Shown here: positions 1-39,225 of the stretch, piece by piece
How the letters are laid out: the number at the start of each line of letters is the position of its first letter
Numbering within the stretch: the stretch's first letter is position 1
Source: Candidatus Aenigmatarchaeota archaeon
GTDB taxonomy: Archaea > Aenigmatarchaeota > Aenigmatarchaeia > CG10238-14 > SpSt-28
NCBI GenBank assembly: GCA_049976365.1
Contig: JBMFIJ010000002.1
Span: forward strand, 1-39,225
Direction: 5' to 3'
Length of the DNA stretch: 39,225 nt
Notes under the pieces: generated by a model
The model's database searches: none
What the model was told of the DNA's origin: nothing
What the model saw: only the letters and a program-made list of their open reading frames with translations
Made by a program: the position numbers and the translations under genes

Positions 1-87
1 GAAACTCTGAAATCAGAGAAAACTGCAACAAAAAAAGGAATACAAAAAACTGAAAAGAAAGGGTTTTTAGAAATTTTTAAAAGATAG
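1..87 (+). CDS. 3' end of an unidentified ORF entering from upstream of the window (partial)
   Basis: Frame 1 is open from the window edge to TAG 85-87 (...ETLKSEKTATKKGIQKTEKKGFLEIFKR*). The other two + frames hit stops within about 50 nt. It is too short to assign a family. Confidence 0.3.
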   Translation, partial: ETLKSEKTATKKGIQKTEKKGFLEIFKR

Positions 88-148
88 AGGAAATTGTAAT
101 TTTGTTTTTAGAAAGCACAAATTTTTATATCCTTACTTAAAACAAAAG

Positions 149-1648
149 TTAAGCAATATCAATTATCCACTTGCAAAAATCGTCAATACTGCTGAATACT
201 TTAACAGTTTTATCATCAAAAGCAAATTCTACCTTATTTTCAACGGGAGTTAGTCCATAAGAAGAATAAAAGCTTTCTACCAAGGCTTTTATTCTTACGC
301 ATTTTTCGTAATCAGAATTTGCTCTAAACCAGTTTTCCCTTATTCTTGTTTCTCCTTGATCAAAAAAAGCAAAAGTTGGATATTCAGACTCAAAATAAAG
401 AATACAAAACGTGGTAAGATGTCTATATAAGCCTATGTTGAAACATTTTAAACTTGAATTATACGCCTTAAATAAAGATAAAAGAGTTGTAGAAAAATCT
501 TCACAGTCTCCATATTTTAAATTTAATGTTTCGTTTGGAAACTGCCAGTAATTTCCAAATTCGAATCTGTATCTTACTTCGCTTTCTAATCTTCTTTTTA
601 TATAATCCAAAGCATCATATTCAAAAGAAGGAATGAGAGATTTAAATGAATCTAAAAACCATCTTACATCATCTGGCCTAACATAATTAGTTAACTCTAA
701 GTAATATTCTGGAGAATGAAAATCTTTATCTGAAATATTTAAAACGAGATGAACTACTGGAGAAGATTTATCTAAAGAAATATTACTCCAGTAGAAAACT
801 GCTCTAAAGTCGTCTGGAACGTCTAAAATTTTACAACTAGAATTTTTCAAGCTAAAGATTAAGCTTATGTTTCCATAAAAACTGTCATTCAAAAAAAGTT
901 TACCGCTATTTACAATAAAATTGGAGAAGCTACCATTTAGAAAGAATAAATAAGCTATGCCATTTATACTTTCACATATCTTGCTTTCATCAGAAAATAA
1001 AATCTTATAGTTATTTAATGGAAACAAAGCCGTAGATGGTTGATTTTCTAAAATTGATATGTTAGTTTCTAATTTGTTTAAATTCCTCAAATCTGCTCCT
1101 TCTAATTCATTAGTACTTTTATTGTTTGAAAAAAGTAGAAAGGCTATTATAGCGAGGGTTAAAAACATCACTATAATAATTGTTGCAGACACTCTCGGTT
1201 TTTTCTCTACCTTTTTAGGAATTATAGTAACGGACTCTTTGATAGTAGCAACTTTGGGTTTCTCCTTTTTTTCTTCAAGCTCCCATTTTTTTAATTCATT
1301 CCCTTTCAATAGATCCATTAACTGAAAAAACTCTTCCCTCTTTCTTTCTTCTTCAAGTTTAAGTTTTTTTAAATACTCTCTAGACCATACCAAATCTGGG
1401 TGTCCGTTAGGCTTTCTCCATTCCTCATAAAGAATGTCTCGTAATACGGGATTGTTTATGTTATCTATATCGCTCCTTAATATAGCTATTCTAGGTTCAA
1501 TATGTTTTTCGCAAAAATATCTTCCACAATAAGGACATTTATATAATCTTTTCTTTGAAGAATCGTTTTCCCTAACTTTACACTCCGGACAAACACCAAC
1601 AATAAAATCTTTTCTTTTTTTATTTGGTTTTTCCTTGCTTTTACCCAT
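149..1648 (-). CDS. Membrane-anchored transglutaminase-like (Cys-His-Asp) protein with N-terminal AN1-like zinc finger
   Basis: 499-aa ORF. The N-terminus has CPEC-x13-CPYC-x4-CEKH (AN1-like Cys/His spacing). A single TM helix follows (VSATIIIVMFLTLAIIAFLLF). The C-terminal part has YGDCEDFS ... YRHLTTF ... FFDQGE, spaced like the transglutaminase-like cysteine protease core. Confidence 0.75.
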   Translation of the reverse strand: MGKSKEKPNKKRKDFIVGVCPECKVRENDSSKKRLYKCPYCGRYFCEKHIEPRIAILRSDIDNINNPVLRDILYEEWRKPNGHPDLVWSREYLKKLKLEEERKREEFFQLMDLLKGNELKKWELEEKKEKPKVATIKESVTIIPKKVEKKPRVSATIIIVMFLTLAIIAFLLFSNNKSTNELEGADLRNLNKLETNISILENQPSTALFPLNNYKILFSDESKICESINGIAYLFFLNGSFSNFIVNSGKLFLNDSFYGNISLIFSLKNSSCKILDVPDDFRAVFYWSNISLDKSSPVVHLVLNISDKDFHSPEYYLELTNYVRPDDVRWFLDSFKSLIPSFEYDALDYIKRRLESEVRYRFEFGNYWQFPNETLNLKYGDCEDFSTTLLSLFKAYNSSLKCFNIGLYRHLTTFCILYFESEYPTFAFFDQGETRIRENWFRANSDYEKCVRIKALVESFYSSYGLTPVENKVEFAFDDKTVKVFSSIDDFCKWIIDIA

Positions 1649-1682
1649 ATGGATATTAATTAGATAAAAATTAAAGCATCTC

Positions 1683-2531
1683 TTAGCTCTTTAGACTTAT
1701 TAAATTGGTTTTTCCTCTTTTTTCAACTTTAATTAATCCTCTCTCAGCAAGTTTATTTACAACTCTAGAAACTCTGGCCTTTGAAAAACCAGTAATTTGA
1801 ACTATTTCATTCTGTTTAATTTTTCCTTTTTCCTTAACAACCTCATAAACTTTTCTTTCATATTCATCCAAGAACTGAACAACAACCTTTTCTGGCTTTA
1901 CTCTAACAATTTTTTTGATAACAACTTTCCTTTTCTTTAAAGCATAAACTGAAACAATTAAAGTAATTGCAATCAAAACCAAAACAATTAAGTAAAACTT
2001 GCTAAAAGTTTCTGGGGAAGTTACTGATTGGTATTTAACCCTAAAAGTCAAAGGTTGCAAACTTGAAACATTTTCGATTTCCCAATAAACTAAAATGTTT
2101 CTACCATTGCTCAAAGTCTTAAAGTTTGATGGATAAACAGAATTTGTTTCATTTTCTAAAATCATTCCAACTGGTAAAGTAACTATTGAAGTTACTCTCT
2201 TCACATCTTCACTAATTTCAAGTGTTATAGAAAAAGAGTAAGTATTTCCAGCTTTAGAAACTATGTCTGAAAATATTTGAACATTCATAGAAGTTTCGTT
2301 TTCAGTTTTACATTTAACTAATTCTCCTTCAACTAGACAGTTAACATTGCTTGATATATTCCTTATAACTCCATAAAACTTGAAGGAAAATTCCTTTGCT
2401 TTATATATTGTTAATTTTATGTTTGCTGAATTTTCGCTAACAATTTGAGAATCTATTCCAAAATAATCAATTTTAGCAAAAGCTATACTGAAAGTTAAAA
2501 GAAAAGCTAAAAGCAATGCAAGCTTTTTCAT
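1683..2531 (-). CDS. Membrane protein with extracytoplasmic N-terminal domain and cytoplasmic C-terminal winged-helix (MarR/TrmB-like) domain
   Basis: 282-aa ORF. It has a signal-like N-terminus (MKKLALLLAFLLTFSIAFA) and an internal TM helix (FYLIVLVLIAITLIVSVYAL). The C-terminal wHTH reads EIVQITGFSKARVSRVVNKLAERGLIKVEKRGKTNLISL. Confidence 0.75.
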   Translation of the reverse strand: MKKLALLLAFLLTFSIAFAKIDYFGIDSQIVSENSANIKLTIYKAKEFSFKFYGVIRNISSNVNCLVEGELVKCKTENETSMNVQIFSDIVSKAGNTYSFSITLEISEDVKRVTSIVTLPVGMILENETNSVYPSNFKTLSNGRNILVYWEIENVSSLQPLTFRVKYQSVTSPETFSKFYLIVLVLIAITLIVSVYALKKRKVVIKKIVRVKPEKVVVQFLDEYERKVYEVVKEKGKIKQNEIVQITGFSKARVSRVVNKLAERGLIKVEKRGKTNLISLKS

Positions 2532-2669
2532 AAATTTATTTAAATTTTTAGTTTATAATTTGCTTAAGAACTGGAGTTACAAATTTTGAAAATATCCAAA
2601 ATCTTTCCTTAGCATTTTTTTATGTCTATCTTATGGAAAACAATTTAACTCAAGAAAGTTAATAGGTAT

Positions 2670-2840
2670 ATGGAAAGAGAAGATAAAATTTTTTTGATCT
2701 CAGTTTCCTCAGCTGTATTTTTTTCTCTTCTTCTCTACTTTTTAACAAAAAATTATGCTCTTAGTATTCTTTTAAGCACATTAATTGCTGTTACACTGGG
2801 TAATTTTCCTTTTAAGAGTGAAAAAATGAAAGAGAAATAA
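2670..2840 (+). CDS. Possible small two-TM membrane protein (56 aa)
   Basis: ATG 2670 to TAA 2838-2840, below the ORF-track cut-off. Translation: MEREDKIFLISVSSAVFFSLLLYFLTKNYALSILLSTLIAVTLGNFPFKSEKMKEK. It fills an otherwise empty 388-bp gap. No family is recognisable. Confidence 0.3.
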   Translation: MEREDKIFLISVSSAVFFSLLLYFLTKNYALSILLSTLIAVTLGNFPFKSEKMKEK

Positions 2841-2919
2841 AAAATATAGAAGTAAAGTCAAAAGAGCTGGATGTGAAATTAAATTTGCTATGGGAAGATT
2901 TCAGAAAAAAGAAAAAGCT

Positions 2920-3348
2920 TTAACTTTTCGCTATTACTACTCCACCAATACCTTGAGCAGCAAATCTATGAATTAAATCAGCAACTGTATTCATTATTGT
3001 TTGAATACTCCCACTAGAAATTTTCAAGCTCTCTGGCTCTAAAACTTCTATAGCAGAAGGAGCAAAAAATATTGTTACATAAAGTAAAGTTTCTATATCC
3101 TTGGTTAAAATTTCTATTTCAACTGCTTTAGAAAATCCTTTTTCTACATTTGGTAAAGGCTTTTCAACTTCTAAAGTTTCTTTATAATCTTCTTTAACAA
3201 CAATACAATTTTCTAACTTCTTCAATTTCTCTATATGTTTTTTCAAACTTTCTTCAGCTGCTTCCTTACTAACTGCTAAAACATCAAACCAAGCTTTAGA
3301 AAGTATCCAACCTTTCTGAATTTTTTCTCTTACCTCTCTTTCTTCCAT
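2920..3348 (-). CDS. Hypothetical protein (142 aa), family not recognised
   Basis: Clean ORF with normal K/E/I-rich composition, 6 nt downstream of the radical-SAM-like gene on the same strand, so probably co-transcribed. I could not identify any motif. Confidence 0.6.
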   Translation of the reverse strand: MEEREVREKIQKGWILSKAWFDVLAVSKEAAEESLKKHIEKLKKLENCIVVKEDYKETLEVEKPLPNVEKGFSKAVEIEILTKDIETLLYVTIFFAPSAIEVLEPESLKISSGSIQTIMNTVADLIHRFAAQGIGGVVIAKS

Positions 3349-3354
3349 GAAAGT

Positions 3355-4329
3355 TCACTCCAAAACAAAGTTATGTTTTGCTCCACAAACTGGGCATCTA
3401 TCATTACTTAAATTAATTGATTTAACTTTATTTCCCATTCTCTCAACAAGCAAAGTCCCACAATTATGACAATATGTGCCTTCCATGCTAACGTCTCTTA
3501 TTCCATCAACATAAACATATCTTAAGCCTGCATCTTTACTGACTTTGAAATAATCCTTAAGTTTTGTTGAATTCAATTTAGAATTTCCTTTCAAAATGTG
3601 AAAAGGTGTTTCTGCACCTAAATTAGCAACAACCCAATCAGCAAGCTTCTTACAATCCTCTAAGCTACCATAATTGTTTTGTAAAATATTGCTAACCTCT
3701 ATAAAAACTCTGTACTTTGCAAAAAGCTTAACCATATCATAAACCTTTTCTACTTTTTTGATCAAAGTCTCTTTCTTATAATATTCTTCATTTCCAGAAG
3801 CAAAGAAATAGACTGCCAATGCATCAGTATATTTAGAGATTTTTTTAATTGGATCTTCCGCTATTAAACCTGAAGTTGCTAAAATTGTCTTTAAGTTTCT
3901 TCTCTTTGCTTCTCTGAAAACTTTAACAACATATTCATAATGGCCAACAAATTCTGAATGAGTAAAAACTATTGACTGAACATCATTTTGTTTAGCATAA
4001 TCAACAAGCTCTTCTGGCTTAAAAACTTTTTTTAAACTTTTAACCTCTGGCAAAATCTTAAAACTTTTTGGTGCTTTAAGACTAACTGCTAAAACTTTTG
4101 AATTTGGTAAAAAATTGAAGAAATTCCTTTCTTCTATTCTATTAACTTCTAAACCGTCAATAGCTCCATAATCTTTAATAATTAGCTCATCATTTTTGTT
4201 TTGTCTAACCTCACATAAACCAGTTTTGCCTTTAGGAATGCTGCAAGACAAAACACAAACTTTACATTTTATTCCTTTTTTATCTCTCTTCCAAAAAACA
4301 GTTTCCCTTTCCTCTTTGTATTCTACCAT
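3355..4329 (-). CDS. AmmeMemoRadiSam-system radical SAM enzyme homologue that lacks the CX3CX2C cluster motif
   Basis: 324 aa. The N-terminal motif is CKVCVLSCSIPKGKTGLCEVR. IEERNFFNFLPNSKVLAV matches the family's PIEKKPLFHF.PGS..LS segment. The C-terminal zinc ribbon is CHNCGTLLVERMG...CPVCG. Where CNFxCxxCQN is expected the protein reads SLKAPKSFKILPE, with no Cys. Confidence 0.75.
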   Translation of the reverse strand: MVEYKEERETVFWKRDKKGIKCKVCVLSCSIPKGKTGLCEVRQNKNDELIIKDYGAIDGLEVNRIEERNFFNFLPNSKVLAVSLKAPKSFKILPEVKSLKKVFKPEELVDYAKQNDVQSIVFTHSEFVGHYEYVVKVFREAKRRNLKTILATSGLIAEDPIKKISKYTDALAVYFFASGNEEYYKKETLIKKVEKVYDMVKLFAKYRVFIEVSNILQNNYGSLEDCKKLADWVVANLGAETPFHILKGNSKLNSTKLKDYFKVSKDAGLRYVYVDGIRDVSMEGTYCHNCGTLLVERMGNKVKSINLSNDRCPVCGAKHNFVLE

Positions 4330-4390
4330 AAAAATTATTGTTTTCTGTAGATATAACTTTTTCAGAAAGAAATAATTACTAGATACAAAA

Positions 4391-4463
4391 GCCCTGGTAG
4401 CTTAGCTGGTAAAGCGCCCGCCTCGTAAGCGGGAGAACGAGGGTTCAAATCCCTCCCAGGGCT
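4391..4463 (+). tRNA. tRNA-Thr (anticodon CGT)
   Basis: Cloverleaf folded by hand: acceptor GCCCTGG/CCAGGGC, D stem GCTT/AAGC, anticodon stem CCCGC/GCGGG with loop CTCGTAA, variable AGAAC, T arm GAGGG-TTCAAAT-CCCTC, discriminator T. No CCA is encoded. It is a GC-rich island in AT-rich DNA. Confidence 0.95.
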
Positions 4464-4598
4464 TTAATCTAGAAATCAAACTTTAAAATTTTTTGAAGAC
4501 ATAAGCAAAGGTTTGAAGAAAGTATTTAAATTAATGAAGAGAAATGGTATGAAAATAAAACTAACAATGTTTTAAATCTAACTTCGTAAATTTTCTTA

Positions 4599-5453
4599 AT
4601 GTTTTGGAAAAAGTTCAAGATAGCAAAACTATTACCAATACCTTTAGCTTTAATAATTTTCTCTTTAATTGTGATATCCAATCATTATTTAAAAACGGGC
4701 GAGTTTTTCATAAAGGATATTGATTTAAAAGGAGGAACATCAGTTACTCTTTTCTTTAATCAATCGATAAATACAGAAAATTTAGAAGAAATTTTAAGAC
4801 AACAATATGAGAATCTCTTCTTCTCTTACTCAAAAACATCAGAAGGAACAATAGCAGTTAATTTTGTCACAGACTCTATTGTTAATAGTAGCTCTTTAAT
4901 CTCTTTCTTGAATGAAAAAGGATTTTATCCTCAAGACCATTCAATTCAGTTTGTTGGCCCAGAATTAGGAAAATCTTTCTTTGTTCAAATAACAAATTTA
5001 CTGATTATTGCATATGTATTTCTCTTTCTACTCAATTTGATAATTTATAAAAAACCAGTAATTGCAGTAACAATAATTCTTTCTTCAATTGCAAACTTAA
5101 TTTGTGTTTTCGGAATAATGACTTTCTTTAACCAAAGATTTTCATTTGCTGGATTTTCTTCTCTTTTAATGCTCATTGCTTTTGGAATAGACGCAAATGT
5201 AATACTAGCAACTAAAATTCTCTCCGGAAAAATAGAAGAATTTTACGATCAATACAAGAAAGGTTTAATAACTGGAATAACAATAAATTCTGGCTTAATA
5301 ATTTCTATGTTAATAGTCCTTTTCCTTTCAAACTCAAACCTTTTAATAAACATAGCAGAAATACAAATAATTGGTTTTTTTGCTGATATCCTAAACACTT
5401 GGATTTTAAACGCCGCAATAATAGAGGTGATATTACTTGGAAAAAGACATTAG
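4599..5453 (+). CDS. secF: Protein-export membrane protein SecF
   Basis: 284 aa. An N-terminal TM is followed by the periplasmic DIDLKGGTSVTL motif, then a C-terminal block of multiple TM helices. It overlaps the downstream secD by 17 nt, the usual archaeal secF-secD order. Confidence 0.9.
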   Translation: MFWKKFKIAKLLPIPLALIIFSLIVISNHYLKTGEFFIKDIDLKGGTSVTLFFNQSINTENLEEILRQQYENLFFSYSKTSEGTIAVNFVTDSIVNSSSLISFLNEKGFYPQDHSIQFVGPELGKSFFVQITNLLIIAYVFLFLLNLIIYKKPVIAVTIILSSIANLICVFGIMTFFNQRFSFAGFSSLLMLIAFGIDANVILATKILSGKIEEFYDQYKKGLITGITINSGLIISMLIVLFLSNSNLLINIAEIQIIGFFADILNTWILNAAIIEVILLGKRH

Positions 5454-7221
5454 GTTAATAGCGTTAGCTTTTGTAGTTTTGATTTCTTTAATATCTTTAT
5501 CTAGAATATTCTTCCAAAAAAGTTGGGTAGAAGTTTCATTCATTAATGAAAGCGCTAAATGTGAAAATCTTCAAGTAGGAAGCAAAATTAGTGAAATAAA
5601 CAATATTCAAATTAAAAGTTTGGAAGATTTCAAAAGTGCTATAAGTAACATAAAAAAAGGAGAAAATGTTCTTATAATTGCTAATGGCCAAATAGCTTCA
5701 TGTATAGCAACAGATGATAAAAATCCTGGATTTAACGTTAAAGAAGGTAAAACTAAAGTTTTGAATTTTGGAATTGACATTGAAGGTGGAACAAGAGTAT
5801 TGTTAAAAGTTAAAGGTAATGCAACTGAAAAAGAAACTCAAGATATAGCAACTATTCTAACTGAAAGATTGAATGCTTATGGTTTAAGTGACATAAAAGT
5901 TTTACCAGTAAGCCAAAATTTAATTCAAATAGAAGCTGCTGGTCTAACAGAAGATGATATAAGAAACTTTTTGGTTAAGCAAGGTTACTTTGAAGGAAAA
6001 ATTATTGAAGATATTCCTTTGACTAATGGTAAAGGAAAGTTAATTTTCAATGGAACTTCAATTGAAATTAGCTTTTCAAACGAAACAATAGAAATATTAA
6101 ACAAAACTTACCCAATTAACGAAAGCTTTTACTTAGGAGATGTGAAATTTGAAGTTATTAATGCAACGGAAGACAATTTGATTTTGGCTGCAAACGTATT
6201 TACCGCTAAAGATATTGTTGAAATATTTACGGATGTTCAAAGAAATTATATTGTTCCTTATGCTGATGGTTATAGATTCGTCTTTACTGTTAAAATTAGT
6301 AAAGAAAGCGCAGAAAAATTTGCAGAAGTTACAAAGGGGCAACCAACTTATTATTCAGGTGGCCAGCTGTATATAAAACCAAAGCTTGTTTTATACTTAG
6401 ATAGAAAGCCAATAACTGAATTAAACATTGTTAGTAACATTGCTGGAGAAGCTTTAGAAACTCCTTCAATAGAAGGTTTTAGAAAAAGCTTAGATGAAGC
6501 AAGATTGGAAAAATTAAGACTTGAAAGTATTCTAAAATCTGGAAGCTTACCAGCTGAATTAAGTATTGAGAGAGTTGAAACAATAACACAAACTGAAGGA
6601 AAAAAACTTTTTGAATCAACTGTTTATATTTTGATAGCAAATTTCATTGCTGTTTTAGCTTTAGGTTTAGTAAGATACAAAAATATTAAAATTGGTTTAC
6701 TTATTCTCTTTGTTAGTATTTGTGAGTTAATTCTAATTTTTGGAGTCGCTTCTTCACAAATTGTAGCAGCAATTATAATTGTTCTCTCAATTATTTTAGC
6801 TATAGTTTACAAGGAAATTAATTCTCTAGTTAGAGCTTTAACAGTTTTTGTCTCAATTTTGGTTTCTGGTTTTGTTGTAATTGGAAAATGGACTATTGAT
6901 ATACCTACAATTGCTGGTTTAATTTCAATAATTGGTAATTCTGGGGAACTAATAACTTTAACTGATCAATTAATGCTTGAAAAGAAGAGAAGATTGGAAG
7001 AAAATATAGAAACTGGTATGGAAATTGTTTTTAATTCTTCCGCCTTACTAGTTTTTGCCATGCTTCCTTTAGCTTTCCTTGGTCTAGGAAGTCTAAAAGG
7101 TTTTGCAATAACAACAACTTTAGGAACTTTGATAGATCTATTTCTAACAAGACCTGCATACATGAAGCTTATAGAAAGTATTTTTAGAAAGAGGGTAGAG
7201 GAAGATTTTAAAAAACAATAA
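5437..7221 (+). CDS. secD: Protein-export membrane protein SecD, with an extra PDZ-like segment near the N-terminus
   Basis: 594 aa. It has an N-terminal TM, the FGIDIEGGTRVLLKV motif, a large periplasmic domain and a C-terminal six-TM-like block ending TRPAYMKLI. Residues ~40-95 (LQVGSKISEINNIQIKSLEDFKSAISNIKKGENVLIIANGQ) look PDZ-like. Confidence 0.9.
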   Translation: MEKDIRLIALAFVVLISLISLSRIFFQKSWVEVSFINESAKCENLQVGSKISEINNIQIKSLEDFKSAISNIKKGENVLIIANGQIASCIATDDKNPGFNVKEGKTKVLNFGIDIEGGTRVLLKVKGNATEKETQDIATILTERLNAYGLSDIKVLPVSQNLIQIEAAGLTEDDIRNFLVKQGYFEGKIIEDIPLTNGKGKLIFNGTSIEISFSNETIEILNKTYPINESFYLGDVKFEVINATEDNLILAANVFTAKDIVEIFTDVQRNYIVPYADGYRFVFTVKISKESAEKFAEVTKGQPTYYSGGQLYIKPKLVLYLDRKPITELNIVSNIAGEALETPSIEGFRKSLDEARLEKLRLESILKSGSLPAELSIERVETITQTEGKKLFESTVYILIANFIAVLALGLVRYKNIKIGLLILFVSICELILIFGVASSQIVAAIIIVLSIILAIVYKEINSLVRALTVFVSILVSGFVVIGKWTIDIPTIAGLISIIGNSGELITLTDQLMLEKKRRLEENIETGMEIVFNSSALLVFAMLPLAFLGLGSLKGFAITTTLGTLIDLFLTRPAYMKLIESIFRKRVEEDFKKQ

Positions 7222-7252
7222 TTTAAAACTTTGTAGAAAAAATATTTTAGAA

Positions 7253-7359
7253 GCCCCGCTCGTCTAGTCCGGTCAAGGATACAGCCCTTTCGAGAAGAAA
7301 GGTTTGATAAAAATATGAGAAGAAAGGCTGGGACACGGGTTCAAATCCCGTGCGGGGCA
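7253..7359 (+). tRNA. tRNA-Glu (anticodon TTC) interrupted by a ~32-nt intron at the canonical 37/38 position
   Basis: Acceptor GCCCCGC/GCGGGGC, D arm GTCT-AGTCCGGTCAA-GGAT, anticodon stem CAGCC (7282-7286) / GGCTG (7326-7330), loop CTTTCG...A, 4-nt variable GGAC, T arm ACGGG-TTCAAAT-CCCGT, discriminator A. The anticodon-stem halves pair only after removing ~32 nt. The spliced length is 75 nt. Confidence 0.9.
7293..7324 (+). other. tRNA-Glu intron (boundary ambiguous by 1 nt)
   Basis: Sequence agaagaaaggtttgataaaaatatgagaagaa lies between nt 37 (g7292) and nt 38 (a7325). It contains GAAAG complementary to the anticodon-loop CTTTC, as expected for bulge-helix-bulge formation. I did not fold it computationally. 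Confidence 0.7.
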
Positions 7360-7493
7360 ATATTCCTTCAACTCTTTATAAAAAACTAACAAATTAACTT
7401 TGAGTAGAGAAGGAATTAAGCCATAAAAAAAGTAAAATTTTGATTCGATAAAAAGCTCAAAGAAGTTTAAAACTGAAAAAATAAAATTAACTA

Positions 7494-8171
7494 ATGAAAA
7501 TTGTCGCTATTGGTTGTATACATAACGATATCGAAATACTTCCAAAAATTTTCGATAAGCTTTCTTCTTACAATCCAGATGTTCTAATTTCAGTTGGGGA
7601 TATAACAAATGCTACTTTCCCAAAAGGGTTTGAAGCAAAGGATGTAGGAAAAATTTTCCTGGAAGAAGCAAGAATTTATTTCAAAAACATATTAGTAGTA
7701 CCAGGAACTTGGGATAAGGATTTGATACCATTATTTGAAAAAGAAAACGTTTCAATTCATGGAAAGGGAAAAATTATTAAAAATATTGGTTTTTATGGTT
7801 TCGGTGGGGCTCAAACACCCTTTAATACTCCTTACGAACCTTCTGAAAAAGAAATAGAGGAAGGTTTAGAAATAGCATTCAATCAAGTTAAAGAAACAAA
7901 AATAAAGATTCAAGCAACACATGCTCCTCCTTATCAAACAACTTTAGATTTAGTTGGTATAAAACATGTTGGTTCTCAAGCAGTAAGAAATTCAATTGAA
8001 AAATTTAATCCAAACGTTGCAATATGCTCTCATATTCATGAAAGTGTTGGAAAAGATGTTATCAAAAATACAATTGTTCTGAATGTCGGTAAACTAACTG
8101 AAGGTTATTTTGGTTTAATTGAGATTGAAGATAATAAAATTAAGGCTGAAATTGAAAGAATTTTAGATTGA
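7494..8171 (+). CDS. Calcineurin-like metallophosphoesterase
   Basis: 225 aa. The ordered motifs are IGCIHND, VGDITN, PGTWD, ATHAPP, GS..V and CSHIHES, which is the classic metallophosphoesterase motif series. Confidence 0.85.
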   Translation: MKIVAIGCIHNDIEILPKIFDKLSSYNPDVLISVGDITNATFPKGFEAKDVGKIFLEEARIYFKNILVVPGTWDKDLIPLFEKENVSIHGKGKIIKNIGFYGFGGAQTPFNTPYEPSEKEIEEGLEIAFNQVKETKIKIQATHAPPYQTTLDLVGIKHVGSQAVRNSIEKFNPNVAICSHIHESVGKDVIKNTIVLNVGKLTEGYFGLIEIEDNKIKAEIERILD

Positions 8172-8239
8172 ATTAATGTTTTGTAAAAATGTTTTGAAGA
8201 ATAGAAAACAATTTAAATAAGTTATTACAATTTTTAATC

Positions 8240-8611
8240 ATGAAAGATTTACCTTCTACAACTCTAGCTCTAAAAGAAAAAGAATCTATTAATTTGAGTT
8301 TAATAGCAAAATTTGATGTTATAACAGTTAAAATCTTACAAAAATTTTATGGAAAGGAAATAGATCCATTAACATCTGAAATAAACTCCTTTGACCTCAA
8401 AAAACTACATAAGCTTTTAGAGATAGATGGATTAAAGATAAATATTGAAACTTTAAGAAAAAGATTAGACAATTTGGTTTCACTTGGTTTTATAGAAAAA
8501 ATCTCTACATATCCAAGAATATATTCAGCAGTAAAGGATATTGAAAAAATTAAAAACATTCAATCAAAAATTTCTCTCCTCCGATCCTTTTTTGAAGGAG
8601 AAAAACAGTAA
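8240..8611 (+). CDS. Hypothetical protein with probable C-terminal winged-helix domain
   Basis: 123 aa. ETLRKRLDNLVSLGFIEKISTYPRIYS resembles a recognition helix plus wing. No specific family is recognised. Confidence 0.55.
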   Translation: MKDLPSTTLALKEKESINLSLIAKFDVITVKILQKFYGKEIDPLTSEINSFDLKKLHKLLEIDGLKINIETLRKRLDNLVSLGFIEKISTYPRIYSAVKDIEKIKNIQSKISLLRSFFEGEKQ

Positions 8612-9061
8612 TTTTATCTTTTAAACAACTTCAAAAATTCTAACTATCTCCAATCTCTTACTCAAACTCATTGATTATAGATAATCAAGAAAAAATTATG
8701 AACAGTTGTAAGATTTTTTAACTGACCATATTACGACAGATGAGAGAAAAAATTTAACTCAATTTGTTTAAACAAACTTTGATTTATTGTTTCAGAAAAA
8801 CTTTATCAATTCTAAATTTAAACTTTTTATTTAAAATCTAACTAAAGCTAAGATAAAAACATTTCGATATTATAAATAAAAATTTATGACCTTTTAAAAT
8901 TATTTCAAATTCTTTTAATAATTTTTTCCAACAATTTTTTATCAAACGTTTCTTTGATAAATAGAATTAAATTTTTCAAATGATAAAACTTCTTTAAACT
9001 TAAAATGGTCACTTTAACTATTTTCCTCCTCTTCATTTTTTCTTCTGAAAGCTCATTAATT

Positions 9062-9117
9062 TTTCCAATTTTTCATATTTTTTTCCAAATGTTCATAATT
9101 ATTTCCAAATCTTCATA
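9062..9117. repeat. Three phased direct repeats TTTCCAA(A)T-N-TTCATA, about 20 bp apart
   Basis: tttccaatttttcata (9062-9077), tttccaaatgttcata (9083-9098) and tttccaaatcttcata (9102-9117). The array is bracketed by two copies of tcttctgaaa (9041-9050 and 9121-9130). Confidence 0.8.
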
Positions 9118-9126
9118 AAATCTTCT

Positions 9127-9140
9127 GAAAGGTTTTAAAA
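9127..9140 (+). promoter_or_regulatory. Candidate BRE/TATA element for a (near-)leaderless transcript starting at the 9158 gene
   Basis: Purine-rich gaaagg is followed by ttttaaaa (9133-9140), ending 17 nt before ATG 9158. This matches archaeal TATA placement about 25 nt upstream of a TSS. In DNA this AT-rich it is weak evidence. Confidence 0.3.
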
Positions 9141-9157
9141 ACTGAGAAGTTTAATTA

Positions 9158-9391
9158 ATGACAATGGGAAGATTACCTTACAGAAGATTTTTTCATCCAA
9201 TAATTCTTTCAGTTTTAGATACTTCCATTCCTCTAAATGTTGAAGCAATAAGGAGAGCCGTTTCTATAAAATTGGGAAAAGATGTAAGTTGGAACACAGT
9301 TAAGAAATATTTAGACGAATTATTAGAAACCGGTAAAATAGAACAAGTTCAAGCTGGCAAAATTTTAATGTACAAGAAAAAAATTCAGTGA
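9158..9391 (+). CDS. Small winged-helix DNA-binding protein (77 aa)
   Basis: ILSVLDTSIPLNVEAIRRAVSIKLGKDVSWNTVKKYLDELLETGKIEQVQAGKILMY has the helix-turn-helix-plus-wing pattern. Its TGA stop (9389-9391) directly abuts ATG 9392 of the next gene. Confidence 0.65.
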   Translation: MTMGRLPYRRFFHPIILSVLDTSIPLNVEAIRRAVSIKLGKDVSWNTVKKYLDELLETGKIEQVQAGKILMYKKKIQ

Positions 9392-10297
9392 ATGGAGAAA
9401 ATAGAGATTGTTAAGAGATTTCTTGAATTGAAAGTTCAGATAACACCGAATGCTTTAGATAAAATTTTTTTAAATCAAGAGGTTATTCCTAAGCTGGAAG
9501 AACTTGTGAAAAAAGAAAACGTTTTTATCTTAGATGAAACACTTGTAGATAAAATTCTAACTCAAAGGAAAAGTAAAATCGAAATTTTTATTCCCAAACC
9601 AAAGGGGACATTTACAGTTGAAGATGTTCTAAATTATCTTAAAGGAAGGTTTGAAATTTTATCTTCAATACTTCAAAAAAACAATCAATTAAAAAATTTA
9701 GTTTCAATCTCTAGAGCAGAGAAGATAAAGGGTAGCGAAACTTTCAGTTTAATAGGCATGGTTAAAGATAAAACAACATATTCCATAACCCTAGAAGATT
9801 TTTCTGGCTCAACAAACATATTACTGGAAAGAGTAGAAACTGAAAAACTTTTTATTGATGATGTTATTGGTTTAGAAGTTTCAAAAGAAGAAGGAAAGTT
9901 AAAAGGTAAAAAAATTTACTTTCCTTCTCTCTCTTTTTTCAGAAAAATTTCTGGAAAGAAGATAAATGTAAAAGAAAATGGTTTAGTTGAAATTGATGGC
10001 GAGACAATAGAGCTTCCGAAAACCGAAATAGTCAAGATATTTTTTAACGATTCCTTTATCATATTGATAGATAAATCAATAATCGAGCCTTACCAGCTTA
10101 AAGATAAAACTATAATGGAAACTCTCATTTCACTTATAGAAAGAAGGCATCTTAATCCAAGCTTTTTTATTTCTAAAAAACTTTATGAAGAAGACCCATT
10201 TTTACTTAAAAACATCCCAGATGCCATAATAGTAAAGAATGCAAACACCTTTGAAAGGAAGATTTACAAAGGAATTGAGCTGATTACTCTTTTATAA
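9392..10297 (+). CDS. DP1 / polymerase B-subunit-like protein: N-terminal helical region and OB fold, but a truncated, motif-less phosphodiesterase remnant
   Basis: 301 aa. IVKRFLELKVQITPNALDKIF and ENVFILDETLVDKIL resemble the DP1 N-terminus. FSLIGMVKDKTTYSITLEDFSGSTNILLE...DDVIGLEVS resembles the DP1 OB fold (..iGmV......i.lED.tG.i). The C-terminal LIERRHLNPSF...DPFLLKNIPDAIIVKNAN resembles the DP1 end (RHLAP...PDi..GH.H). The GHxH and upstream Asp/His metal motifs are missing. Confidence 0.6.
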   Translation: MEKIEIVKRFLELKVQITPNALDKIFLNQEVIPKLEELVKKENVFILDETLVDKILTQRKSKIEIFIPKPKGTFTVEDVLNYLKGRFEILSSILQKNNQLKNLVSISRAEKIKGSETFSLIGMVKDKTTYSITLEDFSGSTNILLERVETEKLFIDDVIGLEVSKEEGKLKGKKIYFPSLSFFRKISGKKINVKENGLVEIDGETIELPKTEIVKIFFNDSFIILIDKSIIEPYQLKDKTIMETLISLIERRHLNPSFFISKKLYEEDPFLLKNIPDAIIVKNANTFERKIYKGIELITLL

Positions 10298-10373
10298 GAA
10301 ATACTCAATAATTGACTAGAAGAAATATATTACAGTGTATAAAAAATTTAAATCTTTACAAACATTTCAAAAA

Positions 10374-13085
10374 ATGCCAGAAATTTTTCAACTTATTGAT
10401 GCTGATTATGTTATGCTAAACAATCATCCTACAGTAAGGCTTTTTGGTAAGAATAAGGAAGGCAAAACAGTTTGTGCACTTTTTGATGGTTACTTTCCTT
10501 ATTTCTATTTCATTCCTTTGAAACCTAAGGAAGAAATAGAAGATACTTTAAAAAAAGAGTTTCAAGGGTTAATAAGAAAAGTAGATGAAGTTGAAGTATA
10601 CGAATCAATTGGTTTTAGGAGAAACAAAACTAAAATGCTTAAGGTTTTTCTTTCAGACCCTTCAAAAGTTCCAATAGTTAGAGAATTTTTAGTTAAAAAA
10701 AATTTGACATCAAAAACTTTTGAGGCTGACATACTTTTTAAATACAGGTTCTTGTGTGATTTCGACATGTATGGAATGAGATGGTATAAGATAGAGGGGA
10801 GAGAGATAAAAACAGATGTAATAAAAACAGAAAAAATATTTCAAATCGAAAAAATTGAAGAGGAAAAAATATTAGAAAATGCTCCTTTTAAAGTTCTTTC
10901 TCTTGATATAGAAACTACAGCTAAAGAGGGGAAACCAAACCCAGAAAAAGATAAAATAATAATGGTTAGCTTAGCCTTTTCTCCTTCTTTTAACGGAAAA
11001 GAAAACCTTGTTTTAGTAGCGAGACCAACTAAGGCAAATGGAAACACTTTAACATTTAAAGACGAAAAGGCGATGTTAGAGGAATTAAAAAATATTATTC
11101 TTTTATATGATCCAGATTTCATTGTTGGATATAACATCAATTCCTTTGACATTCCTTTCATTTATACTAGAATGAAAGAAAACAAGATATATCCAAGTTT
11201 AGGAAGAGCCGAAGATAAGCCTCTTTCTTCTAAAAAAATGGAAAGCTCTTACAGAAATCATATACTGGGAAGAGTTATAGTTGATGTCTATGAGATTGTT
11301 AAGGAGCTTTCAGAGAAAGGGTTTATTAGGCTAAAGAGATATGGATTAGATGACGTTAGTAAAACTCTATTAGGGGAAGGAAAAATTGATTTAAAACATG
11401 GAGATATTGGGAGAATTTGGGAGAAAAACAATGTTGATGAGATTCAAAAACTCATAGAATATTCAAGAAGAGACGCAATTTTAACACTAAGAATATTCCT
11501 AGAGAAAAGATTAATAGATAAATACATTGAGCTTTCAAGAGTTTGCGGCCTATTGTTGCAAGACGTTTTAGATGAAGGAGAAGCAGGCAAAATAGAAAGC
11601 TTGCTTTTAAGAGAATTTAATAAAAGGGGTTTTGTTTTACCAAATAAACCAAGTAAAGAAGAAATGTTGAGAAGAAAAGAAGAAAGAGAGACAAAAGGAT
11701 TTAAAGGAGCAATTGTTCTAGAACCGAAAGTAGGCTTATATACTACTCCAATTGTTTATTTAGATTTCAAATCTCTATATCCAACAATTTACATGAGCTT
11801 TAATATTTGTCCAACTACCCTTGTTTTAGATGATTCTGAAAGTCAAGAAAATTTGATTGTTTCTCCCTATGGTTCTAAATTCGTAAAACCGGAAATAAGA
11901 AGAGGAATTATACCACAAATTGTCGAGAATTTAATTAACGAGAGAGATAAGATAAAAAAAGAGATGAAGAAAGAGAAAGATGAAGAAAGAAAAATGTTGT
12001 TAGACTCTAAGCAAGAAGCTCTAAAAAGAATGGCTAACGCCTTTTACGGATATACTGGTTATATAAGGGGAAGAGTTTACATTTTGGATGTAGCTAATGC
12101 CATTACTAGTTATGGAAGATATTTCATTGAAACTACTAAAAAGCTTGTTGAAAGTAAGACAAAAGATTGGGAAGTGATTTATGGTGATACAGATTCAATA
12201 ATGGTTAAGATAAAAGCATCTTCAATTGAGGAAGCATTCAAGATTGGTAGGGAAATTGAGAAAGTTATAAACGACTATTATCAAGGAAAGGTTACAACAA
12301 AAATAGAAGCAATTTTTAAATCATTTTTAATAGTTTCTAAAAAGAGGTATGCTGGCATTGCGGTTGAAGAGAGTGAAGGCGGATATAAAGAAAAAATGGT
12401 GATGAAGGGAATAGAAACTGTTAGAAAAGATTGGTGTAATTTAACTGAAAAAGTTCTTTCAACAGTTTTAAACATTCTTTTGAAGGAAGGAAATACTCAA
12501 AAAGCTTTTGAGTATGTTAGAGAAGTTATAAAAAATATTGAGTCGGGAAATGTTGATATAGAGGATTTAACTATAACTAAAAGTTTATCAAGGAATTTGT
12601 CTGAATACAAAGGAGTTCAACCCCACGTAGAATTGGTTAAAAAATTGATGAAAAGATCTCCTGAAAAAGTTCCCGTTATCGGAGATAGAGTTAGTTATGT
12701 TATAGTGGCAGGTCCTGATCTTGTTTCAAAAAGAGCTGAAGACCCAGAATATGTAGTTCAAAATAAAATAAAAATTGATGCTAAATATTATATAGAAAGT
12801 CAAGTTTTACCTCCAATAGAGAGAATTTTTGAGGTCATAGGAATAAAAAGATCTCAACTTTTTGCTAATGGTAAACAATTATTGCTTTCTTCTTTAATCC
12901 AAGAAAAGCCAAAAGAAAATAAAAATATCAAGTATGAGACTTTTGAAAGTTTTGTTTGTTTGAATTGTGGGAGAATTTACTATTCAATTCCTCTCAGTGG
13001 AAAATGTTATGATTGTAAAGGGGAAATAGGCTTCTATTTAAATGGAGATAGGTTTAAGACAGTAGAAATAGAGAAAAGTATTTAA
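10374..13085 (+). CDS. polB: Family B DNA polymerase (intact exonuclease and polymerase motifs) with extra C-terminal C4 zinc ribbon
   Basis: Exo I LSLDIET, Exo II YNINSFDIPF, Exo III YSRRDA, Pol A DFKSLYPT, Pol B KQEALKRMANAFYGY, Pol C YGDTDS. The tail has CLNC-x15-CYDC. The ORF opens at GTG 10335, but ATG 10374 (MPEIFQLIDADY...) matches the usual PolB N-terminus. No intein is present. Confidence 0.95.
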   Translation: MPEIFQLIDADYVMLNNHPTVRLFGKNKEGKTVCALFDGYFPYFYFIPLKPKEEIEDTLKKEFQGLIRKVDEVEVYESIGFRRNKTKMLKVFLSDPSKVPIVREFLVKKNLTSKTFEADILFKYRFLCDFDMYGMRWYKIEGREIKTDVIKTEKIFQIEKIEEEKILENAPFKVLSLDIETTAKEGKPNPEKDKIIMVSLAFSPSFNGKENLVLVARPTKANGNTLTFKDEKAMLEELKNIILLYDPDFIVGYNINSFDIPFIYTRMKENKIYPSLGRAEDKPLSSKKMESSYRNHILGRVIVDVYEIVKELSEKGFIRLKRYGLDDVSKTLLGEGKIDLKHGDIGRIWEKNNVDEIQKLIEYSRRDAILTLRIFLEKRLIDKYIELSRVCGLLLQDVLDEGEAGKIESLLLREFNKRGFVLPNKPSKEEMLRRKEERETKGFKGAIVLEPKVGLYTTPIVYLDFKSLYPTIYMSFNICPTTLVLDDSESQENLIVSPYGSKFVKPEIRRGIIPQIVENLINERDKIKKEMKKEKDEERKMLLDSKQEALKRMANAFYGYTGYIRGRVYILDVANAITSYGRYFIETTKKLVESKTKDWEVIYGDTDSIMVKIKASSIEEAFKIGREIEKVINDYYQGKVTTKIEAIFKSFLIVSKKRYAGIAVEESEGGYKEKMVMKGIETVRKDWCNLTEKVLSTVLNILLKEGNTQKAFEYVREVIKNIESGNVDIEDLTITKSLSRNLSEYKGVQPHVELVKKLMKRSPEKVPVIGDRVSYVIVAGPDLVSKRAEDPEYVVQNKIKIDAKYYIESQVLPPIERIFEVIGIKRSQLFANGKQLLLSSLIQEKPKENKNIKYETFESFVCLNCGRIYYSIPLSGKCYDCKGEIGFYLNGDRFKTVEIEKSI

Positions 13086-13118
13086 ATATGAATGCATAAA
13101 TAACTAATCATAGTTCTG

Positions 13119-13748
13119 GTGGTTTATCTGTCAGATAAAGAAAAACTTAAAGTTAAAAAAACTGGAACAACAACAGTAGGAATTGTTTGTAAAGATGCAG
13201 TTATACTCGCGGCTGAAAAAAAGTCAACTCTTGGATATTTAGTGGCTAGCAAGGAAAGCGAGAAAATAATACCTTTAGATACTCATATTGCCATGACTAT
13301 TGCAGGGGCGAGTGGAGACGCGCAAGTATTGGCTAGATATTTAAAAGCCGAATTTAAGCTTTTTGAGATAGAGCATAGAAGAAAAATAACAGTTAGAGGA
13401 GCTGCTGTACTTTTATCAAACATACTGCAAGGTTCTAAGTATTTCCCATATTATGTTCAGTTAATTATTGGTGGAGTTGACGATTCTGGCCCCCATATTT
13501 TTGATTTAGATGCTATTGGTGGAATTGAAGAAGATAAGAAGTTTGTATCTACTGGTTCTGGTTCACCAATAGCTTTAGGTGTCTTAGAAGACCAATATAA
13601 GGAAGGAATGAGTATAGAAGAAGGAAAGGAGTTGGCTGTTAGAGCAATAAAAGCCGCTATTGAAAGGGATATAGGGTCTGGTGGAAAATCAGTAGATATA
13701 GCAATTATAACTAAAGACGGAGTTAAAGTAATTACTGAAAAGATTTGA
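13119..13748 (+). CDS. psmB: Proteasome beta subunit
   Basis: 209 aa with a GTG start. The propeptide ends ...KVKKTG, followed by the catalytic-Thr segment TTTVGIVCKDAVILAAEKK. The rest has typical Ntn-hydrolase beta-subunit composition. Confidence 0.92.
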   Translation: MVYLSDKEKLKVKKTGTTTVGIVCKDAVILAAEKKSTLGYLVASKESEKIIPLDTHIAMTIAGASGDAQVLARYLKAEFKLFEIEHRRKITVRGAAVLLSNILQGSKYFPYYVQLIIGGVDDSGPHIFDLDAIGGIEEDKKFVSTGSGSPIALGVLEDQYKEGMSIEEGKELAVRAIKAAIERDIGSGGKSVDIAIITKDGVKVITEKI

Positions 13749-13769
13749 ACTTAAATAAAGGTAGTAAGC

Positions 13770-15629
13770 ATGGAAATTCTTGAGAAAATAAAGAGTATTT
13801 TACCTAGTGAAGCAATTAGTAGAGTTGAATTTGAAGGAGCAGAAATAATTGTTTATTCTAAAGATGTAAATTTTCTTAAAAACTGTGAAGAAAAAATAAA
13901 AGAAGCCGTTTCTTTAGTTAAAAAAAGAATAGAAGTTAGGCCAGAAAAAAATATTTTGCTTCCTGAAGAAGATGCTAAGAAAAAGATAATGGAAATTGTT
14001 CCGCCTGAAGCAGAAATAAAAGATATTGTTTTCGAAAAAGAGAGAAGCATTGTTAACATTTATGCAAAAAGAATAGGTTATGTAATAGGCAAAAATGGAG
14101 AAAATTTTAAAAGAATAAAAGCGGAAACTCTGTGGTATCCAAAAATAGAAAGAGCTCCTTTAATCGAATCAAAGATTGTTGATGGAATAAGAAAGATGAT
14201 GCATGAAGAAGTTGATTTTAGAAGAGAATTTTTGAATAAAGTTGGTAAAACTATTTTTTCTGAGAGAAGCTTTGATAGAGGAAGAATTAGAATAACGTTT
14301 TTAGGAGGAGCAAGAGAAGTTGGAAGGTCTTGCATGCTTGTAGAAACGCCAAAAAGTAAAATACTGATTGATGCAGGAATAATAGCAGGCTCTTCAAATG
14401 GTTTTCCAATCTTATCTCTGCCAGAGTTTAGCTTGAATGAATTAGATGCTATAGTTGTTTCTCATGCTCATCTAGATCATGTTGGTTTTATTCCAGTTTT
14501 GTATGAAATGGGTTATGATGGCCCTCTATATTTAACGCCCCCAACACTAGACTTATCAACTTTGCTTTGGTTAGATTATATTGAGTTAATGCAAAGAAGC
14601 GGAATTAAGAGCATTTTCACAATAAAAGGAGTTAAAGAAGCTGTTAAAAGAGCAATAACTTTAGAGTACAATGAAGTAACTGATATTGCTCCAGATGTTA
14701 GATTAACCCTAGTTAATTCTGGTCACATTCTTGGTGCAGCTCAAGTCCATCTTCATATAGGAGACGGTTTACATAACATAGTCTATGCTTTAGATCAAAA
14801 GTTTGGAAAAACAAACTTGTTAGATCCTGCTTTTACCAATTTCCAAAGAGTTGAAACTTTAATAATAGAGTCTACATATGGAGCAAAAGAAGATGTTATG
14901 CCATCTAGAAGTGAAGTTGAAAAGGAATTTATGGATGTTGTTAATAAAACAATGGAAAGAGGAGGAATAGTTTTAATTCCAAGTTTTTCTGTAGAAAGAG
15001 CTCAAGAAGTGATGGCAATATTGGTTAAAAACAATTTTCTCTATCCAGTTTACCTTGATGGTATGATTTGGGATGCTAATGGAATTTTTACTGCCTATCC
15101 AGAATATTATGGAAAAAGTATGTATAAAAAAGCAATTAATGGAGAGGATCCTTTCCTTTCTCCAATTTTCAAAAGGATTTCTTCTTCTAGCGAGAGAGAA
15201 AAAGCTTGGAATGATAGACCATGTGTTATAATTTCAACTAGTGGAATGTTGACAGGAGGACCAGTTGTAGAGCATTTAAAAATGTTAGCTGAAGATGAAA
15301 GGAATACATTAATTTTTGTAGGTTACCAAGCTGAAGGAACGTTAGGAAGAAAAATACAAAAAGGATGGAAAGAGATTCCAATGGAGTTTGAAGGTAAAAC
15401 AGTTACTTTAAAAATAAAGATGGAAGTTTATACTGCAAATGGCTTAAGTGCACATTCAGATAGAAGGCAATTATTAGCTTACATCGGTAATTTGCCATCT
15501 AAACCAAAAAGAGTTTTTGTTGTTCATGGAGAAGAAAGTAAGGCGGTTTCTCTTTCTTCGGCAATAGAAAAAATTTTTAAGATAGAGGCTTATGCTCCTC
15601 GTAACTTAGAAACACTCAGAATAAAGTAA
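13770..15629 (+). CDS. fttA: aCPSF1-type beta-CASP ribonuclease with N-terminal KH domains (archaeal transcription termination factor FttA)
   Basis: 619 aa. The N-terminal KH-like region contains IGYVIGKNGENFKRI. The metallo-beta-lactamase motif is VSHAHLDHVG. A beta-CASP C-terminal region follows (ESTYG..., HGE...). Confidence 0.92.
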   Translation: MEILEKIKSILPSEAISRVEFEGAEIIVYSKDVNFLKNCEEKIKEAVSLVKKRIEVRPEKNILLPEEDAKKKIMEIVPPEAEIKDIVFEKERSIVNIYAKRIGYVIGKNGENFKRIKAETLWYPKIERAPLIESKIVDGIRKMMHEEVDFRREFLNKVGKTIFSERSFDRGRIRITFLGGAREVGRSCMLVETPKSKILIDAGIIAGSSNGFPILSLPEFSLNELDAIVVSHAHLDHVGFIPVLYEMGYDGPLYLTPPTLDLSTLLWLDYIELMQRSGIKSIFTIKGVKEAVKRAITLEYNEVTDIAPDVRLTLVNSGHILGAAQVHLHIGDGLHNIVYALDQKFGKTNLLDPAFTNFQRVETLIIESTYGAKEDVMPSRSEVEKEFMDVVNKTMERGGIVLIPSFSVERAQEVMAILVKNNFLYPVYLDGMIWDANGIFTAYPEYYGKSMYKKAINGEDPFLSPIFKRISSSSEREKAWNDRPCVIISTSGMLTGGPVVEHLKMLAEDERNTLIFVGYQAEGTLGRKIQKGWKEIPMEFEGKTVTLKIKMEVYTANGLSAHSDRRQLLAYIGNLPSKPKRVFVVHGEESKAVSLSSAIEKIFKIEAYAPRNLETLRIK

Positions 15630-15690
15630 TGTATAAGTTATGTAAAACTTATGGAAAAAAATAGTAAAGAGAATGAAGAATAATATATAA

Positions 15691-16020
15691 ATGGACAAAG
15701 ATAAATTGTACAGATATGCTAATGAGTTAAGTTATCTTATCGCTTCTCCTCTTGCAAGAAAAATTGTAATAGTACTGAAAGAAGAGATAATGTTAACACC
15801 AACAGAAATAGGAAAAAGAATCAGTGTTTCCACTTCTAACGTTTCTACTAAGCTTATAGAGTTGAAGAGAAAAGGTCTAGTTAAATGTATAACTCCGGAA
15901 AGAAGAAAAATAAGGTTTTACACTTTAACAGTAAAAGCTGAAAAGGTTAGTACACTTCTTCCTGATGGAGAAGAAATAAAAAAAGAAATTAAAATTGATT
16001 ATGACAAAGGCGAAATATAA
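15691..16020 (+). CDS. ArsR/TrmB-like winged-helix transcriptional regulator
   Basis: 109 aa. LTPTEIGKRISVSTSNVSTKLIELKRKGLVKCITPERRKIRFYTLT shows the HTH-plus-wing pattern. Confidence 0.7.
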   Translation: MDKDKLYRYANELSYLIASPLARKIVIVLKEEIMLTPTEIGKRISVSTSNVSTKLIELKRKGLVKCITPERRKIRFYTLTVKAEKVSTLLPDGEEIKKEIKIDYDKGEI

Positions 16021-16330
16021 AGGATATAGAGTAGAAAGGAAGGTAAGAATTCTTTTGGAAAATAAAGGATGGAAAGTTATTAGGACAGCCGGAAGTTTAG
16101 GAGAAGCTGATTTAGTATGCTTTAAAAATGGAAAGGCAATTTTCTTACAAGTTAAATCTACAAGAAAGGAAAAGCTTTATTATCAAGGATATATGGAAAA
16201 AGAATTTGTTGGATTTCCTTTTTTTGTGGTTGTTGATTTTGGTTATGGTGATATAGAAGTATTTGAGCCTGCAGAAATTTTAGAAAAAGGAAAAGGGAAA
16301 AGCTTGGAAAGTTTTATAAAAGATTTTTAA
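15995..16330 (+). CDS. hjc: Hjc-like Holliday junction resolvase (PD-(D/E)xK fold) with Gln in place of the motif Glu
   Basis: 111 aa. KGYRVERKVRILLENKGWKVIRTAGSLGEADLVCFKNGKAIFLQVKSTRKEKLYY aligns by eye with Pyrococcus Hjc [54 protein letters not shown]. The start may instead be a nearby downstream Met. It overlaps the upstream gene by 26 nt. Confidence 0.75.
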   Translation: MIMTKAKYKGYRVERKVRILLENKGWKVIRTAGSLGEADLVCFKNGKAIFLQVKSTRKEKLYYQGYMEKEFVGFPFFVVVDFGYGDIEVFEPAEILEKGKGKSLESFIKDF

Positions 16331-16351
16331 ATAAGAGAAATATATTGAATT

Positions 16352-16900
16352 ATGCCTATATTAGTCAAAGAGTTAATGTCAAGAAAAGTTAACACTATTG
16401 AAGAAAATAAAAGTGTTTTCGAAGCTTCTAAAATTATGGCAAAATCTAGAAGAGGATATGTTATTGTTGTGAAGAAAAATAAGCCTATTGGCATATTAAC
16501 AGATAGTGATATATTGGAAAAAGTTATTTCAAAAGGAAAAGATGTTAAGAAAGTCAAAGTAAAAGAAGTTATGTCTACCCCAATTATAACAATTTCTCCT
16601 GATGCAGACGTTTCCGAAGCATCTAGAATAATGAGAAAAAATGTTATTAAAAGAATACCTGTAGTAAAGAAAGGAAAGTTAATGGGAATTATAACAGATT
16701 CAGATATAGCTAGAGTAGCTCCAGAGTTCATAAATATATTGGAAGAAAGGCTTGAAGCCAAAAAAAGAGGTTTTGAGCCAGAAAGAATAGAACAAACAAC
16801 AAGTGGAATATGCGAGGAATGCGGAAACTACTCAGATAACTTAGTTTATGTAAATGGAAAATGGCTTTGTGAATCTTGTAGGGAACAAGAAAAAGATTAG
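16352..16900 (+). CDS. CBS-domain pair protein with C-terminal C4 zinc ribbon
   Basis: 182 aa. There are two CBS repeats (VKELMSRKV...GILTDSDIL and VKEVMSTPI...GIITDSDIA). The C-terminus has CEECGN-x13-CESC. Confidence 0.85.
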   Translation: MPILVKELMSRKVNTIEENKSVFEASKIMAKSRRGYVIVVKKNKPIGILTDSDILEKVISKGKDVKKVKVKEVMSTPIITISPDADVSEASRIMRKNVIKRIPVVKKGKLMGIITDSDIARVAPEFINILEERLEAKKRGFEPERIEQTTSGICEECGNYSDNLVYVNGKWLCESCREQEKD

Positions 16901-16922
16901 TTTATTAAAACCAATTTAATCT

Positions 16923-17723
16923 ATGGAATTTGAATTGGAAAGAATTGGGTTAAATAGAGAAGAGAGAATAATTCTTATTTCTTCTCCAAATCCAGTTTAT
17001 GCATATACCAATGAAAGTATAAAGGAAGTTTCCAAAAAGATTTCTGATTCTTTACACAGAAGCTTACCCATAGTTGATAAAAAAATGAATCTGAAAGGTA
17101 TAATCACAATTTCAGATATTTTGAACGCTTTTCTTAAAAAAGAAGATTTTTCAAACAAAATAGAAACAATAATGAGTAGAGAAGTAGTTTTTTGCGAGGC
17201 AAATGAAAGAATAGGTTATGTGCTTCAAAAGATGAAAATTTCGAAAAGAGGAAGATTGCCGGTTATTTCTGCAAATAAGCTAGTTGGAATGGTTTCTGAG
17301 TCGGATTTTATAAGAGAAGCTAAAAGTTTTGAGCCGTTTAAAGATATAGAAATAGAAAACGTGATGACTAAAAAACCGTTTATTGTCCAACCAACATTTT
17401 CTATTTTTGAAACCCTAAGAATAATGGTTAATGGAAAGTATAGAAGATTGCCAGTAGTTTCCAATAAAAAGTTAGTAGGCTACATAACTTCTACTCATCT
17501 TTTCAGACAACTTTATATTAATGATTTCTCCCTTGATTTCCTTAATAAAAAGATAGAAACAATAATGACAAAAAACCCAATAACTATGAGTTTGAACACA
17601 AAATTATCAGAAGCCTTAATTTTAATGAAGGAAAAAAATATAAGTTCATTATTGATAGTTAATTCTAATAACGAGTTAGAAGGAATATTTACTGAGAGAG
17701 ATTTCATAAATCTAATATATTAA
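16923..17723 (+). CDS. Protein with four CBS domains
   Basis: 266 aa. Four repeats end in ...GIITISDIL, ...GMVSESDFI, ...GYITSTHLF and ...GIFTERDFI. Confidence 0.8.
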   Translation: MEFELERIGLNREERIILISSPNPVYAYTNESIKEVSKKISDSLHRSLPIVDKKMNLKGIITISDILNAFLKKEDFSNKIETIMSREVVFCEANERIGYVLQKMKISKRGRLPVISANKLVGMVSESDFIREAKSFEPFKDIEIENVMTKKPFIVQPTFSIFETLRIMVNGKYRRLPVVSNKKLVGYITSTHLFRQLYINDFSLDFLNKKIETIMTKNPITMSLNTKLSEALILMKEKNISSLLIVNSNNELEGIFTERDFINLIY

Positions 17724-18235
17724 CTTTGAAAAGGGAAACTTTCAATAACTTCATAAATTGGCCCATTTTTAGTTAACGTGCTTTTCATCAGTTTTATATT
17801 GTTAACTAGAATTTTTTCATTGATAGAATTTTTTCTGCAGAATTCTATTAGACCTTTCTTATCTTTAACTCTCTTAACTCTAATTAAAGTAAGATGAGGC
17901 GGCTTTACATCTCCACCAATTTTTTCTTCTATTTCTTTGCTTAAATCTTCCAATCCAACAATTTCAATTGCTATAACTCTAAAGAAACTCTCGCTTGGAA
18001 TTAATTTTATTTTAGTTAGAAGAGCTTCTCTTTTCTGATAGTTTTTTGCTAAATCCTTTAGTTTATTTTTAATTTCTCTTATTTTTTCTTCGTTCAACTC
18101 TCCTAAAAATGAAAGAGTTATGTGAATATTTTCTCTCTCTACTTCTTTTCCTTCCACAAAATTTCTTAGTTCTTTTTGAATTTTATAAACTGTTTCATTT
18201 TCTACCGGATAGATTGCTATAAAACATCTAACCAT
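17720..18235 (-). CDS. thpR: RNA 2',3'-cyclic phosphodiesterase / 2'-5' RNA ligase family (2H phosphoesterase)
   Basis: 171 aa. The two H-x-T-x motifs are HITLSFLG and HLTLIRV, at the expected spacing. Confidence 0.85.
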   Translation of the reverse strand: MVRCFIAIYPVENETVYKIQKELRNFVEGKEVERENIHITLSFLGELNEEKIREIKNKLKDLAKNYQKREALLTKIKLIPSESFFRVIAIEIVGLEDLSKEIEEKIGGDVKPPHLTLIRVKRVKDKKGLIEFCRKNSINEKILVNNIKLMKSTLTKNGPIYEVIESFPFQS

Positions 18236-18277
18236 AAATATTTATTTGCAAAATACAACTTAATAAAAGGTGAAAAG

Positions 18278-18541
18278 ATGCCTGCAAAAAATGTTAGAGC
18301 AACTGAAATAATAGGAAGGGCAATAATTAGTTCTGAAACAGGAAAAAAGTTAGGAACAGTAGCTAATGTGGAATTTATAGCAGAAACAGGAGAGCTTTTG
18401 AATATAATCGTAGAAGATGCAACAAGAACCCTTTTGGACCTTAATGTAAAAACAGATTCTAAGGGAAGACCTTTAATACCATTTTCAGCAGTAAGGTCAA
18501 TAGGAGATTTTGTGGTAATTACAGAAAGCGAACTAATCTAG
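18278..18541 (+). CDS. PRC-barrel domain protein (87 aa)
   Basis: MPAKNVRATEIIGRAIISSETGKKLGTVANVEFIAETGELLNIIVED...PLIPFSAVRSIGDFVVI matches the small archaeal PRC-barrel pattern. ATG 18278 is preceded by aaaggtga. The track ORF start at 18176 would overlap thpR. Confidence 0.8.
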   Translation: MPAKNVRATEIIGRAIISSETGKKLGTVANVEFIAETGELLNIIVEDATRTLLDLNVKTDSKGRPLIPFSAVRSIGDFVVITESELI

Positions 18542-20706
18542 AATTCCTTCAAAAGAGTAGCTTGTTTTTCTTCTTGCTCTTTCTTACCTTCTAATTGGCT
18601 CTTTATTTTTATTGCAGTTTTTTCACCTATTATTCTTGCTAAGCTTTCTAAAGGTGCTTTTCTCAAATCTTCAAGAGTTTTAAAACCAGAATTATAGAGT
18701 TTTCTTGCTCTAACTCTTCCTATTCCCTCTAAAGAAACAAGCGGAATTAACTCTTCTTTTATTCCCTTTTCAATTCTAATTCTTAACTTTTTCAGAAATG
18801 TTAAAAAATCCTTCTTTCCTAAAAGAAGAGAAATTTCATGCAAAGAATATAAAAGCCAATCTGAAATTTGAATTCTTGAATATAGCTCTCCAGGAGTAAT
18901 AGAATATTTTTGAAGTATTTCCTCTTCAGTTCTCTCATTAATCCAATCTTTTAAAATTAATGCCATTTTTACACTTTTCTCAAATTCTTCATATTCATAA
19001 TCTTCAGTAGGTAAATCCAATAGAAAATCCTTTTTGTTAGATTCGATTATACTTTCTATTTCTGACAGTTCAGACATCTTTATTGAAGGTAGAGGTATCA
19101 TTTCTATGGAAGAGGAAATTAATTGCAAAACAGAAAGCTCTGTCAGTTTTTTATTTGATTTTAAACCATCAACAAAAATTTTTCCAGTTAGAGGATCTAA
19201 ATACAATTCTGATATTCTCTTTCCAAGTCTGGTTGCTTCAATTTTACTATTTTCAACTTCTATAAATCCCCACTCTTCTAAATTTTCAATAATTTCTTCT
19301 ATCTTTTCTTCAATTATATAAACATCATATCTGTAAGCAAAGAATGTTGATGAAAAAAATTCAAGCAGAGATTTTTTCTTTTTACAAAAGTCGCTAGCTA
19401 TTAAAGCTAGGGTGTGCATTCTTAAAGCAGGCTCAGAAGCTAATTTAGAGGTTATTGGTTCAGGTTCGCCAAGTATAAACTTTTCCTTAAGCTCCTCTGC
19501 TTCATCTTCATCTTTAGCTAATAGAATTGATTCCCCAAATTTATCAAATCTTGGTCTCCCCGCCCTTCCAATCATTTGATAATATTCTAAAGTTGGTATG
19601 TAGATTGATCCGTAAAGAGGATGATATCTTCTAGCTTCTCTTATTAAAACTCTAAAGGCTGGTAAGTCAACACCAGCCGCTAAAGTAGTTGTAGCTACCA
19701 AAACTTTAATTAACCCTTTTCTGAAATTTTCTTCTATAATTCTTCTTTGCTTTCCAACTAATCCAGAATGATGAAACGCAACTCCATTTTTAACACAATT
19801 AGCTAACTTTTTACATTGTTGTGTTGGAACCTCTAAAACATTTTCTATTTCTTCAGCTATTTTTTGAAGATAAGAGATATCACTTTTACCAATATTTTTG
19901 CCAACGATTTTTGAAAGCCTTTCAGCTAAAGCTTCTACACTCCTTCTTGTAGAACAAAAAATAAGAATTTGCTTATTTTTGGATATTGTATCTAAAACAA
20001 TTGCTTCTTCCAAATCAAAGCTTTCGTTTAGTTTAACTTCTTCTTTATCTAAAAATTCTATCTTAGAATCAAAAGCTACACCTTGATACAACTTAACAGG
20101 TCTAAAATTACTTTCTAACAATTCGGCATTTAACCAATCAGCCATTTCTTTAGCATTTTTAATAGTTGCAGACAATCCAATGATTTTCAGATTCTTTAAA
20201 CTTTTTCTCAATTTAGTAATCAATATTTCAAGTGTCGGTCCTCTAGAAGTTTCAGTTAATAAATGTATTTCATCTACAATTAATAATCCAACATCTCTAA
20301 TCCAATCCGCTTTGTGTCTAAGTAAAGAATCAGCCTTTTCATTAGTGCAAACAATTATGTCATAATTTTGTAACCAGGGATCGCTTGAATCAAAATCTGA
20401 AACAGAAATAGCTACTTTATATTCACTAAAAAATTCTTTGAATATTTCATATTTTTCGAATGCTAAAGCAACCAAAGGTGAAGTATACAAAACTTTTTTA
20501 CCTTCTTCTAAGGTTTTTATTATTGCTAGCATTGCCATTAAAGTTTTTCCAGAAGCAGTTGGCGTTGAAATTATACAGTTTTTTTCAAACAATCCTCTTT
20601 TTACAAATTCTTCTTGAGGTGGATAGAAGTTTTCAATTTTGAGTTTTTTTATTTTTTCAATCCATTTTTCTTCAAACCCAAAATTTTTTAACTCATCAAC
20701 TTTCAT
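18538..20706 (-). CDS. hel308: Hel308 / Ski2-like DNA helicase
   Basis: Walker A TPTASGKT, DEIH box, SAT, helicase C motifs (QMIGRAGR) and a C-terminal helix-hairpin-helix (GIGRVRARKLYNSGF). The ORF is open to 20745. The Met at 20706 (MKVDELKNFGF...) matches the usual Hel308 N-terminus and avoids overlap with the upstream part of kae1. Confidence 0.93.
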   Translation of the reverse strand: MKVDELKNFGFEEKWIEKIKKLKIENFYPPQEEFVKRGLFEKNCIISTPTASGKTLMAMLAIIKTLEEGKKVLYTSPLVALAFEKYEIFKEFFSEYKVAISVSDFDSSDPWLQNYDIIVCTNEKADSLLRHKADWIRDVGLLIVDEIHLLTETSRGPTLEILITKLRKSLKNLKIIGLSATIKNAKEMADWLNAELLESNFRPVKLYQGVAFDSKIEFLDKEEVKLNESFDLEEAIVLDTISKNKQILIFCSTRRSVEALAERLSKIVGKNIGKSDISYLQKIAEEIENVLEVPTQQCKKLANCVKNGVAFHHSGLVGKQRRIIEENFRKGLIKVLVATTTLAAGVDLPAFRVLIREARRYHPLYGSIYIPTLEYYQMIGRAGRPRFDKFGESILLAKDEDEAEELKEKFILGEPEPITSKLASEPALRMHTLALIASDFCKKKKSLLEFFSSTFFAYRYDVYIIEEKIEEIIENLEEWGFIEVENSKIEATRLGKRISELYLDPLTGKIFVDGLKSNKKLTELSVLQLISSSIEMIPLPSIKMSELSEIESIIESNKKDFLLDLPTEDYEYEEFEKSVKMALILKDWINERTEEEILQKYSITPGELYSRIQISDWLLYSLHEISLLLGKKDFLTFLKKLRIRIEKGIKEELIPLVSLEGIGRVRARKLYNSGFKTLEDLRKAPLESLARIIGEKTAIKIKSQLEGKKEQEEKQATLLKEF

Positions 20707-20759
20707 ATTTAATTTTTCTTTTGAATAAGAAAGTATGAGAGACAAAAAATTAATATCAA

Positions 20760-21737
20760 TTGGCTTCGAAGGTACTGCACTTTAAAAGCGGATATACCTT
20801 CGGAGTTGGAATAATAGATGAAGATGGGAAGATTTTATCAGATGAAAGAGATACATATAAGCCGCCAGCTGGAAAAGGAATAATCCCAACAGAAGCTAAA
20901 AGACATCATGAAAGTGTTTCAAAAATTTTATTCGAGCAAGCCCTAAAAAATTCTGGTTTAAGTATTGATGAAATAGACATTATTTCATACTCTATGGGTC
21001 CTGGATTACCACCACCTCTTCTCTATACAGCTAAATTTGCATACGAAATTTCTAAAAAATTTAAAAAACCAATAGTTGGTGTACATCATGGCATATCTCA
21101 TATAGAAATTGGAAGATTGTTGACTGGTTGTAAAGATGCAGTTGTTGTTTATCTTTCCGGTGGTCATAACGCAATTTTAGCCTATGTTAATGATTCCTAT
21201 AAAGTTTTTGGAGAAACTGAAGACATAACTATCGGAAATTTGTTGGATACTGTTGCGAGAAGTATAGGTTTAGAAATGCCAGGAGGACCTAAAATAGAAG
21301 AGTTAGCAAAGAATGGAAAGCAATATATTCCTCTTCCCTACACTGTAAAGGGTATGGATGTTTCTTTTTCAGGAATTCAAACGGCAGTTTTGAAATTAAT
21401 CAATAAATACAAAAAAGAAGACATAGCATTTTCTTTACAGGAGACTTGTTTTGCAATGTTAACAGAGGTTACAGAAAGAGCATTAGCACATACAGAAAAG
21501 AACGAAGTTTTATTGGTAGGTGGAGTTGCTGCCAATAAGAGGCTTCAAGAAATGATGAAGATAATGTGTGAGGAAAGAGGAGCTAAATTTTATGTAGTTC
21601 CTCATAAATACTCTTCTGATAATGGTGTTATGATAGCATGGACTGGCTTGCTAGCTTACAAGAGAAATCTAATAGAAAATACAAAAGATTTAATAAAACC
21701 AAGATGGAGGATAGATGAAGTTAAATGGTTTATTTGA
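20760..21737 (+). CDS. kae1: Kae1 (tRNA N6-adenosine threonylcarbamoyltransferase, KEOPS catalytic subunit); the N-terminal strand is encoded in another frame upstream
   Basis: Typical Kae1 motifs: GVGIID, SMGPGL, VGVHHGISHIE, YLSGGH, GETEDITIGN, GGPKIEELA, VLLVGGVAAN, DNGVMIAW. The conserved N-terminal IG(I/F)EGTA segment is in the -1 frame, at ATG 20735 to TAA 20783-20785 (see findings). Confidence 0.9.
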   Translation: MASKVLHFKSGYTFGVGIIDEDGKILSDERDTYKPPAGKGIIPTEAKRHHESVSKILFEQALKNSGLSIDEIDIISYSMGPGLPPPLLYTAKFAYEISKKFKKPIVGVHHGISHIEIGRLLTGCKDAVVVYLSGGHNAILAYVNDSYKVFGETEDITIGNLLDTVARSIGLEMPGGPKIEELAKNGKQYIPLPYTVKGMDVSFSGIQTAVLKLINKYKKEDIAFSLQETCFAMLTEVTERALAHTEKNEVLLVGGVAANKRLQEMMKIMCEERGAKFYVVPHKYSSDNGVMIAWTGLLAYKRNLIENTKDLIKPRWRIDEVKWFI

Positions 21738-21754
21738 AAAAACAATAATTTTTT

Positions 21755-21964
21755 ATGATACTTAAAAGAGAAACGTTTGATAAAATATTGAAGTTTTACG
21801 GAGCTAAAAGAGTTTCTCCAGAAGCAGCAGAATTGCTAGCTAAAATAGTAGAAGAAAAAATTTCATATTTGATAAAAGAAGCATGGTCTTATGCCAAACA
21901 TGCGAAAAGAAACACTCTTTTTGCTGAAGATGTTTTATTGGCTAGGAAAAAGTTAAATATCTAA
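21755..21964 (+). CDS. Archaeal histone (single histone fold)
   Basis: 69 aa. GAKRVSPEAAELLAKIVEEKISYLIKEAWSYAKHAKRNTLFAEDVLLA follows the HMf-family pattern (GA.RVS..A......A...A.HAgRKTv...Dv.lA). Confidence 0.88.
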   Translation: MILKRETFDKILKFYGAKRVSPEAAELLAKIVEEKISYLIKEAWSYAKHAKRNTLFAEDVLLARKKLNI

Positions 21965-21986
21965 TTCTTAAAATCGAATTAATTTT

Positions 21987-22919
21987 ATGAGTGTTGAAAA
22001 TCTGTTGCAAGAATTAGAGAAAAAGTCTGGGTTGAGAAGAGAAGAATTAATGAAAAGAATAGAGAAGAAAATTCTTGAGTTAGATAATTTGATAACAATT
22101 GAGGGAGCTATTTATTTAGTTGCTAGAGATCTTGGAATAGAATTGCCAGCAGAAAGGAGAAAGGTAAAAATTTCAAGTATATTGCCTGGAACAAGAAAAG
22201 TAAGTTTTACAGGAAGAGTCTTCAAAATTTCAAAAATTGTAGAGTTTGATGTTGGTGGAAGAAAAGGAAGAGTTGTAAATCTTTTTATTGGTGATGAAAC
22301 TGGTTATGTTAAAGTTCCTTTATGGAATGATCAAGTTGATTATTTGAATCAGAGAAAAATAAGCGTTGGCTCAATAGTACAAATAATAAATGGTTTTGCT
22401 AAAGAAGGAAATTATGGCGAAGTAGAAGTTTCTCTCGGAAATTTTGGTATAATTAGGGTTATCGATAAAGATGAAGGTTTACCGTCTGCTGAAGAACTTC
22501 TTCAGAAATTTTCTTCCTTCGAAAGAATAAAAATTAAAGATATTAGAGTTGGTAATTTTGAAATAGTTGGTTTTATTGTGAAAGTTTTGAAATCGAATTA
22601 TATTTATCAATCAAACGGAGAAAAAGCCTTGATTTTACCAACTATAATTGATGATGGTACAGGAGATATTAGAGTTGTATTTTTTAGAGAGTTAGCAGAA
22701 GAAGTTGCATCAACAACTGTTAATGAAATTGAAAAATTGGAAGAAGAAAAAAGAAAAAGATTTCTAGAAGAGAGAGTTTTAGGTAAGGAAGTTATTGTTC
22801 AAGGGAGAGTAAAAAAGAATGATATATATGATAGATTAGAAATGGTAGCAACTTATGTAAAGCCTTTTAACCCTACAGAAGAAAGTTATAAATTGGTGGA
22901 GGAGTTAGAAAATGCCTGA
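21987..22919 (+). CDS. rpa: Replication protein A-like ssDNA-binding protein (two OB folds, no zinc finger)
   Basis: 310 aa. An N-terminal helical domain ([18 protein letters not shown]) is followed by OB-fold signatures [21 protein letters not shown] and [17 protein letters not shown]. There are no Cys residues. The 3' end overlaps radA by 8 nt. Confidence 0.85.
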
Positions 22920-23868
22920 AAAAGAAATAAGGCTTGAAGATATTCCTGGAGTTGGACCAAAGATAGCTGAAAAGCTAAGAGAAGTTGGCTTTACAGATCC
23001 TATGGCAATTGCTGTTATTTCTCCAAGCGAATTGGCAGCTATTGCTGAGATAGGAGAGGGACAAGCAGCTAAAATTATTGCTAATGTGAGAGAGCTTTTA
23101 GATATTGGTTTAACAACTGCAGACAAAATACTTGAAAGAAAGCAAAAAGCTCTAAGAATAACAACTGGAAGCAAGGCCTTAGATGATTTGCTTGGTGGAG
23201 GAATAGAAACACAAGCAATTACAGAGACATATGGTCCTTTTGGTAGCGGTAAAACACAGCTAGCACACCAATTAGCAGTTAATGTTCAATTGCCTCCTGA
23301 AAAGAAAGGCTTAGGTAAAACCGTTGTTTATATAGATTGTGAAGGAACATTTAGCCCAACTAGAATAGTTTCTATGGCACAAGCAAAAGGTTTAGATCCG
23401 CAAAAAGCTCTTAAGAATGTTTTTGTTGCTAGAGCTTTTAACGCTGAACATCAAATGTTCATCGTTGAAAAATTGAGAGAACAAATAGCTGAAAAAAATA
23501 TTGGCTTAATTATAATTGATTCGATAACTTCTCATTTCAGAGCCGAATATATAGGAAGAGGAGAATTGGCAGAAAGACAGCAAAAATTAAATAAACATTT
23601 ACATTCATTGCAAAGATTAGCAGATGCGTTCAATTTAGCAGTTTATATAACCAATCAAGTTATGGCCGATCCTTCTGTTATTTTTGGTGATCCAACAAGG
23701 CCAGTTGGTGGTCATGTGTTAGGACATTTTTCTTCGTATAGAATTTATCTGAGGAAAAGTAGGGAAAATATAAGAGTAGCAAGACTTATAGATGCCCCAA
23801 ACTTACCAGAAAGGGAAGTAACTTTTAAAATAACAGAAGAAGGTATAAAAGACGTAGAGGAAAAATAA
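22912..23868 (+). CDS. radA: RadA recombinase
   Basis: 318 aa. It has an N-terminal HhH ([20 protein letters not shown]), Walker [10 protein letters not shown], Walker B LIIIDS and the typical RadA/Rad51 C-terminal part. Confidence 0.95.
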
Positions 23869-23871
23869 AGA

Positions 23872-24507
23872 ATGGAAATTATAAAAAGAGGAGCTGAAGC
23901 TATACTTTACATTGATTTCTTTGAAAATAGAAAAGTTTTAGTTAAAGAAAGAATTAAAAAAAGCTATAGATTAGAAGAGTTAGATAAAAAACTAAGGATT
24001 GAAAGAACTAGAAAAGAAGTAAGACTTTTAACTGAGGCTAGAAAGATAGGCGTTAATACCCCTCAAATATTTCATGTAGATGAGGAAAATGGAAAAATTG
24101 TTATGGAGTTCATAGAAGGTAAAAGACTTAAAGATATTATGGAAAGTTTAACAGAAGAAGAAATTGTTGATATTTTCCAAAAAATCGGGGAAGATATAGG
24201 AAGGATGCATTCCATGGATATAATTCATGGCGATTTAACAACTAGTAACATGATTTTAAAGGACGAAAAGATATACTTTATTGATTTTGGGTTGGGATTT
24301 TTTTCTAAAAGAATTGAGGATAAAGGTGTTGATTTAAATCTTTTGAGAGAAGCAATAAGGGCAACTCATCCAAAACTTTTAAACTTATGTTGGCAAAATA
24401 TTCTAATTGGCTATAAAAAAAGTTTTAAAGATTGGGAAAAAGTAATTAAAAAGGTTGATGAAATTGAAAGACGCGCTAGGTATGTTGAAAGGAGCAGTAA
24501 AGATTAG
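23872..24507 (+). CDS. bud32: Bud32 / PRPK-type small atypical kinase (KEOPS subunit)
   Basis: 211 aa. Motifs are KRGAEAILY, the catalytic loop IIHGDLTTSNMIL, and IDFGL. Confidence 0.9.
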   Translation: MEIIKRGAEAILYIDFFENRKVLVKERIKKSYRLEELDKKLRIERTRKEVRLLTEARKIGVNTPQIFHVDEENGKIVMEFIEGKRLKDIMESLTEEEIVDIFQKIGEDIGRMHSMDIIHGDLTTSNMILKDEKIYFIDFGLGFFSKRIEDKGVDLNLLREAIRATHPKLLNLCWQNILIGYKKSFKDWEKVIKKVDEIERRARYVERSSKD

Positions 24508-24709
24508 AGGAAAGAATAGAATTGAAACTTTTGAGAACATTTTTGTAATAGTATTGGTTTTATCAAGCATTTCTTTATCAATTTTTATAGGAATTTCTGG
24601 CATTTTTCCTAAAGGTTGGCCAGTTATAGGAATAATGCTTTCAAGCTTTTTCGTTTTTATTTCAATTATATCTCTCATACTCATATGGATAATTAAAGAG
24701 GTGAAATAA
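24455..24709 (+). CDS. Small two-TM membrane protein (start uncertain; Met at 24482 also possible)
   Basis: The 84-aa ORF contains two clear hydrophobic helices (IFVIVLVLSSISLSIFIGISGIF and VIGIMLSSFFVFISIISLILIWII). Its TAA shares one nt with the rps15 ATG (TAATG at 24707-24711). The 5' end overlaps bud32. Confidence 0.55.
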   Translation: MMKLKDALGMLKGAVKIRGKNRIETFENIFVIVLVLSSISLSIFIGISGIFPKGWPVIGIMLSSFFVFISIISLILIWIIKEVK

Positions 24710-25167
24710 TGGCGAGAATGTACTCTAGAAAAAAAGGGAAGTCAAGAAGCCATAAACCCCCAATAAGAGTTGTGCCTAGATGGTTTGAGATGAAAAAAGA
24801 AGAAGTAGAAAAACTGGTTATAGACCTTGCTAAGAAAGGCTATTCTTCAGCGATGATAGGAACTATTTTGAGAGACCAATATGGTGTTCCTGATGTTAAA
24901 ACTATTGTCGGAAAATCTATAACTCAGATAATGAAGGAAAATAATCTTTATCCAGAATACCCAGAAGAATTGTTAAATCTTTTTAAAAAGGCTGTAAATT
25001 TACACGATCATTTGGTTAAAAATAAGAAAGATAAAACTTCTAAAAAAGGCATGGAAAACCTAATTTCCAAGATTAACAGACTAATAAAATATTACAAGAG
25101 AAGAAAAGTTTTACCAAAAGACTTTCAGTTCGATATAGAAAAGGCAAGACTAATTATACAAAAGTGA
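24709..25167 (+). CDS. rps15: Ribosomal protein uS15 (S15P/S13e)
   Basis: 152 aa. MARMYSRKKGKSRSHKP is the typical archaeal/eukaryotic uS15 N-terminus, with a conserved C-terminal helical domain. Confidence 0.93.
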   Translation: MARMYSRKKGKSRSHKPPIRVVPRWFEMKKEEVEKLVIDLAKKGYSSAMIGTILRDQYGVPDVKTIVGKSITQIMKENNLYPEYPEELLNLFKKAVNLHDHLVKNKKDKTSKKGMENLISKINRLIKYYKRRKVLPKDFQFDIEKARLIIQK

Positions 25168-26522
25168 TGAGTTTGTTCTTGGATGAAGTAGAAAGAATAG
25201 CTAATATTTTTAAAGCACTGATTAAAGAAAAAAAAGTTAGGATTTACTCTCAATATGATACTGATGGAATAAGTTCTGCTGCTATACTTTCTAAAGTTTT
25301 AATTAGAGAAAACAAAAATTTTGAAATAAAAATATTTAAACAGTTAAATAAAACGAGTATTTCTCAAATAAAATTTAATGAAAAGGATTTGCTTGTTTTT
25401 TTAGATATGGGAAGCGGACAATTAGAAAATTTAAAACCTATTATTGAAAAAACGAACGTTTTAATAATAGATCACCATCAACCAATTTTTTATGAACATC
25501 CAAACCTTTTTCATATAAATCCTTTACTTTATGGTGAAAAAGCAGAAAAATATTCGGCTTCCATACTTTCTTATCTTTTTTCCAAGTTTATAAGTGAGAA
25601 AAACATGAATTTGATAGATTTAGCAATTTTAGGTGCTATTGCTGATAGAAGAGAAGAAGGCTTAGAAGTTTCAGAAGTTAAAAAACTTATTGAAGAGGCA
25701 GTTAAATTAGGAATAGTTGAAGTTAAAAAAGATTTAAAAATTTTCGGGTTTAACAAGCCTTTATACAAGGCAATAGCTTATAGTATTGAGCCATTTTTAC
25801 CTAAAATATACGGTAATGAGGCTGCTGCAATTCAGTTTTTAAACGACATTGGAATTAAAGTGAAAGATGGAGAAAAATGGAGAGAATTGAAAGATTTAAG
25901 CGATGATGAGAAGAAGAAAATAGCGGATGGTATAATTAAGGAAAGAAATGGAAATATAGAGGTTTCTGAAGTTTTCGGCGAAGTTTATCAGTTTCTAAAA
26001 AGGCCAGATATAATAGGAGATGCAAGAGAATTTTCAGTTTTAATAAATGCTTGTAGCAAAAGCGGATATTCTGACATAGCATTAAGGTTAGCTCTAGGGG
26101 ATTATTCAGTTTACAATTTTGCTTTTGATGTTTTTGAAAATTATAGGAGAGAAATATCTAAAGCAATTAATTTTCTTGAAAACGGCAATATAATCGAAAA
26201 AGAAAACGGTATATATCTTTTAGGAATTAATCAAGTTCCAGATTATTTGATAGGAGCAATTACTTCAATTTTTTTAAATTCTTTAAATTCAAATAAACCT
26301 ATTTTCGGATTAGCATACGATAAGGTAAGCAATATGATTAAAGTATCTGCAAGAAGCAAGAATAGCAATTTAAATTTAAAAGAAATTTTGGATAGTGTAG
26401 TAAAGGTAATAGGCGGAGAAGCAGGAGGTCATAAAGAAGCAGCTGGCGCATTTATACCTTTAGGAAAAGAAAAAGAATTTATAGAAATAACAAATAAGAT
26501 TTTGGGTGAGAAGAATGCCTAA
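25167..26522 (+). CDS. recJ: Archaeal RecJ/Cdc45-like DHH phosphoesterase (GAN-type nuclease homologue)
   Basis: Motifs are YDTDGISSAAIL, IIDHHQP (DHH) and the DHHA1-type GGEAGGHKEAAGA. Its ATG shares one nt with the rps15 TGA (TGATG), and its 3' end overlaps rps3ae by 8 nt. Confidence 0.85.
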   Translation: MSLFLDEVERIANIFKALIKEKKVRIYSQYDTDGISSAAILSKVLIRENKNFEIKIFKQLNKTSISQIKFNEKDLLVFLDMGSGQLENLKPIIEKTNVLIIDHHQPIFYEHPNLFHINPLLYGEKAEKYSASILSYLFSKFISEKNMNLIDLAILGAIADRREEGLEVSEVKKLIEEAVKLGIVEVKKDLKIFGFNKPLYKAIAYSIEPFLPKIYGNEAAAIQFLNDIGIKVKDGEKWRELKDLSDDEKKKIADGIIKERNGNIEVSEVFGEVYQFLKRPDIIGDAREFSVLINACSKSGYSDIALRLALGDYSVYNFAFDVFENYRREISKAINFLENGNIIEKENGIYLLGINQVPDYLIGAITSIFLNSLNSNKPIFGLAYDKVSNMIKVSARSKNSNLNLKEILDSVVKVIGGEAGGHKEAAGAFIPLGKEKEFIEITNKILGEKNA

Positions 26523-27126
26523 AGCAAAGAAAGTTAAAGTATGGCTGAAATTAATCTCGCCAGAATTTTTAGGTAAAAGAGAATTGGGAGAAATTCCAGC
26601 AAATGAACCAGAAGCAGCTGTTGGAAGGAGAGTTATTTTAAGCGCCATAGATGTTCTTAACGATTTCAATAAATATTACTTAAAATTTCATTTCAAAATA
26701 GGAAGAGTTGATAATCAAAACGCATATCTTTACTTTGATGGTTTAGAATGCACAAGAGATTATATAGCTAGAATGATAAGAAGAAGGGTTGATAGAACAG
26801 ATTTAATTGTTGATTTAGAAACTAAAGATGGTATAAAATTAAGAATAAAAACAATAACAGTAACTAGAAAAATTCCAAGCAGTATAAGAACTAAAATAAG
26901 AAAGAAGATTTTGGAGATTCTTTCTGAAGAAATTAAAAAAAGTACAATGGAAGAATTCATTTTAAAGGTTCTATCTGATGATTTCAAAAATTCGATAGCA
27001 TCTCAGATTAAAAAGATCTATCCGCTAAGAAATTTCGAGTTTAGAAAAATTGAAGTTAAGACACCATTAGAGGCTTTATTGAAGAAAGAGAAAGAGAAGC
27101 AAAAAGAAGAAGTAAAAACACAATAG
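26515..27126 (+). CDS. rps3ae: Ribosomal protein eS1 (S3Ae)
   Basis: WLKLISPEFLGKRELGEIPANEPEAAVGRRVILSAIDVLNDFNKYYLKFHFKI... is the typical S3Ae pattern. I prefer ATG 26515 over the GTG at 26506. Confidence 0.92.
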   Translation: MPKAKKVKVWLKLISPEFLGKRELGEIPANEPEAAVGRRVILSAIDVLNDFNKYYLKFHFKIGRVDNQNAYLYFDGLECTRDYIARMIRRRVDRTDLIVDLETKDGIKLRIKTITVTRKIPSSIRTKIRKKILEILSEEIKKSTMEEFILKVLSDDFKNSIASQIKKIYPLRNFEFRKIEVKTPLEALLKKEKEKQKEEVKTQ

Positions 27127-28213
27127 AAATTATTTTTGATATTTTTTCCCCTCTTTTATTGCCTAGAAATTCTTTTAGTGCTTCCCTTACTATTAGACCA
27201 CCGTCTAATGGAACTATTGGAAGCATGTTCGCTATAGCCACTCCAATACTTAGAAACAATATCCACTGAAATATTGAAAATAAATGAGAAAAAATTGAAA
27301 TTACAATTGGGGAAGCTTCTTCCTTATTCCATTTAAATACAAAATATGTTTGAGCACCATAAATTCCAATAAAAGGTTTTCCATTTTTTTCTTCAAGAGT
27401 TAAATTAAATGTCCCTTTTGATGTTTTTATTTCTACAGTAGAATTAGGTTTTGCATTTAACAAAAAATTTTGTAAGTCAAAAACATCTTTTATTGTTTGA
27501 TTATCAATAGCATAGATAATACCTTCTAGCTTAACTTTTTCTGCTGGAGAATCTTTAATTGTATTGTTAAACTTTACTCCTATTGGCTCTATTAGAAAAG
27601 AAAAAAGTTGAGAAGTTAGTATAAGCAAAATAAAGAAAAATAGTGCAGTTATTAAATTGCCTAGACTACCAGCAGAAAATATTTTTATTTTACTTGTTAG
27701 TTTAGATTTTTTTAGTTTTACTTCATCTATATCCACAAAAGCGCCAATAGGTAAAAGCAAAAGATAAAGTAATCCATATCTTTTAGTTTTTATATCTTCA
27801 CTTCTTGCTATTAGAGCATGCAACGATTCATGCGGTAAAACTATTAAAAAAATTGAGATAATCCAATACCAAAATGGAATTGAGATTATAGGGCCAGGGT
27901 ATTTGTACCCAGAAACTGTTGGTAAAACTAAGGCAACGCTTGGCCTTAAACTAATTAGTGAAGTTATTATGAAATATGGTCCGACTAAAAGAAGGATTGG
28001 AGTAGAAATTAGAGAAATCAACCCAATAATCTTAAAAACCTTCTTATGATTTTCTACATAATTGTTTATTAATTCTACGTATTTTTGTGAATATTCGAAA
28101 ATCAATCCTTTTTCAAATTTTACATTTTTTCTCCTTTTGTAAAGCCTAATTGAAACAATAGAAAAAAATATTATAAAGAAAACAATTTCTAAAATATTAA
28201 CCATCTTTTTCAC
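27056..28213 (-). CDS. Site-2 protease family (M50) membrane metalloprotease with PDZ domain
   Basis: 385 aa. HESLHALIA (HExxH) lies in a TM region. The PDZ-like segment is DSPAEKVKLEGIIYAIDNQTIKDVFDLQNFL. The second motif is NMLPIVPLDGG. Confidence 0.9.
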   Translation of the reverse strand: MKKMVNILEIVFFIIFFSIVSIRLYKRRKNVKFEKGLIFEYSQKYVELINNYVENHKKVFKIIGLISLISTPILLLVGPYFIITSLISLRPSVALVLPTVSGYKYPGPIISIPFWYWIISIFLIVLPHESLHALIARSEDIKTKRYGLLYLLLLPIGAFVDIDEVKLKKSKLTSKIKIFSAGSLGNLITALFFFILLILTSQLFSFLIEPIGVKFNNTIKDSPAEKVKLEGIIYAIDNQTIKDVFDLQNFLLNAKPNSTVEIKTSKGTFNLTLEEKNGKPFIGIYGAQTYFVFKWNKEEASPIVISIFSHLFSIFQWILFLSIGVAIANMLPIVPLDGGLIVREALKEFLGNKRGEKISKIISIVFLLLLFASLSLSSIKPLMVS

Positions 28214-29057
28214 TCCTTTTCTTAACTAATATTTCTACACAAACTTTCCACTTCCTCGGTGCATATGGTAAAACTTTTCTCTCGTTTATTATTTTGTATT
28301 TTACTCTTAATTTTTCCATTTCTTCTTTTATTATTTTTTCTACATTTTCAAAGACATTTGGTTCTTTACCCCAATTATAAAAGTGTATTATACCTTTCTT
28401 TTTTAAACATTTTACAGCTAAATCCAAGAAATTTTCTGCACCCATGGGAAGAGGCATTACAACTCTATCACACTTATTAAAAAATTCTACGCATTTTTCT
28501 CTAACATCCCCTTCTATAACTTTAACCTTATCTTCTACTTTATTCAATTTGACATTTTCTTTAGCATATTTTACTGCTATTGGATTAATTTCAATAGCTA
28601 TAACTTCTTTAACTTTTGGTTGTTTTTTTGCAATTTGTATAGCATAGGGAGCAACTCCAGCAAACATTACCATAACAGTTTCATTTTCTTTAACCTGACT
28701 AGCTATTCTTTGTCTTTCAGTTAATTCTCTAGGCGAAAAGTAAACTTTTGTTGGGTCTAGCTTAAAAATACAACCATATTCTTTATGGATGGTTTCAAAT
28801 TTTTTTTCTCCAGCTAAGAATTTATACTTTCTTATTCTGTAAATTCCTTTCCTCTCGCTAGCTTTTTCTAAAACAGTTTTTATATGTTTATTTAAATCCA
28901 TTATTACCTTTGCTATAATTTTCTTTTCTTTTTGAGTTACATTTTTTGGAAACTCCAAAATAGCTATATGACCTATTACATCAAAACTTCCTGGTCTTTT
29001 TTCTTTGATTTTTTCCAATTGCACAAAAGCTTTAGTTTCTCTTTCCAATTTACTCAT
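28197..29057 (-). CDS. trm5: tRNA (guanine37-N1)-methyltransferase Trm5 family (class I SAM MTase)
   Basis: 286 aa. SFDVIGHIAILEF (the D2-like domain start), FSPRELTERQRI, SAM-binding VMVMFAGVAPYAIQIA, AIEINP and VVMPLP are all present. Confidence 0.85.
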   Translation of the reverse strand: MSKLERETKAFVQLEKIKEKRPGSFDVIGHIAILEFPKNVTQKEKKIIAKVIMDLNKHIKTVLEKASERKGIYRIRKYKFLAGEKKFETIHKEYGCIFKLDPTKVYFSPRELTERQRIASQVKENETVMVMFAGVAPYAIQIAKKQPKVKEVIAIEINPIAVKYAKENVKLNKVEDKVKVIEGDVREKCVEFFNKCDRVVMPLPMGAENFLDLAVKCLKKKGIIHFYNWGKEPNVFENVEKIIKEEMEKLRVKYKIINERKVLPYAPRKWKVCVEILVKKRSEKDG

Positions 29058-29084
29058 TTTAATTAATTTTTTCTAACTATTTTT

Positions 29085-29819
29085 ATGTTAATTCTCGCCG
29101 GCTTAGGAATTTCAGATGAAAAAGGAATAACTCTCGAGGAATTGGAAGAAGCTAAGAAAGCCGATTTAATATTTATCGAGTTATACACTAGCATATGGCT
29201 TGGTAGCTTAGAAAACCTTTCTAATCTTGTTGGAAAAGAAATTAAGCTTTTGAAAAGGAAAGACTTGGAAGATAATTTAGAATATTTATTAGAATTGGCA
29301 AAAAATAAAAACGTTTTAATTTTTGTTCCAGGAGATCCTTTAATTGCAACAACTCATTCTTCCTTAATGTTAGAAAGTAAAAAAAGAGGTATTGAGTTTA
29401 AAATTTATCATAACTCTTCAATTTTTTCTGCTATTTGTGAGACAGGTTTGCATATATATAAGTTTGGTCCTACAATTACAATACCGCTAAAAAATAGAGG
29501 AGAAAATTTCTTATCGATACTTCAAAAAATAAGAGAAAACAAAAGAAGAGGATTGCATACACTTTGTCTTCTAGATATTGACCTAGAAAAAAATGAAAAG
29601 CTTTCTGTTAAAGAGGCTATAGATTTTCTTTTAGAGAATAAAGCAATTAGCGAAGATGAAGAAATTTTAGTTGTTTCATGTTTAGGCAGCAAAAAGCAAA
29701 CAATTGTTTATGATAAGGCTGAAAACTTACTAAAAAAAGAATTTGAATTACCAGCTAGTTTAATTTTACCAGGGGAACTACATTTTTCTGAAAAGGAATT
29801 TCTCTCTCTTTATGAATAA
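29085..29819 (+). CDS. dph5: Diphthine synthase
   Basis: 244 aa. MLILAGLGISDEKGITLEELEEAKKADLIFIELYTS and PGDPLIATTH match the tetrapyrrole-methylase-fold Dph5/DphB signature. Confidence 0.9.
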   Translation: MLILAGLGISDEKGITLEELEEAKKADLIFIELYTSIWLGSLENLSNLVGKEIKLLKRKDLEDNLEYLLELAKNKNVLIFVPGDPLIATTHSSLMLESKKRGIEFKIYHNSSIFSAICETGLHIYKFGPTITIPLKNRGENFLSILQKIRENKRRGLHTLCLLDIDLEKNEKLSVKEAIDFLLENKAISEDEEILVVSCLGSKKQTIVYDKAENLLKKEFELPASLILPGELHFSEKEFLSLYE

Positions 29820-30377
29820 CTATTTTTTCTTTTCTTCTTTTCCTGTTATCCAGACAATAAATGCAATTATACCGAAGAAAATCAAAAGAAATATTATTGA
29901 ATAAATAATGTCAGAGTTTATAATTTCAGCTGAAATCCCAAAAAAAGGGGAAAGACCGCTACTTATTAATACAGCAAATCCTATTAGTATCCCAAATATT
30001 AACAATCCTATACCAAATTTTCCTTTAAGTTTATCTTGTAAAGTAGCGGGCATGGCTCCTTCCGGAAAGAACATACCAGCTATAATCAATCCAACAATTA
30101 TAACTAAAGTAGCTACTGTTCCTTTAAAAAAGAAGTTAGCGAAAAATTGTTGATATTCTTCAATGCTGGTTCCAGTGATAATTGGATAAGCCCATACCAT
30201 AAAAGCTGCAGTAAGAGCAACTATAGCATTAACAACTACATTTTTTTCTGGCTCTCCAAAAAGTTTAGACCTTCTCAATAAACCATAAAAAATGGCGGAA
30301 GTTAGAAGGAAAGGCAAGAATGCAAAAAACCCCATTCTGTTAAGGTTAATTATTACGGTTTCTAGTGGGCTTACCAT
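29820..30377 (-). CDS. Multi-pass membrane protein, paralogue of the adjacent upstream gene
   Basis: 185 aa with about 5 TM helices. The N-terminal ~100 aa align with the neighbour: ...MGFFAFLPFLLTSAIFYGLLRRSKLFGE...NAIVALTAAFMVWAYPIITG versus ...LGFFNLLTFILALTLIYALLRQKKFLGE...NAIVSFSIAFFIFAYPVITG. Confidence 0.75.
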   Translation of the reverse strand: MVSPLETVIINLNRMGFFAFLPFLLTSAIFYGLLRRSKLFGEPEKNVVVNAIVALTAAFMVWAYPIITGTSIEEYQQFFANFFFKGTVATLVIIVGLIIAGMFFPEGAMPATLQDKLKGKFGIGLLIFGILIGFAVLISSGLSPFFGISAEIINSDIIYSIIFLLIFFGIIAFIVWITGKEEKKK

Positions 30378-30907
30378 TATCCTCTACCTATACTTCCCGC
30401 TATAATTAATACTACAACAGCAATTATTAATCCTGTTATCAATAAAGAAACATCTAGAGGGGCAGAAGGACCTTTTTGTTGAGAAGATGTTGCTCCTGAA
30501 TATATAACTCCGACTAACCCACTAGTTACAAAGAGAGCTAGAGAAATGGCAATCATTGCAAAAAGCGTATTTCTACTTTGGAAGAACTTCTGCAGTGTTT
30601 CCAATAAGTTTGGATAGAAAAAACTAGCTATTAAAAAACCTATGAAAAAGAGAAGTATAAAGACAAAGGCCTGGGAAAAAAATGTTGTTAAAGGAGCAAC
30701 TAAACTAATCCCCGTTATAACAGGATATGCAAAAATGAAAAAAGCTATAGAAAATGATACTATTGCGTTAATTAAAGGATTTTCGCCTAAAAACTTTTTT
30801 TGTCTAAGAAGAGCATAAATAAGAGTCAGTGCAAGAATAAATGTTAAAAGGTTAAAAAATCCCAGTCCAACAAGCTGTTGAATTATTGGAGCGAATATAT
30901 CTCCCAT
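30377..30907 (-). CDS. Multi-pass membrane protein, paralogue of the adjacent downstream gene
   Basis: 176 aa with about 5 TM helices. Its stop and the downstream start overlap as TAATG at 30375-30379 on the - strand. Confidence 0.75.
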   Translation of the reverse strand: MGDIFAPIIQQLVGLGFFNLLTFILALTLIYALLRQKKFLGENPLINAIVSFSIAFFIFAYPVITGISLVAPLTTFFSQAFVFILLFFIGFLIASFFYPNLLETLQKFFQSRNTLFAMIAISLALFVTSGLVGVIYSGATSSQQKGPSAPLDVSLLITGLIIAVVVLIIAGSIGRG

Positions 30908-30942
30908 TTTTTTATTTGTTTTTAATTTTTATATAAGAAATT

Positions 30943-31587
30943 TTATTTGTTTACCAGTTTCGAAAGGGATCTAACAGAATCTATTAATGCTGGTAGAATT
31001 TCCTTGAAAATTTCTTCAAGAGTACTTATCTTAGTCGAAAGTTCTTTGATATCATTATCCAGTTTATCCAATTCAACCAATATCTTTCTTTCTTCTTCAG
31101 TTTTAGAAGTTATTACTTCTTTTATACTAGCGCTTAATTCATTAATTCTTCTCTCAGTTTCTAGATATTTTGCATTTACATTTTCTATATCTTTCTTTAA
31201 CTCGTTTATTCTGGATTGGATTAAATAGTCTATATAATTAAAAAAATCATCCCAAGAATATTGTTGGGATTGATATTGTGTTAGATCTTGAGTTTGAGGA
31301 TATTGAGTTAAAGCAGGTTCTTGCTTTGGTTTAGTTTTTTCAGCTATTTCCTCTAAAGTAGGCAGCTTCTCTTCACTTTTAGCTTCTTCCCTAGTTTCTA
31401 TAGTTTCAACTTTTTTAATTTGTTCTTTTAACGCTTCACTCAAAGCTATATCAATTTCTTTAGGAGAATATCCCTCTTTCCTAAGAACGTCTATAATTTC
31501 TGGTTCAGAAAAACCATGCGATGAAAGCTCTTTAACTCTTCCTATTGGAGGCACCCTTTCCTTTTTTTTAAAAATTTGCAATGCCAT
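30943..31587 (-). CDS. Coiled-coil protein with small N-terminal helical domain
   Basis: 214 aa. The N-terminus has an internally repeated motif, GFSEPEIIDVLRKEGYSPKEIDIAL. A Q/T/P-rich linker follows, then a long heptad-like C-terminal region. No family is recognised. Confidence 0.7.
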   Translation of the reverse strand: MALQIFKKKERVPPIGRVKELSSHGFSEPEIIDVLRKEGYSPKEIDIALSEALKEQIKKVETIETREEAKSEEKLPTLEEIAEKTKPKQEPALTQYPQTQDLTQYQSQQYSWDDFFNYIDYLIQSRINELKKDIENVNAKYLETERRINELSASIKEVITSKTEEERKILVELDKLDNDIKELSTKISTLEEIFKEILPALIDSVRSLSKLVNK

Positions 31588-31593
31588 ATTTAA

Positions 31594-31998
31594 TTATTTG
31601 TTTTCTTGCTTTAAAACACTTTTTATTTCTTCTATTTTCCTTTCCATTTCTTCTTTAGTAACAAAATTAGAGGTTAAAGGATTAAAAAGATCTAAGAAAA
31701 ACTTTATTTTTTGAAGCTCTGTTTTAGTTGCCAATTGGTCTATATTTTTCTTCAGATTTTCCATTTCTTCTTTAATTTGAGTCATTTGCTGCTTTATATC
31801 TTCTACTTTTTTTGAGCTTAAATCGCTATAAATCTTTAAATCAGTTTGTAATCCTTCTATCTTTTTTTCGATAGCCAAAATTCTCTCTTCTAACTTTTCG
31901 TTTTTAATTTCAATCATTCTAACTCTTCTATTAAGCTCGTTTAATTCTCTAGAAAAGTCAAATGCTTCTACTTTTTCTGGCATAGAATAATTTAACAA
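31594..31998 (-). CDS. Coiled-coil protein (134 aa)
   Basis: Almost entirely heptad-like (ELNELNRRVRMIEIKNEKLEERILAIEKKIEGLQTDLK...). It is transcribed divergently from the pilus ATPase gene, with only 15-30 bp between the starts. Confidence 0.65.
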   Translation of the reverse strand: MLNYSMPEKVEAFDFSRELNELNRRVRMIEIKNEKLEERILAIEKKIEGLQTDLKIYSDLSSKKVEDIKQQMTQIKEEMENLKKNIDQLATKTELQKIKFFLDLFNPLTSNFVTKEEMERKIEEIKSVLKQENK

Positions 31999-32013
31999 AA
32001 GATAATAAATATT

Positions 32014-34182
32014 ATGGAATTTGTTCTTAAAGAAAACGAGCTGAGGATAGATGCCAAAGATTGGAAAAGTTTTACCACTCTTGAAGATTCTCCAGAATTA
32101 ATGAAGATAATCATTCAAAAATTGGTTGAAATGCCAGAGATAGAAAGAATAACGATTTCAGAATTTAGAGAAATAGAGTATAATGAAGAGCAAGTAAAAA
32201 TGTTAAAAGAAATAGCAGATATTTATAGAAATTTTGTTTTTGAGAAAGGTGTATTAAGGCTTGATTTTTTCCCTGAAAGAAATCAAGAGACAAAAGAGCT
32301 AATAGATTTTTTACTTTCAGATCCGATTTGGTGCTACGTTAAAGTTTCTATGAAAGTTTTGAAAGAAAAAGGTAAGTATACTGATGAATTTCTAATCCCC
32401 CTTAAAGAATCTTTAGAAAGAACAAGATTGATAAGGGAAATTAAAGGGAAGCTAAATCAATATAGACCAAAAGATAGAGGTTTGTACAGAATAGTTTTCA
32501 TTCCAGTTATGAGACCAGTTTTTATGCTAAGCAGATTTACCTTATTCCCTCCAAAGAACTCTGAGTTAATAGAGAAATATTCTTTAAAAGATGGTAGCGA
32601 AGTTAACATTTACAGAGTTTCTGAAAAAGTTAGATTGCTATATTTTGTACTTTCTAAAGAATTTTCTTTATCTGAAGAAAAATACAGGTTGCTTAATGAA
32701 GCTAGAGCAATATTGATGGAAAGAGGAATGGAAGAGAGAGAAATGAAAGATTTTGAAACTGTTAGAAAAATATTTTTGGAAAGAAGCAAGGCAATAATAA
32801 AGGATTTGGTAATTAAAAACAATTTGCCAATTTCTCCTAAAGAGATTGAAGAGTTAGCAGAGATTTTGGTTAGATATACAGCAGGCTTTGGAGTTCTAGA
32901 AATTTTGTTAGCTGATGATAGAATTCAAGATATTTATGTTAATGCCCCTCCAGGCTCTTTACCAGTTTTCATAAATCATGCTGATTATGGGGAATGCGAA
33001 ACAAATTTAATTGTTACTCAGGAAGAAGCAGAATCTTGGGCTACGAGGTTTAGATTATATTCTGGAAGGCCTTTAGACGAGGCAAACCCAGTTTTAGATA
33101 CAGAAATCACTTTACCTTTTGGAAGAGCAAGAGTCGCAGCTGTTACAAGAACTTTATCTTCAGCTGGTTTAGGATTTGCTTTTAGAAGGCATAGAGAGAA
33201 ACCTTGGACATTTCCTTTGTTTATTAAGGCAAAGTACTTTAATCCTTTGTTTGCTGGTTTAATGAGCTTTATTATTGATGGAGGAAGAGCGGTTTTAGTT
33301 GCTGGGGGAAGAGGATCAGGAAAAACATCTTTACTTTCTTCAATGATTTTAGAATTAATGAGAAGATACAGAATAATAGTTCAAGAAGACACTCCAGAAT
33401 TACCAATTGAAATTTATAGAAAACTTGGATATAATGTTTTACATTTGAAGTCTAGAAGCGTTATTACTCATGTAGAAACTGAGCTAGCTCCTGAAGAAGC
33501 TTTAAGAACTGCTTTAAGATTGGGAGATTCTGCCTTAATTGTTGGGGAAGTTAGAAGTAAAGAATCTACTGTTTTATTTGAAGCTATGAGAATTGGGGCT
33601 TTAGCTAATTTAGTAGCTGGTACTATTCATGGAGAATCCGCTTATGGAGTTTACGATAGAGTTGTTCATGATTTAGGTTTGGTTCCAACCAGTTTTAAGG
33701 CGTTAGATATAATTGTTATTGCAAATGTAATAAAAAGTCCAGATGGTTTGCATAGGTTTAGAAGGGTTACTGAGGTTGTTGAAGTTAGAAAAAAATGGAA
33801 AGAAGATCCTATGCTCGAGGGAGCTTTTGTTCCTTTAATGACTTATTCAGCAAAAGAAGACACTTTAAAACCAACAGACGTTTTGCTAAATGGGGAGTCA
33901 GAAGTTTTGAATGAAATTTCTAAAAGAGTTAGAGAGTGGCATGGAGCTTGGGATAAGGTTTGGGAGAATATTTTGCTAAGAGGAAAAATTAAGCAAACTT
34001 TGGTTGATTATTCAGAAAAGTTAAATAAGCAAGAAATGTTAGAAGCAGAATTTGTCGTTCAAGCTAATGAAGCATTTCATTTAATTTCTGAAGAAGTTTC
34101 GAGAGAAATTGGGTATATAGATTCAAAAATTGTTTATGAGAGATGGTTAGAATGGTTAAAAGAGAAAATGAAGTATTTGTAA
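32014..34182 (+). CDS. Type IV filament assembly ATPase (FlaI/ArlI / PilB / GspE superfamily), enlarged (722 aa)
   Basis: Walker A GGRGSGKTS (residues ~431-439), Asp box IIVQEDTPEL, Walker B ALIVGEVRSKE, His box GTIHGES. The upstream conserved segment is GFGVLEILLADDRIQDIYVNAP. Confidence 0.92.
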   Translation: MEFVLKENELRIDAKDWKSFTTLEDSPELMKIIIQKLVEMPEIERITISEFREIEYNEEQVKMLKEIADIYRNFVFEKGVLRLDFFPERNQETKELIDFLLSDPIWCYVKVSMKVLKEKGKYTDEFLIPLKESLERTRLIREIKGKLNQYRPKDRGLYRIVFIPVMRPVFMLSRFTLFPPKNSELIEKYSLKDGSEVNIYRVSEKVRLLYFVLSKEFSLSEEKYRLLNEARAILMERGMEEREMKDFETVRKIFLERSKAIIKDLVIKNNLPISPKEIEELAEILVRYTAGFGVLEILLADDRIQDIYVNAPPGSLPVFINHADYGECETNLIVTQEEAESWATRFRLYSGRPLDEANPVLDTEITLPFGRARVAAVTRTLSSAGLGFAFRRHREKPWTFPLFIKAKYFNPLFAGLMSFIIDGGRAVLVAGGRGSGKTSLLSSMILELMRRYRIIVQEDTPELPIEIYRKLGYNVLHLKSRSVITHVETELAPEEALRTALRLGDSALIVGEVRSKESTVLFEAMRIGALANLVAGTIHGESAYGVYDRVVHDLGLVPTSFKALDIIVIANVIKSPDGLHRFRRVTEVVEVRKKWKEDPMLEGAFVPLMTYSAKEDTLKPTDVLLNGESEVLNEISKRVREWHGAWDKVWENILLRGKIKQTLVDYSEKLNKQEMLEAEFVVQANEAFHLISEEVSREIGYIDSKIVYERWLEWLKEKMKYL

Positions 34183-36155
34183 GTAGAGAAAATATTTACG
34201 AAAAACTTTGCAATTTTTCTTATAGTTTGCTAAGGTTTAAATTTGATGAAAATTTTATTGAGAAAGAAAGAAGGATAATAAATTTTTGTAATCTCAATAT
34301 TCCCCCAACATCAAATATTTCTGCAGCTTTTACAATTTTTGTTGTATTTTTTGTTTTTTCATTTTTATTGGCTTTTCCTTTTGGATTCTCCTATTTCTTC
34401 TATTTTCTAATTCTTTCAATTTTTTTCTCGTTCTTAGTGTATTATTATCCTTATATTCTAATGCGATATATAAGGATTACATCCTCATCTGAAATGTTGC
34501 TTAGTGTAATTTATATGGTTATTTCTCTTTATAGAACTCCAAACTTAGAAAATGCTGTAGTTTTTGCGTATAAAAATTTGAAAGGTCCGCTCAAAAAAGA
34601 TTTTGAGATGATTATAAGAGATTTTAATCTTCGTAAAATTTTTACCTTTGAGGAAGGATTGAAGAGGATTATAGAGAAATGGAGTTTTGAAGCTAAAGAA
34701 TTTTCCGAATCTTTGAAATTGCTTATAGAATATTCAAGAAACCCTTATGGTGGAGAAAAAATGTTAGAAGAGTCTATTAGATTAGTAGTCGAAGAAAGCT
34801 ATGCTAAAATGACAAGATATGCAAGGGAACTAAAACTACCGACAACTGCAATTTTAGTTTTAGGTGTTATTCTTCCAGTAATAGGTTTAACACTTATTCC
34901 CCTTTTGACAATTTTCTTACCAGAAATATTGAATATTTCTGCAGTATTTTTTGTTTATGATTTCTTTTTACCATTGCTTTTATTTTCTTTAATATTAATG
35001 CTTGTTGAATCGAGACCTTTAACGGCTTCTTCTATTCGAATAGAATCCAACCCTATCTATATTAACTTTCTCGGGAGGAAGCTGAATATTTTTATAGTCT
35101 CCTTTCTAATATTTCTTCCAATTTTTTTGTTTTTAGTATCAAAAATATTTTCTGATGTAAGAACATATTATGCTTGTATCGAGTGGGGGAAAGCTGGGTT
35201 TGAGATTAGTAAAAAGCCAATACCAAACATTTCTATGGAAGAATGTAAGTTTTACATGAGTGATTTAATTTATCAATCTATTTCACCCTCTATCTTGTTA
35301 TTTCTTTTTGTATTATTCACTCTATTGCCACTTTATTTACGAAATAAAAAATACGTTGAAAAAAGAAAAAGAATAAAGGATGTTGAAAGTGAATTGGGTA
35401 CATTGCTATTCCAACTCTCTCATAGAGTAAGTGTTGGGGTTCCAATTGAAGAAGCAGTTTTTACTCTAGGCGAAAAGGCAAAAACTATGGAAGTAGAAAG
35501 TTTAATTAAAGATCTGAAAAGGAATGTTTCTGTTTCTGGAAGTTTGAAATATGCTATTTTTGGTGAGAATGGAGTTATTAGAAAATATAATTCTACAATT
35601 ATTTCATCTGTATTTGAAATAATAGTTGAGATTTCTGCCAAGGGTTCTCTCTATCTTTCAAAAGCTCTTTCTACATTTTCTAGGTATTTAAAAAACTTAT
35701 CAGATCTGCAAGAAAAAATAGAAGATTTAATTTCTGATAATGTTTCTACCATGAAGTTTATGGCATACTTTTTGATTCCTTTAGTAGGTGGTGTAAGCGT
35801 TTCAATAGGTTTAATAATATTGGGTATTTTGGGTAATCTTTCTATTGTTATGAGTCAAACTTTACCAAAAGAAGCAGGCGGAATACCTTCTATTAGTTTA
35901 CCATTAATAAATTTGTGGGGAGCATCCCCAGTTTCACCTTCTCTTTTTCAATTAGCAATAGGAATTTATGTTCTAGAATTGTGTTTAATTTCATCGTTTT
36001 TTATAGTTGGATTGGAAGAAGGATTTGATAGTATTAGTTTAATAAACGAAATGTCGAAGATAACAATCCTTTCTATCACAATATTTATACTTGTATCTCT
36101 TTTAATATATATTTCCCTTTCGGGAATAGCAATTTCGCTTTTTGAAATGGGATGA
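34143..36155 (+). CDS. FlaJ/ArlJ / TadC-type polytopic platform membrane protein
   Basis: 670 aa. Blocks of TM helices alternate with two cytoplasmic helical domains, the architecture typical of FlaJ/TadC. It lies immediately after the ATPase gene with a 40-nt overlap (Met at 34152 also possible). Confidence 0.8.
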   Translation: MVRMVKRENEVFVSRENIYEKLCNFSYSLLRFKFDENFIEKERRIINFCNLNIPPTSNISAAFTIFVVFFVFSFLLAFPFGFSYFFYFLILSIFFSFLVYYYPYILMRYIRITSSSEMLLSVIYMVISLYRTPNLENAVVFAYKNLKGPLKKDFEMIIRDFNLRKIFTFEEGLKRIIEKWSFEAKEFSESLKLLIEYSRNPYGGEKMLEESIRLVVEESYAKMTRYARELKLPTTAILVLGVILPVIGLTLIPLLTIFLPEILNISAVFFVYDFFLPLLLFSLILMLVESRPLTASSIRIESNPIYINFLGRKLNIFIVSFLIFLPIFLFLVSKIFSDVRTYYACIEWGKAGFEISKKPIPNISMEECKFYMSDLIYQSISPSILLFLFVLFTLLPLYLRNKKYVEKRKRIKDVESELGTLLFQLSHRVSVGVPIEEAVFTLGEKAKTMEVESLIKDLKRNVSVSGSLKYAIFGENGVIRKYNSTIISSVFEIIVEISAKGSLYLSKALSTFSRYLKNLSDLQEKIEDLISDNVSTMKFMAYFLIPLVGGVSVSIGLIILGILGNLSIVMSQTLPKEAGGIPSISLPLINLWGASPVSPSLFQLAIGIYVLELCLISSFFIVGLEEGFDSISLINEMSKITILSITIFILVSLLIYISLSGIAISLFEMG

Positions 36156-36158
36156 AAA

Positions 36159-36281
36159 ATGGAAGAGAGAACATCAAAAATCATCCTTTCAATAATAATC
36201 GGAGTAATAATTCTAATTTTTCTGATATTAATTGCAGTAAACTATCTTTGGAGGTTTCCAATAAAGGTGGTTATAAAATGA
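36159..36281 (+). CDS. Mini-ORF 1: 40-aa single-TM peptide
   Basis: MEERTSKIILSIIIGVIILIFLILIAVNYLWRFPIKVVIK. It starts 3 nt after the platform gene stop. Its TGA overlaps the next ATG (ATGA at 36278-36281). Confidence 0.5.
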   Translation: MEERTSKIILSIIIGVIILIFLILIAVNYLWRFPIKVVIK

Positions 36282-36454
36282 GAGGAATATCTCTTCCTTT
36301 TGATTTTCTTTATATAATCATATTTTTTCTTGCGATTGCTGTTGTGATAATAGGTATATTTGTTTTAATATCCTCTAATTTAAAGAAGGGTATAGAAAGT
36401 GGAACGATTTGGCAATGGATAGAGAATATGCTAAGAAAAGGGATGAAAGGATGA
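36278..36454 (+). CDS. Mini-ORF 2: 58-aa pilin-like peptide (MRG / hydrophobic helix)
   Basis: MRGISLPFDFLYIIIFFLAIAVVIIGIFVLISSNLKKGIESGTIWQWIENMLRKGMKG. It is preceded by aaaggtgg (36264-36271). The track ORF 36152-36454 adds an N-rich, low-complexity 42-aa extension that I consider unlikely. Confidence 0.6.
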   Translation: MRGISLPFDFLYIIIFFLAIAVVIIGIFVLISSNLKKGIESGTIWQWIENMLRKGMKG

Positions 36455-36645
36455 AGGCCACAATAGAATTGTCAATAAACTGGCTTGTTATTATCATACT
36501 ACTTTTACTTTCTACTATACTTGCTATAATCTTTTTAGGAATATTTTTTAAATCTTCTCCATTTGGAGCGACCGCTAAAGAAGTATGTTTGCTAACAATA
36601 GGTAAGCTTTTTGGCAAAGCGGAATTGTGTGAGGTTTTTATTTAG
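36451..36645 (+). CDS. Mini-ORF 3: 64-aa pilin-like peptide (MKA / TIELSINWLV...)
   Basis: MKATIELSINWLVIIILLLLSTILAIIFLGIFFKSSPFGATAKEVCLLTIGKLFGKAELCEVFI. There is an ATGA overlap with mini-ORF 2 at 36451-36454. Confidence 0.6.
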   Translation: MKATIELSINWLVIIILLLLSTILAIIFLGIFFKSSPFGATAKEVCLLTIGKLFGKAELCEVFI

Positions 36646-36661
36646 TAAATGTAATTAAAAT

Positions 36662-36817
36662 ATGGAGCTTCCAATTGATGTTTTAGTTTTGATAGCAATA
36701 GCCTTACTTATATTACTAATAGCTTACTTTTTTTATGTTAAAATAAAAGAATCAGGAACTTCCACTCTTTCAAACATCTTAAACATTCCAGATTTTCTAA
36801 AAAAGATGTTTGGGTGA
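36662..36817 (+). CDS. Mini-ORF 4: 51-aa single-TM peptide
   Basis: MELPIDVLVLIAIALLILLIAYFFYVKIKESGTSTLSNILNIPDFLKKMFG, starting 16 nt after mini-ORF 3. Confidence 0.5.
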   Translation: MELPIDVLVLIAIALLILLIAYFFYVKIKESGTSTLSNILNIPDFLKKMFG

Positions 36818-36821
36818 GATA

Positions 36822-36959
36822 TTGAGCGAAGATGAGTGGTGGTTAATACTAATGATAGTCCTCTTACTTATGGTGCTTTTTGTCGTAGGATTCATTTTAG
36901 TCAAAACCGATTGGATAGAAGCTATTTTAAGTTTTAAGTTGCCAAAGCCGTGGCGTTAA
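36822..36959 (+). CDS. Mini-ORF 5: ~45-aa single-TM peptide (TTG start, or ATG at 36852)
   Basis: (L)SEDEWWLILMIVLLLMVLFVVGFILVKTDWIEAILSFKLPKPWR. No upstream in-frame ATG exists, so the start is uncertain. Confidence 0.35.
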   Translation: MSEDEWWLILMIVLLLMVLFVVGFILVKTDWIEAILSFKLPKPWR

Positions 36960-36961
36960 GT

Positions 36962-37099
36962 ATGAAAGCAATACAGCTTTCAATAAAAACTTTAATTTTC
37001 CTTCTACTCTTTTTGATGTTACTTCTTCTTTCCATTTTCTTTGCTCTCTATTTAAGAGTAAGTTTTATTAATCTGCTAAAGCAATATATTTTCACTTAA
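36962..37099 (+). CDS. Mini-ORF 6: 45-aa pilin-like peptide (MKA / IQLSIKTLIF...)
   Basis: MKAIQLSIKTLIFLLLFLMLLLLSIFFALYLRVSFINLLKQYIFT. It starts 2 nt after mini-ORF 5. Its N-terminus resembles that of mini-ORF 3. Confidence 0.5.
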   Translation: MKAIQLSIKTLIFLLLFLMLLLLSIFFALYLRVSFINLLKQYIFT

Positions 37100-37111
37100 T
37101 AAAACATTCAA

Positions 37112-37372
37112 ATGGATGTAACGATTAAAACAGTTGCTATCATTTTCATTGCTATTGTCATTGTTATTAGTTTATATCTCTTCCTTTCCTCTTATCAAAA
37201 GAGTGCATCATCTATTTATAGCTCCCAGGAAGAGTTAAATAACGCTTGCTTAGAGCTTATTAAAAATGGTTGCGACGAAAAGACAGTTATTGTTAATTCA
37301 AAGAAGTTTGAAGAAATTTGCAAGGATAATGGCTTAAATTTAGTTGAATGCAAAAAACATTGTGGGTGTTAA
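37112..37372 (+). CDS. 86-aa protein: N-terminal hydrophobic helix plus Cys-rich (6 Cys) C-terminal domain
   Basis: MDVTIKTVAIIFIAIVIVISLYLFLSS... is followed by NNACLELIKNGCDEKTVIVNSKKFEEICKDNGLNLVECKKHCGC. Confidence 0.7.
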   Translation: MDVTIKTVAIIFIAIVIVISLYLFLSSYQKSASSIYSSQEELNNACLELIKNGCDEKTVIVNSKKFEEICKDNGLNLVECKKHCGC

Positions 37373-37388
37373 GGTGAACGAATTTACA

Positions 37389-39225
37389 ATGAGATTTTTG
37401 ATTATAGGAAGTATAATTACAATTTTAATAGGTTTTGGAATATGGTGGTTTTTCATTCATTCTAACTCCGATAGAATAGCTGAAGAAAATGCTATAAAGT
37501 TTGTTAAAGCTGTTGATGTAGCTTGTGAAACAGGTCAAAGCGAAGTATATTTTGAGTTGCAACAGCCTTTTGTTGCGTCTTTAAAAGAAAAGTTTGAAGA
37601 AGGAATAGATTGGATTAAGAAAAAGTTGGGGTTAGGAGGTCCAGAAATAAACATTCCTGTTCAGACTTTTAACGATCCTTATTACAAAATTTACTGGGAA
37701 TATTTCCCTCCAGAACCACCATATTATTTCGGTCAAGGCGTTTTAGAAACTGCAGCTTCTATTTTTGCTCCTTGGTCAGAGGATTTACCTTGGTCTTCCA
37801 ATTTCATGCTTACCCTTACTTTTGATAGTTTATTTTTAGGTTTAGATATTTTAGGAACAGAAGAAGTGAAGACCACTATATATTCTTATGGTAGAAAGGC
37901 GGCTAACAAGTTAATAAGTGGTTTAGAAGCAGTTTCACCTGAAACCTTTGAAAAAGCAAGAGTAATATGGAATGCTATAGAAAAGGGGACAGATGCTACG
38001 ATAGAAAAATTGGGTAAGGCGGAAAGAATTGTTGTAAAAGGCGGAAAGCTTGTTATAGAAGAAGGAAAGTTTGTAGGAAAAGTTACTGCAGCCTATACAG
38101 TTTTTTGTCTAATTACACAAGATAAAACTTTAGGTGAATGTTTAAAAGAGGGTGTTATTTTGGGAATAGGTATGGATGTAACTAAGATAGTAGTTCAAAA
38201 GTTTGTCTGGCCTAAAGTAAAAGAAAAAATTCTTGCAAAATGGACTCAAACAAAAAATAAGTTTTATATGAAGTTGGATGAGTTTAAAAGCATTTTCTCA
38301 TCTTCCGTTGACGAAGAAGCAGATGAAGTTATTTCTTCCTTGAAAGAAAGCGTAGGTGATAAAGGATGGAAATATGATGAATCTATGAAAAGGTTTGTTG
38401 CGTCGTCTAGCGACGAAGTAGCTAAAGAAAATGTTATAAATCCTCTTTGGAAGTATGCCGAATCTACAGGTTATCCCGATAAAATTGATGATTTCATAAT
38501 AGTATATGAGTTTGATAAGGAAGGAAATGTTGAAGGAATAAAAGATGTAATTTACGATCCCAAAAGTTTGAAACAGAGGATATCGGAAAGAATTACGTAT
38601 CCAGTTAAAGAAAAGCTAGGAAGGCTAGAAGAAAAGATAATGAGCGACAAAATGCTTAAATCAGACAAATTTTCTGAGATTGCTGAGTATTCTAAAGAGT
38701 ATTTTGAGGAAAATCCAGAAGAAGCAAAAAAACTTTTAGCTACTACCGGTGTTAAAGTAAAAGATGAAAATGAAGCTGTTAAAATTTTATCTACTAGATT
38801 TACGAGAATAGGGGAGGAAGCAAATAAAGACTTATTTTTTGTAGTAGTTGAAAAGAACTCTAAAATGGAAGAGTTAGTTGAAGCGATGGAAAGAGCGGAA
38901 GAATCTGGTCTAACACCTAGAGAAATTTGGATAGATTATCTTAAAGAAGCAGCTAACGATCCGAAAGAAGCAAAAAATCTATGGAATTTGTTGAATGGGA
39001 AAAGATTAAGAATTAAAGAAGATATAGAAATATTTTCAAGAGGAACATTTGGTTATATGATTTTAAGAATTCAAGATCTTTATACGCCGCTTGGTGCAAC
39101 ATATTGGGATAGATATTTCTCATATTATGGCTATCCTTCTTTAGAACCTCAAAGAGAAGGCTTTTGTAAAACTCAATGTGAAGATGGAAAAATATGCATT
39201 CAGCTAGGAGCTTGCGTGAGAGAAT
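37389..39225 (+). CDS. Large N-terminally anchored protein of unknown function (at least 612 aa, 3' end beyond window)
   Basis: I translated by hand an uninterrupted frame from ATG 37389 to the window edge. A GTG at 37374 is also in frame, and aaggtga precedes the ATG. It is absent from the ORF track because it has no stop. The N-terminal TM is MRFLIIGSIITILIGFGIWWFF. The rest is hydrophilic with scattered Cys, including CKTQCEDGKICIQLGAC at the edge. Confidence 0.8.
   Translation, partial: MRFLIIGSIITILIGFGIWWFFIHSNSDRIAEENAIKFVKAVDVACETGQSEVYFELQQPFVASLKEKFEEGIDWIKKKLGLGGPEINIPVQTFNDPYYKIYWEYFPPEPPYYFGQGVLETAASIFAPWSEDLPWSSNFMLTLTFDSLFLGLDILGTEEVKTTIYSYGRKAANKLISGLEAVSPETFEKARVIWNAIEKGTDATIEKLGKAERIVVKGGKLVIEEGKFVGKVTAAYTVFCLITQDKTLGECLKEGVILGIGMDVTKIVVQKFVWPKVKEKILAKWTQTKNKFYMKLDEFKSIFSSSVDEEADEVISSLKESVGDKGWKYDESMKRFVASSSDEVAKENVINPLWKYAESTGYPDKIDDFIIVYEFDKEGNVEGIKDVIYDPKSLKQRISERITYPVKEKLGRLEEKIMSDKMLKSDKFSEIAEYSKEYFEENPEEAKKLLATTGVKVKDENEAVKILSTRFTRIGEEANKDLFFVVVEKNSKMEELVEAMERAEESGLTPREIWIDYLKEAANDPKEAKNLWNLLNGKRLRIKEDIEIFSRGTFGYMILRIQDLYTPLGATYWDRYFSYYGYPSLEPQREGFCKTQCEDGKICIQLGACVRE

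Follow-up and report, generated by a model that had tools for sequence, protein, structure and literature searches.

The window, i.e., the whole 39,225-nucleotide stretch of DNA analyzed here, carries a gene for a shortened relative of DP1, the small subunit of DNA polymerase PolD (here named mini-DP1). The gene is wedged between a small wHTH gene and a complete gene for a B-family DNA polymerase (PolB) (Table 1). A previous reading of the locus made without database searches (the sequence-only reading) had claimed a 301-aa open reading frame (ORF) at 9392 to 10297, and this was found exactly as claimed. The ORF coordinates also bear out the tight packing that it described, since the wHTH ORF ends at position 9391 and directly abuts the ATG of mini-DP1 at 9392. 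Judged from its orthologs, translation of PolB may begin at an ATG at 10374 instead of the annotated start.

No DP2 gene had been noticed nearby in that reading, and a search of the window for an ORF of DP2 length (~1170 to 1320 aa) agreed with this, the longest ORF being PolB with 916 aa. The length yardsticks were the 1173-aa DP2 of a canonical Methanosarcinales locus (L013) and PDB chains of 1270 to 1324 aa. Pfam scans of selected ORFs in the window did not find DP2 either.

Table 1. Coordinates of the features at the mini-DP1/PolB locus
Feature	Position	Strand	Description
AT-rich intergenic region	8612..9157	.	546 nt, 22% GC; ~20-nt periodic repeats at 9021-9140, inverted copy at 8689-8711
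wHTH gene	9158..9391	+	77 aa (75-77 aa in relatives); conserved; translationally coupled to mini-DP1 gene
Mini-DP1 ORF	9392..10297	+	301 aa, ATG start; catalytically dead homolog, by sequence and predicted fold, of PolD small subunit and eukaryotic B-subunits
DP1N-like four-helix N-terminal domain	9392..9577	+	Residues ~1-62; AF2 helices and N-terminal profile matches
OB fold	9719..9931	+	Residues ~110-180 (IGMVKDK...LEDFSG...DDVIG); HMMER alignment to P. abyssi DP1 OB domain
Phosphodiesterase (PDE) remnant	9947..10294	+	Residues ~186-301; C-terminal ~40% of calcineurin-like fold; alignments
RHLNPS	10145-10162	+	Kept in PDE remnant; PD and YKG kept too
KNAN	10235-10246	+	In place of GHxH; alignment
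PolB catalytic subunit	10335..13085	+	916 aa; Pol delta-like, consistent with group B6-aenigma1; complete
PIP-box-like motif QLLLSSLI	12876..12899	+	PolB residues 848-855; between thumb and Zn ribbon
Zn ribbon CLNC-x12-CYDC	12957..13016	+	PolB residues 875-894; homologous to DP2 Zn-III by profile comparison

Identity of mini-DP1 and reduction of its PDE domain

Profile searches matched residues 1 to 182 of mini-DP1 to the NCBIfam DP1 equivalog NF003118 (PolD small subunit) with an E value of 4.6e-18. In a phmmer search against the PDB, the protein matched P. abyssi DP1 (6hmf/5ihe/6t8h; E = 2.3e-8) over two stretches, of which residues 71 to 185 correspond to the OB fold and residues 245 to 299 to the end of the PDE domain. 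Within the second stretch, RHLAP of DP1 stands opposite RHLNP of mini-DP1 and GHVH opposite KNAN. An AF2 model based on an alignment of 16 family members had a mean pLDDT of 88.9 and a pTM of 0.74 and placed helices at residues 3-12, 19-27, 29-42, and 49-60 of the N terminus. DP1 chains were the top Foldseek matches of this model (6hmf_B, E = 1.2e-12, TM 0.59 on query), and the next ones were the B-subunits of eukaryotic Pol epsilon, delta, zeta, and alpha. Searching with a profile of the N-terminal region alone brought up two structures of DP1N on its own, 7e15_C (E = 5e-4) and 2kxe (E = 1e-3), and the best unrelated structure scored 0.07. The paper on Thermococcus DP1N, Gins51C, and GAN (PMC9023282) cites 7E15, which is very probably the ternary complex of these three.

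The similarity of mini-DP1 to DP1 is far above chance, and the protein belongs with the superfamily of DP1 and eukaryotic B-subunits, with DP1N and OB fold present and a complete PDE fold absent. The N-terminal helical region, the OB fold, and the remnant of the RHLAP...GHxH end, which the sequence-only reading had recognized by eye, were thus recovered by NF003118, phmmer, the DP1N profile, and AF2/Foldseek, and the proposed homology to eukaryotic B-subunits is supported by both sequence and predicted fold. A Pfam scan of the mini-DP1 of the window gave zero matches. DNA_pol_E_B, Metallophos, and PolB_N were matched solely by its less-reduced relatives, and as only 6 of 40 family members matched DNA_pol_E_B, the Pfam link runs via these relatives. 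Invariant columns across the family include I121, G122, M123, E135, D136, D156, and D157, and the most invariant ones are RHLxP, PD, and YKG of the PDE remnant.

To follow the fate of the nuclease, we used the canonical 509-aa DP1 of the Methanosarcinales Cdc6-DP1-DP2 locus L013 as a reference, which carries five Mre11-like motifs (DVH, GD, GNHD, H, and GHIH). Compared with this protein, the stretch with motifs I to III (DxH, GD, GNHD) is deleted from mini-DP1, the His of motif IV is absent, and motif V reads KNAN, leaving none of the five motifs. About 115 of ~285 PDE residues remain, so that ~60% of the domain is gone. The absence of the first part of the domain with its metal ligands and the replacement of GHxH by KNAN had both been claimed before and hold in this comparison.

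Related contigs encode DP1s of 398, 390, 353, 331, and 301 aa, which form a series of decay. Four of the motifs (DxH, GD, H, and GHxH) are kept and GNHD is lost in P0047, P0071, P0102, and P0153 (353 to 398 aa), and nearly all of them are gone from P0095, P0051, P0045, P0037, and the DP1 of L012. The sub-clade of the window (300 to 302 aa) has also lost the last beta-strand, which relatives of 315 to 324 aa retain, and ranks among the shorter members of the family. An exhaustive profile search found 1023 relatives of mini-DP1. The best 150 of their representative clusters, formed at 50% identity, were all 242 to 412 aa long and mostly aligned end to end; with at least 150 such clusters, short DP1 constitutes a large, established family, for which a look-up found neither a database name nor an accession. 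These sequence comparisons mark mini-DP1 as a nuclease-dead, miniaturized protein that derives from DP1 of PolD.

A conserved 225-aa metallophosphoesterase encoded at 7494 to 8171 was considered as a split-off PDE domain of DP1 and rejected, as specific similarity to DP1 was absent. Its best BLAST match to DP1s had an E value of 0.046 in a six-sequence database, phmmer gave none, and its sole solved relative was aq_1956.

The PolB tail and gene order in relatives

The exonuclease motifs (Exo I LDIET, Exo II NINSFDIPF, and Exo III YSRRDA) and polymerase motifs (Pol A DFKSLYPT, Pol B KRMANAFYG, and Pol C YGDTDS) of PolB are intact. Among solved structures, human Pol delta is the closest to it (E = 1e-120), ahead of archaeal PolBs, which is consistent with a placement in the Delta-like clade and group B6. 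The motif QLLLSSLI follows a G(K/R)Qxx(L/I)xx(hydrophobic) pattern that is kept in 12 of 12 orthologs compared plus L016 and L017, and this pattern marks it as a putative PCNA-binding motif.

PolB terminates 22 residues past the Zn ribbon. The same architecture was found in all 14 tails compared (13 orthologs and the window), which stop 8 to 22 residues past a single ribbon and in which the helical bundle is absent. Alone, the 79-residue tail of the window PolB matched DP2 weakly (E ~ 0.17), and a profile of 11 orthologous tails matched DP2 of T. kodakarensis and P. abyssi with E values of 2.4e-7 and 5.9e-6. This match falls exactly on DP2 Zn-III (residues ~1119 to 1156) and was the best in the PDB, with the next unrelated zinc finger at 0.004. 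The ribbon, to which the sequence-only reading had drawn attention, is, on this profile evidence, homologous to Zn-III, the DP1-docking module of DP2.

In PolD, the Zn-III loop of DP2 docks in a groove between the OB and PDE domains of DP1, a Zn-III peptide of ~20 residues alone binds DP1 at nanomolar affinity, and helices of the DP2 C-terminal domain (CTD) touch loops of the DP1 PDE domain (PMC6355029). The absence of the tail helices from PolB together with the loss of the DP1 part that contacts them suggests a concerted reduction of both partners. The arginine pair of the KxRRxP loop of DP2 reads YY in the window PolB and YY, YF, or YL within its clade. It is kept in the PolB tails of L014 and L016, which accompany less-reduced DP1s, and of L012, which accompanies a motif-less DP1 of 331 aa, and the position reads AR in L017 and SR in L015. 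Since these arginines contact an acidic groove of DP1, their replacement by YY means that the contact chemistry must differ in the window pair, if binding persists.

Examination of related loci showed that the clade of the window (L001 to L011) has the gene order wHTH, mini-DP1, PolB, proteasome beta, and aCPSF1, which is kept down to 38% DP1 identity. Among these, L007 to L011 come from GTDB representative genomes of Candidatus Aenigmatarchaeota with 38 to 47% identity and the same synteny. As the neighborhood is syntenic throughout this clade, its DP1-PolB adjacency counts as one observation. More distant loci add independent evidence for the pairing. In L012, a 331-aa DP1 is followed by a PolB of 1339 aa, the tail of which reads VVCKNCSWTFRRPPLVGHCPSCSG. 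The DP1 genes of L016 (390 aa) and L017 (353 aa) lie between a wHTH gene and PolB, in L017 with 4-bp overlaps. L014 has the order Cdc6, 398-aa DP1, and PolB, so that, compared with the canonical Cdc6-DP1-DP2 unit of L013, PolB occupies the slot of DP2. The pairing with PolB, for which conservation in related genomes had been named as a check, is conserved in L001 to L012, L014, L016, and L017, with L015 and probably L006 as exceptions. In L015, the order is Cdc6-DP1-OB-TctA and PolB lies 1.8 kb off on the opposite strand; L006 opens with a similar order, i.e., a short DP1 after Cdc6 and then an OB-fold gene, probably without PolB adjacency. DP1 and PolB are neighbors in at least five sub-lineages, and the pairing persists in relatives at DP1 identities down to ~25 to 30%.

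Proposed role, competing explanations, and known systems

The dead DP1-PolB system of Aenigmatarchaeota is already published, with a description from 2020 and an experimental test from 2025. Kazlauskas et al. (2020, NAR) reported an inactive DP1 together with a "B6-aenigma1" PolB with a DP2-zfIII-like tail in Aenigmarchaeota, where DP2 is missing from most genomes and the inactive "Aenigma_GB_GCA_002789635-like" DP1 group co-occurs with CTD-bearing PolB; the evolutionary inference on eukaryotic B-subunits was already drawn there (PMC7544198). The window pair shares with that system the phylum, the dead DP1 nuclease, the single DP2 zfIII-like Zn motif, and the Pol delta-like core, and differs from it in nothing essential. 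According to a 2025 study in Nat Ecol Evol, DP1 is retained in the absence of DP2 in Aenigmatarchaeota and Baldrarchaeia and in no other archaea, the PolB tail of Aenigmatarchaeota is a "degenerate", shorter DP2CTD, and their DP1 binds PolB-DP2CTD as judged by AlphaFold3 and yeast two-hybrid analysis (PMC12680538). The tails in the window and its relatives match this degenerate DP2CTD. The main texts of both papers are silent on the adjacency of the two genes, on the Cdc6-DP1-PolB locus, on how far the PDE domain is truncated, on the graded series, and on the wHTH gene, and additional literature searching turned up no other work on this DP1-PolB system. What goes beyond these main texts is the series of PDE loss from 398 to 301 aa, the Cdc6-DP1-PolB locus, the PolB tails without the DP2 helical bundle, and the conserved, coupled wHTH gene.

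We consider it most likely that mini-DP1 acts as the non-catalytic B-subunit of the neighboring PolB, which would serve as replicative polymerase in this member of the Aenigmatarchaeota. This role draws on the homology to DP1, the loss of the nuclease motifs, the intact motifs of PolB, its Zn-III-like tail, the adjacency across divergent lineages, and the published binding. By analogy to DP2 Zn-III on DP1, the Zn ribbon of PolB would occupy the groove formed by the OB fold and the PDE remnant. Proofreading would be supplied by the exonuclease of PolB, so that the DP1 nuclease could decay. The PIP-like box of PolB may bind PCNA, a step with less support than the docking. The weakest step is a tether of the complex to Gins51 of the CMG helicase via DP1N, which might form as for Thermococcus DP1N, which binds Gins51C (PMC9023282), and yeast Dpb2N. 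While L7 of Thermococcus DP1 aligns to a conserved Leu of mini-DP1, L12, which is required for Gins51 binding, aligns to Q16, and the GINS tether is hypothetical for this reason.

Several other explanations have to be weighed against a B-subunit of PolB. According to PMC7544198, "most" but not all Aenigmarchaeota lack DP2, and Fig. S16 of that paper aligns some DP2s of this group, so mini-DP1 might still be the small subunit of a PolD with DP2 encoded elsewhere, its adjacency to PolB being incidental. We regard this as very unlikely, as PolD proofreading needs the DP1 nuclease, of which no motif is left, and the half of the PDE domain with the loops that touch the DP2 CTD helices is deleted. 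Moreover, the Zn-III docking module sits on PolB, DP1 and PolB are adjacent or overlap in five sub-lineages, and Aenigmatarchaeota are without DP2 according to PMC12680538. It is also improbable, though somewhat less so, that mini-DP1 acts without PolB, for instance by binding single-stranded DNA through its OB fold in association with origins or Cdc6, or as a CMG-associated factor. The yeast two-hybrid binding of DP1 to PolB in Aenigmatarchaeota (PMC12680538) speaks against such a role, and the most invariant residues, RHLxP, PD, and YKG, suggest selection on the OB/PDE docking region. DP1N and the OB fold are the best-conserved parts of mini-DP1, which would suit a PolB-independent factor, as would the position of a short DP1 directly after Orc1/Cdc6 in L006, L014, and L015 and the presence of another OB-fold gene, not PolB, as the next gene in L006 and L015. 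However, Cdc6-DP1 adjacency is the ancestral context of the PolD operon, as in L013, and a new function is not needed to account for it.

That mini-DP1 is a decaying, functionless relic of DP1 would fit the stepwise loss of the PDE domain along the length series and the missing last beta-strand in the sub-clade of the window. Yet the ORF is intact at all loci examined, clustering of the family at 50% identity leaves at least 150 representatives, which mostly match end to end, and invariant residues are retained in relatives as distant as 25% identity. Together with the confident fold prediction and the tight start/stop coupling with the neighboring genes, this makes a relic extremely unlikely.

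Compared with canonical PolD (P. abyssi 6HMF/6T8H), the B-subunit proposed here has homologous DP1N, OB fold, and C-terminal PDE elements and a partner polymerase that bears the Zn-III module, and the ancestral Cdc6-DP1-X order survives in L014. Unlike in PolD, the partner is a B-family polymerase, the Mre11-like motifs and ~60% of the PDE domain are gone, the tail is without the helical bundle, and RR is changed to YY. Eukaryotic replicative polymerases likewise combine a B-family catalytic subunit with an inactivated DP1-derived B-subunit that has N-terminal helices and an OB fold. Their B-subunits, however, keep a complete, inactive PDE fold, of which mini-DP1 has half, and their CTDs contain CysA and CysB plus helices, whereas the window PolB has a single ribbon and no helices. 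The PolB3-DP2CTD of Baldrarchaeia also joins a PolB to a DP2-derived C terminus, with DP2 lost, DP1 kept, and an interaction in yeast two-hybrid analysis (PMC12680538). As described in that study, the DP2CTD of Baldrarchaeia is full-length like those of DP2 and eukaryotes, and the Aenigmatarchaeota tail falls short of this length and is predicted to fold differently.

A more far-reaching scenario, which we put forward tentatively and consider somewhat less than probable, is that Aenigmatarchaeota preserve a stepwise record of the transition from PolD to a eukaryote-like PolB holoenzyme. PolB, bearing the Zn-III ribbon only, would have taken the DP2 slot in an origin-proximal Cdc6-DP1-DP2 operon, and the DP1 nuclease and the contacts to the CTD helices would then have decayed together. 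The end point would be an OB fold, half a PDE domain, and one ribbon that has YY in place of RR in its docking loop, with the wHTH protein as a dedicated regulator or third component. Just such a pairing, in which a B-family polymerase holds an inactivated DP1 via a DP2-derived zinc module, has been postulated as the state from which Pol alpha, delta, and epsilon arose. The increment from the window and its relatives is modest. The intermediate DP1 forms and gene orders could serve to order the evolutionary steps, and the very small natural interface between B-subunit and catalytic subunit could help to define minimal binding determinants.

The wHTH gene and its upstream region

The wHTH protein is 69 to 91% identical across taxa in which mini-DP1 is 43 to 81% identical, and in L016 and L017, too, a wHTH gene immediately precedes DP1. 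Its top Foldseek matches were BlaI/MecI, Fur, RosR, HxlR, and PadR repressors (E >= 1.7e-3), and a role in regulation through DNA binding is probable. An assignment as a third subunit of the polymerase (like p66/Pol32-N or RPA32 WH) is not supported by these matches or by a PDB profile search, which returned only generic HTH regulators (E >= 0.02). Cdc6 occupies the position of the wHTH gene in sister clades, and an origin of the latter as a remnant of the Cdc6 winged helix was discarded with an hhalign probability of 0.65%. The 376-aa protein P0002 (75 + 301 aa) at first resembled a natural wHTH-DP1 fusion. The DNA of its contig reads cag-TGA-atg at the junction, and the "W" is an artefact of gene calling with TGA as Trp.

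The AT-rich intergenic region may be the promoter/operator of the wHTH-mini-DP1-PolB unit, its membership in the system being uncertain, and the repeats upstream of the wHTH gene might serve as an array of operator sites or reflect an organization like that of an origin. A motif related to the repeats at 9021 to 9140 was observed at equivalent positions in relatives.

The wHTH gene and its upstream region

The gene encoding mini-DP1, a nuclease-dead DP1 homolog of 301 amino acids, is coupled to a small wHTH gene. Across the same taxa, the wHTH protein is far more conserved than mini-DP1 (69 to 91% versus 43 to 81% identity). In structure, its resemblance is to wHTH repressors of a generic kind. 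A wHTH gene is also located directly upstream of the less-reduced DP1 genes in two more distant loci, L016 (positions 5769 to 5984, 51% identity) and L017 (5750 to 6004, 38% identity), in the latter with a 4-bp overlap.

In a public gene call (P0002, L019 467 to 1597), wHTH and mini-DP1 are joined into a protein of 376 amino acids with a tryptophan at the junction. A true fusion was ruled out, since the L019 DNA shows an in-frame TGA at this junction and the joined protein is therefore an artefact of gene calling or of the genetic code applied. The two open reading frames of the window likewise share one frame, with only a TGA between them.

Features upstream of the mini-DP1 gene
Feature	Window position	Strand	Description
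Phosphoesterase	7494-8171	+	Stand-alone, calcineurin-like, 225 aa; Pfam Metallophos_3
123-aa protein	8240-8611	+	Weak TrmB-like wHTH signal
Intergenic region	8612-9157		546 nt, 22% GC, unusually long; 5' of wHTH gene
Inverted repeat copy	8689-8711		About 370 nt further upstream of the periodic repeats
Periodic repeats	9021-9140		Five or six, ~20 nt, TTTCCAAAT.TTCATAA; just 5' of wHTH gene
wHTH gene	9158-9391	+	75-77 aa; coupled to mini-DP1 gene

A motif related to the ~20-nt repeats was found at equivalent positions in five related loci (L003, L004, L008, L009, and L011). The repeats could form an array of operators or an ORB-type, origin-like arrangement, with chance matches being not negligible in this AT-rich DNA.

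Other genes in the window

The phosphoesterase gene precedes the mini-DP1 gene by two to three genes, and a homolog occurs near the DP1 gene in L001 to L005, L008 to L011, and L015 to L017. The sole solved relative of the phosphoesterase is aq_1956 (2yvt), and it does not specifically resemble the PDE domain of DP1. The 123-aa gene is kept between the phosphoesterase gene and the wHTH-DP1-PolB unit in related loci, with homologs in L016 (40% identity) and L017 (38%).

Genes for replication and repair are abundant in the window (15995-16330, 18538-20745 on the minus strand, 21987-22919, 22912-23868, and 25164-26522). No Orc1/Cdc6 was seen among the window ORFs scanned, and no window ORF is long enough for DP2. 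Pfam scans revealed a protein with an OB fold (RPA-like), RadA/Rad51, and a protein with DHH, DHH-CID and DHHA1 domains, as is typical for GAN/RecJ/Cdc45-like factors. An Hjc resolvase and a Hel308-like helicase were assigned via synteny with L001.

PolB start and length

In L012 (uncultured archaeon, 3193 to 7212), the PolB adjoining a short DP1 of 331 amino acids comprises 1,339 amino acids, about 430 more than its orthologs, which suggests an intein or other insertion. L006 carries a LAGLIDADG gene in a comparable position.

In the window, the mechanical ORF start of PolB is GTG 10335, and the orthologs begin at the equivalent of ATG 10374 (MPEIFQLIDADY versus MKVSFQVLDVDY). Since the protein collection lacks the corresponding 916-aa form, translation probably begins at ATG 10374, giving about 903 amino acids.

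Follow-up and report, generated by a model that had tools for sequence, protein, structure and literature searches.

Head-less, pilin-like micro-proteins with a three-residue tag: candidate subunits of a lineage-specific type IV filament machine in Aenigmatarchaeota

Introduction

DPANN archaea depend on physical contact with a host, and the subunits of their type IV filaments are largely unidentified. Earlier surveys were unable to find the cognate pilins of some DPANN ATPase clades, and it was proposed that signal-bearing genes without similarity to known families, located beside FlaI/TadC genes in DPANN genomes, probably encode diverse pilins (Makarova, Koonin and Albers 2016; Makarova, Wolf and Koonin 2019). 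The locus analysed here raises this question again: what is encoded by the run of very small ORFs that lies immediately downstream of a type IV filament ATPase gene and its platform gene, with overlapping stop and start codons, in a 39,225-nt stretch of Aenigmatarchaeota DNA (the window)? An initial annotation of six of these ORFs had considered them translationally coupled genes, three of them candidates for ultra-short, Flp-like archaeal pilins with a three-residue class III leader, an interpretation which as a whole turns out to be partly supported. The general claim made in the two Makarova papers is the same, but these contain neither an Aenigmatarchaeota battery nor a 40–64-residue class, nor the three-residue tag and its come-and-go pattern. 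A 2026 preprint sorting archaeal type IV filament systems does not mention Aenigmatarchaeota, and our literature search retrieved no published description of the battery.

Results and Discussion

An operon for a type IV filament machine

The window has a GC content of about 30%, and the features of the locus are listed in Table 1. The small ORFs belong to a type IV filament operon that comprises about 20 genes and runs past the window end. The ATPase is matched by Pfam T2SSE (E=3.5e-14) and by the NCBIfam TadA-family (E=2.3e-37) and FlaI (E=3.1e-35) models. In respect to the platform protein, T2SSF matches the window copy at E=0.02, and 16 of 26 family members reach E≤0.01 (best 2.9e-4); GspF structures are its top PDB matches, themselves weak, and one homologue is labelled TadB by JGI, so that the link to T2SSF is weak but consistent. 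All platform homologues belong to Candidatus Aenigmatarchaeota or to unnamed metagenome contigs. The divergent quartet upstream, whose proteins matched no Pfam family, is found beside the ATPase and platform genes also in distant DPANN loci without a battery near the platform gene, for example in a Woesearchaeota MAG.

Downstream of the platform gene, seven mini-ORFs (o1 to o7, hereafter the battery) are followed by o8, for which a Pfam scan gave only a weak, below-threshold match to pAdhesive_8 (E=0.016). Beyond o8, relatives carry five genes on the plus strand (p9 to p13, 116–143 aa) and then a convergent gene, p14 (about 330 aa). Both the seventh battery member, o7, and the continuation of the operon past the window had escaped the initial annotation, which ended at o6.

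Table 1. Features of the filament locus, numbered from the first nucleotide of the window
Feature	Position	Strand	Product	Sequence features	Remarks
Divergent quartet	29820..31998	-	two coiled-coil proteins (134, 214 aa) and two paralogous 5-TM proteins (176, 185 aa)		
ATPase	32014..34182	+	722 aa	long N-terminal extension	TadA/FlaI-like
Platform protein	34143..36155	+	670 aa	polytopic, ~12 hydrophobic segments	distant T2SSF/TadB-C/FlaJ type
o1	36159..36281	+	40 aa	MEERTSK, helix, basic tail KFPIKVVIK	untagged in window
o2	36278..36454	+	58 aa	M-R-G, then ISLPFDFLY... helix, amphipathic basic tail	ATGA overlap with o1 (36278-36281)
o3	36451..36645	+	64 aa	MKA, then TIELSINW helix, C-terminal KE[IV]CLLTIGKLFGKAELCEVFI (two Cys)	ATGA overlap with o2 (36451-36454)
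o4	36662..36817	+	51 aa	MELPIDVLV helix, tail ILNIPDFLKKMFG	16-nt gap after o3; untagged in window
o5	36822..36959	+	45 aa from TTG	MSEDEWW helix, tail ILSFKLPKPWR	ORF opens 36810
o6	36962..37099	+	45 aa from ATG	M-K-A, then IQLSIKTL helix, short tail (MKAIQLSIK)	ORF opens 36950
o7	37112..37372	+	86 aa	helix, six-Cys tail (C-x8-C...C-x10-C-x3-C-x-C)	
o8	37389..39225	+	cut by window end	N-terminal helix, large domain	relatives 775-818 aa

Seven small genes under purifying selection

Using an alignment of platform-protein homologues we have collected 46 loci, and then three further ones. Iterated jackhmmer (four rounds) drifted between the mini-protein families via the hydrophobic helix, and two-round searches combined with synteny were used instead. 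The order and frame of o1 to o7 are identical in every locus with 47–65% platform identity for which the downstream DNA is available; the battery is kept in about 25 related Aenigmatarchaeota loci, with o1 conserved in 24, and its synteny inside the pilus-type operon holds across lineages at 36–65% platform identity. Pooled pN/pS values range from 0.31 (o1) to 0.52, being 0.50 for o7, and 54–59% of third codon positions differ, whereas this figure is 11–28% at second positions. This conservation of order and frame, together with frame-specific purifying selection, establishes that the mini-ORFs are real, selected coding genes, far above chance. The six ORFs and the two ATGA overlaps of the initial annotation are present as it had described them, and its proposal of real, translationally coupled genes, whose frames should be kept at syntenic loci of relatives, is confirmed within what is a type IV filament operon.

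The same selection, and the strict synteny at 36–65% platform identity, contradict the idea that the battery consists of chance ORFs in AT-rich intergenic DNA or of an unrelated holin, toxin or bacteriocin cassette. A GC content of 30% does favour spurious hydrophobic ORFs, and scattered weak matches to holin and micro-protein families were noted, but none of these families recurs in more than three of the 46 members; we thus regard this explanation as highly improbable.

The battery members are in part related to one another. Profile comparison with hhalign links o2 to o6 (95.9%, E=6e-9) and o4 to o7 (94.2%, E=1.2e-7), and these paralogues share the N-terminal core x-[SE]-[LK]-P-Φ-[DNEK]. The three peptides which the initial annotation had set apart as lacking the motif, and possibly unrelated, are indeed untagged in the window, but they are not unrelated: o4, together with o7, is a paralogue of o2 and o6, and both o4 and o7 are tagged in other lineages. 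Each family is single-copy with strict 1:1 orthology and without tandem amplification. Identities among orthologous mini-proteins amount to 35–64%, against 45–49% for the platform protein, and since the mini-ORFs evolve about as fast as the platform, the argument from relative rates is neutral.

A distinct pattern is observed for o3, in which the strongest conservation resides in the nearly invariant C-terminal tail, KE.CLLTIGKLFGKAELCEVFI, not in the helix; E6 is its other invariant feature. Its family comprises 26 clusters in 5.8e9 proteins, all annotated as hypothetical, and a profile search of 1.84e9 representatives returned five clusters only, so that no bridge from o3 to known families is apparent.

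A three-residue N-terminal tag confined to the operon

Three of the mini-proteins start with M-[KR]-[GA] directly followed by the hydrophobic helix: MRG precedes ISLPFDFLYIIIFF in o2, whereas MKA precedes TIELSINWLVIII in o3 and IQLSIKTLIFLL in o6. We have scanned both strands of the window in full, taking every possible start into account, for [KR][GA] within the first 15 residues followed by an uncharged hydrophobic stretch. The scan retained o2, o3 and o6; the one further hit was a start internal to a 5-TM gene. In the window, o1, o4, o5 and o7 fail. The three ORFs for which a class III signal had originally been proposed are hence the only real ORFs of the window to be retained, and all three also conform to the general class III motif, [K/R/D/E]-[G/A] followed by about 20 uncharged hydrophobic residues.

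The length of the putative leader depends on the start codon. A Shine-Dalgarno site (AGGTG/GAGGT) lies 7–9 nt before the ATG of the tagged o2, and in o6 orthologues what looks like a pair of upstream 'ME' codons is in fact the GGAG ribosome-binding site. These ribosome-binding sites place the start at the Met of the tag, indicating that the leader of o2 and o6 is truly three residues long, as initially suggested. An upstream start for o6, which would yield MALSMKA and a leader of seven residues, was rejected on the same grounds. For the untagged o5, the TTG start at 36822 is supported by the orthologues and by a GGGTGA Shine-Dalgarno site.

The tag is a conserved, operon-specific feature. Of the 143 ORFs of 150 aa or more that lie outside the operon in the collected loci, none has an M[KR]G start, versus seven of the 14 post-platform families, and in the window lineage M-[KR]-[GAS] also begins the downstream proteins p9, p10 (KG then Q), p12 and p14, as it does o2, o3 and o6.

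Gain and loss of the tag among relatives

Four of the six lineages, namely A, B, C and F, keep the M-K-G plus helix start in both o2 and o6. For o2 the MKG is kept in A, B, C, E and F, the orthologue of lineage D (L024/L025) starting with MELPFE. For o6, MKG precedes ISL[SP][IF]K in A and B and FSFS in F, MKKATG precedes IPLK in C, and the protein is untagged in D and E. The tag of o3 differs already between near relatives (MKA, MKS, MKG, MIAS), and more distant ones start with MKIA, MP or ME. In L024, L025 and L028 (37–40% platform identity) the battery is present but inverted, and its starts have no K-G (MELPFE in o2, MNLS or MEIK in o3, MMEFSIR in o6), while p9 and p10 have K-L, with G replaced by L. 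Since lineage D does without K-G in o2, o3 and o6, the tag is not essential. The tagged starts recognized initially have therefore held for o2 and o6 in most lineages but not for o3, and all three are devoid of K-G in L024/L025.

In other loci the tag appears where the window has none. At L047, o4 is tagged, starting with MKRG then VSLPIN, as opposed to MELPIN elsewhere, and o6 is untagged; at L049 (36% platform identity) 10 of 13 post-platform proteins carry the tag, including o1 (MMKG then ATES) and o7 (MKG then ISLPSN). Altogether, 13 of the 14 post-platform families have K/R-G/A in at least one lineage, o5 being the only one that is never tagged. In untagged orthologues of o1, o2, o4 and o6 the initial Met coincides with the predicted +1 position or is offset from it by no more than one residue, as in MKG|ISLPFD versus MELPFE, or in MKRG|VSLPIN versus MELPIN. 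We consider this pattern the best indirect sign of cleavage, short of proof, and the battery may be read as a set of paralogous pilin-type helices with a tiny leader that would be removable and repeatedly dispensed with.

Comparison with known pilins

Profile searches give no connection to characterized pilins. Pfam and NCBIfam scans of the mini-ORFs, o8 and the downstream proteins yielded nothing above threshold; in particular, Class_IIIsignal/DUF361 (PF04021) matched neither the window proteins (E≤10) nor the 46 family members (E≤0.1), Flp_Fap (PF04964) matched none of the 46, and Flp1_like (PF16982) hit one of the 46 sequences at a sub-threshold 18.4 bits (cut-off 33.5). At the motif level, QxSxExxxL with Q at +1 is absent, position +1 being I, V, A, S or T in the mini-proteins, and the G|xxxxEY motif of Flp pilins is likewise absent, with no EY in any mini-protein alignment. 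The proposed resemblance to DUF361 and Flp pilins is thus not supported, since neither gives an HMM match and the Q/E/S pattern on which it was based is confined to the window copy; window o6, for instance, has a Q at +2 that is not conserved.

As to structure, the mini-proteins do not have the type IV pilin fold, there being no room for a globular β-sheet head. The AlphaFold2 model of o3 consists of three helices (pLDDT 65). Among the larger downstream proteins, p12 is modelled with a 66-residue N-terminal helix and a four-stranded sheet (pLDDT 90.8), a pilin-like outline; Foldseek with this model found no PDB match at E≤0.001, for which reason a pilin fold of p12 is not confirmed, and searching the PDB with profiles of the p12 and p10 families returned only noise.

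Archaeal pilins of very small size are known from the Epd pilus of Methanococcus maripaludis, whose major pilin MMP1685 has 74 aa including a 12-aa signal, hence 62 residues when mature (PMC4187195); the initial statement that the mini-proteins would be much shorter than characterised archaeal pilins is for this reason overstated. The Epd system also resembles the present one in that several small and larger tagged proteins are served by one ATPase/platform set, and in the K-G context of the tag. The Epd pilins (EpdE/MMP1685, DUF361/Class_IIIsignal) nevertheless differ in that they carry the QxSxExxxL motif, with Q at +1, and have leaders of 12 residues, which EppA cuts, in contrast with the three-residue leader of the battery, its missing PF04021 match and a tag which is optional across lineages. 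Moreover, the gene for the major Epd pilin is not linked to those for assembly, whereas the battery genes are fused into the operon.

A second point of comparison is the Flp pilus of Tad systems, in which a single-helix subunit of about 40–60 residues, generated by A24 cleavage at Gly, is assembled by a TadA-like ATPase, and in which flp together with tadE/F gives a comparable layout of small plus larger proteins. The battery likewise offers small single-helix candidates beside a TadA-like ATPase. Flp leaders are longer, Flp pilins carry the G|xxxxEY motif, and flp genes usually lead their locus; the battery differs in following the platform gene, with translational coupling, and in having no Flp motif. 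In its strongest form, the initial annotation would make one of o2, o3 and o6 the major pilin of a Flp/Tad-like filament consisting almost wholly of a 42–61-residue single helix. The predicted mature sizes among the three (42, 55 and 61 aa) are about those of mature Flp pilins, a major archaeal pilin of 62 mature residues does exist, and the Epd system likewise combines small tagged proteins with larger ones. Such a role is nonetheless unlikely, as it is at odds with the missing Flp and DUF361 motifs and HMM matches, the position of the genes in mid-operon without promoter space of their own, the absence of tandem amplification, the loss of the tag in a sister lineage, and the K at +6 of o6, which is unusual within a pilin α1 helix.

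Processing of the tag

Cleavage of the tag would require a prepilin peptidase. Pfam scanning and a scan for G.GD in multi-TM proteins detected no A24 peptidase in the 39-kb window nor in about 400 kb of related flanks. The paralogous 5-TM pair upstream was considered as a split or divergent prepilin peptidase and rejected: it has no GxGD, no suitably placed Asp and no Pfam match. Peptidase_A24 (PF01478) is tabulated in 21 of 23 Aenigmarchaeota genomes (Li et al. 2021, PMC8407114 supplement). In respect to leader length, PibD cuts engineered leaders of three and four residues, while FlaK needs five (PMC4187195, a review), and consequently a three-residue leader is biochemically plausible for a PibD-type enzyme.

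Role of the micro-proteins

The interpretation that we propose as the most likely one, at about even odds, is that o1 to o7 are micro-subunits derived from pilins but without a head, and that they serve a type IV filament machine specific to this lineage, the M-K-G carriers being processed and the set having a minor, priming or base role. The micro-proteins would be paralogous copies of a type IV pilin-style N-terminal helix with little or no globular head, and would be co-produced with the ATPase and the platform of a machine that may be specific to one hot-spring clade of Aenigmatarchaeota. A presumed A24 prepilin peptidase of the genome would most likely remove M-K/R-G at the cytoplasmic face of the membrane from o2 and o6, and less surely from o3, leaving an N-terminus of the form x-S-L-P-Φ-(D/K). 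The helices may then pack together and with the larger tagged downstream proteins, and the packed helices could constitute a priming or base complex, or else a low-abundance part of the filament extruded by the ATPase/platform pair. For the processed members we infer cleavage and an N-in orientation, as well as a position within or beneath the filament.

The ATGA overlaps and the absence of promoter-sized gaps indicate that the mini-proteins are synthesized in approximately equimolar amounts with the platform protein, unlike a major pilin. Coupling, single copy and platform-like conservation suggest that they fit minor subunits or parts of the machine better than an abundant, fast-evolving major pilin.

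This behaviour is also what would be expected of unprocessed bitopic accessory subunits that surround or gate the platform, in a role like that of PilN/PilO or of FlaF/FlaG in the archaellum, with the filament itself being made from p9 to p14 or from unlinked pilins; the M-K-G would then be merely a short topogenic or translation-favourable N-terminus. Stoichiometric synthesis through ATGA coupling to the platform gene, the single copy and fixed order of every family in each lineage, an identity (35–64%) comparable to that of the platform (45–49%), and the conservation of o3 in its C-terminal tail instead of its helix all accord with such subunits, as does the presence of normal-sized pilin-like proteins encoded downstream. 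So does the dispensability of K-G in lineages D and E. FlaF/FlaG, which are pilin-derived and unprocessed, and the bitopic PilN/PilO similarly have a single N-terminal helix, are co-encoded with ATPase and platform and stay at the membrane, but they possess folded domains of 100–200 residues, as compared with tails of 14–33 residues in the mini-proteins.

Topology bears on the same choice. Acidic N-termini and basic C-tails, as in o5 (net charge −3 in the N-flank and +3 in the C-flank), predict by the positive-inside rule an N-out/C-in orientation for o1, o2, o4 and o5, which favours accessory subunits and is the opposite of that of a prepilin. The charge bias is mixed overall and such signals are weak for short proteins, so that it appears too weak to decide.

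Accessory subunits would leave three things unexplained: across 13 families an N-terminal extension, where there is one, nearly always consists of K/R and then G; orthologues without the tag begin at about +1; and none of the other genes sampled has the tag. In addition, the distant DPANN pairs whose flanks were inspected (L009, L031, L036 and L040) have no battery near the platform gene. On balance, unprocessed accessory subunits are the main alternative, a possible but somewhat doubtful explanation of the locus. Several observations count against our proposal of pilin-derived micro-subunits, namely the absence of A24 nearby and of HMM similarity to known pilins, the loss of the tag in lineage D and its variation in o3, and also the N-out charge bias, the coupling to the platform, the 1:1 orthology and the lack of a PDB match for p12.

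Significance for DPANN filaments

A more far-reaching version of our proposal, to which we attach a low probability, is that several paralogous subunits, each a single helix of 40–60 residues, make up the filament or its core. Their leader would have shrunk to M-K-G and might be dropped, some subunits then entering without a peptidase step and with the initiator Met in place of the processed +1 residue. If true, this would represent a leader-optional, head-less archaeal counterpart of the Flp pilus with which a DPANN symbiont contacts its host. The locus in any case offers testable candidates, in the form of seven micro-protein families and six families of larger proteins. None of them is represented in Pfam or NCBIfam, and most fall below the thresholds of gene calling. 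The recurrent presence and absence of the three-residue K-G tag is, moreover, a natural experiment on the minimal length of a class III signal and on whether processing is obligatory for assembly.

Charge, cysteine tails and the large downstream gene

The single-helix mini-ORFs o1–o7 lie directly 3' of the ATPase/platform pair. At position +6 after the predicted cleavage site a conserved acidic residue is found in o2 and a conserved basic one in o6 (ISLPFD versus ISLPFK/ISLSIK), a hint that the two helices may pair through complementary charges. A cysteine-rich tail, C-x8-C ... C-x10-C-x3-C-x-C, is common to o7 and to p13, a larger family encoded downstream of o8 in related loci, and could be either a metal site or a small extracellular domain knotted by disulfides. 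The large gene o8, which follows the battery, has as sole match a weak one to a 'putative adhesive domain' (E=0.016), and in locus L022 its product is also preceded by MRMKG. This protein is a candidate for the system's adhesin or tip component.

Coordinates of the features discussed (window unless a locus is named)
Feature	Location	Position	Remarks
tRNA	window	7253-7359	107 nt
Upstream quartet	window	29820-31998	minus strand; two coiled-coil proteins (134, 214 aa), two paralogous 5-TM proteins (176, 185 aa)
o2	window	36278-36454	
o6	window	36962-37099	
o7	window	37112-37372	
o8	window	37389-39225	N-terminal helix; large protein (775-818 aa in relatives); cut by window end
p13	L012	11734-12090	
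o3	L007	9360-9473	37 aa
Inverted battery	L024	8883-10004	
Inverted battery	L025	2017-3113	
Inverted battery	L028	1453-1921	

Variation among related loci

In a sister lineage of 25-28% GC (L024, L025, L028) the entire battery has the reverse orientation with respect to the platform gene, with o8 and the p-genes lying upstream on the opposite strand, and the o6 counterpart has gained a two-Cys tail. In L007 o3 is shortened while every neighbour gene is intact, likely by a frameshift or an assembly error. Locus L001 (AWOA01000066.1) is recorded as the bacterium 'Candidatus Calescibacterium nevadense'. It carries a complete Aenigmatarchaeota-type operon with all of o1–o7 and 64% platform identity; the contig was probably mis-binned or is a contaminant.

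Elsewhere in the window, Rfam reports a tRNA (45.5 bits) at an interval where ARAGORN called none, probably an archaeal tRNA gene with an intron.

The upstream quartet

The 5-TM proteins of the quartet beside the ATPase/platform pair match no Pfam family, and the L012 orthologues of its coiled-coil proteins give weak ArlX/FlaC-type matches. The quartet also adjoins the pair in distant DPANN loci (L009, from Woesearchaeota, L035, L036, L040 and L041), where no mini-ORF battery lies near the platform gene, and therefore may constitute the core, conserved across these loci, of a hitherto undescribed filament or secretion module of DPANN archaea.
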